From Gammaproteobacteria bacterium (GTDB lineage: Bacteria > Pseudomonadota > Gammaproteobacteria > S012-40), in the NCBI GenBank assembly GCA_029881255.1, contig JAOUMY010000005.1, forward strand, positions 66,479-130,478: a DNA stretch of 64,000 nt, written 5' to 3'. The notes beneath the pieces are model-generated. The model was given only the letters and a program-made list of their open reading frames with translations. It did not search any database and was not told the DNA's origin. Both the position numbers and the translations under genes were made by a program. Below are positions 1-64,000 of the stretch, piece by piece (position 1 is the stretch's first letter; each line of letters opens with the position of its first letter).

Positions 1-1106
1 ACCACCGGATCGCTACCGCGAACATTGATAACTTCCGCCTGGCACTGGAGCGAAGTGGCGGGATCAACATAGATATCGGTGGTATCCGACATACCGGAAG
101 TAAACGACCAGGCAAAATCTCTAGTAACCCCAATTGCCACACCGGGCAACCCGGGAAAAGAAATTCCATTCACGTTCAAGTCGCCATAATGCAGACTGGA
201 CTCGACTGAGATTTGCGGTACGGAGTAACCCATTTGCGGACCGCCTAACAACAAAGGCTTTCCATCGGCACTATACTCTGGTCCGACAACAATGGCATTG
301 GAAGCACCCCGGCCCTTTACGCCGAGCTTCTCCATATTGTCATGCCAGCCTTTGTGTAGATTCTTCCATTTTTTACCGGCCTTCTTACTATGGTGCCCTT
401 CATCATCGGACGGCATAGTCGCCGGTGGACTTGATTCGTCTTGCGTTGAGGAGATAGTGGTAACAGAGTCGCCGTCGTTCAACCAATGTGTATCGGCGAA
501 TATCGCGTTACCTGCTATCGGGCCATGCTTGGCCAGAAGCTCACCGTAGACTTCTGCATTTTCAAATTCCTCTAATCCATCAGATTGCCCGAACTGCCCA
601 AAAATCAACTGTACTACGGCGACGCTATCTTCAGGACGCCAGGGCGCGGGAGTCAAACCTTGGGCGACATACTCGATCGGCAACATACCCTCATTCTGAG
701 CCTTCTGTATCCAGGCATTAACACCATCGCTAAAAGCGTTATATTGCACACGCGTGGCTTCGTTAACATTGGCTAACATCTCGCTGCGTTTTGAATCCGG
801 ACCGAAGTAAATGCGCGCAAACGTATCACCTTCAATACTTCCTGGCCCCATCAATTCCGCCATTCGACCGCCGGCAGTACGACGCATTAAATCCGCCTGC
901 CACAAACGATCCTCTGCTTGCGCATAGCCCGCGCCATACCAAAGAGCATATGCTGAATCGGCAAAAACATGTGGCACACCATATTCGTCACGAACAATCT
1001 TGACATCGGTATCATCGTCCGCAAAGACGGCGACAGGTTGGATAAGAAAGCCGCACAATAAAGCTGTGACTTTAAACAAGCCGTGACCTCTTCCACGAAT
1101 CTGCAT
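1..1106 (-). CDS. penicillin/AHL acylase family protein (Ntn hydrolase); N-terminal part, gene runs off window start
   Basis: Minus-strand frame is open from ATG at 1106 to the window edge. It is absent from the ORF track because no stop falls in the window. Translation begins MQIRGRGHGLFKVTALLCGFLIQPVAVFA (signal peptide), then DVKIVRDEYGVPHVFADSAYALWYGAGYAQAEDRLWQADLMRR and GGPQMGYSVPQI, the hallmark N-terminal motifs of penicillin amidase/AHL acylases. Strong RBS AAGGAGAAG lies 6 nt upstream. Confidence 0.75.
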   Translation of the reverse strand, partial: MQIRGRGHGLFKVTALLCGFLIQPVAVFADDDTDVKIVRDEYGVPHVFADSAYALWYGAGYAQAEDRLWQADLMRRTAGGRMAELMGPGSIEGDTFARIYFGPDSKRSEMLANVNEATRVQYNAFSDGVNAWIQKAQNEGMLPIEYVAQGLTPAPWRPEDSVAVVQLIFGQFGQSDGLEEFENAEVYGELLAKHGPIAGNAIFADTHWLNDGDSVTTISSTQDESSPPATMPSDDEGHHSKKAGKKWKNLHKGWHDNMEKLGVKGRGASNAIVVGPEYSADGKPLLLGGPQMGYSVPQISVESSLHYGDLNVNGISFPGLPGVAIGVTRDFAWSFTSGMSDTTDIYVDPATSLQCQAEVINVRGSDPV

Positions 1107-1313
1107 CTATCTTCTCCTTGATTTTCGGGTTTGGTTTATTGGATTTGTAAAGACATCTAAGAGTATAGCTGATCTATTAATTTCGGGGCATACGAAATTT
1201 TTCAAATGATAGCTGTATTCTGTACCAACAATGAATAGGCTGTTATGCCTATAGTGAAAATCAACAAATAGTGCAGAGTGTGATGCGGGATGAATGGCTT
1301 GCTGGACGACTTA

Positions 1314-1550
1314 TTACTGCGCCCGCTTGACGCGAATTTTTGAACCCGCCACATCTTTCCCATTCAAATTCTTAGTTGCGGCCTTGGCCTCGCCGGGGCT
1401 GGGCATTTCGACAAAGGCGAAGCCTTTTGAGGCGCCTGTTTCTTTGTCCATAACCAGATTGCAGTACTGGACGGTGCCAAAGGCTTCAAACATCGTCTTA
1501 ATTTCCGACTCTGTGGTAGAACGGGATAGGTTGCGTACGAGGAGTTTCAT
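1314..1550 (-). CDS. RRM-domain RNA-binding protein (small bacterial RNP-type)
   Basis: 78 aa. MKLLVRNLS (RNP-2-like) and KGFAFVEM (RNP-1 octamer). Typical size for single-RRM bacterial proteins. Confidence 0.8.
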   Translation of the reverse strand: MKLLVRNLSRSTTESEIKTMFEAFGTVQYCNLVMDKETGASKGFAFVEMPSPGEAKAATKNLNGKDVAGSKIRVKRAQ

Positions 1551-1736
1551 AGTTCCACCATGTATGGGTTTAGTCTAAGGGAAGCTGTAGGTGTGTTGGT
1601 GTCCCAAGCACAGGGAAGTTAGCAGGATTTATCGAGAAAAGATATCCGAGCGCACAAAAAAAGATAGTCATAATGCGCCCATTGGGGAAATTGCATAAAC
1701 TAGTCGTGTCAATACGCTGCGGAGCTGGCAAACAAA

Positions 1737-2704
1737 TGAAGAGTATTCAATTCGACCGATACGGCTCTCCCGACTATTTGCGCTTTGTTGAGAAGGCGAT
1801 ACCCTCGCCGAAGCCCGACGAAGTGCTGGTTAAAATCTGCGCCTCCTCGATTAACTCCTGGGACTGGGAATTATTGCATGCCAGACCCTTCGCCAATCGC
1901 GTGATGTTTGGCTTGTTCAAGCCGACTCGCTTAAAGACGCTAGGAATAGATATTGCCGGGTGTGTCGAAAAAACCGGTAGCGAGGTGAAGAAGTTTAAGG
2001 TCGGCGACAAGGTATACGGTGATCTTTCTGCCTGTGGTATGGGAGGATACGCTGAGTATGTCGCTGCGCCTGAATCTGCGCTTGCACACATGCCGGAGAA
2101 CATCAGCTTTGAACAGGCCGCCTCAGTTCCACAAGCTGCGTTGATGTCGCTCCAGGGTTTACAACAGGCAGGTATTCGCGATGGACAGCATGTATTGATA
2201 AACGGCGCATCGGGTGGCTCCGGCACCTTTGCGATACAGATCGCTAAAACGTTTGACGTAGAGATTACCGGTGTGTGTAGCGGCGCAAAAATGGATTTTG
2301 TACGCTCGCTAGGCGTTGACCATGTCATCGACTACCAGACGCAAGACTACACCCGAAGTGGGCAACAATACGATGTCATCATCGATGCCCAGGCGCATCA
2401 TGGCTTACGTAAATGCAAACGTGCGCTGTCGCCCGGCGGTAGTTATGTTGCACATGGTGGGGCTAGCGGAATTATCGCAAAGCTCATACTTTTTGGTCCT
2501 TTGTTATCGCGTATAGACAACAAAAAAGTTGCCATACTTTTTCACAAGGCCAACAAAGGCCTGGATGAGATTGGCGAGTTGCTTGCCAGAGGCAAGATCA
2601 CGCCTGTAATCGATCAAGTGTTTCCATTCGATAAAACAATTGATGCGTTACGCTATTATGGTGATGGTCTGGCGAAAGGTAAGGTAGTTATTTCGATGGA
2701 ATGA
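1737..2704 (+). CDS. zinc-type alcohol dehydrogenase / quinone oxidoreductase (MDR superfamily)
   Basis: MKSIQFDRYGSP start. Rossmann motif GASGGSGTFAIQIAK. Length and architecture match NADPH:quinone reductase-like MDR enzymes. The ORF track begins at 1673, but the internal ATG at 1737 better matches the family N-terminus. Confidence 0.75.
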
Positions 2705-2875
2705 GTCGTTGTAAATATTTTTCAACCGGTGATGAAATACTTTCACCGTTCAGAATAGGATATTCGCTATTAAGCGCTTTTTCCCATCTTACCCACATAG
2801 AATATAGCGTTGATATGTCGCGGCGTTTGATACATGTTAGGCAGCATCAAACGACAATACTATGAGAGGAAATCC

Positions 2876-3355
2876 ATGTTAAACCCTAACCAGGCCGCGC
2901 CAGACTTTAGCTGCGCCAATCAGAACGACACTACTGTTAAACTCTGTGATTTTGCGGGCAAAAAAACCGTTGTACTCTATTTCTATCCCAAAGACGATAC
3001 ACCGGGTTGCACCATCGAAGCAAACCAGTTCACCGCACTCGCCAGCGAATTCGCCGCTATTGATACCGTGATACTCGGCGTCAGTAAAGACGACTGCGCC
3101 AGCCACAGAGCATTTATCGACAAATACGGACTGGAAGTGGATTTACTCGCCGACACCGATGGTGAGTTATGCGCAGCCTACGGCGTGTGGCAGGAAAAAG
3201 AAAAGAACGGCGAAAAGAAAATGGGTATCGTACGTTCAACCTTCGTCATCGATCAAAGCGGGCAAATTATTCGTGCAGAATACGGCGTTACCGCCGATGG
3301 TCATGCGCAGGAGATATTGGGGTGGTTGAAGGCAAGGGAAGCGGCGAGTGCATAG
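2876..3355 (+). CDS. bcp: thioredoxin-dependent thiol peroxidase (peroxiredoxin Bcp)
   Basis: APDFS..., then VLYFYPKDDTPGCTIEA (peroxidatic Cys in the PxDxTxGCT motif). About 160 aa. Start chosen at MLNPNQAAPDF rather than the upstream ATG at 2834. Confidence 0.85.
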   Translation: MLNPNQAAPDFSCANQNDTTVKLCDFAGKKTVVLYFYPKDDTPGCTIEANQFTALASEFAAIDTVILGVSKDDCASHRAFIDKYGLEVDLLADTDGELCAAYGVWQEKEKNGEKKMGIVRSTFVIDQSGQIIRAEYGVTADGHAQEILGWLKAREAASA

Positions 3356-3668
3356 GTAAAACTTTTTTCGTATTGCATGTCGCGAACGACTTAGGCGTTG
3401 ATCGGCTCCGCATTATAAGGGGATGCGGGGTCGATCTCGAATTACATAATTCTGCAACATTTCTCTGTTTGTGACTTTAGACCAGTACCCGCCAAGATAT
3501 CGAACTCAACGTTTATACCGCATATCATAGGTCCCAATTTGGGTACTGTCGGTCCCTTTTTGGGTCTTTTCGAGAGGTGGAGCCAAATCCCTTTGCAGCA
3601 GAAAACTGGGGATTTATCGCCCCAAACTTGCATCAAAACCCCAAAAAGCGTTATAAGGTGCGCAGCTA

Positions 3669-4115
3669 GTGAATTCAAAACCCATGACCAAACACCCACA
3701 ACAACACAACCCCGCCTGGACCATGATATTTGCCGCCTGGCTAATCGCGGCATTCTCGACGCTGAGTAGTCTGTTTTTCAGCGAGGTAATGGATCTTATC
3801 CCGTGTGTGTTGTGCTGGTATCAGCGTATTTTTATGTTTCCGCTGGCGATCATTTTATTGGTAGCGCTGTTTCCACTGGATACGCGTGTGGTGAGATACA
3901 CACTGCCGATTACGTTTATCGGAATGTTATTTGCGTTCTATCATATTTTGCTATTTTATGGCGTGATACCGGAAAGCCTGCAACCGTGCGGCAAAGGTAT
4001 CTCATGCGCCGATGTCAGCATGGAATTGTTTGGATTCTTGCCGATACCGATACTCGCTTTTATCGCCTTTTTGTCGATTTTCGTTTTGTTGTTTAACACC
4101 AGGAAGCAAGCATGA
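3669..4115 (+). CDS. disulfide bond formation protein B (DsbB/BdbC family) membrane oxidoreductase
   Basis: 148 aa with 4 predicted TM segments. CVLCWYQRIFMFP motif (CxxC in the first periplasmic loop, as in BdbC-type DsbB) and a second Cys pair (QPCGKGISC). Confidence 0.75.
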   Translation: MNSKPMTKHPQQHNPAWTMIFAAWLIAAFSTLSSLFFSEVMDLIPCVLCWYQRIFMFPLAIILLVALFPLDTRVVRYTLPITFIGMLFAFYHILLFYGVIPESLQPCGKGISCADVSMELFGFLPIPILAFIAFLSIFVLLFNTRKQA

Positions 4116-4762
4116 ACAAAAACATCATGATTTACGCCGCCATCTTCATTATGAGCGTAGGCTTTTCCCTCGCCGCGTATTTTTATACCACGCAGCAACA
4201 GACAGCCACTACAGAATTGGCTGCGTCAAACGCCGACGCACTCGCGCCGGCTCATGCCATGCGCAAAGGCAGCCCCGATGCCAAAGTGACCATCGTCGAA
4301 TTCTTTGATCCGGCATGTGGCACGTGTAAACAATTTCATCCCGTCATCAAAGAATTGTTAAACAAATTTCCGACGCAGATTAATGTCGTCATGCGTTACT
4401 CTCCCTTCCATCAGGGTTCGGATGAAATGGTTGCCATATTGGAGGCCTCACGCAAGCAATCACAATTCTGGAACGTATTAGACATCATGTTTGAAACACA
4501 GGATTCCTGGGTCAGCAATCACGTCGCCCACCCCGAACTGTTCTGGGGTTATCTAAAAGGCTATGGCATCGACGCCGATCGCCTCCAGCAAGACATGCAA
4601 GACCCGAAGATCGTCGACGTTATTCAACGAGATCTTGCGGATGGAGAGACACTCAAAGTTGAAAAGACTCCGACGTTTTTTGTAAACGGCAAGCCATTAC
4701 CGAGTTTTGGCTTTGATCAGTTTTGGGCGTTGGTGAAGAGTGAGTTGGAAGCGAATTATTAG
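4112..4762 (+). CDS. DsbA/BdbD-family thiol:disulfide oxidoreductase (thioredoxin fold, secreted)
   Basis: N-terminal TM/signal sequence. Thioredoxin active site DPACGTCKQFHP (CxxC). Overlaps the upstream DsbB-like gene by 4 nt (operon). Confidence 0.75.
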   Translation: MNKNIMIYAAIFIMSVGFSLAAYFYTTQQQTATTELAASNADALAPAHAMRKGSPDAKVTIVEFFDPACGTCKQFHPVIKELLNKFPTQINVVMRYSPFHQGSDEMVAILEASRKQSQFWNVLDIMFETQDSWVSNHVAHPELFWGYLKGYGIDADRLQQDMQDPKIVDVIQRDLADGETLKVEKTPTFFVNGKPLPSFGFDQFWALVKSELEANY

Positions 4763-4980
4763 ATTATTTGGTGAGTGTCTGTGGGCTTAAACAATAGCTT
4801 ACACAGCTTGATGATCCCGTTTAGTGGACTATCTTCCACGCCTTTTATTTAACCAGAAAAATAACGCGGATGTATCCCCGTGATTTTTCCAATTTGAACA
4901 AAATAAATCGACTGTTTCATAAAGAAAAATGGGGCGCTTCCCGATATAAGAAGTCACGGAAGACTCATGCAATCAACAAC

Positions 4981-7900
4981 ATGCCCTATTTCACCTGTAG
5001 CCAAACCCAAGTACGTCGGCAGCCCCACCTGCAGGTTCTACTCAGCATTTCATTTCTGTTCGTACTGCTCGCCTTATCCAATAACATTTTTGCTGAGCAA
5101 ACCGCGTTATCGCCTGAAGAACAAGACTGGTTACATACACACGCTGAACTAAGACTCGGTGTTGACCCAGGCTGGCCGCCGTTTGACTTCGTCAATCAAA
5201 ATGGGCAGCACGATGGTATTGCTGCCGACTACTTGAGGCTATTAGCCCGAAATCTCCAGATAGAATTCAGGCTCACGCGCGATATAAGCTGGAAAGACGT
5301 CCTGGACAAGGCAGAAAAGCGCGAAATCGATATTGTGTCACTGGCACAAACAACTCCGAGCCGTGAAGCCTATCTTCATTTTACTGATCCCGTTATTTCC
5401 TCACCATGGGTAATCATTAATCGGCGAGGTGAAACCATATACAACGATCTCGGCGCTGTCGGTAAGCGCAAGATTGCCATGGTAAAAGGCTACGCTATTG
5501 TCGAGTTGAGTAGGCTCAGTTTTCCAAACCTGGAAATTGTACAGGTCGATAACAGTCTGGAAGGGCTCAAAATGGTAGCAACCGGCAAGATCGAAGCCTT
5601 TGTCGAGAATCTTACTACGGCTAGCTATCTCATACGCTCACACGGGCTGATCAATCTACAAGTCGGTGGGGATGCAGGCCTCGGCCTACAAGAATTGCGA
5701 TTTAGCATCCGTTCTGACTGGCCTGAGTTCGTCAGCATTTTTAACAAACAACTGGCGACAATCTCTCAAGACGAAAAAAGCCGGATATTGAGCAAGTGGG
5801 TCGGCTCGCAAGCTACGCAGTCTGAGAGAACAAATGTTGATAACCTCAGCAAAACAGAACTTCCGACTAGCGCAATTGTATTTTTCTTCATTATTGTCGT
5901 TTTTTGTCTGTATCTACTGCACCTCTCGCGCCAGGAAAAATTGTTTCTTCAATTTGGAACGCCGCGTTTTAAAGTCCTCGTATCACTTTTTATTGGTGGT
6001 TTTATCATTGTACTGTTCACCGTGTCCTGGTGGGTTGTTGATCAAAATAGGAAGAACACATTAGCCACTCTTGCAGGGACTCTCGAAACCGTACGTGATA
6101 CAACATCCGAAGGTCTGATCGTTTGGATACAAAACCGCAGCACCTTCCTGAGCCACATCGGCACTGAATCTTCCGTGGTTGATTTTACCCAGGCATTGCT
6201 AAGATTGGAGGCGAACAAAGACACCATACTCAAATCGACAGCCCTGGCAGAGGCGAGAAAATTCTTCCAACATGAAGCGGGAATATTTCACGACCTGGGA
6301 TTTTTCATTATCGATCGCAACGCGATTAGTATTGCGTCTGCGCGTGATACTAATATAGGAACGAAAAATCTAATCGCAATACAACGACCCGAGTTACTTG
6401 AGCGTATTTTTCAAGGAGAGGCGATATTCGTACCTGCGGTTTATTCTGACGTCGCTTTGGATAAGAATGAACCCTCTAACCGCAGACCACCGACGATGTT
6501 TATCGGAGCCCCCGTAAAAGATAAGAATGGCCATATTATCGCTGCGATCACGCAACGCCTGGACCCAAGAGAGCAGTTTTCACAAATGTTACAACTGGGA
6601 AGAATCGGCGAAACTGGCGAAACCTATGCCATCGATGCGAAAGGCCTATTGATCTCACAAAGCCGATATGTTGATCAATTGCGTACCATTGGTTTGCTAA
6701 CCGAAAATCAAGACGCCGTTCTATCGATAGAAATTCGTAATCCACGGGGCAATATGCTGGAAGGTTTTCGTCCAGGTGTAGAAAGATCTCAACTTCCTCT
6801 TACGCATATGGCCAGTTCAGTTCTCAAAAAGGAACAAAAAACGAATGTTCAAGGGTATCTGGATTATCGTGGCGTGCCAGTATACGGTTCCTGGCGTTGG
6901 CTAGACGAACTGGGTATTGGTGTAACAACCGAAATTGATGTTGACGAGGCACTCGCCAGTTTTTACAACAATCGACAAATAATATATGGCTCGCTTGGGA
7001 TATCGCTACTTCTTTCCGTTAGTGCGCTAATTTTTACGATACGAACGGGAACACGCTCGACGCAATTGTTGAAACAATCTCACGACGAACTAGAGGCAAC
7101 CGTAGCCCAACGTACACAGGAAATTCGTGAGGCGCAGGCGATAGAGAAAGATCGTGCTATTGCATTAGAGCAACTTGCTTCGGGAAAACCATTGTGTGAG
7201 GTATTGTCATTTCTGATAGAGGGCTTAGAGCGTTCAAACAAGCACGGTCTGTTGTGCACGATTCATTTATATGACGAACCATCGCAAACACTTCTGCATT
7301 GTGCTGCCCCCAATCTACCGGATCGCGTGAATAAGGCAATGAGTTGTGTTGACGTTACACAAACGACATGCGTTTGCGGCGTAGCCGTTTTTAGCGGTAA
7401 ACCTGTCATTGCCAAAGATATCGAATCTCACCCCGACTGTACCGCCTATCGAGAATTCGCGCGTGATGCCAATCTCGGTGCTTGCTGGTCGTACCCGGTT
7501 CTCTCCTCCAGTAACAGGGTCCTGGGAACACTCACCGGCTATTACCCGGAAAAACGGGAACCTGATGAAAATGAAATCGAACTCATACTCAGTTCTGCCA
7601 ACCTCGCCGGTATCGCCATCGAAAAGAAGCAATCGGAGGCCGCACTCATTGAAGCGAAAAAACAAGCCGAACAGGCAAGCAAGGCCAAGTCAGAATTTCT
7701 CTCCAGCATGAGTCATGAACTACGCACACCGCTAAATGCGATTATGGGTTTTAGCCAATTGTTATTACTGGATGACGAGAGTGAACTACACAAGGAAAAC
7801 TACAACGAAATCTACAAGGCCGGAGACCACTTGTTGACCTTGATCAATGAAATACTCGATCTGGCCAAAATAGAATCCGGCAAGGTATCGCTATCGATAG

Positions 7901-8364
7901 AAACAGTGAATATCACTACGGCTATCGGAGAGGTGCTTTCCCTGGTCACGCCACTGGCAAAACAACAAGGCGTTAGCATACATCATTCTACGCAACAGGA
8001 TTACCACATACAGGCAGACTACAGTCGCATCAAACAAGTCTTGCTAAATCTCCTCTCGAATGCGATTAAGTACAATCAGAAGAATGGTAGCGTTGAGATA
8101 CGCTATCAAACAACCAAAGACAAACATCTGCGTATCGAAGTTGTCGATACCGGCATAGGCCTGTCGCCAGAACAAATAACTGCCTTATTCTCACCATTCG
8201 AAAGAGTCGGCGCGGAAAATTCACACGTCGAGGGCACAGGTATTGGGCTGGTTATCACCAAGAATTTGGTGGAACTGATGGGTGGCAAGATCGGTGTTGA
8301 GTCGGACAAGGGGAAAGGGAGTAGGTTTTGGGTTGAGTTGCCGGTGGGAGATAATCTGAACTAG
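4981..8364 (+). CDS. multidomain sensor histidine kinase (periplasmic family-3 solute-binding domain, Cache-like domain, GAF, HisKA, HATPase_c)
   Basis: Signal peptide LLSISFLFVLLALSNNIFA. SBP_bac_3-like region LRLGVDPGWPPFDF. Three TM segments. GAF-like region with CVCGVAVFSGKPV. H-box FLSSMSHELRTPLNAIMGF. N/G boxes LLSNAIKYN, DTGIGL, GTGIGL. No receiver domain. Start chosen at MPYF (4981); the ORF track extends to 4870. Confidence 0.85.
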   Translation: MPYFTCSQTQVRRQPHLQVLLSISFLFVLLALSNNIFAEQTALSPEEQDWLHTHAELRLGVDPGWPPFDFVNQNGQHDGIAADYLRLLARNLQIEFRLTRDISWKDVLDKAEKREIDIVSLAQTTPSREAYLHFTDPVISSPWVIINRRGETIYNDLGAVGKRKIAMVKGYAIVELSRLSFPNLEIVQVDNSLEGLKMVATGKIEAFVENLTTASYLIRSHGLINLQVGGDAGLGLQELRFSIRSDWPEFVSIFNKQLATISQDEKSRILSKWVGSQATQSERTNVDNLSKTELPTSAIVFFFIIVVFCLYLLHLSRQEKLFLQFGTPRFKVLVSLFIGGFIIVLFTVSWWVVDQNRKNTLATLAGTLETVRDTTSEGLIVWIQNRSTFLSHIGTESSVVDFTQALLRLEANKDTILKSTALAEARKFFQHEAGIFHDLGFFIIDRNAISIASARDTNIGTKNLIAIQRPELLERIFQGEAIFVPAVYSDVALDKNEPSNRRPPTMFIGAPVKDKNGHIIAAITQRLDPREQFSQMLQLGRIGETGETYAIDAKGLLISQSRYVDQLRTIGLLTENQDAVLSIEIRNPRGNMLEGFRPGVERSQLPLTHMASSVLKKEQKTNVQGYLDYRGVPVYGSWRWLDELGIGVTTEIDVDEALASFYNNRQIIYGSLGISLLLSVSALIFTIRTGTRSTQLLKQSHDELEATVAQRTQEIREAQAIEKDRAIALEQLASGKPLCEVLSFLIEGLERSNKHGLLCTIHLYDEPSQTLLHCAAPNLPDRVNKAMSCVDVTQTTCVCGVAVFSGKPVIAKDIESHPDCTAYREFARDANLGACWSYPVLSSSNRVLGTLTGYYPEKREPDENEIELILSSANLAGIAIEKKQSEAALIEAKKQAEQASKAKSEFLSSMSHELRTPLNAIMGFSQLLLLDDESELHKENYNEIYKAGDHLLTLINEILDLAKIESGKVSLSIETVNITTAIGEVLSLVTPLAKQQGVSIHHSTQQDYHIQADYSRIKQVLLNLLSNAIKYNQKNGSVEIRYQTTKDKHLRIEVVDTGIGLSPEQITALFSPFERVGAENSHVEGTGIGLVITKNLVELMGGKIGVESDKGKGSRFWVELPVGDNLN

Positions 8365-8422
8365 TTTCGAATTATACTGAAACCATGTTCGTGATTTGTG
8401 AATAGTGAATAGCAGCAATTGA

Positions 8423-8857
8423 CTACGGGCTCATCACCCCATCAAGCTGCTGCAAAGCCTGGTCAAATGAATATGTGGCGTAATATTCATCTCCCTTTCT
8501 TACACAAACGCGTTTCGCTTTTTCGACGATCAACACGTCGGAGAAATCCATCTCACGGTTCTTTTTATTTGCGCTTGTTAGTTCCGTATTTGTTAGCGTT
8601 TGCAAGGTTTGCCAGACGGCATTACTGTCTTCAAATACAATATTTGGCTCTTTGAATAGCTGTTCGACCACGAGCAAAATGGATTTACGATCCAGGCAAT
8701 ACTTTCGCCCCTTCAGCGTCCACAGTGTTTCTACAAGAACAATGTCCGTTATCAGTACTTTCCTTTTCCCCTCGATCAAGGCATTGGCTTTTTTCGCCTG
8801 CTTGTCGTCATCCTGTAACAGATAACGGAGTAACACATTGGTATCGATACAAATCAC
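8423..8857 (-). CDS. vapC: PIN-domain ribonuclease toxin VapC
   Basis: MICIDTNVLLRYL, with the conserved acidic residue at position 5 typical of PIN. 144 aa. Overlaps the upstream antitoxin gene by 4 nt. Confidence 0.8.
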   Translation of the reverse strand: MICIDTNVLLRYLLQDDDKQAKKANALIEGKRKVLITDIVLVETLWTLKGRKYCLDRKSILLVVEQLFKEPNIVFEDSNAVWQTLQTLTNTELTSANKKNREMDFSDVLIVEKAKRVCVRKGDEYYATYSFDQALQQLDGVMSP

Positions 8858-9099
8858 TTCTTGTCCTTGCTTTTTTCTTCGATTGCACTTTGCAATGATT
8901 GCTCATCGCTCATCCGACGATCCGCTTTCACATGTCTCAGCATGCCTTTGGCTGCGCCTTTTTGTTTCTTTACTATGGTTATCTGTCCGTTAAAAATATA
9001 CGCGTCCACTTCGTCACCAGGATGGATATCTGCTTGCAAACACAAGTCGATCGGAATAGTAATTTGCCGCTTGGCGCTCACACGTGCCATCTTCGCCAC
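8854..9099 (-). CDS. vapB: AbrB/MazE/SpoVT-fold antitoxin VapB
   Basis: 81 aa. AKRQITIPIDLCLQADIHPGDEV swapped-hairpin motif. Directly upstream of and overlapping the PIN gene. Confidence 0.75.
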   Translation of the reverse strand: MAKMARVSAKRQITIPIDLCLQADIHPGDEVDAYIFNGQITIVKKQKGAAKGMLRHVKADRRMSDEQSLQSAIEEKSKDKK

Positions 9100-9100
9100 C

Positions 9101-9161
9101 TCTTTACCTATTTAGCATAGTAAAGAATAGGCCAGTCTTTACCATTTGGCAATAGTAAAGA
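9101..9161. promoter_or_regulatory. putative vapBC operator: two tandem 26-bp inverted repeats
   Basis: tctttacctatttagcatagtaaaga (9101-9126) and tctttaccatttggcaatagtaaaga (9136-9161). In each, tctttac and gtaaaga are reverse complements. Lies immediately upstream of the vapB start. Confidence 0.5.
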
Positions 9162-9271
9162 ACATATCAACTTTTTCCTTTTAATTCTTATCGTTAAATT
9201 CAGACAATTGGACAGCAGTTGTTCATGCGACTTGAAGTTGACCAATATAATACTGGTACTTTATACAGCTT

Positions 9272-9598
9272 TCAAGAATAGTCAGATTTAATGAAACACT
9301 CGGAATGGAAGAATTGGTTGAAGGTAATGCAGGCCAAATCCGCCATGTTCGTCTTGAAACTACGTCCACTTTCATGGAAGAGCCCATACGCTGGGACAAG
9401 CATTTTCGTGACGCCACGAAAATGGTCAAACGCGGCCAAGCGCTGACTGGATTCCGCCATCACTTGCAAATTGCGTATCACGACATCTTGTACCAACTGC
9501 GATGCATAAAACTGCTGTTTTCTCTCAACATATTGCTCAATGCTTTGATTGCAATCCAACATATGCTCAAGATAAATGGCATTGTCCTTTGCGCTCAT
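9272..9598 (-). pseudogene. DUF86/HepT-like (nucleotidyltransferase-substrate-binding toxin) gene, C-terminal half not recognisable
   Basis: N-terminal 55 aa (NAIYLEHMLDCNQSIEQYVERKQQFYASQLVQDVVIRNLQVMAESSQRL) match DUF86 closely. Homology stops exactly at the 35-bp palindromic element (9401-9435). No frame downstream shows the R-x4-HG-type C-terminal motif. Confidence 0.5.
9401..9435 (+). repeat. 35-bp palindrome-containing repeat, copy 1 (cattttcgtg-acgc-cacgaaaatg + gtcaaacgcgg)
   Basis: 10-bp perfect inverted repeat with a 4-nt loop followed by an 11-nt tail. Second copy at 11508-11542 differs by 1 nt. Confidence 0.7.
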
Positions 9599-10071
9599 AA
9601 ACTTCTGGCCTCACGCAGAACCTTCTTGCGAATTTTTGGATGCAGGGAATTTTCGGTAACCACGTCCACCTTCAGATGCACCAAGTCGCTCACATCCACC
9701 AGAAAACCAGACAGCGCTAAAATCTGACTCCGATATTGATTGACCAAGGCATCCATTTGCGGTTGCTCAAGCTCGCGCTGCGAATCGCCGCCGATCGACA
9801 GTTTCTTCATGATACTCACCAGCTCCAGAAAAATCGGACAGTACGTATTCGCCTGATAGACCACCTGATTACCAAGCAACTCTTTCAGCAACAAACCCGT
9901 CTCTGCCAGTTTAGTTAGTTCCTTGTGCAGCGTACCAGCACTGGTCCCGGTCAAACGGGCGATTTCCCGCACGTGATAGCTATTTTCTGGATTTAATAGC
10001 AGCAAACCAAGTACGTGTCGGCGGTAATCCTTGAACAGCAATTCCGACAGTGATGATTTCATTCCAGACAC
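9595..10071 (-). CDS. winged-helix DNA-binding protein, putative cognate partner of the DUF86/HepT-like gene
   Basis: HVREIARLTGTSAGTLHKELTKLAETGLL is an HTH. 4-nt overlap with the downstream DUF86 ORF (TA-like organisation). The C-terminal part has no clear GSxxxG nucleotidyltransferase motif, so the MntA assignment is uncertain. Confidence 0.45.
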   Translation of the reverse strand: MSGMKSSLSELLFKDYRRHVLGLLLLNPENSYHVREIARLTGTSAGTLHKELTKLAETGLLLKELLGNQVVYQANTYCPIFLELVSIMKKLSIGGDSQRELEQPQMDALVNQYRSQILALSGFLVDVSDLVHLKVDVVTENSLHPKIRKKVLREARSL

Positions 10072-10319
10072 CTATCGTAGCCATATCGACTACATTTGCA
10101 GCCTTTTTTGCTACATTTTTCAAGCTGCCGAATATGTGCTGTATAAACAGTTACTTAACAGTTACCCAATCAACCTGGATTGCTAGTCTAAGTTGCGCTA
10201 AGCCTCACCCGCTTATCCAAGATCCGCACGATGTCTTTCAGGTCGCACCACTCATATTGTCCAAAACATGTCGTACCAGAATGTATGCACAGCGAATAAC
10301 GCGCACTGTCAAAACCAAG

Positions 10320-11328
10320 CTACTCTTTCTCTACATCCTTCATCGTCGTCACCAGACGGTCAAAATCGCTTATGTATTCTTCATCCTGAATGACACGAAA
10401 TTTTTCAAACTCGGTTTCGGCCAAGGCTTTAGCTATACTGGATGTCACTTTACCCGCGTCATTGAGAAGCTCGTATTCGTTGAAGGCGAGAAAGCTGTCG
10501 AGTTTACTCACCCAATCTTGCATGTTCATCAAACGCTTCCGTAGCGCCCGACCTTCAGCAAAATCGAGATACATGGATACAATCCGATTTAGTTCCTTGA
10601 GCTCATCTTCTGAAAGATAGTTCTTAACCACTGTGACATCTGATTTTAAAATCTTCCCGCTTGGCGCCTGCTTCCATGAACTCAGCCCCATATTTGGTTT
10701 TCCGACATCGACGCGTTCGTGAATCAATCCCGCCGCCGTATGCCCTGTGACCGCCCAATGGAGTTTATTCTGCACTTGAGCAAAAAAACTGCTTGGTAAG
10801 CTCTGCATCACGATTATAGTCGGCGGAACACTGCGCATAGATATCCGTAATCTTCTGGTAAAACCGTCTCTCTGAGGCGCGAATCTCCCGAATACGCTCC
10901 AGCAACTCATCGAAGTAATCCTTGCCCCAGCTCTTCCCCTGCTTCAATCGCTCATCATCCAATACAAAGCCTTTCATGATGAACTCGCGCAATGTTTGAG
11001 TTGCCCAGATACGAAACTGCGTGGCCTGGTAGGAATTAACCCGGTACCCGACCGATACAATCGCGTCCAGATGATAGACATTGGTGTTGTAGGATTTGCC
11101 GTCGGCAGCAGTTATTCGAAAAATTCGAATAACTGAATCCTCATTCAACTCATTGATCTTAAATATTTCTTTTAAATGATAATTTATCGTCTGGACCTCA
11201 ACGCCAAACAATTCGGCCATCTGCTTCTGCGTTAACCAAAGATTCTCTTCCAGGAAATAGACGGCCAGACGAACCGCACCGTCGGGACCGGTATAAAAGA
11301 CGATTTGTGATTGAGGCTCGACATCCAC
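10320..11328 (-). pseudogene. RhuM-family protein gene (the family RAST calls DNA-binding protein in cluster with Type I R-M), frameshifted
   Basis: N-terminal ORF (10765-11328) carries IVFYTGPDGAVRLAVYFLEENLWLTQKQMAELFGV. C-terminal ORF (10320-10910) carries WAVTGHTAAGLIHERVDVGKPNMGLSSWKQAPSGKILKSDVTVVKNYLSEDELKELNRIVSMYLDFAE. The two halves are in different frames and switch near an A7 run at 10785-10791. Confidence 0.65.
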
Positions 11329-11507
11329 GGAATTGACCTTGATTTGAGTGAATGAAAGTGAAGGGCAATATTACTGTATATATGCACAGCTTACAAGGCC
11401 TTGAACCCCACTACGGTCCGCAGTATGTTTTTTTGAACTGATCACCCACATACGCAAGAATTGCTCGTCATTCATAACGCGCTACATATGTCGAGCAGTG
11501 AAAAAAC

Positions 11508-11542
11508 CATTTTCGTGACGGCACGAAAATGGTCAAACGCGG
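11508..11542 (+). repeat. 35-bp palindrome-containing repeat, copy 2
   Basis: cattttcgtgacgGcacgaaaatggtcaaacgcgg. Same orientation as copy 1. Confidence 0.7.
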
Positions 11543-11831
11543 ATGGGTTCTTTCGCCCCCTCGTCCCACTTGTTTATGCGAATAATGCTAATCCAATAAA
11601 TACAATAAAAACTTTTACTTGATTTTTCTCCACATAGAGACGATATTCTCTTCAGACGGGTAAATCCTAATACGTGCCTCGCACGTTCCCTTCCATCGGT
11701 TGGCAAGAGTGCTTGGAATATTGGCGTAGTAGGGGCCGTCTTTTTTAACCATTATCCCGTAAATTCTTTTAGGTATTCCGTTTTAATTGCGAATATTTTC
11801 GTGTTAATTCGCATAATTTTTTGGCCCAAGC

Positions 11832-13025
11832 CTAAAACACATACTCACTAATATCTAGGTACTTGCTGATTCTAGGCAGAGTAAGTTTGTATTCGCCTGA
11901 TTCCACTTTTGCTAATGTAACATGCCAATACATCTTCCCCTCTGGCCTTTCCGTAGTATTTAAGTGCCCAATATTTTCCATAAATACTTTCATCGGTATA
12001 GCAAAAGCTTTGTCTAAATCCATTCCGCCCAGCACGAGAAACGAGTCCGAACTTGGTCCTAGGAATTCCTCCCAACGGGTATGAAACACAAACCAATACC
12101 GTTGATTTTCTCTTTCGTATGGTTTTGAGATCGTACAAACAACGCGTAGTTCTCTGTCCGCGCTCCAGTATGTCGCCCTCGTTTTCTTTATGAGAGCCTT
12201 ACCCTTTATCTCCCCAAATCGCCTTATAATATTGTCACGTTTTGCATCAAGTTCTTTTGCATCAGTAAATTCCCATGTTGACTTGCTAGTATTTGCACTC
12301 TTTTCTTGCGTTGCACGCTCGTTTGTCTCTACTTCCGCTGATTCTTCTACATCTTGCGCAGTCGTGTATATAACATCGACTAGGGCATCCAAACGTGTAT
12401 ATTCAAATGGCCGCAAAAGCTGTCTTACCTTTTTGCTCGTATCGTTTTCGGACAACATTTTTACTTTCAAAAGAGCTAAAAGTGACTCCACGCTAATTAT
12501 TCTAATATCCCAAGCATGACGAGATCCGCGAACTTGTGCCTCTAATTCGCCGGTATCATTTCGTCCTACGACAATGAGAATGGAAGACTCGCCGTCGATT
12601 TTACCTTGCTCACATAATTGGCGCCGATATCTGGCCAATGTGTCCAAGGTTATTCTATACGCGTCCGTCGTCTTAACCTCTACGACAAGACTAAATCCTT
12701 CTTCAGCTTTCCACAAACCATCAAATCCGACTTGGTTACTTCGTCCTTGGTACAACCCATACTCGACATCGAAATCAAGTCTTTTACCGAGAATATTGAC
12801 GAGATCTTGTAGCACGACTCCACTGTTATTAAACGACTTTTCTAAACACTGTTGAATATATTGTCCAATAAACTGCCTATCCATTGCCTCTAAGTATTCT
12901 CTAAGTTCCTTAGAACACACGGAGTTGTCTTTTAGATTCCCATCCCCTGCGAGCCCAACGAGTTGCTGTATCTGCTTTGACTCGATATCTTCCTTATTTG
13001 TTTTCCACAGACTCAGTAGCGACAT
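11832..13025 (-). CDS. PD-(D/E)xK nuclease-like protein (restriction-endonuclease fold) with uncharacterised C-terminal domain, co-transcribed downstream of hsdM
   Basis: GFDGLW...FSLVVEVKTTDAY fits D-x(n)-E-x-K. 10-nt gap after the hsdM stop. AT-richer than hsdM. C-terminal domain (YWFVFHTRWEEFL...GKMYWHVTL) is unassigned. Confidence 0.45.
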   Translation of the reverse strand: MSLLSLWKTNKEDIESKQIQQLVGLAGDGNLKDNSVCSKELREYLEAMDRQFIGQYIQQCLEKSFNNSGVVLQDLVNILGKRLDFDVEYGLYQGRSNQVGFDGLWKAEEGFSLVVEVKTTDAYRITLDTLARYRRQLCEQGKIDGESSILIVVGRNDTGELEAQVRGSRHAWDIRIISVESLLALLKVKMLSENDTSKKVRQLLRPFEYTRLDALVDVIYTTAQDVEESAEVETNERATQEKSANTSKSTWEFTDAKELDAKRDNIIRRFGEIKGKALIKKTRATYWSADRELRVVCTISKPYERENQRYWFVFHTRWEEFLGPSSDSFLVLGGMDLDKAFAIPMKVFMENIGHLNTTERPEGKMYWHVTLAKVESGEYKLTLPRISKYLDISEYVF

Positions 13026-13034
13026 AATACGTTC

Positions 13035-14540
13035 CTAGTTCAATTCTCCATTCCCTGCCAACACCTCCTCCACACTTCTAAACTCCTCCAACGCCGCCTC
13101 TAACTGCTCCACTATCTCCTGCGCCAACACATGCGGTGGTGGAAGATTTTCGGTGTCTTCGAGTGATTCGTCTTTTAACCAAAAGATATCCAGATTGGTC
13201 TTATCCCGCGCAACTAACTCATCATAGGTAAATGAACGCCACCTACCTGTCATTCCGGCATTCTTTTGGCCGGAATCCGGTTTGTCACTCCATGTCGCTT
13301 TGCGCTTGCTTCGGTCTTCGGCTTTATAGCACTCGATAAACTCATCAAAATCACTCTTCACCAGGCGTTTTGTTTTCAGGGTCATGTGCACATTGGTGCG
13401 GTAGTCGTAGACCCAGAGTTTTTTGGTCCAGGCGGTTTTGGAGGCGGGTTTAGCGTCGAAGAAGATGACGTTGGCCTTGACGCCCTGGGCGTAGAAGATG
13501 CCGGTGGGCAGGCGCAGTAAGGTGTGGAGATCGGTGCGTTCGAGCAGGTTTTTGCGCACGGTTTCGCCGGCGCCGCCTTCGAAGAGGACGTTATCCGGCA
13601 CCACCACGGCGGCTTTGCCGTCGATCTTGAGCATGTTGGCGATGTGTTGCACGAAGTTGAGCTGTTTGTTGGAGGTGGTGGCCCAAAAGTCTTCGCGCTC
13701 ATAGACCAGCTTTTCCTGTTCTTTTTTACCGGTCTTTTCGTTGATGACGGTAATGGAGCTCTTTTTACCAAAGGGCGGATTGGCCAGGACCATATCGACT
13801 CGGTCATCCCCCACTTCTTTGGCCAGGGCATCATTGGCGCTAATCGGGCATTCATCGCCTCCGATACCGTGCAGGTATAAGTTCATGGCACATAAACGCA
13901 CCACGCTATCGACAATATCGTTACCGCGTAAGGCGTGTTCTTTGAGATGACGTTGTTCTTTTTTGGAGGTGGCTTGTGCCGCCATGTAATCGTGGGCGGC
14001 CAATAAAAAGCCGCCGGTACCACAGGCGGGATCGGCCACGGTGTCGGTGGGTTTGGGTTGCATCACCTCCACCATCGCCTGGATTAACGGGCGCGGGGTA
14101 AAGTATTGCCCGGCACCGCCTTTCACATCCTGCGCATTGCGTTCCAACAAGCCTTCATAGATGTCGCCCTTCACATCCGCCGGCAAGGTGGACCACTGCT
14201 CCTTGTCGATCATCTTTATCAGGCGTTCCAGCTTGGCGGGGTCCTGGATTTTGTTTTGCGCCTTGCGGAAGATCGTGCCTAACATGCCGCCTTGTTTACC
14301 CAGGTTTTCCAGGGTATGGCGGTATTGCAGTTCTAAATCATCACCATCGAGCTTCACCAAATGGCCCCAGTTGAATTTAGTCGGCACCTGTACTTGCTGA
14401 CCAGCGGTTTCACGCTCATCGGCCATTTTTAGGAAGATTAAATAGGTAATCTGTTCGACATAATCCCCATAACCCACACCATCGTCACGTAAAACGTGGG
14501 CATAGTTCCAGACTTTGTTTACTATTTCTGATGCGCTCAT
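13035..14540 (-). CDS. hsdM: Type I restriction-modification N6-adenine DNA methyltransferase subunit HsdM
   Basis: HsdM_N-type N-terminus VWNYAHVLRDDGVGYGDYVEQITYLIFLKMADE. SAM motif I DPACGTGGFL. Catalytic motif IV LANPPFG. 501 aa. Confidence 0.9.
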   Translation of the reverse strand: MSASEIVNKVWNYAHVLRDDGVGYGDYVEQITYLIFLKMADERETAGQQVQVPTKFNWGHLVKLDGDDLELQYRHTLENLGKQGGMLGTIFRKAQNKIQDPAKLERLIKMIDKEQWSTLPADVKGDIYEGLLERNAQDVKGGAGQYFTPRPLIQAMVEVMQPKPTDTVADPACGTGGFLLAAHDYMAAQATSKKEQRHLKEHALRGNDIVDSVVRLCAMNLYLHGIGGDECPISANDALAKEVGDDRVDMVLANPPFGKKSSITVINEKTGKKEQEKLVYEREDFWATTSNKQLNFVQHIANMLKIDGKAAVVVPDNVLFEGGAGETVRKNLLERTDLHTLLRLPTGIFYAQGVKANVIFFDAKPASKTAWTKKLWVYDYRTNVHMTLKTKRLVKSDFDEFIECYKAEDRSKRKATWSDKPDSGQKNAGMTGRWRSFTYDELVARDKTNLDIFWLKDESLEDTENLPPPHVLAQEIVEQLEAALEEFRSVEEVLAGNGELN

Positions 14541-14563
14541 TCTTTTACCATAAAATTAAGTTT

Positions 14564-17500
14564 TTACTTTTTATCAAAAGGGATTTCCTTGACTAATAGC
14601 GAGACACCAATTTGCCTGGCTTGGCTATTCAACCCATCAAGCAAATGAACCAACTGCGACGTTTCAGCAGTTCTTTTTGAATCGTCTTTGATAGCTTTAG
14701 TTAATTCCGCTTTATTGACACATCCAGCAGTAGCTAGCACTACATATAGATTACGTTCAGGTTGATCAATTATATCTCTCTTAATTTTTTTCCATAACGC
14801 AGAGGCTGTCGGCTGGCCAGCAGGATGCTTAAAAAGCCGAGGAATTTGAGTTGAATTCCATTTTTTTCCTCTAGCCCAACTTTCTACTCCCTTTGGGGAC
14901 TCTATATTCGGCGACATATAAACAATGTTTTTAGATGCTTGTGAAACTATGTCATGCAACGCTGATGCAGATATTTTTGAATTACCTTTATTTGCTTTTG
15001 CATGAACAAAGGCTAATGACTTACTTTTAAAATCGACACACACAAAGTCTGCCGCTTCACTTCCAAGGTCATCGCAGATGATAGTTGATGGTGCAAACGG
15101 TAAGCCTATTTTATTTTGGGATATTACTGAAAATAAACTCCCTTTTGGAAACTGTTTAGTATTATTAGCTTTTAGCTTCTTGATTTCTTCTTCAGTACCT
15201 TTCTCATTCTTACAAGCTGGTGCGTCATTAGGTATTTCTATTAATTGAAGCAAATATTTCTCAAAGTAAGAGTAATCAATCTGGTAAAAATTTCTACCCG
15301 AATAAATGCTAGAACCATCTTTCATGCAGACGGTAATCACATCCTGGTTTCGATTAAAATAATCTGAAAATGCAGTAGGCTTTATACCTGTCGAGTCACT
15401 AATTGTTATGCTGGATGAAGAGTCTTCTTTAGTAATCCAGAATTTACGTTTCTCTGGTTTATATTTTAAATGAAAATCAATATCTGTTTTCTTATCTTCT
15501 ACTGATTCGACTGGCAAAAAACTAAGCTTGAAGAGAAAGGTGTCTGAGCCACCATTTTTAGGTGAAACTTCAACAGAAGCTTTTTGGCATAAATATTGTT
15601 CATCTCCTCCGCCTATATAGAAAACGACATCTGATCTAAACATATCAAATGATATTGATCCTGGGTCAATCTTATCAGGGGGGTCGCAGGCCGGCATATA
15701 CCTTGATAGGAAAGCGGAAGGAGCCGTTGAAGAGTCCAGTGCCTTTGCAGTTGACTTTGCCCAAGAAATAAAACTTTTATAGTCATGATCACGCAAGGTT
15801 ACTGTGTCAGCTTCTTTTCTTACTCGTCCATTTCCGATATTCAAATAACGACGCTCTTTATTTGAATAGCCTCTAGTAGTTCTACAGATATGGATTCGAT
15901 CTGTTATCGATGGAGAAATCAAGGATAGATTTGACCCTCGTATATCCACTCCTCTCACTGAGGAATCAAAAGGGATAGTATTTTGAGTGCTAGCGTTTGT
16001 GGGTGTAAAGCTCTCATCAAAATACTTTGACAAAGTGCCAGCACCTACTGGCAATGTGTGTTCATCAATATATTCCATCGGTAGATTACCGGCTGAATCT
16101 GCAATAAACACATAGTTTTTTGTAACGACCACACAATGTGTCTCAAGCCTAATTTCGTAAAGTGATCTACGGTATGCTCTGCTTGAATTAGCAATGCTGG
16201 CATAAACCCACAAAGCAGAATCTTTACGTTTCTGACATGGTTCATTGAGATTCGGCCCTAAAATAGTCGCATCTTCAAGATTCAAAGTGTCGGTGCAATT
16301 TTCAATGTAATCAGAGAGATCGAATGATTTAACTTTCTTACGAACTATTGCTGTTGGTGGAACAATAACTTGTGCATCACTATCTAAAGTTGAAGGATCA
16401 AATTTCTTTAGGAATCTCCCACTAAAATATTCTATTTCAGGCTGCAATGAGAGAAGCTTCTCTACAGCTTCTTTGTAATGCTGAGCACTTCTTAATTCTT
16501 GATCTCTCTCAAAATTTCGATAAGATTCCCACTCTACTTGAGGGCTTATTTCTTTTGGTGAAAGGATAAGCGAACAAGCATCTTTCGAGTCATCCCCACT
16601 TTTTCGAAGTATTCTGCCAATCTGTTGGATTAATTTTCTATCATTAGAAAATGAAGTGAATAATGCAGTTACACAAAAACGATTATCATCGAAACCTTCT
16701 GTTAATTTGTTTTGATGAACCCAAATGGCTGCGTCTTCCTCTTGCGGATCTGGCACGCTGCTATATAGATATTCTTCTTTCCTGCCTTGAAATCTATCAT
16801 GGATGCCTATTGCATTTATCGAGTTCTTATTACTTCGCAGGGTTGTCACCACATCCTCAATATCTGAAACATCTTTGCAACAAATAATTGCTCTCGGATT
16901 TGAACTAGGAAGACTTTTGCTTTTTAATAGCGATATCCATCTCCCTAAGAAGATTTCTGTTTGAGTTTGTAGCCTATCCGTATTTACACAGCTCAACTTC
17001 TCAAATTTAACATCCCTAATAATATTATTAGAAACAGCATCTTCGTGAGTAAAATGAAAGCATTGTGATTTTGGATCTGTTATTCGAAATAACTTCAAGT
17101 CATTTCGATACGGAGTAGCTGTTAGAAGTATTGTTTTTGTATTTAATTCTTTCACTGAGCGACCCCAGCCAACAGCAGGCTCGTAGTGGCACTCATCTAC
17201 AATTACGAAAGAAATAGTCTTCGCTAAAAGTTCATAAGCCTCAGAATATTCTTTTCTTAGGGTGCTTAAAGTAGCGAATGTGGTAACAAAGATTGCATTA
17301 GGGTTTGATTGTAACGTCGCTTCTGCTACAGAAGGCTTTAATTCTCGCACTCTTCTTGTTGGATTCTGTATTCCGCACTTATCCCAAAATCTCTCTTTAA
17401 TATCCGCAATCAACTGATTTCTTAAATATGCCCAAGGGGTTATGACGAGAGAAGAACCTGAACACGACAACGCTGTCAACGAGGCTATAACACCTGTTTT

Positions 17501-17638
17501 TCCAGTACCCGTCGGCATGCGGACCAAGCAAGTATCAGAGTTTGAATTTAGATGATCAACAGAAAACTTAACAGCATCCTTTTGGTGCGTCCAAAGTTTT
17601 GCTGCATTACTACGCGAGATATGAGCAAACGACTTCAT
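14564..17638 (-). CDS. SF2 DExH helicase fused to large C-terminal region with PD-(D/E)xK-like nuclease signature (cargo gene C)
   Basis: Motif I MPTGTGKTG, motif II VIVDECHY, motif III LLTATPYRND, motif VI QQIGRILR. C-terminal IICDDLGSEAADFVCVDFKSKSLAFVHAKANKG resembles a D...(D/E)xK nuclease core. About 40 % GC versus about 52 % in the flanking hsd genes. Its ATG overlaps the stop of the hsdM remnant (ATGA). Confidence 0.75.
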   Translation of the reverse strand: MKSFAHISRSNAAKLWTHQKDAVKFSVDHLNSNSDTCLVRMPTGTGKTGVIASLTALSCSGSSLVITPWAYLRNQLIADIKERFWDKCGIQNPTRRVRELKPSVAEATLQSNPNAIFVTTFATLSTLRKEYSEAYELLAKTISFVIVDECHYEPAVGWGRSVKELNTKTILLTATPYRNDLKLFRITDPKSQCFHFTHEDAVSNNIIRDVKFEKLSCVNTDRLQTQTEIFLGRWISLLKSKSLPSSNPRAIICCKDVSDIEDVVTTLRSNKNSINAIGIHDRFQGRKEEYLYSSVPDPQEEDAAIWVHQNKLTEGFDDNRFCVTALFTSFSNDRKLIQQIGRILRKSGDDSKDACSLILSPKEISPQVEWESYRNFERDQELRSAQHYKEAVEKLLSLQPEIEYFSGRFLKKFDPSTLDSDAQVIVPPTAIVRKKVKSFDLSDYIENCTDTLNLEDATILGPNLNEPCQKRKDSALWVYASIANSSRAYRRSLYEIRLETHCVVVTKNYVFIADSAGNLPMEYIDEHTLPVGAGTLSKYFDESFTPTNASTQNTIPFDSSVRGVDIRGSNLSLISPSITDRIHICRTTRGYSNKERRYLNIGNGRVRKEADTVTLRDHDYKSFISWAKSTAKALDSSTAPSAFLSRYMPACDPPDKIDPGSISFDMFRSDVVFYIGGGDEQYLCQKASVEVSPKNGGSDTFLFKLSFLPVESVEDKKTDIDFHLKYKPEKRKFWITKEDSSSSITISDSTGIKPTAFSDYFNRNQDVITVCMKDGSSIYSGRNFYQIDYSYFEKYLLQLIEIPNDAPACKNEKGTEEEIKKLKANNTKQFPKGSLFSVISQNKIGLPFAPSTIICDDLGSEAADFVCVDFKSKSLAFVHAKANKGNSKISASALHDIVSQASKNIVYMSPNIESPKGVESWARGKKWNSTQIPRLFKHPAGQPTASALWKKIKRDIIDQPERNLYVVLATAGCVNKAELTKAIKDDSKRTAETSQLVHLLDGLNSQARQIGVSLLVKEIPFDKK

Positions 17639-17832
17639 ATAATTTGTACGCCATCACCCCAGGCTAATTTATTTGGTATCTGCATATACTGTCCGGCTTT
17701 TTCTCGCTCATCGGCCATTTTGAGGAAGATAAGATATGTTATTTGTTCAACATAGTCCCCGTGACCCACACCATAATTACGTAAGACGTGGGCGGAGTTC
17801 CAGACTTTATTGTCTATTTCTGGTGCGCTCAT
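17635..17832 (-). pseudogene. 5' remnant (65 codons) of a second, diverged hsdM
   Basis: MSAPEIDNKVWNSAHVLRNYGVGHGDYVEQITYLIFLKMADEREKAGQYMQIP versus the full HsdM MSASEIVNKVWNYAHVLRDDGVGYGDYVEQITYLIFLKMADERETAGQQVQVP. About 80 % nucleotide identity over about 150 bp. Homology ends at the helicase start codon. Confidence 0.8.
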
Positions 17833-17854
17833 TTTTTAATAGTCTTTATATTGT

Positions 17855-20206
17855 TTAATCGGCCACTCTTTCAGTGGCTGTTACTGTGTTATCAATATGG
17901 ATAATCTCACACCTAACCTCTAGCCGTTTTTTGTCACTGCCAGTTGGTATAAGATGTTTTTGAATTGGCATCGGTATGGGAATAAATATCCTATTTTTAA
18001 GTGCAATGGTCGTCGTAGGATAAACTTCACCACCAGATGCCTCTGTAATAATCTCAGGCAACTGAATATCGTAATACAAGCCAAATCGACCAGAATGATG
18101 TTGAAATATCAACAAAATCCTCTGCCCACCCCATATAACTGATGTAGTATGAGGTTGAAGGAAAAATTCACCGTTTTGTTCTCTAATACGATCAGTTATG
18201 GCTAAGAAACACTGGAAACCATTTAAAGCTTGTTCACTATTTTCAATAGTAAGTAGTTTCGCATCTGTCTCAATATCTGTCCTTGATATTGCGGGCATTG
18301 GGACACCCGGCTCTGCACCGGTTCCTATTAATTGTTTCTCTGCCTCACTAACAATGTCTGGCACTACTTCTTGAGCAGACTTTGCTGACCCACTGTCAAC
18401 CACTTGTACATTTCGTCTAGCGACGACCTGAGATCTTCTTGCGCCTTCATCAACCGATATTTGGCCTGCAAGTACTAAATCCCATATTTCACTTAAACTA
18501 CCTAAGTCAGTCTTTTCATATTCATACACTTCGCGTTTGCTTCTCATTCTTTTCAGAAAGGCTTCTGCCCCTTCGCGTGTGGCACTAGGGACAAAGTTTG
18601 CTATTTTCGGAAATATTATCGATCTAACAAAATCCTTAACCATGCCGGCAAATACTTCAAATTCATTCTGATATACTTCGAGCAAAATAGAAGCCGATGA
18701 ACCATTAGGATTTATATAAATCGTTGGCACATTTCCTGCTAACTCTATGTACACTGGCAGTTGGTGAGAAAGGGAAGCTAATTCTATTCGTGCTTTAACA
18801 AAATAATCCGCCTCAAGTATCGAGGTAAGCCTAAACACAAGACCGGATTCCGCCAATGAATAATCCGACTGTTTCTTTAGGCTAATTACTTTTGGTGAAT
18901 CGTCTATTCGTTGAATATTTGTACAATATGCATTTATATAGTTGCTTTGACATCTTTTCCTTGGGTTACTTGTTGCAGCCACAAGTAATTTTTTATCCTC
19001 GCTCGCATACTGTTCTATTATTGAGGCATCTTGGCCTTCATAATAATTAAACAATGTTGGACTAATAGAATCTCTGATCTCTTCCAAGCTGATATTTCTC
19101 GAACCCGGCTCATTTCTGATGGTAATTTTCCCACATAAATCATACTTTCCGTGATTTACTACCCATTGCATAAATGCATTGCTCATGTCGGCTTGCGGCT
19201 GCTTTGATAGATGATGAGACACAAAGCTTTCTACATCAGTAAATATGTTTTGTAATATCTGTAAACTTTCTGTTTCTAATGCCTCACGACCTGCTGTTGG
19301 CCGCAAAAACAAAAAATCAGCAATACCACCTAGCCGATATACTGAACTTAATGATGTGGGCGCCAAACTGAACCCTGAGCGGTATGTTTTAACAGCTCCA
19401 ATGCCTTGACGAAGAATCATCTTGCCCGGTAGCGCCTGTGAATTATATTTGACGTTAGTTAGTTCAATACGAACTTCGCCAGTATTATCCCCAGCCAACA
19501 ACACATCCGACCTAGTTCTCTGGCTAATCTCCATATCTGATTGTTCTATTTTCCATGCTACATTTATAGGTGGTACGCTTTGCTCAAATCCTTGCTGGCT
19601 GATAAGTTCCCCATTTACGTAAACAGGTATCTGCACATGTGTTACACACTCTTTTATATAATTCGTGGCACTATTTAGATCGATTGGCTTGTTTTCGTAC
19701 AATATGGCAGTAACAGTGGTACCTGATGTGCCTTGCGCAGCCTCTTTCTTTACATCAATACAATTTTCTGTCGCAGACAATGACTCGCGTTCAGCACTCG
19801 ATATAATCCGTTCGCTTCCCAATAACTTCTCTGTTTCCACTATTAGTTTTTTTGCTACACCAAAGTTTGCCATTGCGCCAATACCAAAGGTACCTACTAC
19901 ACCGGCTGCCTTTGCGTGTTCATTATTTTTAGAGCTAGATCCAGCACGCCAAAAATGCTGTTTGACATCTTCAATTGTCATTCCAATTCCATTATCAGTA
20001 ATAACAACCTGGTTCTGCTTTATCGCTACATCGATGCGTGGAGAAAAAGTTGGATCATCAGCTTTTCTAAGCAATATTGCATCAAATGCATTTTGCGTAT
20101 TCTCTCTAAGTAACGCCAAAGGTGACTGATAGATTTGTGCTGCCAACACCTCAATTATTCTATCGATGTCGACCGCTAATGGTATTTTATCTATGTTGTC
20201 TGTCAT
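17855..20206 (-). CDS. GHKL-superfamily ATPase (Hsp90/MutL/MORC-like Bergerat fold) with long uncharacterised C-terminal region (cargo gene B)
   Basis: N box ENTQNAFDAI. G1 box VITDNGIGMT. G2-like GTFGIGAMANFG. 783 aa. Overlaps the upstream phosphoesterase gene by 4 nt. AT-rich (about 35-45 % GC). Confidence 0.75.
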   Translation of the reverse strand: MTDNIDKIPLAVDIDRIIEVLAAQIYQSPLALLRENTQNAFDAILLRKADDPTFSPRIDVAIKQNQVVITDNGIGMTIEDVKQHFWRAGSSSKNNEHAKAAGVVGTFGIGAMANFGVAKKLIVETEKLLGSERIISSAERESLSATENCIDVKKEAAQGTSGTTVTAILYENKPIDLNSATNYIKECVTHVQIPVYVNGELISQQGFEQSVPPINVAWKIEQSDMEISQRTRSDVLLAGDNTGEVRIELTNVKYNSQALPGKMILRQGIGAVKTYRSGFSLAPTSLSSVYRLGGIADFLFLRPTAGREALETESLQILQNIFTDVESFVSHHLSKQPQADMSNAFMQWVVNHGKYDLCGKITIRNEPGSRNISLEEIRDSISPTLFNYYEGQDASIIEQYASEDKKLLVAATSNPRKRCQSNYINAYCTNIQRIDDSPKVISLKKQSDYSLAESGLVFRLTSILEADYFVKARIELASLSHQLPVYIELAGNVPTIYINPNGSSASILLEVYQNEFEVFAGMVKDFVRSIIFPKIANFVPSATREGAEAFLKRMRSKREVYEYEKTDLGSLSEIWDLVLAGQISVDEGARRSQVVARRNVQVVDSGSAKSAQEVVPDIVSEAEKQLIGTGAEPGVPMPAISRTDIETDAKLLTIENSEQALNGFQCFLAITDRIREQNGEFFLQPHTTSVIWGGQRILLIFQHHSGRFGLYYDIQLPEIITEASGGEVYPTTTIALKNRIFIPIPMPIQKHLIPTGSDKKRLEVRCEIIHIDNTVTATERVAD

Positions 20207-21702
20207 GAATGTATATCCCGTTTTGCTTGAACATCCCTTAGCATTTCACCCTTTAATGTTTCATCTATCCCAAGCTCATCACCGTAATTACTGATTGCAT
20301 CTAAAGCATCTGTAAATTTTTTTAATTCACAATATGCGCTAACTAATGATACTAATTCTTGAATACTCTGTGGTTTCACAAACTGTCTGTTTAACCCTGT
20401 CCAATCCCGTGAATTTTCGAAGGCTTTCAAAAGCAATTTTCTTCCATATATTGGCAGTTCTTCTATTGTATTGAGTAATTTTATAGCTTCTCCCTCATCG
20501 CCTTCGCTCAACAATCGCTCTGCATCAATAATCTTCGAACTTACCATATGTGCTTTCTTATCAATCGGAGTGCCTGCTGGAGATGTTTCAGAAGACCATC
20601 GGACCTCTGCGTATGTTTTCCCCCCATATTCTGATAGATATCTTGGCCCGAATACGTGCCCACTCATCATTTCTCTAACATGAACTTTAGCGAAGTCATA
20701 ATCATCGGATATTTCAATAATGTTATATTGCCTTCTTTCTCCGGTCGGCAATTCTCGCGATCCCACACACAGAGAGCCGGCGCTAACTAAAGCCATTGTC
20801 GCCTCTGAGGGTACGCTGATAGTTTGTGGTGATACTTCGGTTCTATGCTGATGACCATGAACCCCTAATCGAAAGCCACGATATATCATTTCATGAATTC
20901 TATTATTATCCATATAGTCACTCTGCTCAGGAGGACCGCTAGTACTATGATGCCAAACGGCAATTTTCAACAAATAAGGTTTTCCTGAGTCTTTAATTCC
21001 TAAGTACGCTTGACCTATCGCTCCTTCAGGTATAGAGCCAACATAACGATAACAGTCATTTCTGTAGCACGAATTAAATCCAGCTACAGCAATATTTCCA
21101 TTATCTAATTCAAATAGATTCCAATACCTGTCTTTTGTTAGCTCATACGCCAGATCCACTCCGCTATAAAAATCACAATAGAACTTTTCATAGTTCTCAA
21201 ACCTACTGTCATATAATTTTTTATCAGTAATGTGATAGAGCTTTCTATCCGCAAATGAAAATCTATAATCACTCTCAGGATTATTGAAATATTGCCTCAA
21301 ATCTGTGCGTCCATTTGGCGGCGGATCTGAAACCTCACTCATTGCGGAGAATGCTTTATTCCAGTCAACATCATGATTACCTGGCACTATTACAATATTC
21401 TTTTTATTGCCCCCCAAATATCTATCTACTAATTCACTTAAAAAATCATTCGCAGATTGGTATTGCTGCATTAACTTTTTTTCAGCGTCCGTTTCTCCTA
21501 TTCTTACACCCTGTACGATATCGCCGCTCACAATAATCGCATCGATTGGTCCGATTTCAGGATCCTCTTTCCTATGGTTACAAAAATCTTGATCCAATGA
21601 AGCTACTAAAGAAGCGTTATCAATAGGCTCATCTGGTGAGCGATGCAAATCAGAAATATGGAGAATCCTATACATAAGAATTCGTCCAAAGCCGGCTGAC
21701 AT
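20203..21702 (-). CDS. calcineurin-like metallophosphoesterase with C-terminal extension (cargo gene A)
   Basis: Motifs ILHISDLH (D-x-H), VSGDIVQG (GD), VPGNHD (GNH[DE]), WHH, HGHQH (GH-x-H). True start may be the internal MYRILHISDLH at 21675. Begins 18 nt after the hsdS stop. Confidence 0.75.
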   Translation of the reverse strand: MSAGFGRILMYRILHISDLHRSPDEPIDNASLVASLDQDFCNHRKEDPEIGPIDAIIVSGDIVQGVRIGETDAEKKLMQQYQSANDFLSELVDRYLGGNKKNIVIVPGNHDVDWNKAFSAMSEVSDPPPNGRTDLRQYFNNPESDYRFSFADRKLYHITDKKLYDSRFENYEKFYCDFYSGVDLAYELTKDRYWNLFELDNGNIAVAGFNSCYRNDCYRYVGSIPEGAIGQAYLGIKDSGKPYLLKIAVWHHSTSGPPEQSDYMDNNRIHEMIYRGFRLGVHGHQHRTEVSPQTISVPSEATMALVSAGSLCVGSRELPTGERRQYNIIEISDDYDFAKVHVREMMSGHVFGPRYLSEYGGKTYAEVRWSSETSPAGTPIDKKAHMVSSKIIDAERLLSEGDEGEAIKLLNTIEELPIYGRKLLLKAFENSRDWTGLNRQFVKPQSIQELVSLVSAYCELKKFTDALDAISNYGDELGIDETLKGEMLRDVQAKRDIHS

Positions 21703-21719
21703 TCATACTGGACACTTCA

Positions 21720-23135
21720 CTATATTCCATTTAATGATCCCTTGAATACTGAAGCTAAAACTGATTGTTTGTTTTTTTCTGCTTTTCTAAGCTGAACACC
21801 CAAATCATCGTCCAAGCGCTGGATTGCTACCAATCGTTGCTCTACCAACCGGACAATTTCTTCTTGTTCCTCAATGCTTGGAAAAGCTATTCGTAAAGTC
21901 TTTAAGTTGTCTAAGTTTAATCCTGGCTTTCCAGCACCATAAGCCGCCTCTTCTAGTTTTTTTCTTGCACCATCTTTACTTATTAGATATGTATAGAGAT
22001 ATCTCACACATTTCGTTATCGTCGGCCTACATAACGCAACATGCTGGCTCACGTAGGCTTCATCTAATTCAATATTTACACAGCCTGTCTTTGTCACATT
22101 TGCACCAGTGATGGTTATCAGAAGATCTCCATACTTAACTCTTGTTCTCATGCCTTCCGCTTTATCGGGCAAACTTACATACGCAATACTATCTAAATCT
22201 AATACATCATATTTCAAATTCTGAGCTCGTATAAACGTTGCACCAGAATCTGCGTAATACTTTGCCCATCCTCTTGAACCCGATGTTATATATTCAGTCA
22301 ACTGGTCTAATGAAGCCGTTATCCATTCACTTGGTAACTCAAGGTCTTCTGGAAGGACAGGTTCTATATACTTCCCCTTCCACTTATCATCCTTGGGCAT
22401 TTTGCCTTTAGCTTTGAATTGCTCGAGTTGTTGTTCTTCCCATTTTTGGCGGCGTTCTTTGAGGATACGTTCGAGTAGTTGGGAAGCGGGTTCGAGCTTT
22501 GCCTTGTTTGCTTCGCGCCATTCTTTGGTGAGTTCGCCGGTGACGGCGGCTTTGAGGACGGATTGGCGGTATTGTTTGAGGAGTTGTTTGGCTTTTTTTA
22601 GGGCTTCGATGCCGGCGTCGATATGGGAGAAGAGTTCTTCGATTTTGGCGACGATGCGTTTTTGTTGTTCGGGTGGTGCTAGAGGCACTGGGATCTGTTT
22701 TAGGTCCGCCTGATTCAATTTGAGCCTAGTTGTACCACCCACATAGTCTTTGTAATTAAATTTATTGAGATAATGCAGAAGATATTTATTCGAAGTAACT
22801 CCTTCTATCGCATCTAATATATGCGCATGGTTGTTGACCCAGAATTTCCCCTTCGCAATGTAAGCAACATTCTTTGATTTATCGAAGAACGGCGCACCGT
22901 CTTCACCAATTAATAGATACTCGCCTTCGAATATGAAACCATCAATGACGCCTACTTGACCTGTTGCACCATAATACGGATACAGCTCGTCTTGAGATTT
23001 ACCATCAATTCGAGCAGATCTTTCTTTACTATTAATTGGAATACGCTTCGAATCTAAAATCTCAGCACAATCCGAAAGTGGCGATATAGCCCACCCTTCA
23101 GGCAATTCATTCATTTTCTCTAATACTGCACTCAT
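21720..23135 (-). CDS. hsdS: Type I R-M specificity subunit HsdS
   Basis: Two target-recognition domains (AT-rich). Conserved central and C-terminal coiled-coil repeats (LPEGWAISPLSD...; second TRD LPSEWITASLDQL...). 471 aa. 4-nt overlap with hsdR. Confidence 0.85.
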   Translation of the reverse strand: MSAVLEKMNELPEGWAISPLSDCAEILDSKRIPINSKERSARIDGKSQDELYPYYGATGQVGVIDGFIFEGEYLLIGEDGAPFFDKSKNVAYIAKGKFWVNNHAHILDAIEGVTSNKYLLHYLNKFNYKDYVGGTTRLKLNQADLKQIPVPLAPPEQQKRIVAKIEELFSHIDAGIEALKKAKQLLKQYRQSVLKAAVTGELTKEWREANKAKLEPASQLLERILKERRQKWEEQQLEQFKAKGKMPKDDKWKGKYIEPVLPEDLELPSEWITASLDQLTEYITSGSRGWAKYYADSGATFIRAQNLKYDVLDLDSIAYVSLPDKAEGMRTRVKYGDLLITITGANVTKTGCVNIELDEAYVSQHVALCRPTITKCVRYLYTYLISKDGARKKLEEAAYGAGKPGLNLDNLKTLRIAFPSIEEQEEIVRLVEQRLVAIQRLDDDLGVQLRKAEKNKQSVLASVFKGSLNGI

Positions 23136-25930
23136 GCAATGAGGTATCCGTTCAATTCTTGTATTAACTTATCTAGATCTTTCCCAAACAACTCCCTCGC
23201 CTTCAACAACCCACCCTCCTGGTTAAAGGGAATGTAGTTAAAGTCGTCTACCGTCATTTCGGCATTTTGGGCGATTTGGTCTTTTATTTTATTGAGCCAG
23301 GCGAGTTGGTCTGGCTGGAATGCTTTGTTTTGTTGTTTTAGCCAATTATTAAAGCGGTTGTTAACCAGCTCTGTGAAAGGTTCGAGCACGTCGCTTAGGC
23401 CGGTGGAAAAACGAATGAGGCTGACGATGTTGGTTAACAGCTCTTTCGGTGGTACGCCTTTGACTTTGTTTTTTTCCAACTGCTCGTAGGCCTTCCACAC
23501 TTCGATGGGCGCGAGATTATACGGCGGTTGCTGGATTTCTTCTGCCAGTTTTTCTATTTGCTCATAACTCAGGTGGCGCTTTTGATAGGGCTGCTGGTAG
23601 ATGAGCTGGATGGCGTCGAGTTCGTCTTTGTGGTCTTGAATAAATTGTTGCCAGTTTTGGATGAGGACTTCGGCTTTTTCTTCGTCGTAACCGGCGGCGA
23701 TCAGCTCATCGGCGCTGTCGTCGATGAGTTGGTCTGTGTCTTTGCGCAGTTCTTCGATGAGTTCGCGCAGGTCTGGATTGTGGAAGGGTTTGATTAGAAT
23801 ATCGGCCTTGGGTTTAAACGCTTCCTGGATTTGTTTCTCGTTTGGTTCATCGGTCTTGGCGTGTATTTTTGCCGCTTCGATTAAGGGCTCTTCGTTGGTG
23901 GCATGAATGAGTTCACCGGCGATGAGGGCCAGGGGTTTGTCGGTGCCAAGGGTTTCTTTAATTAAGCTGTTGACGCGTTTGCGTTGTTGGTCGTTGAGTT
24001 TGAGATCGAGCCGGATCATGCGGTTGCCGAGGGCACGCAGGGTTTCGGAATGGCGGTCGCCTCTGGCGACTTGTTCCATGAGTTTGGCGGTGGAGACGCT
24101 GGGTTTGGTTTCCAGTGATTTGGTTTCGGTTTTGTCGGTTTCGGTGACGCCGACGCAATCGACCAGCACAAAGCGGCTTTTACCGGGGGCATCGGGGGTG
24201 ACTTTGTGTAGTTCGTCTCGGCTGATGATGCGGGTGCCACGGCCTTTCATTTGTTCGTAGTAGGCCTGGCTTTTGACATCACGCATGAACATGACGCATT
24301 CCAGGGGCCGGATGTCGGTGCCGGTGGCGATCATGTCGACGGTAACGGCGATGCGGTATTGCGGATCGGTGCGGAAGGCCTTGATGGATTCTTCTGCGGT
24401 TTTTTTGCCGACTTTGTAGGTGATCTTTTTGCAGAAGGCGTTGCCTTCATCGAAGACTTCGCGCACGGCATCGACGATGCGGTCGCAGTGGTCGTCGTCT
24501 TTGGCGAAGATGAGGGTTTTGGGGACCCATTCCATTTTGTCTTGTTGCCATTTGCGCTCGGGGAAGCATTCTTTGAGGCAGCGGTCTTTATAGGCCTGGA
24601 TGACGGTGCGAATCTGGTTGGGGGCCAGAACGCTGCGGTCGAGTTGTTGGGCGAGCCATTCTTCTTCCTGGTCGAGCACTTCGAGGCGTTTTTGTTTGGT
24701 GAGGCGGTCGCGGATTTCGACGGCGGTGCCGGCTTCGATTTTGTTGCCCTGTTCGGTGAGCTCGGTTTTGATGCGGTAGATGTCGTAGCCCACATTGACC
24801 TTGTCGACCACGGCGTCTTCGTGGGTGTATTCGGAGACGAGGTTTTGCCCAAAAAAGCCGATGGTCTTTTTGGTGGGTGTGGCGGTGAGGCCAATGAGGA
24901 AGGCATCGAAGTATTCGAGCACCTGGCGCCAGAGGTTGTAGATGGAGCGGTGGCATTCGTCGATGATGATGACATCGAACTCTTCGATGGGGATGTCGGG
25001 GTTGTAGCTGACGGGCCGGGGCTCTTTGTTAATGGTACTGCCTTCTATTTCAAAGCCGGAGTGTTCGTCGGCCTCGTCATCCAGCTCTTGATGCGTAAGT
25101 TGGGAATACAGGCGCTGGATGGTGGAGATGGTGACCTTGGTGGCGTCGGGGATGCCGGCGCGGCCGAGGATGTTGACGTTGTAGTGTTGGGTGAATTTGC
25201 GGCCATCGTGGGGGATGACGAATTGTTCAAATTCATCCTTGGCATTGGTGGCGAGGTTGCCACGGTCGACCAGGAACAAGACGCGTTTGACCTTGGCGAA
25301 CTTGGCCAGGCGATAGACTTCGGTGACGGCGGTGTAGGTTTTACCGGAGCCGGTGGCCATTTGTAACAGGGCGCGGGGTTTGCCGGCTTTGAGGCTGTGT
25401 TCGATGCCGGTGATGGCGTCGATTTGGCACGCGCGCAGGTTGTCGGTGTTGAGTTCGGGGAGGTCTTTTAGTAAACGACTTCTGAGCGTCGTGCCCTCTT
25501 CTAACCATTCTTTACAGGTTTCGGGTTTATGAAAATGAAACACATTGCGTGAGCGTGGGAGCGGATCGCGCTCGTCGCGAAAACGAACTTCGTGGTTGGT
25601 GGCTTCATAGAGAAATGGAAGTGGTTTGTTCTCTGGCGCCCAACGCTCGATGTGTTTGGTATTGGACGTTGCGTAGCGTCCGGATTGCTCGGCCACACCG
25701 CCTAAATCACTGCCCTCGCGTTTGGCTTCGATGATGCCGCAGGCCTTGCCATCGATAAACAACATGTAATCAGCAGGACCAGTATCGGTATCCATTTCGC
25801 GCACAGCGACACCAATATTCTCGAAGAGATTGAGACGATTTTTATCCTGCACCACCCAACCCGCAGCGATCAATTTTTGATCGATTTCCTGACGCGTTTC
25901 GGCTTCGAGTTTGGTGTAATCAGGACTCAC
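23132..25930 (-). CDS. hsdR: Type I R-M restriction/helicase subunit HsdR
   Basis: N-terminal nuclease-like domain ETRQEIDQKLIAAGW. Walker A QMATGSGKT. DECH box IIIDECHRS. 932 aa. Confidence 0.9.
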   Translation of the reverse strand: MSPDYTKLEAETRQEIDQKLIAAGWVVQDKNRLNLFENIGVAVREMDTDTGPADYMLFIDGKACGIIEAKREGSDLGGVAEQSGRYATSNTKHIERWAPENKPLPFLYEATNHEVRFRDERDPLPRSRNVFHFHKPETCKEWLEEGTTLRSRLLKDLPELNTDNLRACQIDAITGIEHSLKAGKPRALLQMATGSGKTYTAVTEVYRLAKFAKVKRVLFLVDRGNLATNAKDEFEQFVIPHDGRKFTQHYNVNILGRAGIPDATKVTISTIQRLYSQLTHQELDDEADEHSGFEIEGSTINKEPRPVSYNPDIPIEEFDVIIIDECHRSIYNLWRQVLEYFDAFLIGLTATPTKKTIGFFGQNLVSEYTHEDAVVDKVNVGYDIYRIKTELTEQGNKIEAGTAVEIRDRLTKQKRLEVLDQEEEWLAQQLDRSVLAPNQIRTVIQAYKDRCLKECFPERKWQQDKMEWVPKTLIFAKDDDHCDRIVDAVREVFDEGNAFCKKITYKVGKKTAEESIKAFRTDPQYRIAVTVDMIATGTDIRPLECVMFMRDVKSQAYYEQMKGRGTRIISRDELHKVTPDAPGKSRFVLVDCVGVTETDKTETKSLETKPSVSTAKLMEQVARGDRHSETLRALGNRMIRLDLKLNDQQRKRVNSLIKETLGTDKPLALIAGELIHATNEEPLIEAAKIHAKTDEPNEKQIQEAFKPKADILIKPFHNPDLRELIEELRKDTDQLIDDSADELIAAGYDEEKAEVLIQNWQQFIQDHKDELDAIQLIYQQPYQKRHLSYEQIEKLAEEIQQPPYNLAPIEVWKAYEQLEKNKVKGVPPKELLTNIVSLIRFSTGLSDVLEPFTELVNNRFNNWLKQQNKAFQPDQLAWLNKIKDQIAQNAEMTVDDFNYIPFNQEGGLLKARELFGKDLDKLIQELNGYLIA

Positions 25931-26174
25931 GTATTTGCTTCACCGCGTGTTTGTGTTTGAGGTTTGGGATTGTAAAGACCGTAGTCGTGGGTGGCTACTG
26001 TCAAAAACGACAGTTCTGCTCACGATTTGATCAACAAAACGCTTGAACACACGCCAGACGTCGGCGCTTATCGGGTGTGAACACACCCACTTGGGTACAG
26101 CCACTACAAACATCATCATTAGCATTCCTTTTTCTAATGTTTTCGGGCGAGGTCCAAGAGTACGCCCGATGGGT

Positions 26175-26230
26175 TGGGAATGTAAAGTTATTAAGGGATT
26201 TCAGAGGCTTGCTAGTACATTTGTACTATC
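26175..26230 (+). repeat. conserved about 55-bp intergenic element, copy A (…tgtaaagtt…tcagaggcttgctagtacat)
   Basis: Shares the cgcccga / tgtaaagtt / tcagaggcttgcta core with copies at 28605-28660, 32052-32108 and 34243-34300. Confidence 0.6.
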
Positions 26231-26272
26231 GATTGAGAAGACTTGCTTCGAAGCCTTAGCGTTGAATGAAAT

Positions 26273-26455
26273 TTAAAATGCGCAAACAGGTTTCGGCAGA
26301 CTGTTGTGTGCTAGGTGATTCAGTGTAGTTCCTGCTCTAAATTCTTCGGGAAGGCGGAACATCTCCTCAATCAACCCGCCTTCAATCATGTCAATAAAGA
26401 TGTTCGCATCACTGATTAACAACATCTTGCGAACACTCCATGTTCCGACAGGCAT
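26273..26455 (-). CDS. short ORF, possibly truncated PIN-like/DUF4411-like gene often found downstream of HTH-ImmA regulators
   Basis: 60 aa. LLISDANIFIDMIEGGLIEE resembles a PIN-like N-terminus. Overlaps the ImmA gene end. Very tentative. Confidence 0.2.
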   Translation of the reverse strand: MPVGTWSVRKMLLISDANIFIDMIEGGLIEEMFRLPEEFRAGTTLNHLAHNSLPKPVCAF

Positions 26456-27476
26456 GGAGTGCCGATACTGACATTCCTAGTAATTCCGCAGCTTTTGATT
26501 CGCCAACAAGGTCTTCAGCTAAGGCATGGTAAACAAGTTGTTCAAACATACGAGCCGTTTCTTGAGGAAACTGTGGGTCGGGCTCTTGTTCTTTCCAGCC
26601 ATGTTTATTGAAGTATCCCCATAGTTTTCCGAAATGCTGGTTCGGCAATATACCGAGATCGCGTGCACGATAAAGCCATCCGCCCATGCTTAAGCCATAC
26701 TCGTGTTTGAGTATCATGAGTTCGCGCGGCTCTATCCAGGTTCGTTTGTTACCGAGATTCGCTTTTACTTTGCTTTGTGGTGCCAGGAATGCACCTGCGA
26801 AACGATGACAAGCGAGTTCTTCGTCCAAGTCTTTATTGAGGCGCCCATTGAGCACCAAGTGGCCTAGCTCATGCGCCAAGGTAAAACGCTGACGGTCTCC
26901 CGGCCAATGCTTTCCTACTACTACAACAGGACTTCCGTTGACGGTAGCAGACAGTCCATTGAAATGTTTGTGTCCGTCATATTGAGTAATAAAGACTTTA
27001 ATACCTTTTGCTTCGAGGGTATCTATCAGCACAGGAATCGGGTTTAGGCCGAGTTGCCATTCGGTGCGTATTTTATCCGCGACGTCTTCGATTTCATCAA
27101 ATGATTCTATTTGACGTGGCAAGTCTTCCGGAAGGACAAAAGGAACAGACCAGGGACTCGGAATAAATTCCTCCAGTTCTATCCAACGTTCAAGTTGCTC
27201 TTTTACGTCGGCATATACCTTTGCCTCTTCTTTAGCAGGCAGTTTTTCATGTTCACGATGTTCAACGTTCTCTAGCTCGACACTGACCTGGCGAAAGAAG
27301 TATTCGGTGCGAACATTTAGTGCTTTTGACAAGGCGAGCAAAACTTTCGACGAAGGCGTGGACTCGTTCCGTTCATATTTGGAGATCGCCATTGCTGTAA
27401 TCTCGGCCAACTCAGCCAAATCCCGCAATGACAGACCGGCAGCTTTCCGCGCTTGTTGTATCCGTTCTCCGATCAT
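26409..27476 (-). CDS. XRE-family HTH fused to ImmA/IrrE-type zinc metallopeptidase (DUF955) regulator
   Basis: N-terminal HTH QARKAAGLSLRDLAELAEITAMAISKYERNES. HEXXH motif LAHELGHLVL. 355 aa. Confidence 0.8.
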   Translation of the reverse strand: MIGERIQQARKAAGLSLRDLAELAEITAMAISKYERNESTPSSKVLLALSKALNVRTEYFFRQVSVELENVEHREHEKLPAKEEAKVYADVKEQLERWIELEEFIPSPWSVPFVLPEDLPRQIESFDEIEDVADKIRTEWQLGLNPIPVLIDTLEAKGIKVFITQYDGHKHFNGLSATVNGSPVVVVGKHWPGDRQRFTLAHELGHLVLNGRLNKDLDEELACHRFAGAFLAPQSKVKANLGNKRTWIEPRELMILKHEYGLSMGGWLYRARDLGILPNQHFGKLWGYFNKHGWKEQEPDPQFPQETARMFEQLVYHALAEDLVGESKAAELLGMSVSALHACRNMECSQDVVNQ

Positions 27477-27571
27477 TCTTGCTTCCTCGCAGCAGTTTAC
27501 ATAATTATTATTTCGAATGAATTTTTGTAAACTTTAGCATTCTAATCCATCGAGGTCAATTACCGGCATTG

Positions 27572-28480
27572 CTAAGCTGTTGATTTTATATACGGCACCC
27601 TCCCCACCGCCACCCCGTGCGCGTTCGCGCTTTCGCAGTGGACGAGTTGGTCGTCGAAAAATATGTGTGGGCGAAATGCCTTGAGGACTTCGCCTTTGGG
27701 CATGCCGCCGAGGAAAAACGTTTCGTCGAGGTCGACGTCCCAGGCGCGCAGGGTGCGGATGACGCGTTCGTGTGCGGGGCTGGCGCGGGCGGTGACGAGT
27801 GCGGTGCGTATCGGTTTGGGTTTGCTTGGGTGTTGGTTTTGTATATAGGCGAGGGATTTGAGTAATTTTGCGAACGGGCCTTCGGGTAGGGGTTTTTGTT
27901 TGTTGTCGCGTTCGTGTTTGACGAAGGCGTCCAGGCCTTGTTCTTTATAGATGCGTTCGGACTCGTCGGAGAACAACACCGCGTCGCCATCGAAGGCAAT
28001 GCGGATTTGATCAATTTCTGTCTGCTCGGGATGCGCCGGTGTTTCGTATAACAAGGCGGCGGCGATGTTGGCGTTGACTGCTGCTTGCACATCATCTTCA
28101 TACAGCGACAAAAACAAATCGATTTTGTAGGCGTGCAGATATGGCGCGAGGGTTTCACCGCCGGTGAGCGCGGCGCGTTGAATATCGAGGCCGTAGTGTT
28201 CGATGGAGTTGAATATGCGCAGACTGGTCTCGGCCGAATTGCGCGACATGATCACCACCTCGGTGGTGCGCTCGCCGGGCAGGGTTTGATTGAGTTTGAG
28301 AAAGGCCTTTACCAGCGGAAAACCGGGGCCGGGTTTGAGGATGTCGTTTTCGTGGGCGAGTTGATGGTCTTCATAGGCCCGGAGCCCCTGCTCGTCATAA
28401 ATGCGATTCTCCGCACTCAGGTCAAACAAGGCCCGCGAGGATATTCCAATAACGAGGTACTGACTGAGATCGACTGGCAA
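27572..28480 (-). CDS. HAD-superfamily 5'-nucleotidase (cN-IA-like / PF06189-type)
   Basis: HAD motif I IAFDGDAVLFSDESE (DxDxV). 302 aa. Family assignment from overall similarity recalled from memory, not searched. Confidence 0.5.
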   Translation of the reverse strand: MPVDLSQYLVIGISSRALFDLSAENRIYDEQGLRAYEDHQLAHENDILKPGPGFPLVKAFLKLNQTLPGERTTEVVIMSRNSAETSLRIFNSIEHYGLDIQRAALTGGETLAPYLHAYKIDLFLSLYEDDVQAAVNANIAAALLYETPAHPEQTEIDQIRIAFDGDAVLFSDESERIYKEQGLDAFVKHERDNKQKPLPEGPFAKLLKSLAYIQNQHPSKPKPIRTALVTARASPAHERVIRTLRAWDVDLDETFFLGGMPKGEVLKAFRPHIFFDDQLVHCESANAHGVAVGRVPYIKSTA

Positions 28481-28604
28481 ACATACTCCCTTTCAATGCT
28501 AACTCAGACACCAACCTAACCTGGGAGAGCGACAGGGTGTGTCGCTTGCATGGCAAATTGTCCTGATTTTGCCAATGTATTTCTCGGCGGCCGAAAGAAG
28601 CATA

Positions 28605-28660
28605 GGTCGAACGGGTGGATGTGTAAAGTTTTTAGCGAAATCAGAGGCTTGCTATTACAT
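28605..28660 (+). repeat. conserved intergenic element, copy B
   Basis: gtgtaaagtttttagcgaaatcagaggcttgctattacat. About 90 bp upstream of the 28752 gene. Confidence 0.6.
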
Positions 28661-28751
28661 AAGTATTACCTTCGGGGCGCTATTTACGCTGGCCATACAC
28701 GGCCAACATCGCTAACATAGCCGTTCCTTTGGTCCGAACAACAATAATCAA

Positions 28752-29402
28752 ATGCCAATCACCAGAATGCCGATTCATGTGCGTCTATTTCTCAGCGGTC
28801 TTGTGCTTTGCGCTTTGTCTTGTTCGTTAGTGTTTGCTGCCAATGTCGAAGATATTCCGCCGTGCGATAGCCCCAGTTGCGACCGCGTCGCGCAAACCAT
28901 TCCCTGGGAAAATGCGCACGCAAACCCTGACGGACAAACTGTACGCATCGGAAGATTTTCCTTCGTCATCCCTACGGGGGCTGAGGTACGTCTATCGGGG
29001 GATCTGACTTTTTTTCACTATAGTGATAAGCCGCGTCGTTGGTTGTCTGTTCGCTTGAACTCCATACAAGACGTCGATCTGACAGAAGCGGATTTAGGTG
29101 ATCTGCGCTTTGCCGATGCGGTTCGCATATTGTTCACTAAGACTCGCCAGGACAAAGAGCCGAGCAATCTTCATGCACGCAATATGTGGCGCAGCCTGTT
29201 ACACGCCAAGTCATTACACATTGCCGAGAACACGCCGGTGTATTTCTCTCACCGTGGTGACGCGGAAGTGGCCTTCGGTCAGTGGGAGGATGGCAGACGG
29301 TTTGTGTTTATAGCCAACAAACACACTTCCCATGCTTACGTACAGATAGAAGGCACAGGTTTCAGTGACGCGGAGATGAAGGGTTTTGCTTTTCAAAATT
29401 AA
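28752..29402 (+). CDS. secreted hypothetical protein (signal peptide)
   Basis: MPITRMPIHVRLFLSGLVLCALSCSLVFAANV. 216 aa. Confidence 0.5.
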   Translation: MPITRMPIHVRLFLSGLVLCALSCSLVFAANVEDIPPCDSPSCDRVAQTIPWENAHANPDGQTVRIGRFSFVIPTGAEVRLSGDLTFFHYSDKPRRWLSVRLNSIQDVDLTEADLGDLRFADAVRILFTKTRQDKEPSNLHARNMWRSLLHAKSLHIAENTPVYFSHRGDAEVAFGQWEDGRRFVFIANKHTSHAYVQIEGTGFSDAEMKGFAFQN

Positions 29403-29416
29403 AATAAGAGGAAGCC

Positions 29417-29749
29417 ATGGGCGCATTACAGCAAGAAGAGATTGCTGCCTTCGAATACATCTTCGAAGCGACATTCAAGGACAATCCTAAAAATCATGGT
29501 TGCGGCGTTCCCAACCGCCGAACGATTGATGCAATGGAAAAAGTGCTGGAAGAAGCAGAGAAGTGTAATAAGAATCTTTCCCGACTCATTACGCAACTGT
29601 TAGGAATCGCCATTCGTGGCCGTGGTTGGCTGATGCGTATACTCAAACAGTTGGGTAAGGAACTGAGTTTCAAGTTTCGTATGTGTCTTACCTTTACCGC
29701 GGGCTACTACTATAAATCCGTGGTGATTGAGACTATGTATCAGTGTTAG
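29417..29749 (+). CDS. hypothetical protein
   Basis: Good RBS aagaggaag 7 nt upstream. 110 aa. No recognised domain. Confidence 0.4.
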   Translation: MGALQQEEIAAFEYIFEATFKDNPKNHGCGVPNRRTIDAMEKVLEEAEKCNKNLSRLITQLLGIAIRGRGWLMRILKQLGKELSFKFRMCLTFTAGYYYKSVVIETMYQC

Positions 29750-29823
29750 TCTTGAAATTTGGGATAGATACAACTTTCTCTGCGAACCGAACCAATAAAA
29801 CAAAATCAATAAAGGAGATTTGT

Positions 29824-30177
29824 ATGGCCGATGCCATTCAAAAAGAAGAGCTTAGGCAGATGATAGAAGCGTTTTATCGTTTTGCGGGCGTGAATCCACC
29901 CGCCAATCTTGAAATCAATGAGAGTGTTGCCAGTGTGTTTGGGTCGATGTTGCAGGAAACCCGCAAGTGTTCGGATGCTTTCAAGTGGATTCCTCCGCCC
30001 CCAGGTGGTAGGCCGAGTATCGGCTGGTTGGTTACCAATATCGGCAAGTCTTTCATCAGGAGCCTGAATGATAAGATGTCGTTTACTTGTGCCCGTGGCG
30101 TGATTTATGTTTGGGGGCATCATTTGCAACGTGCTTCGTTGCTCAATATTTCAATGGGAACTCCAGCATGGGCGTAG
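29824..30177 (+). CDS. hypothetical protein
   Basis: RBS aaaggag upstream of ATG at 29824. 117 aa. Confidence 0.4.
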   Translation: MADAIQKEELRQMIEAFYRFAGVNPPANLEINESVASVFGSMLQETRKCSDAFKWIPPPPGGRPSIGWLVTNIGKSFIRSLNDKMSFTCARGVIYVWGHHLQRASLLNISMGTPAWA

Positions 30178-30761
30178 TTAAAAGTATTTCATTTATCCTC
30201 TGCCTCACCTTCTCATCAATTAGCTGTGCCGCCGATGCATTGCGTGAGATACCGTGGCCAAACAAATCCACGTGTATTGATTGCTTGCAGGTGGAACTCA
30301 ATCGTTATCAGTTTCAGTTACCCAGCAGTGATGTAAAGTCGGTTTCGACGCAAACGCTTTCGAGCACGGTAGTGGATATTCAATTAACGCGTGATGCCAG
30401 CCAACGCGGTATCGCCTTGATGGAATTGACACCGGAAAAGTTAACCGCGGATTTTGAACAACTCGGCTATTTTTCAAAGCTGCATATCAAAAACACTCGC
30501 GAGTTTTTTCTCGTCCTCGGCAAAACCTATGACGAAAAATCCCCCGGCGACATCATGCGCAAGACCATGGCGGTGGATGTGGCCAGTGAATATGTGTGGA
30601 GCCATAAAGATAATCTGAGTGCGTTCTGGATGAAATCGAATAATCCAAGTTCGCAGAGTGTGTATGTGGTGAATGATAAGGAAGCAAATGTGTTGTTTGT
30701 AGGTGGTGCGGTGACGGAGGAGTTGTTTGGGAGGATTTTGGGGACGTTGCGGATTCGGTGA
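30172..30761 (+). CDS. secreted hypothetical protein of the cassette family; in-frame TGA followed by conserved family C-terminus (to 30890)
   Basis: Signal peptide ISFILCLTFSSISCAADA. After the TGA at 30759 the same frame continues for 43 more codons to a TAA stop (30891-30893). It encodes NRLITLILSGPEIGFMETVI, homologous to the C-terminus DRLITLTLWGRDIGFLESVI of the 34365 protein. Confidence 0.5.
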
Positions 30762-30939
30762 AGAAAGTTGTATCTGTTCCCAATTTCAGTGACCAACCGT
30801 CTCATCACCTTGATACTGTCGGGCCCGGAAATTGGGTTTATGGAGACGGTGATATCAGAAATCAACAACGCGGAACATTCGCAGACCAGATAAAATATTT
30901 TTTTCGTGGATCAGAAAAACAATAAGAGGAAATTTCTCA

Positions 30940-31620
30940 ATGAATAGCGAACAACAAAACGACAAAGCGCAAAATTTTAACCAAATGTTGGTAAGGGCAA
31001 TCTTCAATACCTCAGTAGCCATACTTATCTGCATACCAATAAGCTTTTTTGATTACCCAGACTACATCGATTCAATCCTGGATAGCGCCTTTTTCCTGTC
31101 TTGGATTCTATGTGGTGCGTTAATAACCACGCTGCACTTTAGAATGAAAAAGGCAAAACTAGGCTGGCTTGCTTTGTCATATTGGTCGATACTATTTATT
31201 TTGCCTATCTTCATGCCATTTTACCTTCCTGTATTTTTTTCGCTCATTGGCGCACAAGTCTACAATAAAGCGAAGAATCCGCTGACACTCGGCGATGACG
31301 AGACTGCCCTTGTACCTGATAATAGCGAAACGGAATTAACAGCGACTCAGGATGGGAGTTCATCTTTGACGCTTGCCTGGGTTCTTCTCATTTCTCATTT
31401 TCCCTATCTCGTGTTCCTATATACCTTCGACTATTCTGAGTGGAATGGAGTCTTCGCTTTGACGACGACATTTTGCATCGCCGCCCCGGTGACTATTCTC
31501 ACCATTTTTTTTCTGGGCGGAAATGCGCCGCAGAAGGAACGCGGCCAAATCAGCTTTATAAAGCTGATCATGCTAGCGGCGTTGATAGCAGAAGTATACC
31601 TGTCCACAACAGGACACTAG
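30940..31620 (+). CDS. integral membrane hypothetical protein (about 6 TM)
   Basis: RBS aagaggaaa upstream. Hydrophobic segments throughout. 226 aa. Confidence 0.5.
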   Translation: MNSEQQNDKAQNFNQMLVRAIFNTSVAILICIPISFFDYPDYIDSILDSAFFLSWILCGALITTLHFRMKKAKLGWLALSYWSILFILPIFMPFYLPVFFSLIGAQVYNKAKNPLTLGDDETALVPDNSETELTATQDGSSSLTLAWVLLISHFPYLVFLYTFDYSEWNGVFALTTTFCIAAPVTILTIFFLGGNAPQKERGQISFIKLIMLAALIAEVYLSTTGH

Positions 31621-32051
31621 AATAAATCTGCCTGAATCAGGTTTAGAACGGGAAAATTGTAAGACACGCCGATTACTAAAAACAAACTGTTTCCTGTTAT
31701 ACAAGAGTAGATATCGTCTATGCGAAAATCAGGGAGATTTAAATGATTTACCGGACACGTGTAGTCATTGCAGACTGGTATTGCAAATTGCCGTAGCCTT
31801 CACCTGGAGATAGTTCGCTGAATGTTACCTAATATGTCAGCCATTAAACTTTCCATTCTTCGAATTATTTTCAAAAAGTTCGAACTCTACGCCGATTCGC
31901 AAGAATTCAACTTCTGTTCCGCACACTCAATCATGTCGTCCAGCTAATGTCTCCCCCCCGATTACTCCCGGGTTAGACTCCCGACTAAACTGCGGAAAGC
32001 AACAGGCCGCGCTATAAAGATGGCGATTGGGCTGAAAAGAATAGATCGAAC

Positions 32052-32108
32052 ACTTAGTTGTGTAAAGTTTTTGAAGTTATCAGGGGTTCGCTAGTTCGAA
32101 GGTAGTAA
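32052..32108 (+). repeat. conserved intergenic element, copy C, immediately followed by orphan cassette 3' fragment (32120-32216)
   Basis: tcgaacacttagttgtgtaaagtttttgaagttatcaggggttcgctagtt. Then a short ORF ending LPDRLITLRLRGRDIGFMETGIWGQII. Confidence 0.6.
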
Positions 32109-32335
32109 GCCCTATAGCAATTATCCTGACCTTGCCCGACCGTCTCATCACCTTGAGATTGCGGGGTCGGGATATTGGGTTTATGGAAACTGGGATTTGG
32201 GGGCAAATTATATAAAAATGTACTGAGAATTCAGTAGCTAGTTCGTTCTGCATAGTTTGAATTCTCGCCTTTACATCAACATGTTTGCCATGTTACGGTT
32301 TCCTCACGAAAACACTTAAATTGCTAGTTAAAATG

Positions 32336-32998
32336 AAAATAATAGCTCTTCCAATTGCCGTAGCCTTCACCTTATTCCTCAGCCCGCCGGGTTTCGCCGA
32401 AACGGACTCATTGCCCACAGCCATGCAGTCCTGCGCCAATATGACGGTTTGTGAGCAAACAGCGGTCAAGCAGCCGTTTCCCGGAGCGGGAAACAATCTG
32501 GAAGTCGCTGTTGGTGGTGGACACTTTTCATTCTTTCCGCCTGATGCCGTAACCGATGTCGCCGTGGGGTGGGGAGAGTCGCCAAACTATGTGATCAGAC
32601 TCAAGGGTGGCAAGCTCATGGCATCCGAGGAGCGTCTGGTGCGCCTGGATAACACGGGTCTTTGCTCAGCGAACGAGTCGCCAGCACCAACTCTGGCACG
32701 TTTTCTTTTTCTTCAGACCGCGAAAGAAAAGGAACCTGACGACAAATGTCAACAAACAATTTTCAGGCTGGCTTTTTTTCAAAAGAGTTCGTCCATATTC
32801 AAGGATGCTCAACATTTGGTCTGGTTCGAGAAGAACAACCTGGAGATTTATCTCGCCAATGTTTCGGGCATTGATCACGACACCTACGCGATGGTGACTC
32901 ATCGAGACAAGCCGTTCCACTATTTAGTGATACGTACCCAGGGAGTTGATAGAGAACGTTTGCTCAAAACACTTGCAACAATAAAAATAAAACCATAA
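32336..32998 (+). CDS. secreted hypothetical protein (cassette family member)
   Basis: Signal peptide MKIIALPIAVAFTLFLSPPGFA. C-terminus LLKTLATIKIKP resembles ...VIAGIKIKK of the 34365 protein. Confidence 0.5.
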   Translation, partial: KIIALPIAVAFTLFLSPPGFAETDSLPTAMQSCANMTVCEQTAVKQPFPGAGNNLEVAVGGGHFSFFPPDAVTDVAVGWGESPNYVIRLKGGKLMASEERLVRLDNTGLCSANESPAPTLARFLFLQTAKEKEPDDKCQQTIFRLAFFQKSSSIFKDAQHLVWFEKNNLEIYLANVSGIDHDTYAMVTHRDKPFHYLVIRTQGVDRERLLKTLATIKIKP

Positions 32999-33008
32999 GG
33001 CCTTATCT

Positions 33009-33353
33009 ATGACACTGACCTATACACAACAGAAAGATGTTGCGGAGTTGTTGGCTGCACTCTTTAACGACAATGAATATCTCTACCACGTAAACAAAAT
33101 CAACCGCGAAACTGTGCGTTACGCGGAAGACGTTATTGTGATGTTCCGCTTCTGTAACAAGGCATCGGCTGGATTGTTGGCGGGGATACAGTGCATTCCG
33201 AAGTCTAAAAACATCTATGGCTGGTTACTAAGCTGTCTTCCTGCAGTACATAAAGTGGTCAAGGCCAATCGCGAGATTTTCTATTCTAATTTTATGTGCG
33301 ATATCGCAATACAGTCGCATCGAAATGCGCTTAAAGGGACGATGATCCGCTAG
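33009..33353 (+). CDS. hypothetical protein
   Basis: 114 aa. Its last 8 codons (HLKGTMIR*-like NALKGTMIR*) lie within the 32-bp repeat also found at 37756. Confidence 0.35.
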   Translation: MTLTYTQQKDVAELLAALFNDNEYLYHVNKINRETVRYAEDVIVMFRFCNKASAGLLAGIQCIPKSKNIYGWLLSCLPAVHKVVKANREIFYSNFMCDIAIQSHRNALKGTMIR

Positions 33354-33361
33354 TGGGGGCG
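33330..33361 (+). repeat. 32-bp direct repeat copy 1 (cttaaagggacgatgatccgctagtgggggcg)
   Basis: Identical 32-mer at 37756-37787. Confidence 0.7.
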
Positions 33362-33648
33362 ATGAATACGCATTTGGCTTGTCGGAGTCGAGCAGTTATG
33401 GGATAGATCTGGTGTATCAACATCTGTTCAACCACCCACAGCGTCCCGCGAACTTCGGCATCGTAACTACTAATATGGTAGGGAACGCCAATGCCACTGG
33501 TGTTTCCTGTCATCAGCGAACCTGGAGGCGCCGTATATGTGCCTTTGGGAATTGGTGCATACAAGCCCGGCATGCCGGAGCGAACCTTCCATGATTTTCC
33601 GAAGCCCTGTAGTTGTTGCAGATTAGTGTTATAAACAAGCGTGGTCAT
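33331..33648 (-). CDS. hypothetical protein (possibly coupled to upstream secreted protein gene)
   Basis: 105 aa. ATGA overlap with the 33645-34151 gene. No domain recognised. Confidence 0.3.
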   Translation of the reverse strand: MTTLVYNTNLQQLQGFGKSWKVRSGMPGLYAPIPKGTYTAPPGSLMTGNTSGIGVPYHISSYDAEVRGTLWVVEQMLIHQIYPITARLRQAKCVFIAPTSGSSSL

Positions 33649-34151
33649 TTTTTACAATTTCCTTTCAGTAATTCTAGTTGTTTTTCGAGATCGTGGTATT
33701 TTGGCGCACTTTCCCCACTCCAGAACAGCAGCACAGTATTGTTATCGCGTTGTGTGCAGAGATATACGCGTAGCACGAACGTGGTATCGTTGTATCGATA
33801 ACCGGTGTACTGCCAGGGTGTGCCATCGCCAGTCTGCTTTTGAGTATTTGGGAATTGCTGACTATCCATATCGGCTAGTCGTTGATAGTAGTTGCGCCCA
33901 ACCCCCCTTGTATCAACAAACCACAACATATTATCGCTACCGAACGTGGGTTTGATCCATGTAGATGTGTTGATATCCAGACCCTGTTCGATCAAGGCAG
34001 CGAGAAATTCATTGTCGGCAGCGAGTATGGCCCGCTCATCAATGGAAACTTTCAACCAGCCGTCTACTGTATCGTTTTTGTTTGCAAAACAACTGGTGGA
34101 ACAAACAAATGCCATCAGCGAAAACAATAGAATGAAATGTCGGTGACGCAT
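33645..34151 (-). CDS. secreted hypothetical protein
   Basis: Signal peptide MRHRHFILLFSLMAFVCSTSCFA. 168 aa. Confidence 0.5.
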   Translation of the reverse strand: MRHRHFILLFSLMAFVCSTSCFANKNDTVDGWLKVSIDERAILAADNEFLAALIEQGLDINTSTWIKPTFGSDNMLWFVDTRGVGRNYYQRLADMDSQQFPNTQKQTGDGTPWQYTGYRYNDTTFVLRVYLCTQRDNNTVLLFWSGESAPKYHDLEKQLELLKGNCKK

Positions 34152-34242
34152 AGCGTGGAATTCTCAATACGGGTTCAGCAACAACATGGAACTATGCATA
34201 GATAGGCCTATCCATTTATCAGTTTTTATAGCTGTGACCAAG

Positions 34243-34300
34243 ACTACGCCCGATTAAGTAGGTGTGTAAAGTTCTTTATATATGTACCGGATCGAATAGT
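34243..34300 (+). repeat. conserved intergenic element, copy D
   Basis: acgcccgattaagtaggtgtgtaaagttc... About 70 bp upstream of the 34365 gene. Confidence 0.5.
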
Positions 34301-34364
34301 ACAAAGGTGGTATCTCTTTTGCTGGTGCTCAATTTATGCCGCAAAACATATTGAGTAGCCCGCG

Positions 34365-34856
34365 ATGTCGAAGGGCAAAGCAAAACCAATTCACTATGGC
34401 CCCCTGAATATCGATCTGCCCGAAAACCCGACTTCTATAAGCACCTCGGGAATCGATGGCAAGTTAGTCATCACCTTTACTGGCAAGACCGAGGCTGACT
34501 ATAGCCAACTGATGAATATGGATTTCAGCAAAAGCCAGTTTCGTCTCGCCGACAAAGCACGCATTCAATACGGCGCACTGAAAGCAGCGAAGAACGCTTT
34601 GAACGAACAAGATCAGGCCTTTTGGAATCGCCACCTGCAAAACAGACATGCGCTGTTTTCAGAAAAGTCACGATTGTTCATTACCGGCCACTCTGGTCTA
34701 ACGGTTTACTATTCCAATGAACGACCTCAGTGGTGGTCCGCACAGGCGATCATTACTTTGGACGAGTTGCCCGACCGGCTTATCACGTTAACACTGTGGG
34801 GTCGAGATATTGGGTTTCTGGAGTCGGTGATTGCGGGAATTAAAATAAAAAAATAG
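34365..34856 (+). CDS. hypothetical protein, cassette family with full-length conserved C-terminus
   Basis: 163 aa. C-terminus TLDELPDRLITLTLWGRDIGFLESVIAGIKIKK is shared with orphan fragments at 30780-30890 and 32120-32216. Confidence 0.5.
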   Translation: MSKGKAKPIHYGPLNIDLPENPTSISTSGIDGKLVITFTGKTEADYSQLMNMDFSKSQFRLADKARIQYGALKAAKNALNEQDQAFWNRHLQNRHALFSEKSRLFITGHSGLTVYYSNERPQWWSAQAIITLDELPDRLITLTLWGRDIGFLESVIAGIKIKK

Positions 34857-34867
34857 GAGGACAAATC

Positions 34868-35011
34868 CATGGCATTAACATCAGAAGAACAGGCGCTGGG
34901 GCGTCGGGCGTGGATTCCTACGCCGTTGTTTACGCGCGGCAGTGAAGATACTGAAAGACAATCCTTTCGCTGCCACCGCTTGTCAACGTGCAATCGCAGG
35001 CTCGTTGATTA
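34868..35011 (+). CDS. possible small protein (47 aa)
   Basis: Strong RBS taggagg 6 nt upstream of the ATG. Below the ORF-track size cut-off. No homology recognised. Confidence 0.25.
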
Positions 35012-35098
35012 AAGCAGAAATTTTTATGTCGGCGGAGAATTGAGATGAGGTATCTATCATGACTACTCTCGAACTTCTATATCTCTTTATTTAAATCA

Positions 35099-35996
35099 TC
35101 ACATCTTCCAAATGGAAAGATGCCTCCATCCATCGGGAAAACCCATGATCGCTGGCCTGGCAATAGGATGATTATCCATCAATTGCATCAAGCGATTCTT
35201 CCAATGGGTGTTGGGACTTATACGTTCCATCAGGTACTCCAATAGAACCAGCGTATTGTACAGTTTCTTGGATTGAGCCGGATTGAAACAGGCAATGAAC
35301 TGCGCGGGGCGGCGACTGGGTATTTTCATTTGAAAACCAAATTGCCGATTCCATAATCGACTGTGATGGGCGCAAATGTTCCGGATGATGGTGAGGTGAT
35401 GTAAGAATGAAATCAGTACGCTTTCGTCCAGATCATAAATATCCGCAATGGCTCGACGATCAGCTCGCTTTTTTGATGTTGGAAACCCACTTGGAAAGTT
35501 GGCCGAGTGACATTACCTCGACCACTGCCCAGATAGGTGGTAATTCTAGATCATCGTACTTGTTTCGATAGTGATTGATGAAGGTTTCCTGGCTGCGATC
35601 AATTTCTTCTTTAAGGTTTTTTATGCAACGTTGGTATTGATTGCCATTATTGAAAATGGATTTATCAAGAAACGCGTGGGCACCATAGATATGGCCCAAG
35701 TGATAAGCCCATTGTGTTCGCACAGAAACTTCGATTCGTTCGATCGCATCCATCACCAATAGCCGTAATTCACGATCGAAAATGTAAAGGTGTAAGACGT
35801 CTTCGAATGTTGTGCCAGTCTTGAATTGATGGGTGGAGTGATCTGCTTCAAACGGAAGCCAGTAAGCACCTAGGCGATAATAGTTGAGGTGTGCAAGATA
35901 GTGGCATGCCCGGTTATGGTCGGGGATCGACATCCCTCGGGTTTCAAGTAGATGGATTTGTTGTTCGAGGGTGGTTGGGGGCTTGGTAAAACGCAT
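35099..35996 (-). pseudogene. Abi_2-family abortive-infection protein (AbiD/AbiF-like), single frameshift
   Basis: N-terminal ORF 35460-35996. The downstream frame encodes RRAIADIYDLDESVLISFLHHLTIIRNICAHHSRLWNRQF (Abi_2 signature) and runs into ORF 35099-35329. The frames switch at a T6/A6 run at 35462-35467. Confidence 0.7.
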
Positions 35997-36377
35997 TGAC
36001 TAGCCCCAGTAAAAGTAACCCGCCGGGGTGCGCAGATCTGACGGAATGCGTGGCGGGTGTTGTTGCTGCTAATTATCGGCAACTTTTTATCTTTTTCAAG
36101 GAGAAATTTACTGTTTGCGAAAAAAAGCGGCTGCGCTTTCAGTAAATACCTATGAAAAGCAGGCCTAGCAAATAACCGTTCAATTAGAGGTTCCGCATGT
36201 TGGAATATAGTTTTTAGAGACAATTCACCGCCCCTTTCCCTCTTTATTAATGTTTATTTTGTATTGCATAAGAATAATCGTAGTATCGTGATTTTACAAA
36301 AAGTAATTAATAATTTCATGTAGTTATTAGTACTTTCGGGGCAGCTCAGCAATTTTTGTGGCCTATCGGTTTCCCGC

Positions 36378-36541
36378 CTGGCGCGGGCGGTGACGAGTGC
36401 GGTGCGTATCGGTTTGGGTTTGCTTGGGTGTTGGTTTTGTATATAGGCGAGGGATTTGAGTAATTTTGCGAACGGGCCTTCGGGAGATATTGAGTTTGAG
36501 AAAGGCCTTTACCAGCGGAAAACCGGGGCCGGGTTTGAGGA
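36378..36541 (+). repeat. internally deleted, 100 %-identical fragment of the 5'-nucleotidase gene (copies of 27780-27886 and 28289-28341 joined)
   Basis: 107 bp identical to 27780-27886, a 4-nt junction, then 53 bp identical to 28289-28341. Same orientation as the parent gene. Confidence 0.8.
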
Positions 36542-36665
36542 AAGTAGGGGCAGATACCAGTTTTCGCTAATGTAAGCAGTAGCTTGTATCTGACCCGACT
36601 TTCCCTTGACCAGATGCAACATAAGAGTTATACGTTACATACATCTATTTAACGTATAACACCCT

Positions 36666-37712
36666 ATGGAAAACTTGCCGCTTTCGACCACTACCCTGTT
36701 CCAACAATTTGTCGAACAGGTCACCTCCGACGAATTGAGCCGGGATCTAGGTGATCTGGCCGGCAGCTTTGTATCCAAGGAGGTGAAGGGAAAGCCTTAT
36801 TGGTATCTCCAATACCATGAAGCGGGAAAACAAAAACAGGTATACCTTGGGCCCGAGAATGACAGAGTTCTGAAACTTGTAAACAATTGGGATGACATTC
36901 GAACCGAGGCAAAACTCAGCCAGCAACGTCGACAAGAAATGTGCGCCATGTTAAAAGCGGGCGGTTTACTTGCGCTGGACTCGGCCGTTGGTAAGGTACT
37001 GTCGATGCTTGCAGACAGCGGTATCTTTCGCGCGGGTGTCGTACTGGTCGGAACACAAGCGTTTCGATCTTATGGAAATCTACTCGGCGTAAAGTTATTC
37101 GGTTCTGCGATACAAACACACGATATCGATCTCATTCAGGACCTCGACGTTGACGTGGTACTTCAGTCCAATATCCAAATCGACTTTGGCGACATAATCG
37201 AACGTACCGAGATGGGGTTTATACCTATCCCTGCGTTAAATCCAAAACATCCTTCGACGTCGTTCAAGATTCGACGAAAAGAAATCAAACTCGATATGCT
37301 CACACCGCTCATTGGCAAGCCTGAGTCCGGTCCAATAAAACTACATTCACTCCAGACCTATGCCCAACCATTGCGATTTCTCGACTTCCTAATAAAGGAA
37401 CCGATACAAACCGTGTTAATCGACAACGCCGGTATCCTGGTGAATATTCCTCATCCGGCTCGTTATGCGCTGCATAAATGCATCATTTCATCACGACGTC
37501 CAATTACACAAAGAGCGAAAAGTAAGAAAGATATTTTTCAAGCAGAAATCCTGTTCCAGGTTCTCCTCGACATCGATCGCGTATCACTTCTTTCTGCATG
37601 GAAAGACCTGGAAAGTTTCGGAAAGAACTGGCAGAGCCATGCTCGTGAAGGAATAGACAAGATTTCTGACAAGGAACTGCTTAGCAAGCTTGCTGAATTG
37701 TTGTCGTTTTGA
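36666..37712 (+). CDS. nucleotidyltransferase-fold protein (GSU2403/AbiEii-like, tentative)
   Basis: 348 aa. GVVLVGTQAFRSYG and HDIDLIQDLDVDVV are consistent with a G[SG]-x(n)-DxD NTase core. Assignment tentative. Confidence 0.35.
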   Translation: MENLPLSTTTLFQQFVEQVTSDELSRDLGDLAGSFVSKEVKGKPYWYLQYHEAGKQKQVYLGPENDRVLKLVNNWDDIRTEAKLSQQRRQEMCAMLKAGGLLALDSAVGKVLSMLADSGIFRAGVVLVGTQAFRSYGNLLGVKLFGSAIQTHDIDLIQDLDVDVVLQSNIQIDFGDIIERTEMGFIPIPALNPKHPSTSFKIRRKEIKLDMLTPLIGKPESGPIKLHSLQTYAQPLRFLDFLIKEPIQTVLIDNAGILVNIPHPARYALHKCIISSRRPITQRAKSKKDIFQAEILFQVLLDIDRVSLLSAWKDLESFGKNWQSHAREGIDKISDKELLSKLAELLSF

Positions 37713-37755
37713 AAAAAGTGAGGTCAGATTGAAACAGCCACATTATATCGGCCAC

Positions 37756-37787
37756 CTTAAAGGGACGATGATCCGCTAGTGGGGGCG
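37756..37787 (+). repeat. 32-bp direct repeat copy 2
   Basis: cttaaagggacgatgatccgctagtgggggcg. Forms the end of a tiny remnant ORF (…HLKGTMIR*). Confidence 0.7.
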
Positions 37788-37986
37788 GATTCAATTCCAA
37801 ACCTGCGTCTTGAAATTCCCCGGGCAGACGATTGATATCCCTGTCGGGAGTCATAAATGCCTCAAGCCGTTCGGTGATAATTCGAAAACTCAGAGGAAAC
37901 TAAAATAAGAGCCATATCGGGGGTAGACCCCTTTTTTCTGTTACTATGCGCCCGTTCTCTATCCATAACCCACCAGGACAAACCCC

Positions 37987-39369
37987 TTGAACCAGACGCC
38001 CTTTTCCACACTTGCACTCAACCCCGCCCTGCTCGAGAACCTGAGCTCGCTCGGCTATACCGCCATGACACCCATCCAGGCGCAGAGTTTGCCGCATGTG
38101 CTGGCGGGCAAGGATGTGATTGCGCAGGCGAAGACAGGTTCTGGTAAGACCGCGGCATTTAGTCTGGGTTTGCTGGAAAAGCTGGATGTGCGAAACCTGC
38201 GTGTGCAGGGTTTGATTCTTTGCCCGACGCGGGAGCTGGCAGATCAGGTGGCGACCGAGGTGCGCAAACTGGGGCGCAGTATTCCGAACATCAAGGTGCT
38301 GACGCTGTGTGGCGGCACGCCCGTCGCGCCGCAGAAGGCCTCGCTGGAACATGGTGCGCATATCATCGTCGGCACACCTGGCCGGGTGGAGGATCACCTT
38401 AATCGCGGCTCGCTGAAACTCGATGGGCTCAACACCCTGGTACTGGATGAGGCGGATCGCATGCTCGATATGGGTTTTCAACCGGCGCTGGATGCAATTA
38501 TCGACGCCATACCCACGCAGCGTCAGACGCTATTGTTTAGTGCCACCTTTCCGCAGCAGATTCAATCCATCGCTAAGCGCGTGATGCGCGAGCCGGTATC
38601 GGTGCAGTTGGAAGAAACCCATGACAGCAGCAGTATTCAACAGCACTTCTTCAAACTCGATGACAATGTAGAACGTTTGACCGCCGTGCGTTTGCTGCTG
38701 CTCAAGCATCGGCCGGAATCCGCGGTGGTATTTTGTAATATGAAAAAGGACGCGCAGGAAATTGCAGATGAACTGGGCCGTTATGGCTTTACTGCCAAGG
38801 CCTTGCATGGTGATCTGGAACAACGTGAGCGTGATCAGACGCTGGTGCAGTTTGCCAACAAAAGTATTTCGATTCTGGTGGCGACCGATGTCGCGGCGCG
38901 CGGGCTGGATATCGATGCACTGGATGCGGTGATCAATTATCAACTGGCGCACGATGCGGAGGTACACGTGCACCGTGTCGGTCGCACCGGTCGCGCGGGT
39001 AACAAGGGCATTGCCTGTACTTTGTATTATGAAAAAGAGGCGCACAAATTGGCGCGGCTTGAGGAATATTTAGGCCGTTCGATCAAAGCCGAATCTCTGC
39101 CCTCTTTTAATGTGCTGGAAAAACCGGTCTATCGCGCAGCGATGGTGACACTACAAATCGATGGCGGTAAAAAACAGAAAGTCCGCGCCGGTGATATTCT
39201 GGGTGCACTGACCGGCGAAAACGGGATTGATGGAAAACAGGTGGGCAAGATTCAGTTATACGATAACTGGTCTTTTGTCGCAGTGCGACAGGAAGTCGCA
39301 AAGGCCGCGTTGCAGAAATTAACCCAGGGTAAATTGAAAGGCCGCTCGTTTCGAGTGCGGAAAATATAG
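37987..39369 (+). CDS. dbpA: ATP-dependent RNA helicase DbpA (DEAD-box with C-terminal 23S rRNA-binding RRM-like domain)
   Basis: Q motif/Walker A AKTGSGKTAAF. DEAD box VLDEAD. SAT. HRVGRTGRAG. C-terminal RBD VTLQIDGGKKQKVRAGDILGALTGE. Confidence 0.9.
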   Translation: MNQTPFSTLALNPALLENLSSLGYTAMTPIQAQSLPHVLAGKDVIAQAKTGSGKTAAFSLGLLEKLDVRNLRVQGLILCPTRELADQVATEVRKLGRSIPNIKVLTLCGGTPVAPQKASLEHGAHIIVGTPGRVEDHLNRGSLKLDGLNTLVLDEADRMLDMGFQPALDAIIDAIPTQRQTLLFSATFPQQIQSIAKRVMREPVSVQLEETHDSSSIQQHFFKLDDNVERLTAVRLLLLKHRPESAVVFCNMKKDAQEIADELGRYGFTAKALHGDLEQRERDQTLVQFANKSISILVATDVAARGLDIDALDAVINYQLAHDAEVHVHRVGRTGRAGNKGIACTLYYEKEAHKLARLEEYLGRSIKAESLPSFNVLEKPVYRAAMVTLQIDGGKKQKVRAGDILGALTGENGIDGKQVGKIQLYDNWSFVAVRQEVAKAALQKLTQGKLKGRSFRVRKI

Positions 39370-39432
39370 CGAGTTACTGAGAAAGTTGTGACTGAGCCTA
39401 CTTTCCGGGTTCGGTGAGTAATCCACTGTCAA

Positions 39433-40614
39433 TTACGGCACAAGCAAACGAAGCTCTTTGTCTTTCGTCAATTCCAATATCTGATGGTCCACCAATCCAT
39501 TCAAATCCCTGGAACAGGTTTTTGAACTTAGTTTTTGGTACAAGGCTTGATACCAGGGCTTGGCCTGCAATGTTTTCAATGGAAGCGATAGACCGGTTTC
39601 CATGATGGTGGTCACAATGATGTATTGGCGCTGATTGATCTTTCTATCGTTTAGTAAATTGTTGAGCATGTTTTCATACAACACTAGCGCAATTATACGA
39701 TTCGCTCTATCGTGCAATTGATTGATGACTGTCAACATCCCTTTGAGAAAGAAGCGGATAAATGCCGTATTGGGATTGGTTTCGCCGCTTTCCTCGGATT
39801 TTCTCGCCCGATTGAACACCGTAAAATATTCATCAATGTTGTCCAGATAAAAACGCGATAAGGCAAAATGTGCGTATTTATAACCTGCGCATTTCAGTAT
39901 CAACATCTCGACGACGCGACCAACCCTCCCATTACCATCCCAGAAGGGGTGTATGCGCTCAAAATAATAATGTGCGAGCGGTGCGCGTATGAGTGGCGGG
40001 AGACGTCGAATTTCGTCGCTATTGATCCACTCGATAAAGCTTCTCATTAGCAAGATAATGTCATCCTTGCACTTTGGTGGCGTATAAACACCGCCATGTT
40101 CTGCATCGCCAACCTTGGTCAACTGGCCTTTTAGGTTATCGCGATATTGACCTGGAACATTGAACGGATGACTTAGTTGTTGCGTAATCAGCTCATGTAA
40201 ATCTGTAAACATGGCTTCCTGCAAAGACACCGCGATGCCTTGTGCTGGAGAGTTGTCGCGCTTTAGAGAATTAATACATTGCTGGCTGAACGTTTCGGCT
40301 TTTTCATAGGCATGCTTGATGTTGATAACGCGCTGCTCAGTTTCATCGCGGCTCTCGGGAAGTCGCTCTATAACCCTGGCCGTTTCTTCCTCGCTAAGGG
40401 TACCGCCTTCTATGGTATTGGTGCCGAACACGCTGGCCGCCACCACTTCTTTTTCCAGACGCGCGGCGACGTCAGGGATAATAGGAATACTCGAAAACCG
40501 GTGATGGGCGTCCTCTATCCGCAACAAATCGGCCTCGATACTGGCCATATCGACACCGACCATAAAACGGAAGAAGCCTGAGCGGTGGGTTTCTATGCGT
40601 TTTTCTTTAGGCAT
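39433..40614 (-). CDS. Fic-family protein (AMPylation/Fido domain) with C-terminal winged-helix region
   Basis: Fic motif HPFWDGNGRVGR. 393 aa; start may be an internal Met. Confidence 0.8.
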   Translation of the reverse strand: MPKEKRIETHRSGFFRFMVGVDMASIEADLLRIEDAHHRFSSIPIIPDVAARLEKEVVAASVFGTNTIEGGTLSEEETARVIERLPESRDETEQRVINIKHAYEKAETFSQQCINSLKRDNSPAQGIAVSLQEAMFTDLHELITQQLSHPFNVPGQYRDNLKGQLTKVGDAEHGGVYTPPKCKDDIILLMRSFIEWINSDEIRRLPPLIRAPLAHYYFERIHPFWDGNGRVGRVVEMLILKCAGYKYAHFALSRFYLDNIDEYFTVFNRARKSEESGETNPNTAFIRFFLKGMLTVINQLHDRANRIIALVLYENMLNNLLNDRKINQRQYIIVTTIMETGLSLPLKTLQAKPWYQALYQKLSSKTCSRDLNGLVDHQILELTKDKELRLLVP

Positions 40615-40865
40615 ATTTTGTCCAGCTAAATGTCCAGCACATTTTCATTTATAACTATGTATTTTCAATGAGTTACATTTTTATTACTGGATTTATGTCA
40701 ATATTTATGTCCAGATGAATGGGAGAAGTATAGTCCATAGACCTCGGCCCGTCATGTCGACTTTTACGGCTTTTTTCGACATATCTGCCGGATATGTCGA
40801 TGTGGGAAACATGTTCGCGGCCCTGCCAGCCTGCGATTTGTTAGGATGCAACTGGTCCCCTCAAA

Positions 40866-41108
40866 GTGAGCAACACCGCCATGCAAGAATTTTTCATCGG
40901 CCCCCTATCCCGTTACACCTATGGCTGGATCGCTTTGTTTGTGTTTGCCTGTTTTGGGGTTTACATGATTTATCGTGCCCGGCAGGGGAAGCGGCTCGAT
41001 AAGTTTATCGCTCTGGGTTTGTCTGCCAGGGTTCAGTTGTGGTGCGGGGTGTTTTGTTTGTTGCCGGTGGTTTTGTATAGCTTTGGGGTTTTGTTGATTG
41101 GAGGTTAA
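40866..41108 (+). CDS. small membrane protein (2 TM), hypothetical
   Basis: 80 aa. WIALFVFACFGVYMIY and VFCLLPVVLYSFGVLLIGG are hydrophobic helices. Confidence 0.3.
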   Translation: MSNTAMQEFFIGPLSRYTYGWIALFVFACFGVYMIYRARQGKRLDKFIALGLSARVQLWCGVFCLLPVVLYSFGVLLIGG

Positions 41109-41110
41109 TA

Positions 41111-41207
41111 CACAAGGCTTTGGCCTTTTGCACTAACTCGCTAGTTACTTAGAGATTGACGGACTTTTTTGGGGCAGGCGAATCGCACAGGGCATGTTCG
41201 GTCATAG
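41111..41207 (-). pseudogene. ccdA-like antitoxin 5' remnant (18 codons then stop) plus diverged copy of the ccdA upstream region (41208-41290)
   Basis: Minus-strand MTEHALCDSPAPKKSVNL* versus intact CcdA MTEHALGYTPAPKKSVNLSVN. About 80 nt beyond are about 75 % identical to 43521-43620. Confidence 0.6.
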
Positions 41208-41274
41208 AAGGCTCCGAGTGTGGCATAGGTGCAGCACCTGCGCATCAAGCATGAAGAATCCGTGTGCGGACAGA

Positions 41275-41544
41275 TGCCAGTTTTCCGTGTTGGAAAAACC
41301 GGTCTATCGCGCGGCGATGGTGACACTACAAATCGATGGCGGCAAAAAACAAAAAGTCCGCGCCGGTGATATTCTCGGTGCACTTACCGGTGAAAACGGG
41401 ATCGATGGTAAACAGGTGGGCAAGATTCAGTTATACGACAACTGGTCTTTTGTCGCCGTGCGACAGGAAGTCGCGAAGGCCGCGTTGCAGAAATTAACCC
41501 AGGGTAAATTGAAAGGCCGTTCGTTTCGGGTGCGGCGGGTATAG
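41275..41544 (+). pseudogene. diverged duplicate of the last about 90 codons of dbpA (orphan 3' fragment)
   Basis: About 93 % nt identity to 39100-39369. Encodes a DbpA RBD identical except for the last residues (RVRRV versus RVRKI). No upstream dbpA body. Confidence 0.8.
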
Positions 41545-41777
41545 AACGTGGCGGAGTGGTTCCATCGGGCCCGAATAAAACATCCAAATTACCAATAATA
41601 TATCTTAATTTTTATACGATTAAGCAGCACACTGTTAGCCACTTCTATTAGACTTCCCTATCCATTGCAGGCATGATCCGCCACCTAAAATAACGAAAAT
41701 GAAGGGTATTAGCTGTGTCTCAATTTTTGTCGAGTTCGTCAACCGTGTTCGCTTCCTGGCAAAGTACTAGGTAGATT

Positions 41778-42827
41778 ATGTATAAAAATACTTTTGTTTT
41801 TCTAATTACCGTACTCATTTTTTTGTTGTCTACGGCGTGTGCTCACAAAAAAACACAAATCGTATTGAAGAACACGCCGACTGAGGAAAGTGAGTTTCAT
41901 TTAGCGCCTGAGGAACTGTTGGGGAAATATCCGGATGTAGAGGGATTACATCCTGAGAACTATCTAAAATATCAAATCGCGCTTTCTGGAACTTCCTCGC
42001 CCGACTTAAATGAGCGGGCAGATAAGTCAACACTAGTCAATGCACTAGGCGAACCCGATAGGATTGAACTTCATAAGCGCTCAATCGTGGACTTTCTTTC
42101 GTCTCCTCCTATGTTTGGCCTTTTGTTTTTAAGTCCCTTGCTGATTGAGCCAATTGTCACCGGGGGTGTTCTCGCAGGTCTTGGCATACAGTATTTTGTA
42201 CAGCCACGTGAAGAGGATCTTTACTGGACCAAAGGCGACTATCTCATAGAAGCGCACACCATATCGGGAAGATACAGAAAAGAAGCTAAATGGGAGTGGT
42301 TCTACAAAATAAATGATAGTGAAAATCTTTCGTCACCGATTGTTTCAAGATCCAACAGCGCTAGCTACGGAGGCTTGTCGCTGAGTAATTTTTCGAGATT
42401 TGGCGATCAACTTTATAATCGAAAAACATATATCTCCATACTGTATGGTAAATCTTTCCAAGCTCCCTACCTATTCGACAACATCAATCTCGATGCCGCA
42501 GCCAGTATACAATCCACTACAAAAGAAAAATATTATCTGCTGGACATAACTAACCAGGCGATTTTTCTCAGCGGCTCGTACAACATCAATAACAATAAAC
42601 AAGAACTAGGCATTGGCATAACCTACGAAACATCGCTCCCGGATGTTTTCATCGACGGATATCTAGGCCGAGTTGGCGCTTACGCTGAATTCAACTTGCG
42701 CAAACAACGCGAAACACAAACCGTCATACGCATCGGCGCAGTCAGAAGTATTGACCCGTTTGAAAACAAGGCCAGCTATTTTCGCATATCCTGGATACAA
42801 AAATTCCAGAATCGTAGGCTGCACTAG
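41778..42827 (+). CDS. lipoprotein, paralogue of 56748-57803
   Basis: Lipobox LLSTAC. Shared motifs WTKGDYLIEAH...KWEWFYK versus WQKGNYRIDTR...WEWFHR. Confidence 0.55.
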   Translation: MYKNTFVFLITVLIFLLSTACAHKKTQIVLKNTPTEESEFHLAPEELLGKYPDVEGLHPENYLKYQIALSGTSSPDLNERADKSTLVNALGEPDRIELHKRSIVDFLSSPPMFGLLFLSPLLIEPIVTGGVLAGLGIQYFVQPREEDLYWTKGDYLIEAHTISGRYRKEAKWEWFYKINDSENLSSPIVSRSNSASYGGLSLSNFSRFGDQLYNRKTYISILYGKSFQAPYLFDNINLDAAASIQSTTKEKYYLLDITNQAIFLSGSYNINNNKQELGIGITYETSLPDVFIDGYLGRVGAYAEFNLRKQRETQTVIRIGAVRSIDPFENKASYFRISWIQKFQNRRLH

Positions 42828-42954
42828 GGAGTACAAACACTAAAAGGCGGTTCTAACGCTGCGCGACATGATGTATTTCGAGGATCGCGATGTGAATACT
42901 ATGCAGGGTCAGATTGAGAAAGTAGGTTCAGTTACCAGCTAACGATAGAATCTG

Positions 42955-43269
42955 CTAAAACCCCACAACCAGAAAATCCACCGCATCCACAATCTCCCCC
43001 CGCTGTTGCTGTAAGGAGCCAACATACTCACCCAAATCCGTTGTCGAAATACCGGCCATTTCCGCCGTCGACATAAATACCTTTTTGCCTTCGATTTCAA
43101 AACGCGGGTTGAGACGGCCGATGGGTTTGCTATTCGCACTTTCTTTGATCAACGGAACAACGAGGCGTGTGTTCAGCGTTTCGAATAAGTCATTTTGCAC
43201 GTCGAGTAAGTAAGGAACGGTTTGTCGCGTCGCGGGATTGGGGTTGCGATAGACGCCGAACTGGGCCAC
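42955..43269 (-). CDS. ccdB: CcdB-family toxin (gyrase poison fold)
   Basis: 104 aa. MAQFGVYRNPNPATRQTVPYLLDVQNDLFETLNTRLVVPL parallels CcdB [23 protein letters not shown]. Overlaps the ccdA stop. Confidence 0.7.
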   Translation of the reverse strand: MAQFGVYRNPNPATRQTVPYLLDVQNDLFETLNTRLVVPLIKESANSKPIGRLNPRFEIEGKKVFMSTAEMAGISTTDLGEYVGSLQQQRGEIVDAVDFLVVGF

Positions 43270-43520
43270 TAGAACTTCCTCTTGCCGTCACTAAACACAC
43301 CTTGGTCCGCTGTTCGTTTGTTGTAATCGTCGATGGCGTCGGCATTTTCTGCGATCCAGTTTTGCCGTTCCTTTTCACGTATGGCCTGGACCAGGGCGAC
43401 TTCGAGCAGGGCAGAGAGGTTAATGCCCAGACCTTTTGCCTTTTGCACTAACTCGCTGTTTACACTGAGATTGACGGATTTTTTTGGGGCAGGCGTATAA
43501 CCCAGGGCATGTTCGGTCAT
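43269..43520 (-). CDS. ccdA: CcdA-family antitoxin
   Basis: 83 aa. KKSVNLSVNSELVQKAKGLGINLSALLEVALVQAIREKERQNWIAENADAIDDYNK matches the CcdA ribbon-helix-helix plus C-terminal toxin-binding region. Confidence 0.7.
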   Translation of the reverse strand: MTEHALGYTPAPKKSVNLSVNSELVQKAKGLGINLSALLEVALVQAIREKERQNWIAENADAIDDYNKRTADQGVFSDGKRKF

Positions 43521-43690
43521 AGGTGGTTCCGTATTTGGTATAGGGGAAGTATATGCGCACTATTTATGCGCATCAAGCACGAAAAACCCATCTGCGGACA
43601 GATTCCCATTTCCCATTTAACCCTATCGCCAAAGCCGGGTTTGTGCCGCATAATAGCCGCCCTTTTGCCCACGCCCGCGAGCACGCCCGT

Positions 43691-43951
43691 ATGCCTGACA
43701 ACAAGATTTATCTGAGCAATCTGAATAAGCTTGCGACGGAAGCCGATTTGAAACGGCATTTTTCCACCTATGGCGCAGTCACCGAGGTGCATTTGCCGCG
43801 TGAGAAGAAGACCAAGGAGGCCAAGGGTTACGCCTTTGTCACCTTTGCCTACGAGGATTCGGCGCGACGGGCGCTGGAGCAGGACGGCAAGCCTTATATG
43901 GATCAAACGATCACGGTCCAAATCGCCATTGAAAAAAACCCCAGGAAGTAG
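43691..43951 (+). CDS. RRM-domain RNA-binding protein (second copy in window)
   Basis: KIYLSNL (RNP-2) and KGYAFVTF (RNP-1). Start at internal ATG 43691; the ORF track extends to 43553. Confidence 0.7.
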   Translation: MPDNKIYLSNLNKLATEADLKRHFSTYGAVTEVHLPREKKTKEAKGYAFVTFAYEDSARRALEQDGKPYMDQTITVQIAIEKNPRK

Positions 43952-43957
43952 ACCCCC

Positions 43958-44179
43958 ATGACGAATAACGAAATTATGAAAAAACTGCGCATCGCCCTCG
44001 ACCTCAAAGAGATCGATTTGTACGAGATCTTCGAGCTATCGGGTTATGAGATCAGCAAGTCGGAGTTATCGGGGATTTTTCGCTCGGAAGGTCACAAGAA
44101 TTACAAAGCCTGTAGCGACCTGGTGCTGAATCATTTTTTGAATGGCTACATTATTTATAAGCGTGGTGAAAAAGAATAA
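43958..44179 (+). CDS. DUF1456 (YehS-like) family protein
   Basis: 73 aa. MTNNEIMKKLRIALDLKEIDLYEIF...LNHFLNGYIIYKRGEK matches the DUF1456 tandem-repeat pattern. Confidence 0.6.
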   Translation: MTNNEIMKKLRIALDLKEIDLYEIFELSGYEISKSELSGIFRSEGHKNYKACSDLVLNHFLNGYIIYKRGEKE

Positions 44180-44207
44180 ATTTGGATCGGGCGCGATGTA
44201 TTCTCGC

Positions 44208-46481
44208 CTAACGAAACCGATCCGTAATCGCCGATACGTGTGTTTTTCCGTAGCCAGTTTTGCCAATTACCTTTAACAAGTAAACACCGGGCTCTGGCAA
44301 ATCGACTTCTTTTTCCACCGCATTACGTCCCAAATCCTTCCAGTGTCCGATCGACTTTCCAGCAAGCGTTAGCAACTCGATTTCATAAACGGCGCCAGCT
44401 TCATTGGGTTCAAAAATAAGCTTGATCAGCTTGTCGAATCGACTACTCAGTCGATACACGGCCTCGGCTCCTTCCGCTATCATGCCGGTGAAAACGCCTT
44501 GATTAACTTTGACAATATTCTCGGTGCTTTTTAAGTTCTGGTCTGTGGCTAGTTCCGAAACAAAAAATGCAAATTCACCGTAGGACTTGGTGCCTTCAAG
44601 TTCCAGGCGGTAGTCACCCGTGTAGTTTGGGGTAAACACAAATTCCTGGGTTTGTTTACCGGCGTCTTTCATTGTCTTTACTTTCTTCCCTCTGGGATCA
44701 CGTAGGTCAAACCGATAACGCAGATCAGATTGCCGCGCTTCCAGTCGGATGATGACTGGCGAGTTGCGCTTGAATCGCGCCTTGTACTTGCGTACCTGAT
44801 TGTCGACGAGTTCGCCCTCATGAAATTCGTCAAACACCACTTTGTTATTGTGTTCTTCCTGGCCCTGCTCAGAAAAATTGCTGACCTCAAGTGTGTAGTC
44901 ACTTACGTCTTTTGCGCCGGTAATACGTATGTAGAAATTAGCGCTATGCTCGACGGCGTGTGAAAACTCATGAAAATTATTGGCTACTTTCGTCCAGGAT
45001 TTGATTGGTTTGAAACGTGTGTCCAAAAACTCGATGTCGTATTGCGCGGCGGCTTTGTCTTTATCCAGAGAAAACACTACAGACGCGCCTTTATCCAGCC
45101 TGACTTTGTACTCCGCAACCCCGCCCTCGGCCATAATACTGCTCTGTTGCTCACCGAACTTCAGGGTTTGTTTGCGCAGCTCCTTATCTGAAATAATCTG
45201 CTGCATCGCCAGCCCTGCTCGTCCATATCCTTTCTCACCGATAAAGCGCAGCACGTATTGATTATTCCTGGGTGGTGTAAACACCAATTCATTGTGATTG
45301 GTTCCCAGTCCCTTCCACTGCTTTATTAGCTTGCGACTTCTATCGACTAGCTGCAACTCATAGCTCATGCCATTACTGGTTTTTTCAGACACCAACAAAA
45401 TCGGCGTATTTTTACTCCCGCGGTAACGGTATTCGCTCTCTGCACCGGCGGCGATCATCGGTTCGATGCGCTCACCGTCCTGGATACGGTTGCTCGAGCT
45501 TCGCAGTTCTGAATCTTTGGCCAATTGGGTGACAATCAGATCGTAGTCGCCTTGATTGCGCGTACCGATGACCTTAAGTTCGTAGCGATCTGAGTCTTCC
45601 GGCGTAAACAGCATTTCTTTATAAGTTGCCCCAAGATTTTTTTCCTGTCGTAGCATCTTGTTTTTTGAGGACCATATCTGTAGATCAAAACGAGTGCCTT
45701 TTTCCATTTTCGGAGTAGCCAGTAATACCGGCGAATTCTTTTTAAGTTTTAGTGCATACCCGTCCGTTTCGTTCAATTTGATGTCGCCTTTAAAATGCGC
45801 AAGCACGTCACCCGACATGGCCGACGTGTCGCCTTGAACGTATTTTGTAAATTTGATGACGTTGTCTGTCTCATACGAATCACCTTCGAAAAACAGACTG
45901 ACAATTTTGTCGATAGATGATTGTTTAATAACATTACCGAAACCCTCCTCCTCACTAAGAAGCATTCCAACAACATATTCCCCTATGTATAAGGTACCTC
46001 CACTGTAACCTTGTGAAATAGTATCGGATGGATTCATTGCTTCTATCAGGAGGTGATCTTGCAAGTTTTCGCGTATAAAGACACGTATTGATATCAAACC
46101 TCCGCTGTCATTACGTACTTTTAGCACTCCCTCCTGATTTTCATCCAGAATCTTGGCAATGCCCGTGCCTTTATTCCAAACGCTATTCTTACAGGCGTCA
46201 TAGCTTTCTACAATCAGTACTGCAGTATCGAATTGATCACCGAACTCTTGTATGAGCTTCGCACCGAATGTTTTTCGACCGCCTGTTACAAGCTTAATCG
46301 GACCGCCCTTCTCCACCACATGTTGTGCTGTGACAAAAAAACACTCGTGTCCCCTGGTTCTAAAAGTTCCCTGACCAAACTCGCCGTCAGCAATAACCCG
46401 GGCATCCGATGCCATCGCGTCAAAATTAAACATTGATAAAGTCATCACGACGAATACTGGCGATAGGAAATATTTTTTCAC
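44208..46481 (-). CDS. secreted trypsin-like serine protease with multiple C-terminal beta-sandwich (PPC-like) repeat domains
   Basis: Signal peptide KKYFLSPVFVVMTLSMFNFDAMA (GTG start at 46481). TAQHVV (His region) and QGYSGGTLY (Ser region). At least 4 repeats of about 110 aa with Y-x-L-K/R-V/F cores. Confidence 0.6.
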   Translation of the reverse strand: MKKYFLSPVFVVMTLSMFNFDAMASDARVIADGEFGQGTFRTRGHECFFVTAQHVVEKGGPIKLVTGGRKTFGAKLIQEFGDQFDTAVLIVESYDACKNSVWNKGTGIAKILDENQEGVLKVRNDSGGLISIRVFIRENLQDHLLIEAMNPSDTISQGYSGGTLYIGEYVVGMLLSEEEGFGNVIKQSSIDKIVSLFFEGDSYETDNVIKFTKYVQGDTSAMSGDVLAHFKGDIKLNETDGYALKLKKNSPVLLATPKMEKGTRFDLQIWSSKNKMLRQEKNLGATYKEMLFTPEDSDRYELKVIGTRNQGDYDLIVTQLAKDSELRSSSNRIQDGERIEPMIAAGAESEYRYRGSKNTPILLVSEKTSNGMSYELQLVDRSRKLIKQWKGLGTNHNELVFTPPRNNQYVLRFIGEKGYGRAGLAMQQIISDKELRKQTLKFGEQQSSIMAEGGVAEYKVRLDKGASVVFSLDKDKAAAQYDIEFLDTRFKPIKSWTKVANNFHEFSHAVEHSANFYIRITGAKDVSDYTLEVSNFSEQGQEEHNNKVVFDEFHEGELVDNQVRKYKARFKRNSPVIIRLEARQSDLRYRFDLRDPRGKKVKTMKDAGKQTQEFVFTPNYTGDYRLELEGTKSYGEFAFFVSELATDQNLKSTENIVKVNQGVFTGMIAEGAEAVYRLSSRFDKLIKLIFEPNEAGAVYEIELLTLAGKSIGHWKDLGRNAVEKEVDLPEPGVYLLKVIGKTGYGKTHVSAITDRFR

Positions 46482-47539
46482 TTTAGTGATATCCTCAATA
46501 GAATTCTTATGAGCCCGTAAACAATTAGTGCAATCGCCCACAGATAGGCCTGACCTGATTCGCTAAACAGTCTTTTCATAATCCCGTTGCTGATTTCAAA
46601 CGGTTCAGACTTGTAGTGTTGAACAATGACACTTTCGCCGGTTTCTCTATAGACCACACGCATCGCCTCATCGGCATTAATCGTCACAAAGCCCTGACCT
46701 AAGGAATCAAAGTCACTAAAACTCATTTCGGTATTCTTTTGTACTTTGACAAAAGCGCCGACCGGCAAGGGATAAGGACCAATACTATAGTATTCGTTAA
46801 AACCGAGTTTTTTCTCGCTAAAGCTGACTTCTCCGCCCTTAAACAACGGCTGTTGCGCAATGATAGAATCGCCCAACTCTTCACCCAAAACGACTTTCCC
46901 ACTCAATCTGAAAAGACTAGTTTGCCCTTTATTGGCTCGCTTTTGAAAGTCTTTCAGTTTGATATAGGTGCAGGCTGGCAGTGTTTTGATCAGTGTCTCC
47001 GAGTTATCGTAGAGATTGCCAACCGATTTGCCGTCTTCAAATTCAAGCGAGATATTCAAATCGCCATAGGAAATCCGTTTAAAGACTGCCGCCACACCTG
47101 GTGTTAGTTCTAATACGCCATTAAAGTTCGTGAATTCGTCTTCAGCATCACAACCATAAACAATATTCGCGTTTTCCAACACCCAAGGGGCGTGATTAGT
47201 ATTCGGGTAGGTCTGCAACACCAACAACTCAGTTTCCGCATTAATATTGAATGTGGTGTTATAGGACTTTAAAAACGACAAGTAGAAAACAGCACCAAAA
47301 AGTACGACTAATAATAAGAAAAGAAGTAGTATCAGTAGTGCATGTAATCGTAGCGTGCTCCACCTGTCTCGCCATCTTATGTCGATTTCTTCCGGAGATA
47401 AATCCAACCCGTCATTGACTAGAAAGACCGGCAAAATACGCCTTATACAAGAGACTACCCACGACTCCTTTGCCTCGTTATCTGGCGCCAATTTTAAGAT
47501 CCCCATTGCGCAAAATCTCACCCATGCGCTTGGTGACAA
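46478..47539 (-). CDS. membrane-anchored hypothetical protein (N-terminal and C-terminal TM)
   Basis: 353 aa. TM LHALLILLLFLLLVVLFGAVFY and C-terminal AYLWAIALIVYGLIRILL. Confidence 0.5.
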   Translation of the reverse strand: MSPSAWVRFCAMGILKLAPDNEAKESWVVSCIRRILPVFLVNDGLDLSPEEIDIRWRDRWSTLRLHALLILLLFLLLVVLFGAVFYLSFLKSYNTTFNINAETELLVLQTYPNTNHAPWVLENANIVYGCDAEDEFTNFNGVLELTPGVAAVFKRISYGDLNISLEFEDGKSVGNLYDNSETLIKTLPACTYIKLKDFQKRANKGQTSLFRLSGKVVLGEELGDSIIAQQPLFKGGEVSFSEKKLGFNEYYSIGPYPLPVGAFVKVQKNTEMSFSDFDSLGQGFVTINADEAMRVVYRETGESVIVQHYKSEPFEISNGIMKRLFSESGQAYLWAIALIVYGLIRILLRISLK

Positions 47540-48167
47540 AACGCAGAGTCGCCAGATTGTACTGCTTTACATCGTCTACGGTACAAATCGCATCATAGAC
47601 CACCGGACGCGCGTCCTTGATCTTCTGACACTTGAATTTTTTTGCCTTGCCACTGTTGTTTTTTACCTGGAGCATGGCCTTTACACTTGAACCGCCCTTA
47701 TTCAGATAGACATTGACTGCCTCACGCAAGGGGAAGCCCCACGACGATAAGACATAGTTCGGTGTCTTTTTTCGGTCCGCACAATTATTTTGAATCTGCG
47801 CCAGCACCACTAGATGATCTGGATGATAATTGGCGAGACGATCTTTGTGTTTGGAGGAAACATCAAATCCGACGGCCAGCTCGTCGTTGCCGGTGAGTGT
47901 GTGCTCAAAATATCCCTTGTATTTTCCGTCGATGCTAACGATGTCGACACATACCGAGCCGTTGGATTTTAACGGCACGTCTACATACAACGCTTCAAGA
48001 TTTGCTTTGTCATATCTTGTCTTATACATGATCCCAGACTCGGTTCTACCCGAGACCTTGACCTCTTCGATGAACTGCTCGTCCAGTTTTGTGATATGGA
48101 TGACGTCGGCCGCAACACAAACACCAACAAGTGGCCACAAAATGACCGACAGCAGTATCCTTTTCAT
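47478..48167 (-). CDS. secreted hypothetical protein
   Basis: Signal peptide MKRILLSVILWPLVGVCVAADV. 229 aa. Confidence 0.5.
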   Translation of the reverse strand: MKRILLSVILWPLVGVCVAADVIHITKLDEQFIEEVKVSGRTESGIMYKTRYDKANLEALYVDVPLKSNGSVCVDIVSIDGKYKGYFEHTLTGNDELAVGFDVSSKHKDRLANYHPDHLVVLAQIQNNCADRKKTPNYVLSSWGFPLREAVNVYLNKGGSSVKAMLQVKNNSGKAKKFKCQKIKDARPVVYDAICTVDDVKQYNLATLRFVTKRMGEILRNGDLKIGAR

Positions 48168-48681
48168 TATGGTCCTTCCCTTTGACGGCTAGCGAACAGC
48201 GGGAACAAGCATAAAACTACATACTCGGGATGTAAAGATTGTGTTGGAATTTAACGACGCTTGATGATGTTCTGCGCTTCGCTGACATAGAACTAAAGTA
48301 GTAATTGCTTTCGTGGATAATCTCTCAGCAATTGGGTAAGGAATACACGCCTGAGTATTCCATATATTTCCCACTTAATCCTCAATCGTAATGTGAAACC
48401 GCAGTAATCTTCCTGTGAAATTTTTCCGATTCATTGCCATCTATTAAAAAATGGAAATTATCGGCTACTTGATGACGCCTTTTTTTTCGCAAACCTGACT
48501 TCATGTGTCACTACATGTAAACAAATATCTCCCACCATTAATATGTAGAAAACTCAACCGTAAACAAGAGTGTGTCTAAGCAGTTCATACATCTTGAAAT
48601 AGCATAGAAAACACTATTTTTTTGTATGTACTCGTTCTTGTGATTAACACTCATTCATGGCCATTAGAGATGTGAATTACG

Positions 48682-51315
48682 TTGGCAATTGAGGATAAGT
48701 ACAACGTCACCAAACCTATCAGTCGATCTGACAAATCTTCGCAAGAGGGTGAGTCGCGATTCAGCTATGCAACTCGCCCTAAAAGTATTGGCTACTTTCA
48801 GAATCTGGATTTCAAAAGACGTATACGAATTTCCTCGTTTCTTACACATCTTCTTGCCATAGTGAGCGTTGCGTGGGCGCTGATCGCCTACTCGCTTGAC
48901 TACACGACTTTAGCCGCAAACACCACTGTCGCTGCGGGTGGTTTCATACTGGCAAGCGTATTACATAGAAAAAACCGGCACACTTCGGCCCGTCTCATAT
49001 GGTTGACGACAACAAACATCGCCGTCTTCTTTGGAATACAACTCTCAGGGTTTGATTCGTACACCGGTCAGAACACAATAATTACCGCCGCCATTCCATT
49101 CATACTTTTTTCCTGGCAACACGAGAGAATCTTCGTCATCTATAGTTCAATACTGTCGGTGTTAGTATGGGGACTGAGTTGGTATGTCGGTGATCACTTT
49201 CTTGGAATAAACCTGGAGCTGGACGCCGCAACTGTGCAGTATTCTGGCGTAGCTACCATGCTTACCATATTTGCCGCGATGATTGCCATACTCATTCATT
49301 TCTCGCAACTTTCTGCTCGTTATGAAAAAGATTTGCTTTTGGCAAAGGAACAGGCAGAAACGGCGAATCTTGCAAAATCTGCCTTTCTCGCCAATATGAG
49401 CCACGAAATACGCACCCCAATGAATGCCGTAATCGGCATGTCTTATCTGGCGCTACAATCAGCAGAAAATCCAAAGCAAAAGAACTACGTTGAAAAAATT
49501 CATAGCTCCGCAGAAAATCTGCTCGGGATCATTAACGATATCCTGGATTTCTCCAAAATTGAGGCCGGAAAGCTCGACATGGAAAATCTGTCTTTTCATC
49601 TCGATGATGTGATGAACAATCTTGCCTCACTTGTGGGACTCAACGCTGAGAAGAAAAATATTGAATTGATGTACAAAATCAATCCCCAGGTACCACGACA
49701 GTTGATCGGCGACCCTTTGCGTCTGGGACAAATACTGACCAATTTGGGAAACAATGCGGTTAAATTCACTCCCGAAGGGGGAGATGTCATATTTAGCATC
49801 AATGTAGAAGAATGCCAAGGCGAGCAGATATGTTTACACTTTTCGGTGCGCGATACTGGTATTGGTATTGAACCGGAACAGTTGGAAAGACTTTTCATGT
49901 CGTTTAGTCAGGCGGACAACTCCACTTCGCGAAAATATGGGGGAACAGGTCTAGGCCTGGCGATTACAAAAAAACTAACTCAGATGATGCGCGGTGACGT
50001 CTGGGCCGAGAGCACGCCCGGTGAAGGTAGTACGTTTCACGCACGCCTGCGATTTAAAGTCAGCGATAAACAAGTCAATCTGCGCGATGTAGCCACGCGC
50101 TTTGGTGCATTACCTGTTCTGGTCGTCGATGACAACCACCTGGCGCGTGAGCTATTAGTAGAGATATTGGAAAGCTTTGGATTGAAAGCAGATACCGCGA
50201 CAAATGGTGAAGACGCGATAAAACGCATTCGACAAACACACAGCACACAACCGTATGATCTGGTATTTATGGATTGGCGCATGCCTGGTCTCGATGGCAT
50301 AGAGACCATACGCCAAATTCAAGACGATGAAACGCTGGAAGTCTTACCTAAGTTTGTGATGCTAACGGCCCAGTCACTTGCGGACAAGGAGTTTGCACAG
50401 CAACAAGTCGAACTCGCTGCCTATCTCACCAAACCGATTACATCGTCCACTGTTTTGGACGCTATCGAAGAAACACTCGGCCAGGGCATGGTGTTACGCA
50501 GCCGCGCCCGCGTGCTAAAACACGATGTTGAAAGCGCCATTACAAAGTTGCAGGGCAGCAAAATTTTGCTTGTGGAGGATAACCATATCAACCAGGAATT
50601 GGCCACTGAGATACTTACCGAGAAAGGCATATCTGTCGTCTTAGCAAATAACGGCGCTGAGGCCTTGGATGCACTGGAAAACGATAGCTTTGATGGAATA
50701 CTCATGGATTGCCAAATGCCTGTAATGGATGGCTATGTCACGACACGCGAAATACGTAAAAAATCCAATTGCAGCGACCTACCCATTATTGCCATGACGG
50801 CTAACGTGATGTCTGGTGATAAGGAAAAGGCTATCGAATCGGGCATGAATGACCATATTGGAAAGCCGATAAACGTTAGTGAAATGTTTCGCACGCTCGC
50901 CAGGTGGATCAAACCCAAACAGCCCGTAGCAGCGGCCACAAATACAGAAACGCAAGATGAATCCGTTAAGCTAAAATTGCCAGGACTCGACACCGAAACT
51001 GCGTTGGGCCGACTCAACCATCGCATGCGTCTCTATCTAAAACTGTTGACCGGTTTTCGCGATAGCTACATAGACTTCGAACAGAAATTTTTTGCCGCAA
51101 AACAACAAGGAAATTTTGAGGAGGCCAGCCGGCTTGCGCATTCACTCAAGGGACTATCCGGCACCATCGGCGCTGATACCCTGTCCACCGCCGCGAGAGA
51201 GCTGGAATTGGCGTGTAAAGAACATGCACCCGACTTGGATTCCTATACGGATAAAGTAATAAGAGCGCTTAACCTTGTACTCGGTGGTTTACAGTCTCTC
51301 GAGCGTCCGAGCTAG
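48682..51315 (+). CDS. hybrid sensor histidine kinase/response regulator (membrane sensor, HisKA, HATPase_c, two REC domains, HPt)
   Basis: H-box [20 protein letters not shown] boxes DTGIGI and [11 protein letters not shown]1 [14 protein letters not shown]...[14 protein letters not shown]2 [14 protein letters not shown]...[11 protein letters not shown]. HPt [13 protein letters not shown]. No ATG in frame near the 5' end; probable TTG start at 48682. Confidence 0.85.
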
Positions 51316-51381
51316 TACGCATAATAAGTAGGCGTAGTCAAAAATACATATACTCCAGGAAAGTATTGATTCAATTGTCCG

Positions 51382-51420
51382 AAAAAAAACACCGGGCCGT
51401 TTTCAAGCCCGGTGTCTACT
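51382..51420. terminator. rho-independent terminator (strong on minus strand; bidirectional hairpin between convergent genes)
   Basis: Stem caccgggc / gcccggtg with a 9-nt loop. On the minus strand it is followed by T8 (the A8 at 51382-51389 on the plus strand). Confidence 0.7.
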
Positions 51421-51446
51421 ATTTCCAATACCTCACACTATCACTA

Positions 51447-52307
51447 CTATTGCAAAGGCAGATAAATCTCCGTACGTAAATTCTCGGGTTTGGTTTTCCG
51501 CGGATCGCGATTCAAATATATTTCGAATAGTGGCTGGTCACGCACCTGTTCCCCACTATTGGGCAGCCAGTCGGCAAAGATGCTGTTATAGACTTTATCA
51601 AGTTGATCATAACTACCCTTGTGTAAAAATCTTGCATAGCGCCCGCCAGCGAGTGTTTGTTTGCCCACTTCCCCTTTTTCCTGCACATTCCCTTCATAGG
51701 TAATACAGGCGTCATAGCGCAGTTGGTCGGCGGCGGTGATGTCCGGGCTGTCGTAACTTACTCCTATCATCTTTGTATCGGGTTTCATTAGTTTATTGGG
51801 ATAGGCAAACGACATCATGCCGCCCCACGCGGCTTCTGCTGCCTTGGAATATTCTCCTGTCTTGCGCACATAAAGAACTTCAATTGGTTCGATGTTTAGA
51901 ATTTCTGCGTTCATCTTGATCAACTCCAGCGTTGTATCGTCTGGAAGGTACTCGCTAACAATGGCATGGTGTTGTCGAAAGCTGGTCGGTGACATATTAA
52001 ATCGCTGCTTAAAGGCTTTATTAAATGCCGCCGGTGTTTCATAACCCGCATCGAGTGCAATGCGAGTTATATCATCCTGACTTACCACTAATTGTAGCGC
52101 CGCTTTTTCCAGACGAAGTCTGCGTACATAGGCGCTAAGCGACTCTCCAGTGTGTGCGCGAAAAAGCCGGTGAAAATGAAACGGTGACATACACGCAATC
52201 TCGGCAACTTTGGCTAGCAATAAAGGCTGATCCAGATGCTTTTGTATATACTGTCTGACCTTATTCAGCCGTTCAGCATATTGATCTTTGGTAGCACTAC
52301 GTTCCAT
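51447..52307 (-). CDS. AraC-family transcriptional regulator with C-terminal GyrI-like effector-binding domain
   Basis: HTH region IACMSPFHFHRLFRAHTGESLSAYVRRLRLEKA. C-terminal 150 aa with the GyrI-like fold pattern (GGRYARFLHKGSY). Confidence 0.8.
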   Translation of the reverse strand: MERSATKDQYAERLNKVRQYIQKHLDQPLLLAKVAEIACMSPFHFHRLFRAHTGESLSAYVRRLRLEKAALQLVVSQDDITRIALDAGYETPAAFNKAFKQRFNMSPTSFRQHHAIVSEYLPDDTTLELIKMNAEILNIEPIEVLYVRKTGEYSKAAEAAWGGMMSFAYPNKLMKPDTKMIGVSYDSPDITAADQLRYDACITYEGNVQEKGEVGKQTLAGGRYARFLHKGSYDQLDKVYNSIFADWLPNSGEQVRDQPLFEIYLNRDPRKTKPENLRTEIYLPLQ

Positions 52308-52411
52308 GACTTTCTCCGACTGTTTGCTGCGAACACGGCATTAGAATGCCTGATCAGAACAGCTGACGCTTTTCCGTGCTTGCTATTTTAGAGCGTTGTA
52401 TCGTGTCGACC

Positions 52412-53304
52412 TTACTCACCTTCAATAAAGCGCTTGTCTTGCTGCATACTCTCATGCAGGTGAGTCATCAAGGCACGCACCCTCGCGGTTTGACGCAGGT
52501 CTGCATGGGTGAGTATCCACAGCACACTTTTGAATTTATCGATGTCAGGAATGCTAATGCGTTTTAGTGAAGATTCCTGCTCACCAATGAGAAAGGGCAA
52601 GGCCGTTACACCCATGCCGGCGACAGCGGCCCTGGCGACCACCAGAATATTGTCAGAAACCAGTTTCATACGAGGGAGTGTTTTGTCCTTCCAGATCGTA
52701 TTGCGCAACGGCTGTATGTAGTGTCGGCAAAGCACATATTCATATTCGTTTAGATCCAGTGTTCCTACTTGATCCAGATAGCTATGACTGGCATACAAAC
52801 CCATTTTAAAATCACAAATTTTCTTGGCGATACAATTTTGCGGCGGCGCATCCGTCATGCGTAGCGCCAGGTCGGCTTCCCCGCGTGACATCTCGAAATC
52901 CACTGGCGAGACTAATAATTCGATATTTATCTCAGGGTGTTTACGATAGAAGCTTTCCAGGTGCGGCAGCAGCAGGTAGTAACTGACACCTTCGGGCGCG
53001 GTCAAACGGATGTTTCCCTGCAGGCGCGTATCTTTGCCCTGGAGCTCGCGCCGCAACTCCAGTATTTCCTCCTCGATATTACCGGCCATGCGCTGCACCA
53101 GCTCCCCAGCCTCTGTCATCTCGTAGCCGATTGGGGTTCGGTTGAAAAAGCGGGTCGCGAACCGTTCTTCTATATTATTGATTTGTCTAAAAACAGTACT
53201 GTGACTACTGCCCAGCGCCCGGGCCGCGCCCGCCAGACTCCCTTCGCGGCAGATCGCTAACACTATCCGAAGATCATTCCAGTCCATATTTGTCGCATCT
53301 GTCA
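52412..53304 (-). CDS. LysR-family transcriptional regulator
   Basis: MTDATNMDWNDLRIVLAICREGSLAGAARALGSSHSTVFRQI HTH. 297 aa from the internal ATG at 53304; the ORF track extends to 53449 through hydrophobic junk. Confidence 0.8.
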
Positions 53305-53429
53305 TGAGCCACCCAGCCTGTCTATTTTTGCAAATGGATTTTCCGTATTTAGCTAATTCAAATTCAATAACGAACAACCTAAGATAACACCGACTGAGGC
53401 AAATACAAACAGACAAGGAGAACACAGCG

Positions 53430-54236
53430 ATGGGCGGAATGTTGAGCAATAAGACACCCTGGGATCTGGTCGCGCCGGGCTATGCGGAAATCACCATGAA
53501 GCTATTCCACGCGTACACGCTGGCGGCACTGGAATTCGTCGGTATAGACAAACGACATGACATTGTTGATATCGCTTGTGGACCAGGAACCTTGGCATTG
53601 GCGGCATCACCTTTGGCCAATACAATTCATGCGCTGGATTTTTCTGCGCCGATGCTCGACATCTTGGATCGAACAATAGAAGAACAAGGGATAAACAACA
53701 TCATGACTCATTACGGCGACGGACAACAACTTCCGTATGGCGACGATTCTTTCGATGCAGCCTTTTCCATGTTCGGCCTGATGTTCTTCCCCGATCGCGC
53801 CAAGGGCTACGCCGAAGTTCTGCGCGTGCTCAAACCCGGTTCAAAAGCGGTTATTTCCAGTTGGGCACCGCTGTCACATTCTCCCGCAATGCACGCAGTG
53901 TTCGGTGCACTACGCGCAATAAAACCCGATATGCCTGAACCACAGGAAGAAGTGGAGTCACTCGAGAATCCGGATTTCTTTGGTGATGAAATGCGACGTG
54001 CTGGATTTAAAAACGTTGATGTAAAACCGGTTGTAGGTGAAGTGAAAATCAACTCACTTGAAACATATTGGGACGACATGGTTAAAGGCAGCGCGCCATT
54101 AGTGATGCTAAAACAAAGTATGACCGACGAACAATGGCAAGCAAGTACACAAATTGCGCTGACCTATTTGCGTGAAACCGTAGCTTCAAAATCGAGTTTG
54201 ACTGCTAAGGCATGGCTGGCAGTGGGCACGAAGTAA
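53430..54236 (+). CDS. class I SAM-dependent methyltransferase
   Basis: Motif I VDIACGPGTLA. Post-I acidic ALDFS. 268 aa. Divergent from the LysR gene. Confidence 0.75.
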   Translation: MGGMLSNKTPWDLVAPGYAEITMKLFHAYTLAALEFVGIDKRHDIVDIACGPGTLALAASPLANTIHALDFSAPMLDILDRTIEEQGINNIMTHYGDGQQLPYGDDSFDAAFSMFGLMFFPDRAKGYAEVLRVLKPGSKAVISSWAPLSHSPAMHAVFGALRAIKPDMPEPQEEVESLENPDFFGDEMRRAGFKNVDVKPVVGEVKINSLETYWDDMVKGSAPLVMLKQSMTDEQWQASTQIALTYLRETVASKSSLTAKAWLAVGTK

Positions 54237-54243
54237 AATGATA

Positions 54244-54276
54244 TTCGGGGCCTGTTCGCAGAGCGGGCCCCGAATG
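54244..54276. terminator. 10-bp stem hairpin between convergent genes (terminator-like)
   Basis: attcggggcc ... ggccccgaat with a 13-nt loop. Weak T-tract. Confidence 0.5.
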
Positions 54277-54277
54277 A

Positions 54278-54808
54278 TCAAGGAACCTTTTGCTCCATAA
54301 ACTTCACCAACCAGTTTTCGAGAAATTCGTAGTAGTCGCAACCCAGATCAAGTGTAGCGAGTTGGAAGTGTGCTGCACGTTGAAAGACCTGTGGGATAGC
54401 ATTTCGATCCACTGCTGCCTTTTGTTGTTCAAGTTCCATCCGCATAGAACGAACGTCTTTGAGATATGATTGCAAAACCTCTTTCCATTTGTCGTCAGAA
54501 TCGGCAAAGAAAAACAATCTTAACAATAGTTCATCTTTTATTTTTCCGATACCCAAGGGACTTTCTAGCCATTCCCTATAGACTTTCCTACCTTGCGGCG
54601 TAATAGAAAACGTTTTTTTGGCACGTTTACTTTCGATGTCCTCTTCACATTCAACCAAGCCAGCTGCCAACAGCTTTTGACAGGCAGGATGTATCGATCC
54701 AATACTGGTGTTGTAGAACATGGAGGTAGACTTGTCCATGTTCTTTTTTAGCTCATACACACTCATAGGCTGCAGTGAAAGCATCCCGAGTATTATCTTA
54801 TCCTGCAT
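54278..54808 (-). CDS. PadR-family transcriptional regulator
   Basis: ILGMLSLQPMSVYELKKNMDKSTSMFYNTSIGSIHPACQKLLAAGLVE winged helix. 176 aa. Confidence 0.8.
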   Translation of the reverse strand: MQDKIILGMLSLQPMSVYELKKNMDKSTSMFYNTSIGSIHPACQKLLAAGLVECEEDIESKRAKKTFSITPQGRKVYREWLESPLGIGKIKDELLLRLFFFADSDDKWKEVLQSYLKDVRSMRMELEQQKAAVDRNAIPQVFQRAAHFQLATLDLGCDYYEFLENWLVKFMEQKVP

Positions 54809-54819
54809 AGGTTCGCTCT

Positions 54820-56019
54820 TTAGTAGATACGCAAGTCCACGCTATCGAGCTGCAGGCTAGATAGCGACGTCTTTTTCTTGAGGTGTTGATCGAAAAAACC
54901 CAGTAGCAATTTTTCGATATTGTTTGCCATCAACGCATTGTCTATCTTACCTAACATCGGTGAAAAACGTAACGGAGTAACCAAATTCAAGTCGGTAAAG
55001 TTATAATGGGCGCTTTGTTTAAACACCGCCTCGCAGCTGTTGTTTGTCTTTAACAAGGGTTTATTAATAAATCCTGTGTCAAGTATCTCGTCTGCAAACT
55101 TCACGTTGTCTGCGTAGACATAGCAAACCGGCACATCAAATTGCCGATAAGGTATTATCGCCAGGTTTAGTTGTGGTGCGTCCATTCCAAATGCGGCCTT
55201 CACTCCAAAATCACCCATTGCCAGTACCCCAGACATAATCGAACCAAAAGAGTGACCAAATGCGCCGATGTTGTCCAAGTCCAGATGCCCCGCAATAGGT
55301 GTGGCAAGTGTCCCGTTTTGAATTTTTTTCAATGTCGAGAACAGTAACACGTTATTGGCATACACAGACTCGAAAACAGCTGTCATTGGTTCGAATACCG
55401 GGTTCTTGGCGAGCACTGCCATAGACTCACTAAAGCTCGTGAAGTCTTTGGCTGCTTTCGCGCTCTCGATATCTTTTACCAACGCAGGCGCGAGTTCTTT
55501 CGCACCATTTTTTTGTTTTTCCAGGGCGAGATAGGCCGGACTATTTTTGTCCGCGACTATCACTTCCCCATTCGTACGCACGACGACCATCGAAACACCC
55601 GGATTCGCCACAGACAACACGATGTAACCATGGCTGGCGAGTTGTTCAAAATGCGTGACGTTTTGTCTCGCGAACGACATAAGGCCGTGGTTGAAGATCA
55701 ACACCGGAAACTTACCGGCCGCAATCTCTACGTCAAAACTGGAGCGACTTACATCCTCGCCTCCCATGAGAAATCGCGGCATATCGATAGAATCGGCAAA
55801 GGCACTATTACTGTGCTCATCGCTGGACAGCAACTTGTTCTCCGTCTCCTGCTCACTGGGGTACCAGGCCCTGACCTGTAGCCAACGGCTACTATCTGAA
55901 ATCTCAAATGTCGTGCTTCCCGCTTTCCAGGGGCCACTAAGTGGCGGTGGCGGAATGTGATCTGAGCAAGCCGACAGCAGCCAGATGAAAGCAAAAATCA
56001 CTAGACTATTGTTTTTCAT
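54820..56019 (-). CDS. alpha/beta-hydrolase lipoprotein (PAF-acetylhydrolase/lipase-like)
   Basis: Lipobox LLSACS. Nucleophile elbow GHSFGS. 399 aa. Co-oriented 12 nt upstream of the PadR gene. Confidence 0.6.
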   Translation of the reverse strand: MKNNSLVIFAFIWLLSACSDHIPPPPLSGPWKAGSTTFEISDSSRWLQVRAWYPSEQETENKLLSSDEHSNSAFADSIDMPRFLMGGEDVSRSSFDVEIAAGKFPVLIFNHGLMSFARQNVTHFEQLASHGYIVLSVANPGVSMVVVRTNGEVIVADKNSPAYLALEKQKNGAKELAPALVKDIESAKAAKDFTSFSESMAVLAKNPVFEPMTAVFESVYANNVLLFSTLKKIQNGTLATPIAGHLDLDNIGAFGHSFGSIMSGVLAMGDFGVKAAFGMDAPQLNLAIIPYRQFDVPVCYVYADNVKFADEILDTGFINKPLLKTNNSCEAVFKQSAHYNFTDLNLVTPLRFSPMLGKIDNALMANNIEKLLLGFFDQHLKKKTSLSSLQLDSVDLRIY

Positions 56020-56256
56020 ATACTTTACCTTTGAGCCAAAACGATTTGTATCGTTACGATATATCGTATAGATATATTTGTCTAGCCCCTGGTTTGGCCC
56101 GCGAGATTCACATCACATTGCGGATTGAACTAGAAATGACCAGCCCCGAAAGGAGTTCCTTAGACTTGAATCAGTAGTATTCACGTTTCATACTGGCAAG
56201 TGTTGAATCTACAGGATAAAATTCCGACTCGTGTTCACCGTCTAACAATTAGAAAA

Positions 56257-56751
56257 ATGAAAAACTTCCTTTATTCGTGTTTCCTCTTCTTTTGTTGCGT
56301 TTCCCAAGCCTTTGCGGAGAGTGTGTCCACGCCACGCCAAAACAGCGTTTCCGTCGCTGCCTATCCCTTGGCAATGGTGTATCAGGATGAACTTATACTA
56401 CCTATTGAGACTACATTGACACATCGAAGTGGTCACGGCATTAGGGCTTTTTATAGTTTTGCGGGCGAGAACGCTACTGCCCCTCAACACTGGTTTGGGC
56501 TCGGATATCGTTTCACGTTTCCAAAATATCTTGATACTGCCTGGTTTCACGGCTTAAACATACATTCCTTTCGACAATTGATAGACGATCAAGAAACACG
56601 AGGTTATGCGTTGACGTATGAACTCGGACGTGAGCGATCCGTTAAACATTTCTATTCTTCTTTTTCATTTGAACTAGGCGCGTCGTATCTTGAAGGAAAA
56701 ACTTATTTAATGATGTACACCTTTTTTGGCGGTCTGGGTTTTCAGCTGTGA
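56257..56751 (+). CDS. secreted hypothetical protein (possible small beta-barrel)
   Basis: Signal peptide MKNFLYSCFLFFCCVSQAFA. Alternating aromatic pattern. 4-nt overlap with the next gene. Confidence 0.5.
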   Translation: MKNFLYSCFLFFCCVSQAFAESVSTPRQNSVSVAAYPLAMVYQDELILPIETTLTHRSGHGIRAFYSFAGENATAPQHWFGLGYRFTFPKYLDTAWFHGLNIHSFRQLIDDQETRGYALTYELGRERSVKHFYSSFSFELGASYLEGKTYLMMYTFFGGLGFQL

Positions 56752-57803
56752 TGAAATCTGAGTATATAAACTTATTGCTTGTTTGCACCGCGATCATATG
56801 TTGCAGTGCTTGTGCAAGCAATGGCTTGTCAAAGTATCCGTCAAATGAAGATGCGTTTCTTCTCGAACCCAAAGAACTGATGGATCAATTCCCAGACATC
56901 GAACGCTATCATTTAGAGACAAACGGCATACCCTTGGTTGATGAACAAACCTATCCTAGCCTGGTTAAAGATTGGGGCGAACCAGACAAAATACGAAAAA
57001 TAAAAGGTGAAATTGTACTGGATTCAACGAAAGCACTTGCTGCGGCCTCGCTCCCGCTTATCCCCCTGTCTCCAGATCCACTTTCAATAGCTGCATTTGC
57101 TGGTTTTATCGGTTTGGAAGCAGGACTAATCTATTTGGCTAGTCCAAACATCCATCGCTCAAGTTGGCAAAAAGGCAATTATCGTATCGATACTAGAATT
57201 GGTATGTTTGGCGAAGATCAACAATTTGTTTTTTGGGAATGGTTTCATAGAGACAAGGAGTGCGATTGTTACAAGCCCATATTGTCACAGAGGGCTCCCA
57301 CCGCCATGTTTATTGATTTTCACTTGGGTTCTAGTATTGAACAGTCTGTTATAAACGGCGTGTTTGAAAAATCGGCGCCGAAGTTTAGCTCCGCAATTTT
57401 TCCGGGTGTCAACCTTAGAGTCACTTACCCCTTAAAAGTCGACATCTCAATTGGTTTGCACGCGACACGAACCGCGTATTTTTCAACAGTGCAACAATCC
57501 CAATATTTCTTTTCTCAAGCGTCTATAAAACTGGGAATGCACAAACCCATTGCACTAAATGAAAGGCTAAGACTGGGTGCAGGTACGACTATTCCGATTT
57601 CCTCTTACCTATCCACGCCGGATAATCCCTCTACCCGTTTCACCGACAAATTCCCAGGTCTTTTTCTTCGATTAGACTATATGATGAATCGGAGTTCTCA
57701 ACTTGGATACGTCGTAACATATGATCACCTCGAAACGCATAAAATCGACGACGTAAAACTTAACCAATTTGCCTTGTTTACCAGTCTTAGATTCTATTTT
57801 TGA
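56748..57803 (+). CDS. lipoprotein, paralogue of 41778-42827
   Basis: Lipobox CCSACAS. Shared WQKGNYRID / WEWFHR motifs. 351 aa. Confidence 0.55.
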   Translation: MMKSEYINLLLVCTAIICCSACASNGLSKYPSNEDAFLLEPKELMDQFPDIERYHLETNGIPLVDEQTYPSLVKDWGEPDKIRKIKGEIVLDSTKALAAASLPLIPLSPDPLSIAAFAGFIGLEAGLIYLASPNIHRSSWQKGNYRIDTRIGMFGEDQQFVFWEWFHRDKECDCYKPILSQRAPTAMFIDFHLGSSIEQSVINGVFEKSAPKFSSAIFPGVNLRVTYPLKVDISIGLHATRTAYFSTVQQSQYFFSQASIKLGMHKPIALNERLRLGAGTTIPISSYLSTPDNPSTRFTDKFPGLFLRLDYMMNRSSQLGYVVTYDHLETHKIDDVKLNQFALFTSLRFYF

Positions 57804-57880
57804 TAATTTTCTATTGAAGTATTCATGCTCTATTTCTTCCCATACAAAATCTTTTCAAAGTAATACTACGCAAGCCAGAA

Positions 57881-58713
57881 CTAAATATTCAACGCCGTCT
57901 TAATAAACTCTCTGCGCTCGGATCGACTGGCATAAATGGCATAAGCCGATCGCTTAATAACAGGCGCGCCCTCGACACGAAAAAGTTTGCCTTGCTCTAT
58001 GGCCTCCTCCACCATGGGTTCGGCGAGATAGGCAGCGCCTCCGCAATCCAACAAATACGCCAACGCAATACGCCCTAGAGGTAAGCGCGTCGCCGGCGGG
58101 TTGATATCGGGAAACAAGCGTCCGTGATCGATTGCAAACGACACTCCCCAATCAACCAGCACATAGTTGTAATTAAACACGTCATTAATATTGACAGACG
58201 CATCGGTACACACCAAAACAAGGGGAATCTGCGCGATTCGTTCCGATACCAGTTTAGGGTTGTGGCTACCCTCAAAAGAGAAACCCACATCAATGGTTCC
58301 TTCGAGCAGGCGTCGATGGATAACCTCCGCGTCACAAACTTCGCCATAAATGGAGACCGCCGGCATTTCCTTGTGCAAATGATGTATCCAATCCTGTAGC
58401 AGGATATCCCAGAGGCTAGGCGTTCCGGCGATGGCCAGAGAATCTCCCCGCTCAACGCCGGCAGCAACGCCCTGCCTTGCCCTATTCCAGGCGGCTAAAA
58501 TGTCCTCCGCGTGATGAAGTAGGCGATGTCCCGCAGGGGTCAACTGGATGTTATTGCGTTCTCGCACAAACAGTGGCGCGCCCACCTGATCCTCTAGCGC
58601 CTGGATACGGGAACTAACGGCTGATTGGCTTAAGAAGAGATTCTTCGCTGCAGCCCCGAAATGGCGTGTGCGGCTGATTTCCAGAAAAGTTCTAAGTTGT
58701 TCAGTATCCAGGA
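57881..58713 (-). CDS. LysR-family transcriptional regulator (start codon uncertain)
   Basis: ORF-track part (to 58585, GTG) covers the substrate-binding domain. The same frame stays open upstream and encodes the HTH LDTEQLRTFLEISRTRHFGAAAKNLFLSQSAVSSRIQALE. No ATG/GTG/TTG in frame; candidate CTG at 58713 preceded by GAGGAG. Confidence 0.65.
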
Positions 58714-58899
58714 CTTTTCTCCTCGTGATCGGTTAAAAACTGTCGTCTTTTATAGACAGTATAATAATCGAATATTTCGATCGTAACTACCTGTTTTTTG
58801 CGCTTTACTCGAACGTATTTTTTTCCGTTAATAGCCATAAGCAGATGGCATTAAGACCATGCTGTTCTTTTTTAGATGACCAAATTGAGGAAAAAAGAT

Positions 58900-59142
58900 A
58901 TGAAACTTGTTGTTAAAACTTTACTCGCTGCCATGGCAGCACTGATGTTAACTTCTGCCTCTGTAGTATTCGCCAACGAAGACCAGGCCGCTGCCCAGGA
59001 AGCTTGTGCAGCAGAAGCCGAAAGCATGTCATTCGAAAGCGCCGAAGACCGTCAGGACTTCATGGCAGATTGCATGAGTGCTAACGGTGGCGTAGCCAAC
59101 ACCGAAGAAGCTGGTTCAAACGAAGCTACTGCTGCTAATTAA
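58900..59142 (+). CDS. small secreted acidic protein
   Basis: RBS gagga. Signal peptide MKLVVKTLLAAMAALMLTSASVVFA. Mature about 55 aa, rich in A/E, with 3 Cys. Confidence 0.5.
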   Translation: MKLVVKTLLAAMAALMLTSASVVFANEDQAAAQEACAAEAESMSFESAEDRQDFMADCMSANGGVANTEEAGSNEATAAN

Positions 59143-59179
59143 TCGACTTAATTGAAAACCATTTTGACAGGTACGTTGT

Positions 59180-59344
59180 ATGAATACTCTCGATTATGAT
59201 TTTAACGCCGACGATGAAATCGATGACTTTGATTGTGATTCACCTAGTTGGGAATTTAAGCCAACTAGAGAAAAGATTTCTAGAAAAAGGCATCCCCAAG
59301 ACGATCAGACCTACTACGACGATTGGGCAAATAGCGAGAGTTAA
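59180..59344 (+). CDS. possible small acidic protein (54 aa)
   Basis: ATG..TAA ORF below the track cut-off (MNTLDYDFNADDEIDDFDCDSPSWEF...). Followed by a terminator. Confidence 0.25.
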   Translation: MNTLDYDFNADDEIDDFDCDSPSWEFKPTREKISRKRHPQDDQTYYDDWANSES

Positions 59345-59379
59345 GATTTTCCTCAAGACGCACAACTGTTAGTGCCGTC

Positions 59380-59420
59380 GGGGCGCTCACTGTCTGGTGA
59401 TGCGCCCTTTTTCATTTTTT
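59380..59420. terminator. rho-independent terminator (bidirectional position between convergent genes)
   Basis: Stem gggcgctcac / gtgatgcgccc followed by tttttcatttttt. Confidence 0.7.
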
Positions 59421-59422
59421 CT

Positions 59423-59962
59423 CTATCGAGTCGGATCAGGTCTGTGCAGCTTCATGTCACTATTCTGCACAAAACTCTCCACCGTTAAATGGTCCATGAT
59501 GCGATCTATTTTCTGATGCAATAGCATGAGTTCGAGATCAGACTTCAGTGCGACTTCGTAACTGGCCTGTGTTTTAAGCCGGTCTTTTTGCGCCTGGCGA
59601 TTCTGAGACATCATGATGATCGGTGCCTGCAAGGCAGCCAAACTGGATAGCGCCAGATTAAGCAGAATATAGGGATAAGGATCGAAGGCCTCGTGAGTGG
59701 CGAGCATAACGGAGTTGATAATCATCCACGCCGCCATCACAAGGATAAAGCTAAATATAAACGTCCAGGAACCACCAAACGTCGCTACCTTGTCGGCTAA
59801 ACGCTGACCTAGCGTCTGTTCCTCAACAAATCGTTGGTTAATATTCTCCGCCACCGGCTCTGAATTGGCGATACTGGCAATGACCTTCTTCTCAGTCTTG
59901 GACAGTTCATCGTATTTCATGCCCAGCAAGGCCCTGGCCAGATTCTCGAAATATCTCAACAT
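59423..59962 (-). CDS. DUF1003-family membrane protein
   Basis: FGGSWTFIFSFILVMAAWMIINS ... DPYPYILLNLALSSLAALQAPIIMMSQNRQ, the DUF1003 signature. Confidence 0.7.
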   Translation of the reverse strand: MLRYFENLARALLGMKYDELSKTEKKVIASIANSEPVAENINQRFVEEQTLGQRLADKVATFGGSWTFIFSFILVMAAWMIINSVMLATHEAFDPYPYILLNLALSSLAALQAPIIMMSQNRQAQKDRLKTQASYEVALKSDLELMLLHQKIDRIMDHLTVESFVQNSDMKLHRPDPTR

Positions 59963-60278
59963 GGCGAACTCCTGTCATATATGATTGGCCTAATTCTAGC
60001 CCGAAAAATGTAGTGCGCCTATATTGAAAGCAAATACTCGCCTTCGCGATCAAAGTAGAATCCGTCACTACGGCCATCAGGTAGCGTTTAGCGCTTATCT
60101 ACCATCATTCTACCGTTCAAAGCCTTATTTTCCGTATCGGAAAAAAGTATTGTTACAAGGCCCAGGTTCGCCGAACTTACAGCGCAATATTTTCTCATGT
60201 GCTAGGATTCCTACAGCGCTGATTTCAGAATCAGGCTGAAAGCTCGTTAGCCGCCAGCTCGTTTTCAGGTATATAAAA

Positions 60279-61595
60279 GTGACTTTTGAAAACCTACACG
60301 AATTATTCACTCAGTTTTCCACCGATGTTATAACTTGGGCAACGCGACCTGACGTATACGAGCAAGCTGGCTTGGCGTTGTTCGCTTTCGTGATCGCCTA
60401 TACGATATCTGCCTTTATACGATTTCGCGTTCCACTATTCAGAAACAAGCCGGCAGAAGGATATTTTTTCACCTTGCGTCACGTGGTGTACCAGAGCCGT
60501 GATTTATTGTTCCCGCTGATATTAGTTATTTCCTTATTCATCGCGACTGAAATCAGCGACGTTATGATCAAACACAGTTGGCTGGTGCGCATTGGTGAAG
60601 GAATCGCGATTATTTTGCTGATTTTTTCGCTGATATCACGCGCGGTCAACAACCTGTTTATACAGGTTTTGCTTAAGTACGTTGCCATACCAGTGGCCAT
60701 TCTTCAGATATTTGGCTGGCTGGACAATGTCGTCGCTTATCTTGAATCGCTATATATTGAAATCGGCAATATTAAAATTACCGCTTATGGCATTGTGCGG
60801 GTATTCATTTTCGGTGCGATACTCTTTTGGCTTGGTCGTTTATCTAATCAGTTCGGCCAGCGAGTCATACGTCAACAAGAGAAACTCGACCCGGGCACCC
60901 GCGAAGTGTTCTCCAAGCTCTACCAGGTTGCTCTGTTTGTCGCGATATTCATATTGTTACTCCAGATTATGGGTATCAATATTACTGCCTTAGCGGTGTT
61001 CGGCGGCGCGCTCGGTGTCGGGCTAGGTTTTGGCCTGCAATCAATCGCGTCCAATTTTATATCCGGTGTCATCCTGTTGTTAGATCGTTCCCTGGCCGTT
61101 GGCGACTATATTGAATTGGCAGACGGACGCAAAGGCACCATACGCGAACTCAATATGCGCTCTACCCTGCTGGAAACCTATGATGGCAAGGACATCATGG
61201 TGCCGAATGAACAATTTATTACGACGAGTTTCACCAACTGGACGCACAAAAACGCTAAGCAGCGCTATTCAATAGAACTGCAAGTTGCCTACGACACCGA
61301 TTTGCACAAACTTTTTCAAATATTGAAGGATGTCGTGTCATCGCACCCGAAAGTTATCAGCGGTGACGATGTGCCAATTGAAGAACGCCCCGATGCAGAG
61401 ATTGCAAAATTTGGCGAATCGGGTATCAACATACTGATTGAGTTCTGGATGCAAGGTATAGACGATGGCGAAAATCGTGTTGGCGGCGATTTGTTATTCA
61501 TGATTTGGGAAGCACTAAAAGCCAACCACATCCAAATCCCCTTCCCTCAACGTGAAGTGCGAATAGTCACGGTGGGAGAGAATTCAACAGCGTAA
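60279..61595 (+). CDS. mechanosensitive ion channel (MscS family)
   Basis: Multiple N-terminal TM segments. Pore helix LGVGLGFGLQSIASNFISGVILLLDRSLAVGDYIEL. C-terminal beta-domain. 438 aa. Confidence 0.85.
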   Translation: MTFENLHELFTQFSTDVITWATRPDVYEQAGLALFAFVIAYTISAFIRFRVPLFRNKPAEGYFFTLRHVVYQSRDLLFPLILVISLFIATEISDVMIKHSWLVRIGEGIAIILLIFSLISRAVNNLFIQVLLKYVAIPVAILQIFGWLDNVVAYLESLYIEIGNIKITAYGIVRVFIFGAILFWLGRLSNQFGQRVIRQQEKLDPGTREVFSKLYQVALFVAIFILLLQIMGINITALAVFGGALGVGLGFGLQSIASNFISGVILLLDRSLAVGDYIELADGRKGTIRELNMRSTLLETYDGKDIMVPNEQFITTSFTNWTHKNAKQRYSIELQVAYDTDLHKLFQILKDVVSSHPKVISGDDVPIEERPDAEIAKFGESGINILIEFWMQGIDDGENRVGGDLLFMIWEALKANHIQIPFPQREVRIVTVGENSTA

Positions 61596-61614
61596 GCTTG
61601 AGAGCGAGAAAACT

Positions 61615-62643
61615 ATGCGCAGATTCTTCTGTGATTGCGGTCAGGAAATTTTCCTGGAAAATCGTCACTGTACGCAATGCAATAATAGCCTGGGCTATGA
61701 ACCTTTTTCGGGTCAACTGTTAACCTTGTCCAACAGGGGAAAAAACTGGCACATTGCACGTTCCGGATTTATCGTAAAACCCTGTCACAACGGTATACAA
61801 CATGGCGTGTGCAATGCCTTGATCGACGTAAACGATCCGAATGAGTTGTGTCTGACCTGCCGCCTTAATCGTACCATTCCGGATCTCAGTAAAGAGGGTA
61901 ATCTGCGACGTTGGGGGAAACTGGAAGAAGCCAAGCGTCGTCTGGTTTATGGCCTGCTAAAATTCGGTCTACCACTGAATGCGCCTGTTGCTGGTTTTCC
62001 GCGCGGTCTGTGTTTTGATTTTTTGCAGGACAGGCGCACTGATCCTGACGCCACGCTTGAATATGTATCTACCGGACATTTCAACGGCGTCATTACCATT
62101 AATGTACTTGAGGCCGATGAGGTACAACGTGTATGGCAAAAAGAACAGAGTCATGAACGCTATCGCACCTTGCTCGGTCATCTAAGACACGAAGCCGGGC
62201 ACTACTACTATGAACTTCTGGTGACGGAAACGACGAGTTTTCAACGCCTGTTCGGCGATCCAGGTATTCCCTATGCGGATGCATTGAAACGTTTCTACGA
62301 GCAAGGTCCGCTTGATGGCTGGGAACAGAACCACATTAGTGCCTATGCCAGCGCCCATCCATTGGAAGACTGGGCGGAGTGTTTTGCGCATTACCTGCAC
62401 ATGACCGACACTATCGAAACTGCATCATCACGCGGCGCTATTGCTCCACTCAATGGCAACGAATGTTTCGAAGATTTGTTGAATATATGGGATGGTCTTG
62501 CGGTGACACTGAATGAGTTGAATCGCAGCCTCGGACTCGCCGATGCCTATCCTTTTGTCATTACGCCTGGAATTGCAGACAAACTGCATTTTATCAATGA
62601 TTCGATCATCACACTCGGTCAGAACTTCAGTCAACCGGCCTGA
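61615..62643 (+). CDS. putative zinc-ribbon-containing zinc metallopeptidase (HExxH)
   Basis: N-terminal [17 protein letters not shown] (zinc ribbon). [11 protein letters not shown] HExxH-type motif. 342 aa. 19 nt downstream of the MscS gene. Confidence 0.55.
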
Positions 62644-64000
62644 AACGTAAATCGAGCGTACAAGGAAAATTGGGATTGGCTCGCTCTTCTCTCACGGATA
62701 ACGTACCTGTGGTATGACCATGACTCCAAAAGCGTGAGATACGACGCGCTTCCGCTTCGTACGCATTCACAGGCAAGGTTTCGTAATTACGTCCGCTGGG
62801 ATGCGCCACATGATAGGTACAACCGCCTATGCTCTTCCGATTGGCCAGATCCACAATATCAAATCGCAATGGCGCATCGGTAGGCAAACGCGGGTGTAAT
62901 CCGAATACCGGTTGCCAGGCCTTAAAACGTACGCCGCCAACATACTCCCCAGTAACATCGGTCGATTGCAAAGGTACTCGTCTACCATTGCAACACAAAG
63001 CGTAGCGCTCGGGATTAAAATTTCGCAGACTGAGCTGCACGCGTTCCACCGATGAGTCCACGAATCGCGCCGTGCCTTGCGAAGTAACCTCTTCGCCGAG
63101 CACATTCCAGGGCTCGATCGCCCCGCGCAATTCAAAATGCATGGTTTGTACGTGTATCTCGCCGAAGTGGGGAAAGCGAAATTCGAAAAACGGTTCAAAC
63201 CACTCAGCGTCGAAGGAATAACCCGCCTGCGCCAGATCGTCTAACACCTGCCGGAAATCCTGTTTTACATAAAACGGCAGCATAAACCTGTCGTGCAGTG
63301 CAGTACCCCAACGCGCTGGTCGTCCGTGATAGGGATTGCGCCAGAAGGTGGCAATCAAGGCACGCAGCAATAACATCTGCACAACGCTCATGCGCCAATG
63401 CGGCGGCATTTCAAAGCCGCGAAACTCTAACAAACCCTGTCGACCAGCAGGCCCGGCCGGGTTGTAAAGTTTATCGATACAAAATTCGGCACGATGCGTA
63501 TTGCCGGTTATGTCTACCAATAGATTGCGAAACAGGCGGTCCACCAACCACGGCTCGGTACTTTCTCCAGGCACCACCTGCTGCAAGGCAATTTCCAATT
63601 CATACAAAGCATCGTTGCGCGCTTCATCGATACGCGGTGCCTGAGAAGTCGGCCCAATAAACAGACCAGAAAACAAATATGACAAAGCAGGATGATGTTG
63701 CCAGTACAAAATCAGGCTGGCGAGTAAATCGGGACGACGCAGGAAAGGACTATCTGACGCCCGCTGTGCGCCGAACGTAACATGGTTGCCACCACCGGTG
63801 CCAATGTGACGCCCGTCCAGCATAAACTTTTCACTACCCAGCCGAGTCTGTCGCGCTTCCTCGTAAAGTGTTTCGGTATTGCTTACCAGATCACGCCAGT
63901 CACGACTCGGATGTATATTTACTTCAATGACGCCGGGGTCCGGCGTTACTGCCAACTTACGTATACGCGCGTCCGCCGGTGGCTCGTAACCTTCTATGTC
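62627..64000 (-). CDS. transglutaminase-like/DUF2126-family large protein, C-terminal part (start beyond window end)
   Basis: Frame is open to the window edge. [28 protein letters not shown] and other segments recalled as typical of the DUF2126 domain. Family call from memory only. Confidence 0.45.

Follow-up and report, generated by a model that had tools for sequence, protein, structure and literature searches.

Between hsdS and hsdM of a Type I restriction–modification (R-M) operon from a gammaproteobacterium lie what we consider to be, with good probability, two independent cargos, each a stand-alone anti-phage or anti-plasmid defence: a two-gene unit pairing a metallophosphoesterase with an Hsp90-fold ATPase (cargo 1), and a single helicase gene (cargo 2). 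The carriage of defence genes within R-M operons is itself already established in the literature: TgvAB is an independent defence system embedded in a Type I operon (PMC11411939), and independent systems inside Type I operons have been described under the principle of guilt-by-embedding (bioRxiv 10.1101/2024.01.29.577857). The window, i.e., the whole 64,000-nucleotide stretch of DNA that was analysed, provides the coordinates in Table 1.

Table 1. Genes and other features of the R-M locus, in order of transcription; positions are those of the window.
Feature	Positions	Strand	Size	Description
hsdR	23132-25930	-	932 aa	Type I restriction subunit, EcoEI/EcoAI-like, type IB family
hsdS	21720-23135	-	471 aa	Specificity subunit, two target-recognition domains
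Cargo 1 gene A	20203-21702	-	499 aa	Metallophosphoesterase; Pfam Metallophos 3.9e-11
Cargo 1 gene B	17855-20206	-	783 aa	Hsp90-fold GHKL ATPase; Pfam HATPase_c_3
hsdM' remnant	17635-17832	-	65 codons	hsdM 5' end, decayed
Cargo 2	14564-17638	-	1024 aa	SF2 DExH helicase, single gene; Pfam ResIII and DEAD
hsdM	13035-14540	-	501 aa	Intact Type I methyltransferase
Orphan ORF	11832-13025	-	397 aa	9 nt past hsdM, same strand as hsdM
Terminator-like hairpin	11505-11534	-		13-bp stem then T run; pattern match in consensus scan

The host operon is a type IB-like Type I R-M system of the order hsdR-hsdS-...-hsdM, with its hsd and cargo genes all on the minus strand. HsdR, which belongs to the host operon rather than to the cargo, matches Pfam ResIII, EcoEI_R_C, HSDR_N and Helicase_C, as well as the NCBIfam models PRK11448 and restrict_EcoAI (both under cut-off); its gene has a GC content of 52.8% and ends in a 4-nt overlap with the start of hsdS. 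HsdS matches Methylase_S in two stretches and PADLOC Specificity_I (1e-90), while HsdM matches N6_Mtase (2.9e-69), HsdM_N and PADLOC MTase_I (8e-195). The preliminary description of this DNA had placed a phosphoesterase, a GHKL ATPase and an SF2 helicase co-directionally between hsdS and hsdM; the minus-strand coordinates agree with this, and Pfam, PADLOC and NCBIfam searches return the same domain assignments. It had also viewed the block as AT-rich foreign cargo and a reasonable anti-phage candidate, and this view stands: the three cargo genes have a GC content of 38–40% (GC3 0.29–0.32), as against 52–53% (GC3 0.64–0.66) for hsdR and hsdM and a mean of 46% for the window, and cargo 1 is AT-richer than its own hsd hosts in three independent loci. 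Horizontal acquisition of the block is supported. The closeness in GC3 of cargo 1 and the helicase weighs against two separate cargos in so far as a shared donor would fit it as well. Downstream of hsdR, the first strong minus-strand terminator candidate in a consensus scan is the hairpin beyond the orphan ORF, and co-transcription of the hsd operon with its cargo is plausible. The orphan ORF has a low GC content (42%), gave no significant matches in Pfam, PADLOC or NCBIfam and may be a third cargo gene; it is recorded as a singleton 'hypothetical protein' (MDH5546195.1).

Gene A of cargo 1 is an SMPDL3/Icc-like metallophosphoesterase, starting 17 nt from hsdS (44 nt with the 490-aa start used by NCBI). 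It combines a catalytic domain (approximately residues 10–350) with a C-terminal TPR-like helical domain (approximately residues 382–498) of the kind known from Hsp70/Hsp90 co-chaperones (AF2 model pLDDT 88.8). The motifs D18xH20, G60D61, G108NHD111, H251H252 and G283HxH286 are invariant. Its nearest models are the defence-associated PDC-S60 and DS-9A, albeit as weak matches (PADLOC PDC-S60, 1e-20; NCBIfam DS9_1, 54.8 bits where the cut-off is 420). In the validated systems DS-8 and DS-9, related metallophosphatases serve as effectors that are essential (PMC13092281).

Gene B, which shares a 4-nt overlap with gene A and is translationally coupled to it, encodes a protein with the complete Hsp90 fold, namely N, middle and C domains with an additional C-terminal beta-rich domain. 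That it is Hsp90-like rather than MutL-like, as had been proposed, is borne out by a PDB profile search matching the N-terminal domain of Grp94/HtpG/TRAP1 (E 2e-15) and by Foldseek comparison of its AF2 model (pLDDT 78) with full-length Hsp90s (620–685 aligned columns, E 1e-22). Residues E35, N39, D71, G73, G75, G102–G110 and R307/E308 are invariant, and cover the Bergerat ATP site and the Hsp90-type Arg-Glu of the middle domain, whose arginine we take to be the counterpart of Hsp90 R380. Since these residues and the metallophosphoesterase motifs are all invariant, both enzymes of the pair look active. An EEVD-like C-terminal tail was sought in these Hsp90-like proteins and none is conserved; hence, the idea of docking via the TPR-like domain is without sequence support.

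Phosphoesterase and ATPase make up a strict unit of two genes. In a survey of 80 species loci carrying the ATPase, with a neighbourhood reach of 10 kb, 78 have the phosphoesterase as the next gene upstream, and in nearly all loci the stop codon of the first gene overlaps the start codon of the second (commonest spacing −4 nt, 27 of 66). A search of the same loci for a third conserved partner found none, the biggest neighbour cluster being present in 6 of the 80. The pair is also a mobile, autonomous module, with a patchy range from Proteobacteria to Bathyarchaeia at 39–49% identity. In its closest relative (L262) it comes after Tn7-like rve/TniB/TniQ genes; elsewhere it is carried by conjugative megaplasmids, among them P. 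aeruginosa pPUV-9, where an ABC-3C system adjoins it, and is found in defence islands and in five IMG/VR contigs. Its neighbours are of a defence type and include DNA methylases, Mrr, PLD, Type ISP, GmrSD, HmaB, integrases and resolvases. The preliminary description had recognised no named system here, and indeed the pair matches none in PADLOC v2 or NCBIfam r20: the matches are weak or partial, no named anti-phage model in these collections is matched by either gene above its cut-off, and Pfam recognises its generic domains and nothing more. The pairing of an Hsp90 fold with a phosphoesterase looks new.

A different reading, which we consider unlikely, is that the pair is a mobile stress/proteostasis or DNA-repair module that hitch-hikes in R-M operons, with a chaperone and a TPR co-chaperone phosphatase operating as in Hsp90-PP5. 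The full Hsp90 fold of the ATPase and the co-chaperone-like TPR domain of the phosphoesterase would fit this, as would the location of several pair loci amid housekeeping genes (gyrB, pnp, mutS) and the silence of the defence models; however, it is countered by the patchy distribution over phyla and archaea, a composition unlike that of host genes, the recurrence in or beside R-M, Hma, GmrSD and ABC-3C genes, transposons and plasmids, the proximity of the phosphoesterase to defence-associated models, and the missing EEVD tail.

The pair might instead be a non-autonomous accessory of DNA-modification-based systems, for example processing DNA ends or nucleotides released by R-M, Hma or BREX-type enzymes, or modulating restriction. 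Such a role would explain its affinity for DNA methyltransferases, which are its commonest immediate neighbours (approximately 9 of 127), and is in line with the HmaB, Type ISP and Type I genes adjoining it in several loci and with the fact that a single Type I family has it embedded four times (in the window, L003, L264/265 and L064). Nevertheless, we regard an accessory role as improbable, given that about 90% of the 80 pair loci are free of hsd homologues within 10 kb, that its partner systems are of diverse kinds, that its orientation to the host operon varies, and that on a Tn7-like element it travels by itself.

The helicase of cargo 2 has a core at approximately residues 10–360 with invariant motifs (Walker A 41–49, D148E149xH151, TATP 173–176 and QQxGR 338–342; the Pfam Helicase_C match is weak), followed by about 650 uncharacterised C-terminal residues. 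Its C-terminal half (residues 490–1014) corresponds to PDC-S71 (1e-40), an embedded-gene candidate of PADLOC. The PD-(D/E)xK-like region earlier ascribed to it goes unrecognised by Pfam and PDB sequence profiles, which leaves the invariant pattern D864...H879-x-K881 as a possible nuclease motif. Relatives of the helicase occur solo in E. coli, beside icd and a prophage, and within other Type I operons from which the pair is absent.

Between the two cargos lies a fourth ORF that had been overlooked when three genes were counted. The 4-nt overlap earlier described holds within the pair; ATPase and helicase do not overlap, but are separated by 216 nt that contain this ORF. It is an hsdM remnant (hsdM'), 73% identical to residues 1–64 of intact HsdM (BLASTP, E 1e-30) and approximately 80% identical to hsdM in DNA over about 190 nt; it begins 22 nt beyond the ATPase stop, and its own stop overlaps the helicase start (ATGA). 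The remnant, which occupies the position of intact hsdM in L003 and L264, is a recombination scar between cargo 1 and cargo 2. It is too diverged to be assigned to a parental locus. Among loci of the same Type I family, with hsdM 82–84% identical to that of the window in L263, L264 and L003, the hsdS-hsdM slot holds the pair alone in L003 and L264/265, and the helicase alone (71% identical) in L263, where hsdM is 82% and hsdR 63% identical to those of the window. The pair occupies the same slot in inverted orientation in L064, and is placed ahead of hsdMSR in L031. The remnant between the cargos and the sister loci with one cargo each show that the hsdS-hsdM junction was used twice as a cargo slot, in two separate acquisitions. 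An hsdR-hsdS-pair-hsdM locus would have recombined with an hsdR-hsdS-helicase-hsdM locus, leaving hsdM' as the scar.

The conserved trio of the preliminary description, which had itself named linkage as decisive, fails because the helicase is unlinked in other genomes (within 10 kb of the ATPase in 0 of 80 loci). That the three genes are one system acting jointly as Mza does, restrained by the Type I enzyme like PrrC/RloC, agrees with their shared direction, packing and low GC3, the absence of a strong internal terminator in the consensus scan, and the pairings of GHKL ATPases with helicases in R-M contexts reportedly predicted by Iyer et al. in 2008, but is very improbable and largely refuted by the linkage data: helicase relatives never adjoin the pair, the scar and single-cargo sister loci speak against a unitary system, most pair loci have no hsd genes to exert control, the pair is inverted in L064, and Mza, PrrC and RloC models gave no match in Pfam, PADLOC or NCBIfam.

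Returning to two independent cargos, a defence role for both, contact between the pair proteins, and the substrates below are what we infer as most likely. In cargo 1, the Hsp90-like protein might serve as a dimeric clamp or switch, driven by ATP, that detects a cue of infection (a phage protein 'client' or else DNA) and then licenses the bound phosphoesterase, probably docked via its TPR-like domain, to cleave phosphodiesters in nucleotides, nucleotide signals or nucleic acid, resulting in a block of phage replication or abortive infection. In cargo 2, the helicase would translocate on invading DNA, which its C-terminal domain would degrade in a manner comparable to Hna or Cas3. Both cargos, we posit, ride the R-M operon so as to be transferred and expressed along with it, and would be free of control by the Type I enzyme.

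The host is a Type I restriction–modification operon: HsdR, HsdM and HsdS all show strong Pfam and PADLOC matches, their ORFs are intact, and hsdR, by virtue of its EcoEI_R_C domain, belongs to the type IB-like group. Between hsdS and hsdM lie genes for a phosphoesterase, an Hsp90-fold GHKL ATPase and an SF2 DExH helicase, whose positions, common strand and siting inside the hsd operon agree with the ORF calls, as the preliminary description had stated. Its domain assignments for the cargo and hsd genes were likewise upheld in Pfam, PADLOC and NCBIfam scans, as was the compositional contrast it had drawn, with the three cargo genes at a GC of 38–40% (GC3 0.29–0.32) against 52–53% (GC3 0.64–0.66) for hsdR and hsdM. 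The view of the cargo as foreign, defence-type DNA in a Type I operon is supported. Foreignness is probably not limited to the cargo: as hsdR and hsdM are GC-richer than the window mean of 46%, the Type I system itself was probably also acquired. Since no strong minus-strand terminator-like hairpin occurs from hsdR down to the one closing the table, a single long transcript is plausible.

Genes and features of the host operon and its cargo (window coordinates)
Feature	Position	Strand	Matches and remarks
hsdR	23132-25930	-	Pfam ResIII, EcoEI_R_C, HSDR_N
hsdS	21720-23135	-	Methylase_S in two stretches; two target-recognition domains
phosphoesterase, 499 aa	20203-21702	-	Pfam Metallophos
ATPase, 783 aa	17855-20206	-	Pfam HATPase_c_3
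hsdM', 65 codons	17635-17832	-	likeness to HsdM N-terminus
helicase, 1024 aa	14564-17638	-	Pfam ResIII, DEAD
hsdM, N6-adenine methyltransferase	13035-14540	-	Pfam N6_Mtase, HsdM_N
orphan ORF, 397 aa	11832-13025	-	9 nt downstream of hsdM; GC 42%
terminator-like hairpin	11534-11505	-	13-bp stem and T-run

The three cargo genes had been put forward as one candidate, undescribed three-gene defence module. We gathered homologues of each cargo protein and compared the loci encoding them; for the ATPase, the family alignment was scanned over one genome per species, yielding 256 confirmed matches, and 80 loci were examined (from Proteobacteria, Bacteroidota, Actinomycetota, Chloroflexota, Cyanobacteria, Planctomycetota and Bathyarchaeia), their neighbours being tested by tblastn with the window proteins. 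In 78 of the 80, the gene immediately preceding the ATPase encodes a phosphoesterase homologue, the two exceptions being a locus without upstream DNA and a rearranged one. The ATPase start lies at −1 to −17 nt relative to the phosphoesterase stop in nearly all measurable loci, −4 being the commonest value (27/66), and the two genes overlap by 4 nt in the window. The pair thus takes the form of a ~490-aa phosphoesterase immediately upstream of a ~775-aa ATPase on the same strand, with stop and start overlapping or abutting. Within 10 kb of the ATPase, a helicase homologue is found in none of the 80 loci, while hsd homologues occur within 10 kb of the pair in about nine. There is also no conserved third gene beside the pair, the biggest neighbour cluster covering 6 of the 80 loci, and the large genes upstream of it are heterogeneous (methylases, helicases, GyrB, PNPase). 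In one such locus, in Thioalkalivibrio paradoxus (CP007029, 5323-12307 of locus L001), the pair is directly preceded by a co-directional gene for a 1064-aa SIR2_2 protein, and a Type I hsdR lies nearby. This could be a three-gene variant or a mere neighbouring defence gene; as the SIR2_2 gene does not recur at other loci and no third gene is conserved, we treat it as a neighbour.

The idea that the phosphoesterase, GHKL ATPase and helicase form one conserved system therefore fails on three counts: the helicase accompanies the ATPase in 0/80 loci, helicase relatives occur without the pair, and sister loci carry one cargo each. The neighbourhood survey that the preliminary description had itself proposed splits the insert into two units, and the annotation of an apparent three-gene operon insert is hence corrected to two independent cargos. 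A megablast search of the whole 7.1-kb block against E. coli genomes gave no match.

The junction between the two units retains a trace of how they may have come together. The ATPase and helicase genes had been thought to overlap by 4 nt; they are actually separated by 216 nt, a space occupied by the short ORF hsdM'. Its product is 73% identical to residues 1–64 of the intact HsdM (E 1e-30), and its DNA is ~80% identical to hsdM over ~190 nt. It starts 22 nt past the ATPase stop, just where related loci have the start of their intact hsdM. Its stop and the ATG of the helicase overlap, and hsdM' may therefore now serve as a leader ORF coupling helicase translation. As the accessions MDH5546197 to MDH5546199 leave one number between them, hsdM' has apparently been annotated by NCBI as a protein.

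Loci with either cargo singly are found in related operons. L003 and L264/265 have the order hsdR(EcoEI_R_C)-hsdS-phosphoesterase-ATPase-hsdM, lack the helicase, and encode ATPases 75–77% identical to that of the window. Conversely, L263, which belongs to the same Type I family as the window (hsdM 82% and hsdR 63% identical), has the order hsdR'-hsdS-helicase-hsdM with the closest helicase (71% identical) and neither phosphoesterase nor ATPase. In the window both cargos occupy one hsdS–hsdM slot with the 5' remnant of hsdM between them, and the simplest reading is that this locus arose by recombination of a pair-bearing with a helicase-bearing one. An attempt to assign hsdM' to one of the parental loci failed, the remnant being too diverged. 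The pair also fills the hsdS–hsdM slot of an operon of this Type I family in L064, where it is inverted, and lies directly ahead of hsdM-hsdS-hsdR in the Mesorhizobium locus L031; in L003 and L064 it is likewise AT-richer than its hsd hosts. The hsdS–hsdM junction of this family thus behaves like a reusable cargo slot, which may be filled by the pair in either orientation, the helicase, or the two cargos together, and the hsdM remnant is a useful sign that cassettes have been exchanged there. Elsewhere, two helicase-embedding Type I operons (L010, 4767-9998; L011, 5108-9878) have two hsdM paralogues, ~50% identical, flanking more cargo, namely GmrSD_N in L011 and IS66 with an SLFN/AlbA_2 gene in L010. 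Cargo exchange seems repeatedly to leave behind duplicated or truncated copies of hsdM.

The phosphoesterase conserves its motifs without exception (D18xH20, GD61, GNHD111, H251/H252 and GHxH286). AlphaFold models it with confidence (pLDDT 88.8), and a fold search places it beside SMPDL3B and ASM and recovers, at residues ~382–498 (window 20203-20560), a TPR-like domain similar to those of Hsp70/Hsp90 co-chaperones. Pfam at E<=10 gave nothing usable for this tail. A single-sequence search of the PDB found nothing and a profile search gave generic matches only (the PolD small subunit). The best family matches are to the defence candidate PDC-S60 and the validated metallophosphatases DS-9A and DS-8: the catalytic domain matches the N-terminus of the PADLOC PDC-S60 model at 1e-20, and the NCBIfam DS9_1 and DS8 models score 54.8 bits (cut-off 420) and 31.1 bits (cut-off 790), respectively. 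A pair of the SbcCD/Mre11–Rad50 type would combine an SbcD-type nuclease with an SMC-like ABC ATPase, and the two proteins do not fit that description.

The ATPase displays the architecture of the Hsp90 family, with a Bergerat ATPase at the N-terminus, the catalytic Arg in the middle domain and a dimerization domain at the C-terminus. Its model has a pLDDT of 78, and its best whole-length structural matches are true Hsp90s, albeit at an identity of ~13–15%, with SMCHD1, ParE, MORC and MutL scoring lower. The Bergerat ATP-site residues (E35, N39, D71, G73, G75, G102 to G110) are invariant in the family, as are the Arg and Glu of a 'TAGREAL' motif, which we take to resemble the Hsp90 middle-domain catalytic loop. 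The protein thus shares with HtpG, TRAP1 and Grp94 the full N-M-C fold, the conserved ATP-site residues and the middle-domain Arg, but unlike them it carries ~100 extra β-rich residues at its C-terminus and no EEVD-like tail. In the β-rich C-terminal domain (residues ~600–770, window 17855-18400), two His-rich motifs, QPH686xT688 and QHH704S705G, are strongly conserved along with W692, Y711 and Y712; a second site for catalysis or ligand binding could reside here. Pfam at E<=10 gave nothing usable for residues 230–783, and no PADLOC model matched the ATPase beyond the generic GHKL motif. Membership in the MORC/paraMORC group is rejected as the whole-length fold matches are to Hsp90s; further, the MORC-type nuclease, S5-CW and coiled-coil modules of MORC, paraMORC and SMCHD1 are missing. 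The GHKL restriction enzymes of the BbrUII/HgiDII family match the ATPase over only ~150 residues.

The partnership of this ATPase with a metallophosphoesterase-superfamily enzyme bearing a TPR-like domain recalls that of Hsp90 with PP5. In contrast to PP5, the phosphoesterase is of the Icc/SMPDL3 rather than the PPP type and has its TPR-like domain at the C-terminus, and in contrast to housekeeping Hsp90 systems the gene pair is mobile and patchy. An EEVD-type C-terminal peptide was sought in the ATPase family and is absent, the tails being variable; such a tail as the ligand of the TPR-like domain is thus unsupported, and PP5-like docking is only an analogy.

The genome scan detected the pair in at least 256 species, there are 246 representatives at 50% clustering (E<=1e-30), and the pair is patchily distributed across phyla and domains. 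Its nearest relative (ATPase 85% identical; L262, 2868-12352) is directly downstream of Tn7-like rve (TnsB-like), TniB and TniQ genes and is probably transposon cargo. Copies are also present on five IMG/VR contigs and on four conjugative megaplasmids, that of P. aeruginosa pPUV-9 adjoining an ABC-three-component system. The immediate neighbours of the pair are enriched in DNA methylases, Mrr, PLD, Type ISP, GmrSD, HmaB, integrases and resolvases; counting against a defence role, several loci are situated amid housekeeping genes. Also counting against such a role, no named-system model in PADLOC-DB v2 or NCBIfam r20 reaches its cut-off for the pair. The names given in RefSeq and these collections are generic ('metallophosphoesterase', 'ATP-binding protein'), and in the full-text literature we found no description of a phosphoesterase combined with an Hsp90-like protein. 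The pair is, therefore, apparently a widespread, unnamed two-gene module, which genomic context suggests as a candidate defence system.

Several validated or candidate systems offer points of comparison. DS-8 and DS-9 are validated anti-phage systems with an essential SMPDL3A-like metallophosphatase, coupled in DS-8 to a NACHT NTPase (PMC13092281). The logic of an effector with an NTPase is that proposed here for the pair, but the partners in DS-8/DS-9 are a NACHT protein or a HAD phosphatase as opposed to an Hsp90-fold GHKL ATPase, and the extra TPR-like domain is specific to the window phosphoesterase. Membership in either system is rejected, with scores far under the equivalog cut-offs and neither a HAD nor a NACHT domain present. 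TgvAB, a two-gene GmrSD-like system within the Type I restriction–modification operon of Vibrio cholerae VPI-2, has been validated experimentally and works without HsdR, its embedding providing complementary coverage (PMC11411939). Like TgvAB, the pair appears from its genes to be an independent multi-gene module nested in an hsd operon; however, the proteins are unrelated, TgvAB being of the DUF262/GmrSD type IV restriction kind, and its slot is hsdR–hsdS rather than hsdS–hsdM. The PADLOC phage defence candidates were obtained through guilt-by-embedding of genes in Type I restriction–modification, BREX and DISARM loci (bioRxiv 10.1101/2024.01.29.577857). The embedded-gene concept is common to the present cargos and PDC-S71 and PDC-S60, which are themselves candidates; PDC-S60 is a single protein with a 1027-position model, whereas the window has a gene pair.

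The cargo had also been likened to PrrC/RloC and to Mza. The presence of cargo genes inside an hsd operon is a feature shared with PrrC/RloC, but the ABC-ATPase and anticodon-nuclease domains are absent and the cargos lie mostly outside hsd loci; nothing suggests that they are held latent by the Type I enzyme. PADLOC matches of the three cargo proteins (E<=0.01) include neither a model of MzaA–E (Gao et al. 2020) nor an HmaA, HmaB or HmaC model (Payne et al. 2021), so that membership in Mza and in Hma is rejected.

The second cargo is, by its sequence matches, a relative of the catalogued candidate PDC-S71, of which we found no description in the literature. Residues 490–1014 of the helicase match positions 76–583 of the 589-position PDC-S71 model (E 1e-40); this model lacks the helicase core, and the window protein adds a 480-aa helicase N-terminus with invariant SF2 motifs (Walker A 41–49, DExH 148–151, TATP and QQxGR). 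The C-terminal half (residues 480–1024) has no usable Pfam match at E<=10 and no PDB profile match, and a Pfam scan of 35 helicase relatives found no C-terminal family. The region C-terminal to the helicase core, ~650 aa in all, includes residues invariant in the family, D857, E861 and D864...H879-A-K881, and the pattern D857/E861/D864...H879-x-K881 is compatible with a candidate PD-(D/E)xK-type site. In the PDB, a single-sequence search found nothing and a profile search only RadD, XPB and UvrB. On viral contigs the helicase yields only generic SF2 matches. Unrelated Type I operons harbour relatives in the order hsdM-helicase-hsdS-hsdR, the E. coli one is a solo gene beside icd and an e14-like prophage, and most of the distant relatives are solo genes.

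Hna is a defence system comprising a single protein with an SF2 helicase and a PD-(D/E)XK nuclease (PMC13381803, PMC12445080). The helicase resembles it in its N-terminal SF2 helicase, the putative nuclease-like nature of its C-terminal domain, single-gene form and broad, patchy distribution. However, the hna-bearing S. meliloti pSymA, although in the plasmid collection, is not among the 27 records matching the helicase at E<=1e-20, which argues against a close relationship; nor did the PDB profile search with the helicase return Hna entries.

The orphan 397-aa ORF has no significant match in Pfam (retried at E<=10), PADLOC or NCBIfam and forms a singleton cluster. The sole other protein it matches, weakly and in part, is encoded on a Halalkalicoccus plasmid; the ORF may represent a third cargo gene, placed at the operon's 3' end. 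A short way past the operon, at 10320-11328 (minus strand), a RhuM-family gene is split into two overlapping ORFs covering profile positions 1–120 and 116–249, which gives it the look of a pseudogene with a frameshift. To one side of the hsd locus (8423-9099, minus strand) are a PIN-domain (VapC-like) gene and, upstream of it, a small ORF, and an HTH and IrrE/M78 regulator gene (26409-27476, minus strand) lies directly upstream of hsdR; the PIN-domain and regulator genes are both typical defence-island accessories. The stretch from ~8.4 to 27.5 kb looks like a single island.

With respect to mechanism, neither cargo is likely to depend on the Type I enzyme for its action, by analogy with TgvAB, and the embedding of the two in the hsd operon would give co-transfer and co-expression. 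In a scheme for the pair that follows the NTPase-plus-effector logic of DS-8 (PMC13092281), the Hsp90-fold protein would be an ATP-driven dimeric switch sensing an infection cue, one possibility being that it engages phage proteins as 'clients'. This switch would then license the associated phosphoesterase, probably held via its TPR-like domain, to hydrolyse nucleotides or nucleotide signals, as favoured by the fold ranking, or nucleic acid. The helicase, in turn, might couple translocation to degradation of invading DNA.

Defence genes embedded in restriction–modification operons have already been published; it is the pair that is the interesting part here. Its boldest interpretation, which we regard as improbable, is a new class of prokaryotic immunity in which an Hsp90-architecture ATPase acts as an infection sensor that activates a TPR-bearing, SMPDL3/PP5-like phosphoesterase effector. 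If true, a defence system based on an Hsp90-fold protein would be seen here for the first time, and the pair would be a prokaryotic counterpart of the eukaryotic Hsp90–TPR–phosphatase and GHKL (MORC/SMCHD1) genome-defence modules. Should the pair indeed defend, defence biology would gain a further class of NTPase, new to the field, and a second handle on the substrates of the DS-8/DS-9-clade phosphoesterases.

What the first reader, a model, noticed from the sequence alone, without database searches (positions are those of the whole stretch)
17635..17832. Diverged 5' remnant of a second hsdM, translationally fused (ATGA) to the helicase start
- A 65-codon ORF about 80 % identical to the 5' end of the intact hsdM (13035-14540) sits between the GHKL ATPase gene and the helicase gene.
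- Homology to hsdM stops exactly at the helicase ATG (17638), which overlaps the remnant's stop codon.
- This marks a precise recombination junction. The cargo, or the downstream helicase-hsdM-nuclease block, was probably swapped in by recombination within hsdM, a known hotspot anchor for defence cassettes.
- The retained leader ORF may still provide translational coupling for the helicase.
Basis: seen in the sequence. Interest (0 to 1): 0.6.

Follow-up and report, generated by a model that had tools for sequence, protein, structure and literature searches.

The report
Leftover start of a second hsdM gene
The 65-codon ORF is the decaying front end of a second type I methylase gene (hsdM), left at the seam where two anti-phage gene modules were stacked inside one restriction-modification operon; similar stubs recur in related loci.

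Summary
Window 17635-17832 (minus strand) is a 65-codon ORF. Its first ~59 codons match the 5' end of the intact hsdM (13035-14540): 79% nt, 47/64 aa, E 1e-30. Its TGA overlaps the helicase ATG. Homology fades about 20 nt before that ATG, not exactly at it.

Relatives show both parental layouts:
- L009-L011 carry hsdR-hsdS-phosphoesterase-GHKL ATPase followed by a full 492-aa hsdM where the stub sits here.
- L002 carries hsdR-hsdS-helicase-hsdM.

The window is therefore a composite, R-S-MPE-GHKL-M'|helicase-M, joined by a non-homologous join at 17638-17658.

The stub is a diverged allele, not a recent duplicate. It shows relaxed constraint, with five private amino-acid changes at otherwise conserved positions.

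The pattern is general. At least four further independent loci, and 14 of 49 sampled metagenome loci of this hsdM family, carry hsdM 5' stubs between cargo modules. Stub lengths range from 18 to 149 codons, so the process is not site-specific.

Translational coupling of the helicase to the stub ORF is plausible but untested. This is an ordinary kind of object, a gene remnant, and a useful marker of how embedded defence cargo is stacked.

The parts
17635..17832 (-). hsdM 5' stub ORF (65 codons; NCBI MDH5546198.1, annotated as an HsdM N-terminal domain-containing protein)
17659..17832 (-). Segment truly homologous to hsdM nt 1-~175: 79% to the resident hsdM, 70-81% to other alleles and stubs of the family
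17639..17658 (-). About 20 nt of unassignable filler. This is the junction interval between the hsdM-derived sequence and the helicase module
17635..17638 (-). ATGA overlap of the stub stop codon and the helicase start codon
14564..17638 (-). 1024-aa SF2 helicase. The N-terminal part matches ResIII/DEAD. The C-terminal ~530 aa match PADLOC candidate PDC-S71. The AF2 model has pLDDT 87, and only its helicase core finds PDB matches. This is cargo module B
13035..14540 (-). Intact hsdM (501 aa; HsdM_N + N6_Mtase). Its core is 93-100% nt identical to hsdM of L017/L019
17855..20206 (-). GHKL/HSP90-like ATPase (783 aa), second gene of cargo module A
20203..21702 (-). Calcineurin-like metallophosphoesterase (499 aa; weak PDC-S60 and DS9_1 hits), first gene of cargo module A
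21720..23135 (-). hsdS (471 aa, two target-recognition domains)
23132..25930 (-). hsdR (932 aa, EcoEI_R_C type), 89.7% nt identical to hsdR of L019
26409..27476 (-). HTH + M78 peptidase regulator (PADLOC RmrA-like) at the head of the gene string
11832..13025 (-). 397-aa gene 9 nt downstream of hsdM, with no assignable family. The 'nuclease' label is unsupported

Best explanation
The ORF is a non-functional 5' remnant (about 59 codons plus about 6 junction codons) of an hsdM gene that once ended an hsdR-hsdS-phosphoesterase-GHKL-hsdM operon. That layout still exists in relatives. A second cargo module, the helicase followed by its own full hsdM (a layout also seen on its own in a relative), became joined to it by an illegitimate, non-homologous join. 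The join lies about 20 nt upstream of the helicase ATG and removed the rest of the first hsdM. The result is two embedded defence-type modules stacked between hsdS and the single working hsdM.

The stub no longer evolves as a methylase. It persists as a scar that also happens to be an open reading frame ending on the helicase start codon. From that position it may pass ribosomes to a helicase gene that has no Shine-Dalgarno sequence of its own.

Shown: homology, position, collinearity with both parental layouts, relaxed constraint, and recurrence elsewhere. Inferred: the one-sided-homology or illegitimate-recombination mechanism, the direction of the event, and translational coupling.
For: - Homology of the stub to hsdM: E 1e-30 against the resident hsdM, and HsdM_N / MTase_I family hits.
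- Position: L009/L010/L011 have R-S-MPE-GHKL followed by a full hsdM where the stub sits. A single blastn HSP, window 21677..17658 against L009 8534..12555 at 72.8%, runs through into hsdM nt ~175.
- Second parental layout: L002 has R-S-helicase-hsdM. The helicase is 71% aa identical from residue 1, the hsdM is 82% identical, and the helicase-hsdM spacer is conserved.
- Not a recent duplicate: the stub is about equally distant (75-81% nt) from the hsdM 5' ends closest to it, including the resident one, and 23 of its 37 differences from the resident hsdM are at third codon positions.
- Relaxed constraint: five private amino-acid changes in the first 47 residues (V7D, Y13S, D19N, D20Y, Y24H), at sites that vary little or not at all among 13 other copies. 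Private nucleotide changes are spread 3/2/2 over the codon positions.
- Truncation: only 40 of 135 HsdM_N profile positions remain, and there is no catalytic domain.
- Recurrence of R-S-cargoA-stub-cargoB-hsdM: L015/L016, L017/L018, L019/L020 and L022, and 14 of 49 loci from a pattern scan. The cargo on both sides is defence-type.
- Stub end points differ (codons 18, 29, 43, 59, 61, 79, 101, 111, 119, 148/149, 179), which argues against a specific site.
- Helicase homologues start 2 nt after the preceding stop codon in three further contexts (L001, L002, L003), with no canonical Shine-Dalgarno sequence.
Against: - No relative was found that shares this exact junction. The nearest helicase is 71% identical and the nearest GHKL contig (L008, 85%) ends before the relevant position. 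The ancestral state is therefore inferred from more distant loci.
- The origin of the last ~20 nt is unknown.
- The source is a metagenome-assembled contig and the junction has not been checked against reads.
- The stub has no stop codon or frameshift in 65 codons, which could hint at selection on the reading frame. However, only 5.3% of possible substitutions create a stop, so an open frame is expected about 35-50% of the time for 12-20 substitutions.
Confidence: 0.85

Rival explanations
1. The stub is kept by selection as a leader ORF. Ribosomes terminating at its TGA re-initiate at the overlapping helicase ATG, so the remnant is needed for helicase expression. This is compatible with the remnant origin and adds a present-day function.
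For: - The stub stop and helicase start overlap as ATGA.
- There is no Shine-Dalgarno-like motif 5-13 nt upstream of the helicase ATG.
- In L001, L002 and L003 the helicase start lies 2 nt after the stop of the upstream hsdM or hsdS.
- The frame is open over 65 codons despite amino-acid decay.
Against: - The TGA is supplied by the helicase's own ATGAAG, so about one random join in three would give the same geometry.
- An open 195-nt frame is not improbable by chance.
- The stub's own ATG has only a weak ribosome-binding context.
- Stubs in other loci are mostly not abutted to the next cargo gene: the gaps are 105-375 nt in L015 and L022.
- There is no notable RNA structure, z = 0.71.
Confidence: 0.4
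2. hsdM 5' stubs are working recombination anchors. Each stub supplies a right-hand homology arm, so the cargo upstream of it can be swapped or a new module added without touching the downstream module and the functional hsdM. This would give an integrase-free way of stacking defence cassettes.
For: - L015 and L017 share stub-AbiE-hsdM and their flank at 95.7%, beginning 13 nt before the stub ATG, but carry unrelated upstream cargo.
- The two stubs are only 90% identical in their first 135 nt, against 98% for the two full hsdM genes, as expected if crossovers fall inside the stub.
- 14 of 49 sampled loci have stubs, and all of them are 5' pieces co-oriented with and upstream of the full gene.
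- The hsdM core is 93-100% nt identical across loci with a mosaic pattern, which indicates frequent recombination.
Against: - The same data fit passive scars of rare illegitimate events plus ordinary homologous exchange at any hsdM start.
- The window's stub shares at most 17 consecutive identical nt with the resident hsdM and is 81-86% identical to all other copies. It is therefore a poor recombination substrate now.
- The locus sample was ascertained with a 5'-end pattern.
Confidence: 0.3
3. The stub is a recent duplication of the resident hsdM 5' end, made when the helicase gene inserted into or next to hsdM, like a target-site or Campbell-type duplication.
For: - The resident hsdM is the stub's closest match at the amino-acid level (73-78%).
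- In L019 the stub and the full gene are 93% identical, so recent duplication may occur in some loci.
Against: - The stub is only 79% nt identical to the resident copy, with near-saturated third positions (23 of 59).
- It is equally close to hsdM genes and stubs of other genomes.
- It is collinear with the MPE-GHKL module of L009-L011 at the same ~72% identity as that module.
Confidence: 0.05
4. The junction is an assembly chimera of two co-occurring strains, one with MPE-GHKL-hsdM and one with helicase-hsdM.
For: The source is a MAG contig of 328 kb, and hsdM-family sequences are repeated in such communities.
Against: - A chimera would join at shared sequence. This seam joins hsdM codon ~60 to a helicase start, with no shared repeat.
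- The stub is a distinct, decayed allele.
- The exact 65-aa product, which spans the junction, is on record from several sources including Logan.
- The same architecture recurs in many independent assemblies, including long contigs of 0.27-0.9 Mb.
Confidence: 0.03

Closest known systems
Defence genes 'embedded' in type I restriction-modification operons (Payne et al. 2024 preprint, doi 10.1101/2024.01.29.577857; PrrC in EcoprrI; DarTG2 between hsdS and hsdR, PMC12255303)
   Same: - Cargo genes sit on the same strand between hsd genes.
- The cargo here hits PADLOC defence candidates: PDC-S60 weakly, and PDC-S71 over the helicase C-terminal half.
- An RmrA-like regulator heads the operon.
   Different: - Two unrelated modules are stacked and separated by an hsdM stub.
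- The cited survey excluded systems with pseudogenes, so such stubs were filtered out by design.
- I found no paper describing hsdM stubs as module boundaries.
Gene remnants left by homology-facilitated illegitimate recombination, where one end is anchored by homology and the other is joined non-homologously (from my own knowledge of work in Acinetobacter, Streptococcus pneumoniae and Pseudomonas stutzeri; not looked up here)
   Same: - One side of the inserted material is flanked by highly conserved frame genes: hsdR is 90% and the hsdM core 93-100% nt identical to other loci.
- The other side is a non-homologous join with a truncated gene left behind.
   Different: The mechanism is inferred only. 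No microhomology could be assigned at the join because no close parental sequence is available.
Translationally coupled overlapping genes (ATGA stop/start overlaps)
   Same: - The four-base ATGA overlap is present.
- The downstream gene lacks a Shine-Dalgarno sequence.
- The same operon uses start/stop overlaps of four bases at hsdR/hsdS and MPE/GHKL.
   Different: The upstream partner is a pseudogene fragment rather than a functional gene. Coupling is untested.
Integron-like cassette arrays
   Same: Successive cargo modules accumulate at one site next to a conserved gene, with a repeated sequence (the hsdM 5' end) at module boundaries.
   Different: - There is no integrase nearby.
- Boundaries fall at many different hsdM codons, from 18 to 179.
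- There is no attC-like element at the window's seam.

Membership tests
HsdM, type I RM methyltransferase subunit | Significant sequence homology to the family | tested here: met
   BLASTP E 1e-30 to the resident hsdM; PADLOC MTase_I E 1.1e-15; Pfam HsdM_N E 3.6e-9
HsdM, type I RM methyltransferase subunit | Complete HsdM_N domain (135 profile positions) | tested here: not met
   Only profile positions 1-40 are matched. The ORF ends at codon 65
HsdM, type I RM methyltransferase subunit | N6_Mtase catalytic domain with the AdoMet-binding motif and the NPPF motif | tested here: not met
   Absent from the stub. Present in the resident 501-aa hsdM (PF02384 E 2.9e-69; DPACGTGGF and NPPFG are visible in the translation)
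Gene remnant (pseudogene fragment) | A full-length gene occupies the same position in relatives | tested here: met
   L009/L010/L011 have a 492-aa hsdM 31 nt after the GHKL stop, and the DNA is collinear into hsdM nt ~175
Gene remnant (pseudogene fragment) | Relaxed selective constraint compared with intact copies | tested here: met
   Five private aa changes in 47 residues against 0-4 in 13 other copies, with private nt changes spread 3/2/2 by codon position. The sample is small
Type I RM-embedded defence cargo | Cargo nested on the same strand between hsd genes of one otherwise complete system | tested here: met
   hsdR, hsdS and hsdM are all intact and co-oriented, with four non-hsd genes and the stub inside or next to them
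Type I RM-embedded defence cargo | Cargo shown to protect against phage | not testable with these tools
   There are only candidate-level matches: PDC-S60 (E 1.3e-20), PDC-S71 (E 1e-40, C-terminal half), and DS9_1 far below its cutoff
Translationally coupled gene pair | Stop/start overlap and no independent ribosome-binding site for the downstream gene | tested here: met
   ATGA overlap. No GGAGG-like motif 5-13 nt upstream of the helicase ATG, read directly from the sequence
Translationally coupled gene pair | Downstream translation depends on upstream translation | not testable with these tools
   Needs Ribo-seq or reporter mutagenesis
Site-specific cassette system (integron-like) | A recombinase gene and a fixed recombination site at cassette boundaries | tested here: not met
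   No integrase in the locus. Stub end points vary from codon 18 to 179 across loci

The most novel reading that the evidence does not exclude
In this hsdR-hsdS-[cargo]-hsdM family of type I systems, hsdM 5' stubs are not only scars. They act as portable homology arms that let defence modules be stacked and independently exchanged without an integrase, turning the restriction operon into a cassette array. The window's stub would be one such boundary that has since decayed.
Probability: 0.3. Interest if true: 0.6.

Novelty: new member of a known kind. Interest (0 to 1): 0.4.

Why it matters
Embedded defence genes in restriction-modification operons are a current route to discovering new anti-phage systems, but how cargo gets in and accumulates is not understood. 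This stub, read together with the two parental layouts found in relatives, gives a concrete reconstruction of one stacking event.

The survey shows that hsdM 5' stubs are common module boundaries in this family: 14 of 49 sampled loci. Surveys that discard loci containing pseudogenes miss these cases. If stubs mark module edges reliably, they could be used to delimit cargo modules automatically and to date successive acquisitions.

For annotation, MDH5546198.1 should be treated as a pseudogene fragment, not as a small HsdM-domain protein.

Tried and rejected
- E. coli genomes: megablast of the 14-kb locus found nothing.
- Genome-contig scan with the helicase: only one distant locus.
- Promoter and terminator scan of 11.5-27.8 kb: no more sites than in shuffles, and none at the seam.
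- RNA fold of the stub region: z = 0.71, no structure.
- Rfam on the window and five loci: no hit.
- tRNA scan: none.
- Tandem repeats in 9-29 kb of the window: none.
- The 397-aa 'nuclease': no Pfam, NCBIfam, PADLOC or PDB match. The single-sequence AF2 model had pLDDT 35.7 and was unusable.
- Helicase: no PDB match by sequence. Foldseek on a good model (pLDDT 87) matched only the SF2 motor core (RadD, MrfA, CSB, type ISP). The C-terminal ~600 residues remain unassigned.
- Literature: searching for 'PDC-S71' returned nothing, and searches for hsdM remnants in defence islands found no relevant paper.
- Microhomology at the join: I looked for microhomology or a target duplication between the hsdS/MPE boundary and the stub/helicase boundary and found nothing convincing. 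A TGGGGTGA / TGGGTGA resemblance to the L002 hsdS 3' end is too weak to use.
- Direction of the event: I tried to decide it from GC content and from similarity profiles along hsdM, and it stayed undecidable.

Full report
**What is there**

All genes of the region lie on the minus strand. In order of transcription they are:
- an HTH + M78 peptidase regulator (26409-27476; RmrA-like in PADLOC)
- hsdR (23132-25930; 932 aa, EcoEI_R_C type)
- hsdS (21720-23135)
- a calcineurin-like metallophosphoesterase, MPE (20203-21702)
- a GHKL/HSP90-like ATPase (17855-20206)
- the 65-codon ORF of the finding (17635-17832)
- a 1024-aa SF2 helicase (14564-17638)
- an intact 501-aa hsdM (13035-14540)
- a 397-aa gene with no assignable family (11832-13025)

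Gene spacing is tight. hsdR/hsdS, MPE/GHKL and stub/helicase each overlap by 4 nt, and the other gaps are 9-23 nt. The source is a 328-kb contig of a gammaproteobacterial MAG. The ORF is already in NCBI as MDH5546198.1, 'type I restriction-modification system subunit M N-terminal domain-containing protein'.

**Check of the observation**

- The ORF translates to MSAPEIDNKVWNSAHVLRNYGVGHGDYVEQITYLIFLKMADEREKAGQYMQIPNKLAWGDGVQII.
- Against the resident HsdM it gives 47/64 identities, E 1e-30.
- It hits Pfam HsdM_N (E 3.6e-9, profile positions 1-40 of 135 only) and PADLOC MTase_I (E 1.1e-15).
- At DNA level it is 79% identical to hsdM nt 1-177. Similarity starts at the ATG, and the leaders upstream are not alike.
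- Homology is clear up to ...TGGGG (codon 59-60). The last ~20 nt before the helicase ATG match neither hsdM nor the sequence upstream of the helicase in the closest relative. So 'stops exactly at the helicase ATG' should read 'stops about 20 nt before it'.
- The ATGA overlap is real. The TGA is supplied by the helicase's own ATGAAG, so about one random join in three would end an upstream ORF there.

**What it is: evidence from relatives**

The GHKL ATPase has close relatives. In L009/L010 and L011 (GHKL 75-77% identical, contigs of 2.6-4.0 Mb) the layout is hsdR(EcoEI_R_C)-hsdS-MPE-GHKL-hsdM. The full 492-aa hsdM starts 31 nt after the GHKL stop. One blastn alignment of the window (21677..17658) runs collinearly through MPE, GHKL and the spacer into hsdM nt ~175 of L009/L011, at 72-73% identity. 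The stub therefore sits exactly where a complete hsdM sits in these loci.

The helicase's closest relative (P0002, 71% identity) lies on L002. The layout there is hsdR-hsdS-helicase-hsdM:
- the helicase ATG is 2 nt after the hsdS stop
- the hsdM is 82% identical to the window's
- the helicase-hsdM spacer is conserved

Window 17600..13156 is collinear with L002. The window is therefore a composite of two layouts that each exist on their own: R-S-MPE-GHKL-M'|helicase-M. The seam lies between 17658 and 17638.

**Is the stub a recent duplicate or an old allele?**

Over nt 1-177 the stub is 79% identical to the resident hsdM, 75% to L002, 70% to L009-L011, and 77-81% to the alleles or stubs of L019 and L022. 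Of the 37 differences from the resident gene, 23 are at third codon positions. Most of the divergence therefore arose while the sequence was still a working hsdM of another lineage. It is not a fresh copy of the resident gene.

After truncation it seems to have drifted. It has five private amino-acid changes in the first 47 residues (V7D, Y13S, D19N, D20Y, Y24H), at sites that vary little or not at all among 13 other copies. Its private nucleotide changes are spread 3/2/2 over the codon positions. Of the 13 other copies, eleven have 0-2 private amino-acid changes and two have 3-4 (L017's stub and L011's full gene).

Having 40 of 135 HsdM_N positions and no catalytic domain rules out methylase function. 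The open frame is not evidence of selection. Only 5.3% of possible substitutions create a stop codon, so 12-20 substitutions leave the frame open 35-50% of the time.

**The pattern is general**

A search with the stub returned 80 short HsdM_N-only ORFs, several of them on long contigs. Their contexts show the same architecture with other cargo.

| Locus | Cargo upstream of the stub | Stub extent (hsdM codons) | Cargo downstream of the stub, then hsdM |
|---|---|---|---|
| L017/L018 | SLATT-TGT-Ogg-QueC-TIR | 1-119 | AbiEi-AbiEii, hsdM |
| L015/L016 | CTD6-MC2-AAA_15 | same stub | AbiE, hsdM |
| L019/L020 | reverse transcriptase | 1-148 | Polbeta nucleotidyltransferase + 142-aa gene, hsdM |
| L022 | 255-aa gene | 1-101 | three small ORFs, hsdM-Fic |

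L013 carries several hsdM fragments.

A scan of metagenome contigs used a degenerate pattern for the conserved LIFLKMADER stretch and gave 49 loci.
- Every locus with both hsdS and hsdM in range has a 1.8-5.3 kb gap between them.
- 14 of the 49 carry one or two extra hsdM 5' pieces. All of these begin at codon 1 and are co-oriented with, and upstream of, the main hsdM.
- No isolated 3' pieces lie downstream.
- The flanking cargo is defence-type: PD-(D/E)XK + AbiE, AAA_15/SMC ATPases, DUF3800, a DEAD helicase, Fic.
- Stub end points differ (codons 18, 29, 43, 61, 79, 111, 149, 179...), so there is no fixed site and no recombinase signature.

Two caveats apply. The loci were ascertained through a 5'-end pattern, and L057 and L062 are probably the same sequence assembled twice.

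**How it most likely came about**

The frame genes are far better conserved than the cargo.
- The window's hsdR is 89.7% nt identical to that of L019.
- The hsdM core (nt 250-1100) is 93-100% identical to L017/L019, with a mosaic profile.
- The cargo modules' nearest relatives are 66-85% identical at the amino-acid level (helicase 71%; MPE 66-78%; GHKL 75-85%) and ~70-78% at DNA level.
- GC content shows the same split: hsdR and the hsdM core are 0.53-0.57, and the cargo is 0.37-0.42.

This fits exchange of cargo by recombination anchored in the conserved hsd genes. A clean swap needs homology on both sides. A stub needs one homologous end and one illegitimate end. Two routes are possible:
- An R-S-MPE-GHKL-M locus took up 'helicase-hsdM', anchored in the hsdM core or downstream. 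The left end joined inside the old hsdM at codon ~60.
- An R-S-helicase-M locus took up 'hsdS-MPE-GHKL-hsdM 5' end', anchored in hsdR or hsdS.

The window's hsdS C-terminus resembles that of L010 rather than L002, which weakly favours the first route. I could not decide between them.

The L015/L017 pair shows that the start of a stub is an exchange boundary. The two loci share 4.4 kb at 95.7% identity beginning 13 nt upstream of the stub ATG, yet carry unrelated cargo upstream.

The window's stub shares at most 17 consecutive identical nt with the resident hsdM. That is below the roughly 25-bp minimum usually needed for efficient RecA-dependent recombination (from my own knowledge). Loop-out of the helicase by stub/hsdM recombination should therefore be rare, and the composite should be stable.

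**Translational coupling**

The helicase ATG has no Shine-Dalgarno-like motif at -5 to -13. In three other contexts (L001, L002, L003) the homologous helicase starts 2 nt after the stop of the preceding hsdM or hsdS. Coupling to an upstream ORF therefore looks like a habit of this gene, and the stub provides such an ORF here. This is a reasonable inference but is untested. There is no notable RNA structure (z = 0.71) and no promoter or terminator prediction at the seam. Stubs elsewhere mostly do not abut the next gene.

**Comparison with what is known**

Embedding of defence genes in type I RM operons is established: PrrC, DarTG2, and the 'guilt-by-embedding' survey. That survey excluded systems with pseudogenes. 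My literature searches found no description of hsdM stubs as boundaries between stacked modules.

The object itself is a gene remnant at a recombination seam, which is an ordinary kind of thing. Its recurrence and strict 5' polarity in this family are a modest new observation. It is not a member of the functional HsdM family, because the domain tests fail. It is also not part of an integron-like site-specific system.

**Verdict**

It is wrong or unproven on three details: a homologous crossover within hsdM at this seam, the 'nuclease' label, and translational coupling. Interest is moderate (0.4).

Noticed in passing
window 14564-17638; L001 1626-4691; L002 2744-5818; L003 10001-13066; L004-L007: The 1024-aa helicase family (783 database hits at E <= 0.001) lies inside a type I RM operon in every context examined, directly after hsdM or hsdS. 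It may be an accessory or alternative motor for the type I complex. Its C-terminal ~600 residues are confidently modelled (pLDDT 87) but match nothing in the PDB by Foldseek.
   Followed up: partly
window 17855-21702; L008 8532-12352; L012 8520-12352; L009-L011: The metallophosphoesterase + GHKL ATPase pair is a mobile two-gene module. It is embedded in type I RM (window, L009-L011), carried as cargo next to Tn7-like rve/TniB/TniQ genes (L008), and found beside a type ISP-like enzyme and cytosine methylases (L012).
   Followed up: partly
L065 276-438; L030, L050, L072 (variants in L013, L067, L071): A recurrent class of very short stub: hsdM nt 1-87 (codon 29) followed by a conserved 75-125-nt element (GCCGCTCCCGGC...CCGCGGCATTnGAACATCCATGTTCGTCACAATTACCTATAAATGAGGTTCCAC), and then the full hsdM ATG. 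The middle of the element varies. There is no Rfam match and its nature is unknown.
   Followed up: partly
L026 448-573; L061 1661-1786 and ~2870-2925; single units inside the stubs of L015 (~3430), L017 (~10150) and L067: A 57-nt unit (TTCATCAAGTATTTCCTGAACTAAGTTCTGGTCACACTGCAGAACCCCTTCGGGT) with internal hairpins forms 2.3-copy tandem arrays just upstream of hsdM. Single copies interrupt several stubs. It looks like a REP/MITE-like repeat and is absent from the window.
   Followed up: partly
L022 2487-4028; L013 10001-10198: An in-frame proline/serine-rich insertion (GGIPSPHPSS...) with a palindromic core sits after codon ~47 of an otherwise full-length hsdM (L022). The same kind of insertion ends the L013 stub. 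This suggests an insertion hotspot in the hsdM 5' region.
   Followed up: no
window 13035-14540 compared with L017, L019, L022: The hsdM core (nt ~250-1100) is 93-100% identical at DNA level between different metagenome genomes, while the first 200 nt and last 300 nt drop to 55-85%. The profiles are mosaic, for example L015 falls to 69% where L017 stays at 99%. This points to frequent recombination or gene conversion within hsdM.
   Followed up: partly
window 10320-11328 (minus strand): A RhuM-family gene is split into two overlapping ORFs (Pfam profile positions 1-120 and 116-249), so it is probably a frameshifted pseudogene. L022 has an intact RhuM in the corresponding downstream flank.
   Followed up: no
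L063 4611-4832 (oriented coordinates): A 59-codon 3' fragment of hsdR lies between a full hsdR plus ~1.1 kb of inserted sequence and hsdS. This hsdR stub mirrors the hsdM stubs at the other cargo slot.
   Followed up: no
L004-L007 5108-9878; L003 4767-9998: In the hsdM-first relatives, two full-length hsdM genes flank a cargo gene (GmrSD in L004 and L007; a SLFN/AlbA-like gene plus an IS66 in L003). In L005/L006 no second hsdM gene is called, although tblastn still finds the same hsdM-like sequence there. Here the duplicated anchors are intact rather than stubs.
   Followed up: no
window 8000-30000: There is a sharp GC contrast. hsdR and the hsdM core are 0.53-0.57, like the flanking chromosome at 27.6-29.4 kb. 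hsdS, both cargo modules and the 397-aa gene are 0.37-0.45.
   Followed up: partly

Follow-up and report, generated by a model that had tools for sequence, protein, structure and literature searches.

A repeated intergenic sequence resembling a promoter-operator module in a defence-gene-rich region of an uncultured gammaproteobacterium

The kind of element described here is already known. Putative mobile promoters (Matus-Garcia, Nijveen and van Passel, 2012) are defined by an identity of 80% or more over a minimum of 50 nt (PMC3575422) and are similar non-coding stretches of 50-100 bp before unrelated genes of one genome, dispersed and tied to no recognisable insertion sequence or RNA family. 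Operator-promoter repeats also occur within single regulons, e.g., of the XRE/Cro-CI type, with a palindrome at a fixed distance from the promoter of several units; usual repressor operators overlap the promoter. In integron cassette arrays, direct repeats (attC sites, i.e., hairpin-forming inverted repeats with R'' and R' boxes) separate small function-unassigned genes in a variable region. Finally, Correia elements, ERIC and REPIN are short intergenic repeats that can give promoters to their neighbours; these bear terminal inverted repeats or strong hairpins, with copy numbers of tens to hundreds.

The sequence analysed here, a repeated non-coding stretch of ~85 bases present in five copies (c1 to c5) within a variable region, rich in defence genes, of an uncultured gammaproteobacterium, resembles each of these in part. 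It shares with putative mobile promoters its length, its position before unrelated genes and its independence of insertion sequences and RNA families. Unlike them, its best pair (c1-c2) reached 39/50 in the best 50-column window, with most pairs at 55-70%, its copies are clustered in 22 kb, and its core promoter is accompanied by a palindromic putative operator. As in XRE/Cro-CI-type regulons, a 16-bp palindrome stands at a fixed distance from the promoter in several units, and the gene faced by c2 is closely followed downstream by one of the XRE family. In contrast to regulon operators, however, the whole promoter of ~85 bp, rather than the operator alone, is homologous between sites, which points to DNA copying rather than to convergent binding sites; the putative operator also lies upstream of the -35, near -69, in an activator-like position. 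The integron likeness extends to homologues of the local array gene pair between attC-like repeats in Litorilituus sediminis, but here the blocks comprise several genes, on both strands, the element precedes genes rather than following them, and we found neither a hairpin-forming inverted repeat nor IntI. Unlike Correia, ERIC and REPIN sequences, the element lacks terminal inverted repeats and obvious target duplications, and numbers five copies in 73 kb.

In the window, i.e., the whole 64-kb stretch of DNA that was analysed, four clear copies lie at 26150-26235 (c1), 28591-28675 (c2), 32030-32114 (c3) and 34234-34319 (c4), and a diverged fifth at 48208-48303 (c5), all in the same orientation. 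The initial annotation had listed four co-oriented copies, which we recovered, all on the plus strand, and its weaker match near 48228 proved real, comprising AGCATA-N17-TGTAAA (48208-48236) and the palindrome TAGAACTAAAGTAGTA (48288-48303). The element is longer than the ~55 bp first proposed, conservation extending over ~85 bp in all copies, and its identity, put at 70-80%, had been overstated: it amounts to 53-75% over the 55-nt core and 47-61% over 86 aligned columns. The flanking cgcccga and tcgaac motifs are genuine, and mark two left-end subtypes (c1 and c4 versus c2 and c3, respectively); further left, weak additional similarity was seen between c1/c2 and c1/c4. A 9-nt block, TGTAAAGTT, is invariant amid ~50% pairwise identity in the remaining element; exact matches between copies, judged from the alignments, extend to ~14 nt at most, and c4 is the most diverged among c1-c4. 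Exact matches to the core TGTAAAGTTNTT number four, and allowing up to one mismatch raises this to seven versus 2.0 expected. A profile built from c1-c4 scored each of them at E 8e-20 to 4e-18, values that are circular given that the same copies built it; in the whole 64-kb window it found nothing further and missed c5.

The element is not coding: c1 and c2 differ by a frame-shifting indel, and c3 contains a stop codon. The right flanks of the copies are unalignable, their similarity being no greater than that of shuffled sequence, and neighbouring proteins are at most 25% identical; the element thus stands out as an island of conservation. In most pairs this conservation stops a few bases beyond the -10 described below, roughly at the expected transcription start. 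The material comprises five copies from a single strain, and part of the conservation could reflect shared ancestry rather than selection. Searched with a strict core pattern, 185,579 species genomes and the JGI metagenome and viral collections contained no true copy; plasmid and phage records were likewise negative by BLAST with single copies, and the five copies were the only ones in 73 kb examined. So far as testable, the window, 73-kb and collection searches yielded neither a random distribution nor a ubiquitous REP family, the two outcomes that the initial annotation had named as contrary to its proposal.

On the minus strand, all five copies read TTTACA, 17-18 nt, TAnnCT, i.e., a sigma-70-type -35/-10 arrangement. 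The corresponding pattern AG..TA-N17/18-TGTAAA was found five times on both strands of the window versus 0.37 expected (maximum of two in 100 shuffles); these matches coincide with the five copies, and a palindrome-like TAnn[ACT]C-N4-G[TG]nnTA follows in every case. An independent consensus scanner called c2, c3 and c5 promoter-like on the minus strand, c5 being its sole minus-strand match in that intergenic region. When the four-copy alignment was shuffled by column, a promoter-like site appeared in all four copies in 1 of 20,000 trials, and in a single shuffled copy in ~4% of trials. In c5, the -35, spacer length and -10 are intact although most other positions have changed. Counting against a sigma-70 reading, the -10 hexamers are weak, with 3-4 of 6 positions matching, and neither the invariant C at -10 position 5 nor the invariant TCG inside the c1-c4 spacer is explained by it.

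Upstream of the -35, at 25-26 nt (51 nt in c5), lies an imperfect 16-bp palindrome, TAGTAC-N4-GTACTA, which is perfect in c1 only. With up to two mismatches the pattern occurred five times versus 0.96 expected, consistently on one side of the core, and the stretch between palindrome and promoter is A/T-rich beside the promoter. The c5 copy keeps the order and strand of the others, with ~26 extra nt between core promoter and palindrome; this shift of ~26 bp is not a whole number of helical turns, which counts against a module.

The minus-strand signals point at genes on that strand in four of the five copies. In c1, the -10 TACTCT (26157-26162), 18-nt spacer, -35 TTTACA (26181-26186) and palindrome TAGTACATTTGTACTA (26213-26228) would give a start near 26150 facing hsdR (GTG 25930); the right side of this copy adjoins the 3' end of a short minus-strand ORF behind the XRE-ImmA gene. 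In c2, the -10 TATGCT (28599-28604), 17-nt spacer, -35 TTTACA (28622-28627) and palindrome TATTACATAAGTATTA (28653-28668) place a predicted start near 28592, facing a minus-strand 5'-nucleotidase gene (TTG 28480, Shine-Dalgarno AAGGGAG), after which comes the XRE-ImmA gene (26409-27476) on the same strand. The c4 signals, namely the -10 TAGTCT (34241-34246), 18-nt spacer, -35 TTTACA (34265-34270) and palindrome TAGTACAAAGGTGGTA (34297-34312), suggest a start near 34234 ahead of minus-strand genes for a secreted protein (33645-34151) and a small protein (33331-33648). In c5, the -10 TATGCT (48208-48213), 17-nt spacer and -35 TTTACA (48231-48236) put the likely start near 48201, ~33 nt before the ATG at 48167 of a signal-peptide protein gene with a strong Shine-Dalgarno (GGAAGGA), the first of a minus-strand operon (47478-48167, 46478-47539, 44208-46541). 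The fifth case, c3 (-10 TATTCT at 32038-32043, 17-nt spacer, -35 TTTACA at 32061-32066, palindrome TAGTTCGAAGGTAGTA at 32092-32107), is followed by 410 nt of non-coding DNA and then the end of a plus-strand gene (30940-31620), and is probably an orphan copy. Its want of a minus-strand gene to drive counts against a leftward reading, as do the long 5' leaders of c1 (~220 nt) and c2 (~112 nt).

The most likely reading, to which we give an even chance, is that of a compact promoter-operator module that has spread by copying to at least five intergenic sites over ~22 kb. Reading along the minus strand, the palindrome would be followed, after 25-26 bp (51 bp in c5), by a sigma-70-type core promoter, from which RNA polymerase with the housekeeping sigma factor would start transcription toward lower coordinates. 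Its targets would be hsdR (c1), the 5'-nucleotidase gene and then XRE-ImmA (c2), the secreted and small protein gene pair (c4) and the secreted-protein operon (c5), with c3 left as an orphan after deletions. A dimeric DNA-binding protein may occupy the palindrome, centred near -69 (near -95 in c5). The copies, their conserved blocks and their placement relative to genes are directly observed, whereas we infer promoter activity, its leftward direction and the existence and identity of a regulator, direction and activity being read from consensus matches. Of the roles initially proposed, a shared promoter/operator is the supported one, with the difference that the conserved signal is on the minus strand and does not face the plus-strand genes.

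It is possible, though rather doubtful, that the element is instead the upstream control region of the plus-strand "cassette" genes, duplicated with an ancestral secreted-protein gene, in which case a regulator or non-canonical sigma factor would drive rightward transcription and the minus-strand look-alike would be incidental or a second, divergent promoter. Around c2-c4 lies an array of fast-diverging genes (28752-34856, both strands). It encodes signal-peptide proteins (28752-29402, 30168-30761, 32333-32998 and, on the minus strand, 33645-34151), with which one protein without a signal peptide (34365-34856) was grouped, as well as a membrane protein (30940-31620) and ~110-aa cysteine-containing helical proteins (29417-29749, 29824-30177, 33009-33353 and possibly 33331-33648 on the minus strand). 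A 32-nt exact repeat occurs at 33330 and 37756, and 100%-identical fragments of the 5'-nucleotidase gene lie at 36378-36541. As first described, c1 is upstream of hsdR, and c2, c3 and c4 each precede a plus-strand gene, the palindrome ending 84, about 225 and 53 nt before the respective start codons. These genes, beginning at 28752 (divergent from c2), 32333 and 34365 (divergent from c4), belong to one divergent protein family, with a common C-terminal motif, and resemble old paralogues, an arrangement that weighs against leftward transcription. All neighbours of c3 are on the plus strand, and directly to its right (32132-32219, plus strand) lies a non-coding C-terminal remnant of a gene like that at 34365, 75% identical over 24 aa. 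This remnant shows c3 to have arisen, by internal deletion, from a c4-like unit of element plus a gene like that at 34365; at least c3 and c4 thus go back to a unit of element and plus-strand gene.

Nevertheless, the plus strand carries no conserved -35/-10 arrangement; the one canonical promoter signal that all copies share points away from these genes, and the scanner found no promoter-like site on that strand between any copy and its plus-strand gene. The right half of the palindrome (TACTAT, TATTAC, TAGTAA, TGGTAT, TAGTAA) lacks T at position 6 in three of five copies and A at position 2 in c4, and the sequence between element and plus-strand start codon is not conserved. Moreover, for c1 there is no plus-strand gene, and rightward transcription would run antisense into the XRE-ImmA operon; the plus-strand gene of c5, which encodes a hybrid histidine kinase, is unrelated and lies at a distance of ~380 nt; and a fourth family member, at 30168, has no copy.

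That an RpoE-like ECF sigma factor recognises the leftward promoter, as AACTT, 15 nt, TCG(A/G)N, we regard as improbable; if true, the downstream genes would belong to an envelope-stress-type regulon. On the minus strand, c1-c4 read (A/G)AACTT-N15-TCGGG, TCGAC or TCGAT, which would account for the invariant AAC beside TTTACA and the invariant TCG, as sigma-70 does not, and two downstream units encode signal-peptide proteins. Compared with the Escherichia coli sigma-E motif (GGAACTT, a 15-19 nt spacer with 16 preferred, TCAAA; PMC1312014), however, the GG of GGAAC is absent, the -10 matches at TC only and the 15-nt spacer is at the edge of the reported range. The motif is lost in c5 (ATCTT, with TCG not at the right place), where the sigma-70 hexamers are intact, and hsdR and 5'-nucleotidase are not typical envelope-stress genes.

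It is likewise improbable that old segmental duplications in a rearrangement-prone island left the copies behind as functionless relics, their promoter resemblance being coincidental. The region is full of rearrangement scars (gene remnants, the 5'-nucleotidase fragments, the 32-nt repeat), c3 is an orphan, and the copies are few and from one strain. Set against this, divergence is uneven, with the invariant block and fixed-spacing hexamers embedded in poorly conserved sequence; the element is still alignable where surrounding DNA and proteins have diverged beyond recognition; and c5 retains exactly the promoter hexamers and palindrome, having lost the rest.

A recombination site bounding mobile gene cassettes, whether integron-attC-like or served by a recombinase encoded elsewhere in the genome, was another of the initial proposals and is very unlikely. 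The direct-repeat copies do divide the array into multi-gene blocks, and its small-protein/secreted-protein pair has the Litorilituus relatives mentioned above. Yet R''/R' core sites and RYYYAAC/GTTRRRY boxes were absent, and the single-stranded DNA folds of c2-c4 were no better than shuffled (z +0.6 to +1.7), versus ~-1.4 to -3.1, by copy and strand, for the Litorilituus repeats, whose profile had no match in the window. Among the sizeable ORFs of the window, none was found to carry a tyrosine-recombinase (Phage_integrase) domain, the inter-copy blocks hold 3-5 genes on both strands, and c5 lies outside any array. The proposed 5'-UTR RNA element, or any structured RNA (leader, riboswitch or small RNA), is scarcely credible: the element is intergenic and better conserved than its surroundings, but no Rfam family reached its threshold anywhere in the window, structure prediction gave consensus folds of only five pairs (-0.3 and -0.9 kcal/mol on the two strands), compensatory change was confined to two of the five pairs of one weak helix in the minus-strand fold, broken by c4, and the sole recurrent stem is the 6-bp DNA palindrome, with mismatches uncompensated.

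Returning to the promoter-operator module, binding of a protein to the palindrome would place otherwise unrelated units under one control. The intergenic regions that hold c2, c4 and c5 are divergent, so their plus-strand neighbours could come under the influence of the same site as well. Because c2 lies upstream of the 5'-nucleotidase gene and then XRE-ImmA on the same strand, a regulatory link to the neighbouring XRE-ImmA protein is possible.

Five copies of an intergenic element of about 85 bp were compared, c1 (26150-26235), c2 (28591-28675), c3 (32030-32114), c4 (34234-34319) and c5 (48208-48303). On the minus strand, all five share one anatomy, in which a 16-bp imperfect palindrome is followed, after 25-26 nt (51 nt in c5), by TTTACA-N17/18-TAnnCT. 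The palindrome is perfect in c1 (TAGTACAAATGTACTA) and has two mismatches to TAGTAC-N4-GTACTA in each of c2-c5; the interval that follows it turns A/T-rich beside the putative promoter. Sigma-70-type promoters have a -35 hexamer near TTGACA and a -10 hexamer near TATAAT (A at position 2, T at position 6), 16-18 bp apart. Judged by hexamers and spacing, the copies would qualify as such promoters on the minus strand. The -35 hexamer TTTACA matches the consensus at 5/6 positions in all five and the spacer is 17 or 18; the -10 hexamers, TACTCT (c1), TATGCT (c2), TATTCT (c3), TAGTCT (c4) and TATGCT (c5), are weak, with c1 and c4 matching at 3/6 positions only. The window, searched on both strands, contained the equivalent + strand arrangement, AG..TA-N17/18-TGTAAA, five times as against 0.37 expected, and all five occurrences were the copies themselves. 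A generic consensus scanner independently marked c2, c3 and c5 as promoter-like on the minus strand, and the same scanner returned no + strand promoter-like site between any copy and its + strand gene. When alignment columns were shuffled, a promoter-like site common to all four aligned copies arose in 1 of 20,000 trials. The element contains an invariant run, TGTAAAGTT, as compared with about 50% identity in the remainder, and two sets of invariant bases, AAC beside the -35 hexamer and TCG in the spacer, are left unexplained by a sigma-70 reading.

The initial annotation had listed c1-c4, and these were indeed present at those places, all on the + strand. It had given a length of about 55 bp; the repeat was borne out, but the conserved stretch covers about 85 bp. 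The 70-80% identity that it reported held for the best pair only, pairwise values being 47-61% when 86 columns are counted and 53-75% within the 55-nt core; the best 50-column window (c1 and c2) had 39/50 identical positions (78%), and other pairs had 27-36/50. A profile made from c1-c4 recovered each of them at E values of 8e-20 to 4e-18, which is circular in that it was built on the same copies, and it detected no further copies in the 64 kb or in the 9.4 kb past the right end. A weaker match suspected near 48228 proved to be a true fifth copy, c5, which was missed by the nhmmer profile search; the palindrome search and the hexamer-arrangement search each returned exactly c1-c4 plus 48208-48303. 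The blocks of c5 have the same order and strand as in the other copies, with about 26 extra nucleotides between core and palindrome. The 64-kb window and the 9.4 kb beyond it, taken from a contig of 248-328 kb, contain five copies, all inside 22 kb and all from one strain, the sole strain on record. At the left end, c1 and c4 share TACGCCCGAT and c2 and c3 share TAG(G/A)TCGAAC, which makes two subtypes; the right halves group otherwise (c1 with c2), so that the copies are mosaics. Beyond the element, the right-hand flanks resembled one another no better than shuffled sequence does. For c1 and c4, weak nucleotide similarity was the sole link between the left flanks, and the ORF left of c1 (25940-26125) had no protein similarity to p33645m, a minus-strand gene at 33645-34151.

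The source of the window is a metagenome-assembled Gammaproteobacterium (locus tags OEZ43_; ENA ERZ27296367, contig k141_1977797), and about 11-48 kb of the window is a variable, defence-type island. This island encodes two type I restriction-modification systems, Abi_2 and Fic proteins, CcdAB, an NTP_transf_8 nucleotidyltransferase, an XRE-ImmA fusion protein and many products without family assignment; the window has no tRNA or tmRNA gene. Read on the minus strand, c1 faces hsdR across a leader of about 220 nt, and c2 lies about 112 nt before a 5'-nucleotidase gene that has a good Shine-Dalgarno sequence and is followed by the XRE-ImmA gene (26409-27476) on the same strand. About 83 nt separate c4 from a gene for a signal-peptide protein, which is followed by a small protein gene. 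The distance from c5 is about 33 nt, to the start codon (ATG) of a second gene for a signal-peptide protein; this gene, with its strong Shine-Dalgarno sequence, is the first of a three-gene operon. These minus-strand genes are unrelated, the two signal-peptide proteins being dissimilar. Copy c3 has no minus-strand gene to drive and is best seen as an orphan; a C-terminal remnant of a gene like p34365 (34365-34856, + strand) follows directly, indicating that the c3 locus has decayed. What remains of the last 24-27 codons of such a gene, now non-coding, was seen at 30789-30876, right after the stop codon of the gene p30168, and at 32132-32219, right after c3 (compare 34767-34854); both remnants point to internal deletions within the array, the fast-diverging genes at 28752-34856. 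In addition, a 60-aa ORF (26273-26455, minus strand), directly downstream of the XRE-ImmA gene, ends abruptly beside c1. It had no Pfam match; its N-terminal part looks, on visual inspection, like the beginning of PIN-like partners of ImmA proteins, and it may be a truncated gene marking a deletion junction at c1.

The simplest account, to which the sequence features lead us to give about even weight, is that the element is a promoter-operator module copied within the island. A sigma-70-type core promoter would fire leftward, and a palindromic site centred near -69 would bind a dimeric regulator. Two properties of c5 argue for this reading, namely that this copy, though diverged, keeps exactly the hexamers, spacing and palindrome, and that it occupies a textbook position in front of a gene. 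The initial proposal of a shared promoter/operator is thereby retained as such and reversed in direction, the signals being read on the opposite (minus) strand.

The earlier association with + strand genes, perhaps as a bidirectional region, appears unlikely. On that strand, c2, c3 and c4 each lie before a member of a single, very divergent gene family, c1 is without a gene, the neighbour of c5 is an unrelated histidine kinase 380 nt off, and a conserved promoter signal is absent. A lesser rival is a leftward promoter of RpoE-like type, AACTT-N15-TCG, which would account for the invariant AAC beside the -35 hexamer and TCG in the spacer. The sigma-E motif consists of GGAACTT, a spacer of 15-19 nt (16 preferred) and TCAAA (PMC1312014); c1-c4 carry (A/G)AACTT-N15-TCG(G/A)N, matching it at 5-6/7 and 2-3/5 positions. 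This reading ranks as a lesser rival only, since both motifs are gone in c5. Other binding sites were compared by eye: for sigma-28 (TAAAGTTT-N11-GCCGATAA) the -35 part matches with no -10 at a sensible spacing, the GG/GC spacing of sigma-54 is wrong, and CRP, TyrR, LexA and IHF sites gave partial, half-site matches only. Neutral relics are a less likely explanation than a copied promoter-operator module, to which the signals kept in c5 point.

The genes p29417, p29824 and p33009 of the array encode proteins of about 110 aa that belong to one real, unannotated family, for which a profile search yielded 70 cluster representatives, the named sources being Gammaproteobacteria. Members are helical, of about 105-115 aa, with two conserved cysteines and a GW motif. 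The predicted structure was all-helical and confident (pLDDT 84.8) and had no significant match among solved structures; structural comparison of this model gave no support for a DNA-binding regulator. A gene for a signal-peptide protein of about 170-190 aa comes after the small gene in Litorilituus, Thioalkalivibrio, Rheinheimera and several metagenomes, and these proteins have cysteine and C-terminal motifs in common with the secreted proteins of the window. The module is a small protein beside a signal-peptide protein of about 170-220 aa. It occurs at 28752-34151 in the window, at 6007-7863 in the locus of Litorilituus sediminis CP034759 (L087), and at 7001-7891, 7001-7916, 7001-7829 and 2134-3014 in the loci L088, L090, L093 and L095; it had no family assignment in PADLOC, NCBIfam or Pfam. 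The closest relative of p33009 is 61% identical and has a like layout, a 222-aa gene and then a 113-aa gene. No homologues of p34365 or of p32333 were found beyond the source organism.

In L. sediminis, two module copies are placed among five attC-like direct repeats, each about 100 bp long and with TAAC...GTTATA ends (L087 5162-5263, 5889-5982, 6874-6976, 9616-9699 and 11776-11872). Three of the five were folded and gave end-to-end single-strand hairpins; no integrase was found within the 14 kb examined. The repeats indicate a chromosomal integron cassette array, and the placement of gene pairs between them suggests integron cassettes.

The initial annotation had also envisaged a recombination site for the cassette array, which is less likely. 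Integron attC sites have imperfect inverted repeats (R''-L''/L'-R') that fold a single strand into a hairpin, with core sites RYYYAAC and GTTRRRY at their ends, and an IntI tyrosine recombinase and attI lie beside the array. Single-stranded DNA folds of c2-c4 were slightly worse than those of shuffled sequence on both strands (z +0.6 to +1.7), whereas the Litorilituus repeats, folded alike, paired end to end (z about -1.4 to -3.1 by copy and strand); local hairpins were seen in c1 only. Inspection of the aligned copies revealed no RYYYAAC/GTTRRRY pair bracketing the element, and no Phage_integrase domain was present in the ORFs scanned or in gene tables covering 24-64 kb of the window and beyond. 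Negative folds and core sites, together with a negative profile of the Litorilituus repeats, led us to reject an attC/hairpin site, and the sharing of TGTAAAGTT by one Litorilituus repeat was considered coincidental. A 5'-UTR RNA element, another earlier suggestion, also proved less likely, and structured RNA was ruled out by the lack of any Rfam 15 match at gathering threshold in the whole window and by RNAalifold consensus folds of five pairs near zero energy (-0.3 and -0.9 kcal/mol on the two strands). A short conserved peptide was rejected: c1 and c2 translate into similar sequences (RGLL.H.YY), yet their frames are offset upstream by a 1-nt indel and c3 is interrupted by a stop codon.

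As far as pattern searches across genomes, viral contigs and metagenomes reach, the element is not a ubiquitous repeat; membership of a ubiquitous REP family, or a random distribution, was what the initial annotation had named as counting against its proposal. A 20-position pattern, which matches c1-c3, had no matches in 185,579 species genomes (one genome per species) or in viral contigs; in JGI metagenomes it had three matches only, all due to chance and within coding sequence. Plasmid and phage records, searched by BLAST, yielded nothing meaningful. The element was absent from 80 loci with 5'-nucleotidase homologues (all at most 67% identical) and from loci with small-protein homologues, Litorilituus included, the latter showing that it is lineage-specific and not a feature of the gene family. 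Repeats of the REP/MITE type have many genome-wide copies and terminal inverted repeats or a strong hairpin, and the element has neither terminal inverted repeats nor a hairpin. By the features examined, it is not an attC site and is probably not a REP/MITE-type repeat either. In function and origin it is nearest to the putative mobile promoters of Matus-Garcia et al. 2012, similar upstream DNA before unrelated genes, which are defined by upstream regions that are at least 80% identical over 50 nt or more (PMC3575422). The minus-strand genes downstream of the element are non-paralogous, as expected of mobile promoters, and the identity threshold is missed because the best pair reaches 78%. Another likeness is to the operator-promoter regions that recur among the targets of one regulator.

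Several other repeats were observed in the window. A 27-bp inverted repeat (29753-29779 and 30762-30788; 89% complementary) brackets the gene pair p29824/p30168. Similar quasi-palindromes of about 26 nt (GAAAGT...ACTTTC) lie upstream of the nucleotidyltransferase gene (36578-36603) and just after the DbpA helicase stop codon (39380-39405). These could form a small family of 3'-end repeats or delimit an inserted unit. The stretches 36378-36484 and 36489-36541 are fragments of the 5'-nucleotidase gene, 100% identical to 27780-27886 and 28289-28341; they adjoin upstream of the nucleotidyltransferase gene, lie about 400 nt apart in the gene itself, and have the look of a partial duplication that is very recent and internally deleted. 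A stretch of 32 nt, CTTAAAGGGACGATGATCCGCTAGTGGGGGCG, is repeated exactly and in direct orientation, once across the end of p33009 (33330-33361) and once just downstream of the nucleotidyltransferase gene (37756-37787); a public short-read assembly breaks at this repeat. Repeats of 81-93% identity (39112-39369 and 41287-41544; 41101-41286 and 43416-43614) take in the part of the DEAD-box helicase gene that encodes the C-terminal DbpA RNA-binding domain, with a separate DbpA-domain ORF of about 97 aa at 41194-41544, and are a partial gene duplication within the island. Finally, a 38-nt sequence that is near-perfectly palindromic (CATTTTCGTGACG.CACGAAAATG) occurs at 9398-9435 and 11505-11542 (95% identical, 2.1 kb apart), and the two could be an operator pair.

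A further, two-part reading, which we hold to be a long shot, makes the element the common cis-site of an island regulon and, more remotely still, has the copies double as exchange points. One palindrome-binding protein, for instance the XRE-ImmA protein encoded downstream of c2, could co-ordinately switch on the type I restriction enzyme, the regulator's own operon and several units of the two-gene module, which apparently moves as integron cassettes too in other Gammaproteobacteria; at exchange points, an unknown recombinase could shuffle modules. As a lineage-specific repeated promoter in one metagenome-assembled genome, the element would alone be of limited general interest. To our knowledge, the regulation of defence islands is still poorly mapped. 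If the promoter-operator module works as proposed, promoter copying would wire unrelated genes, i.e., a type I restriction endonuclease, the XRE-ImmA operon and uncharacterised secreted-protein modules in a defence/variable island, into one control circuit. A shared operator would allow the regulator, and hence the inducing condition, to be found, and the element gives a handle on an uncharacterised two-gene family.
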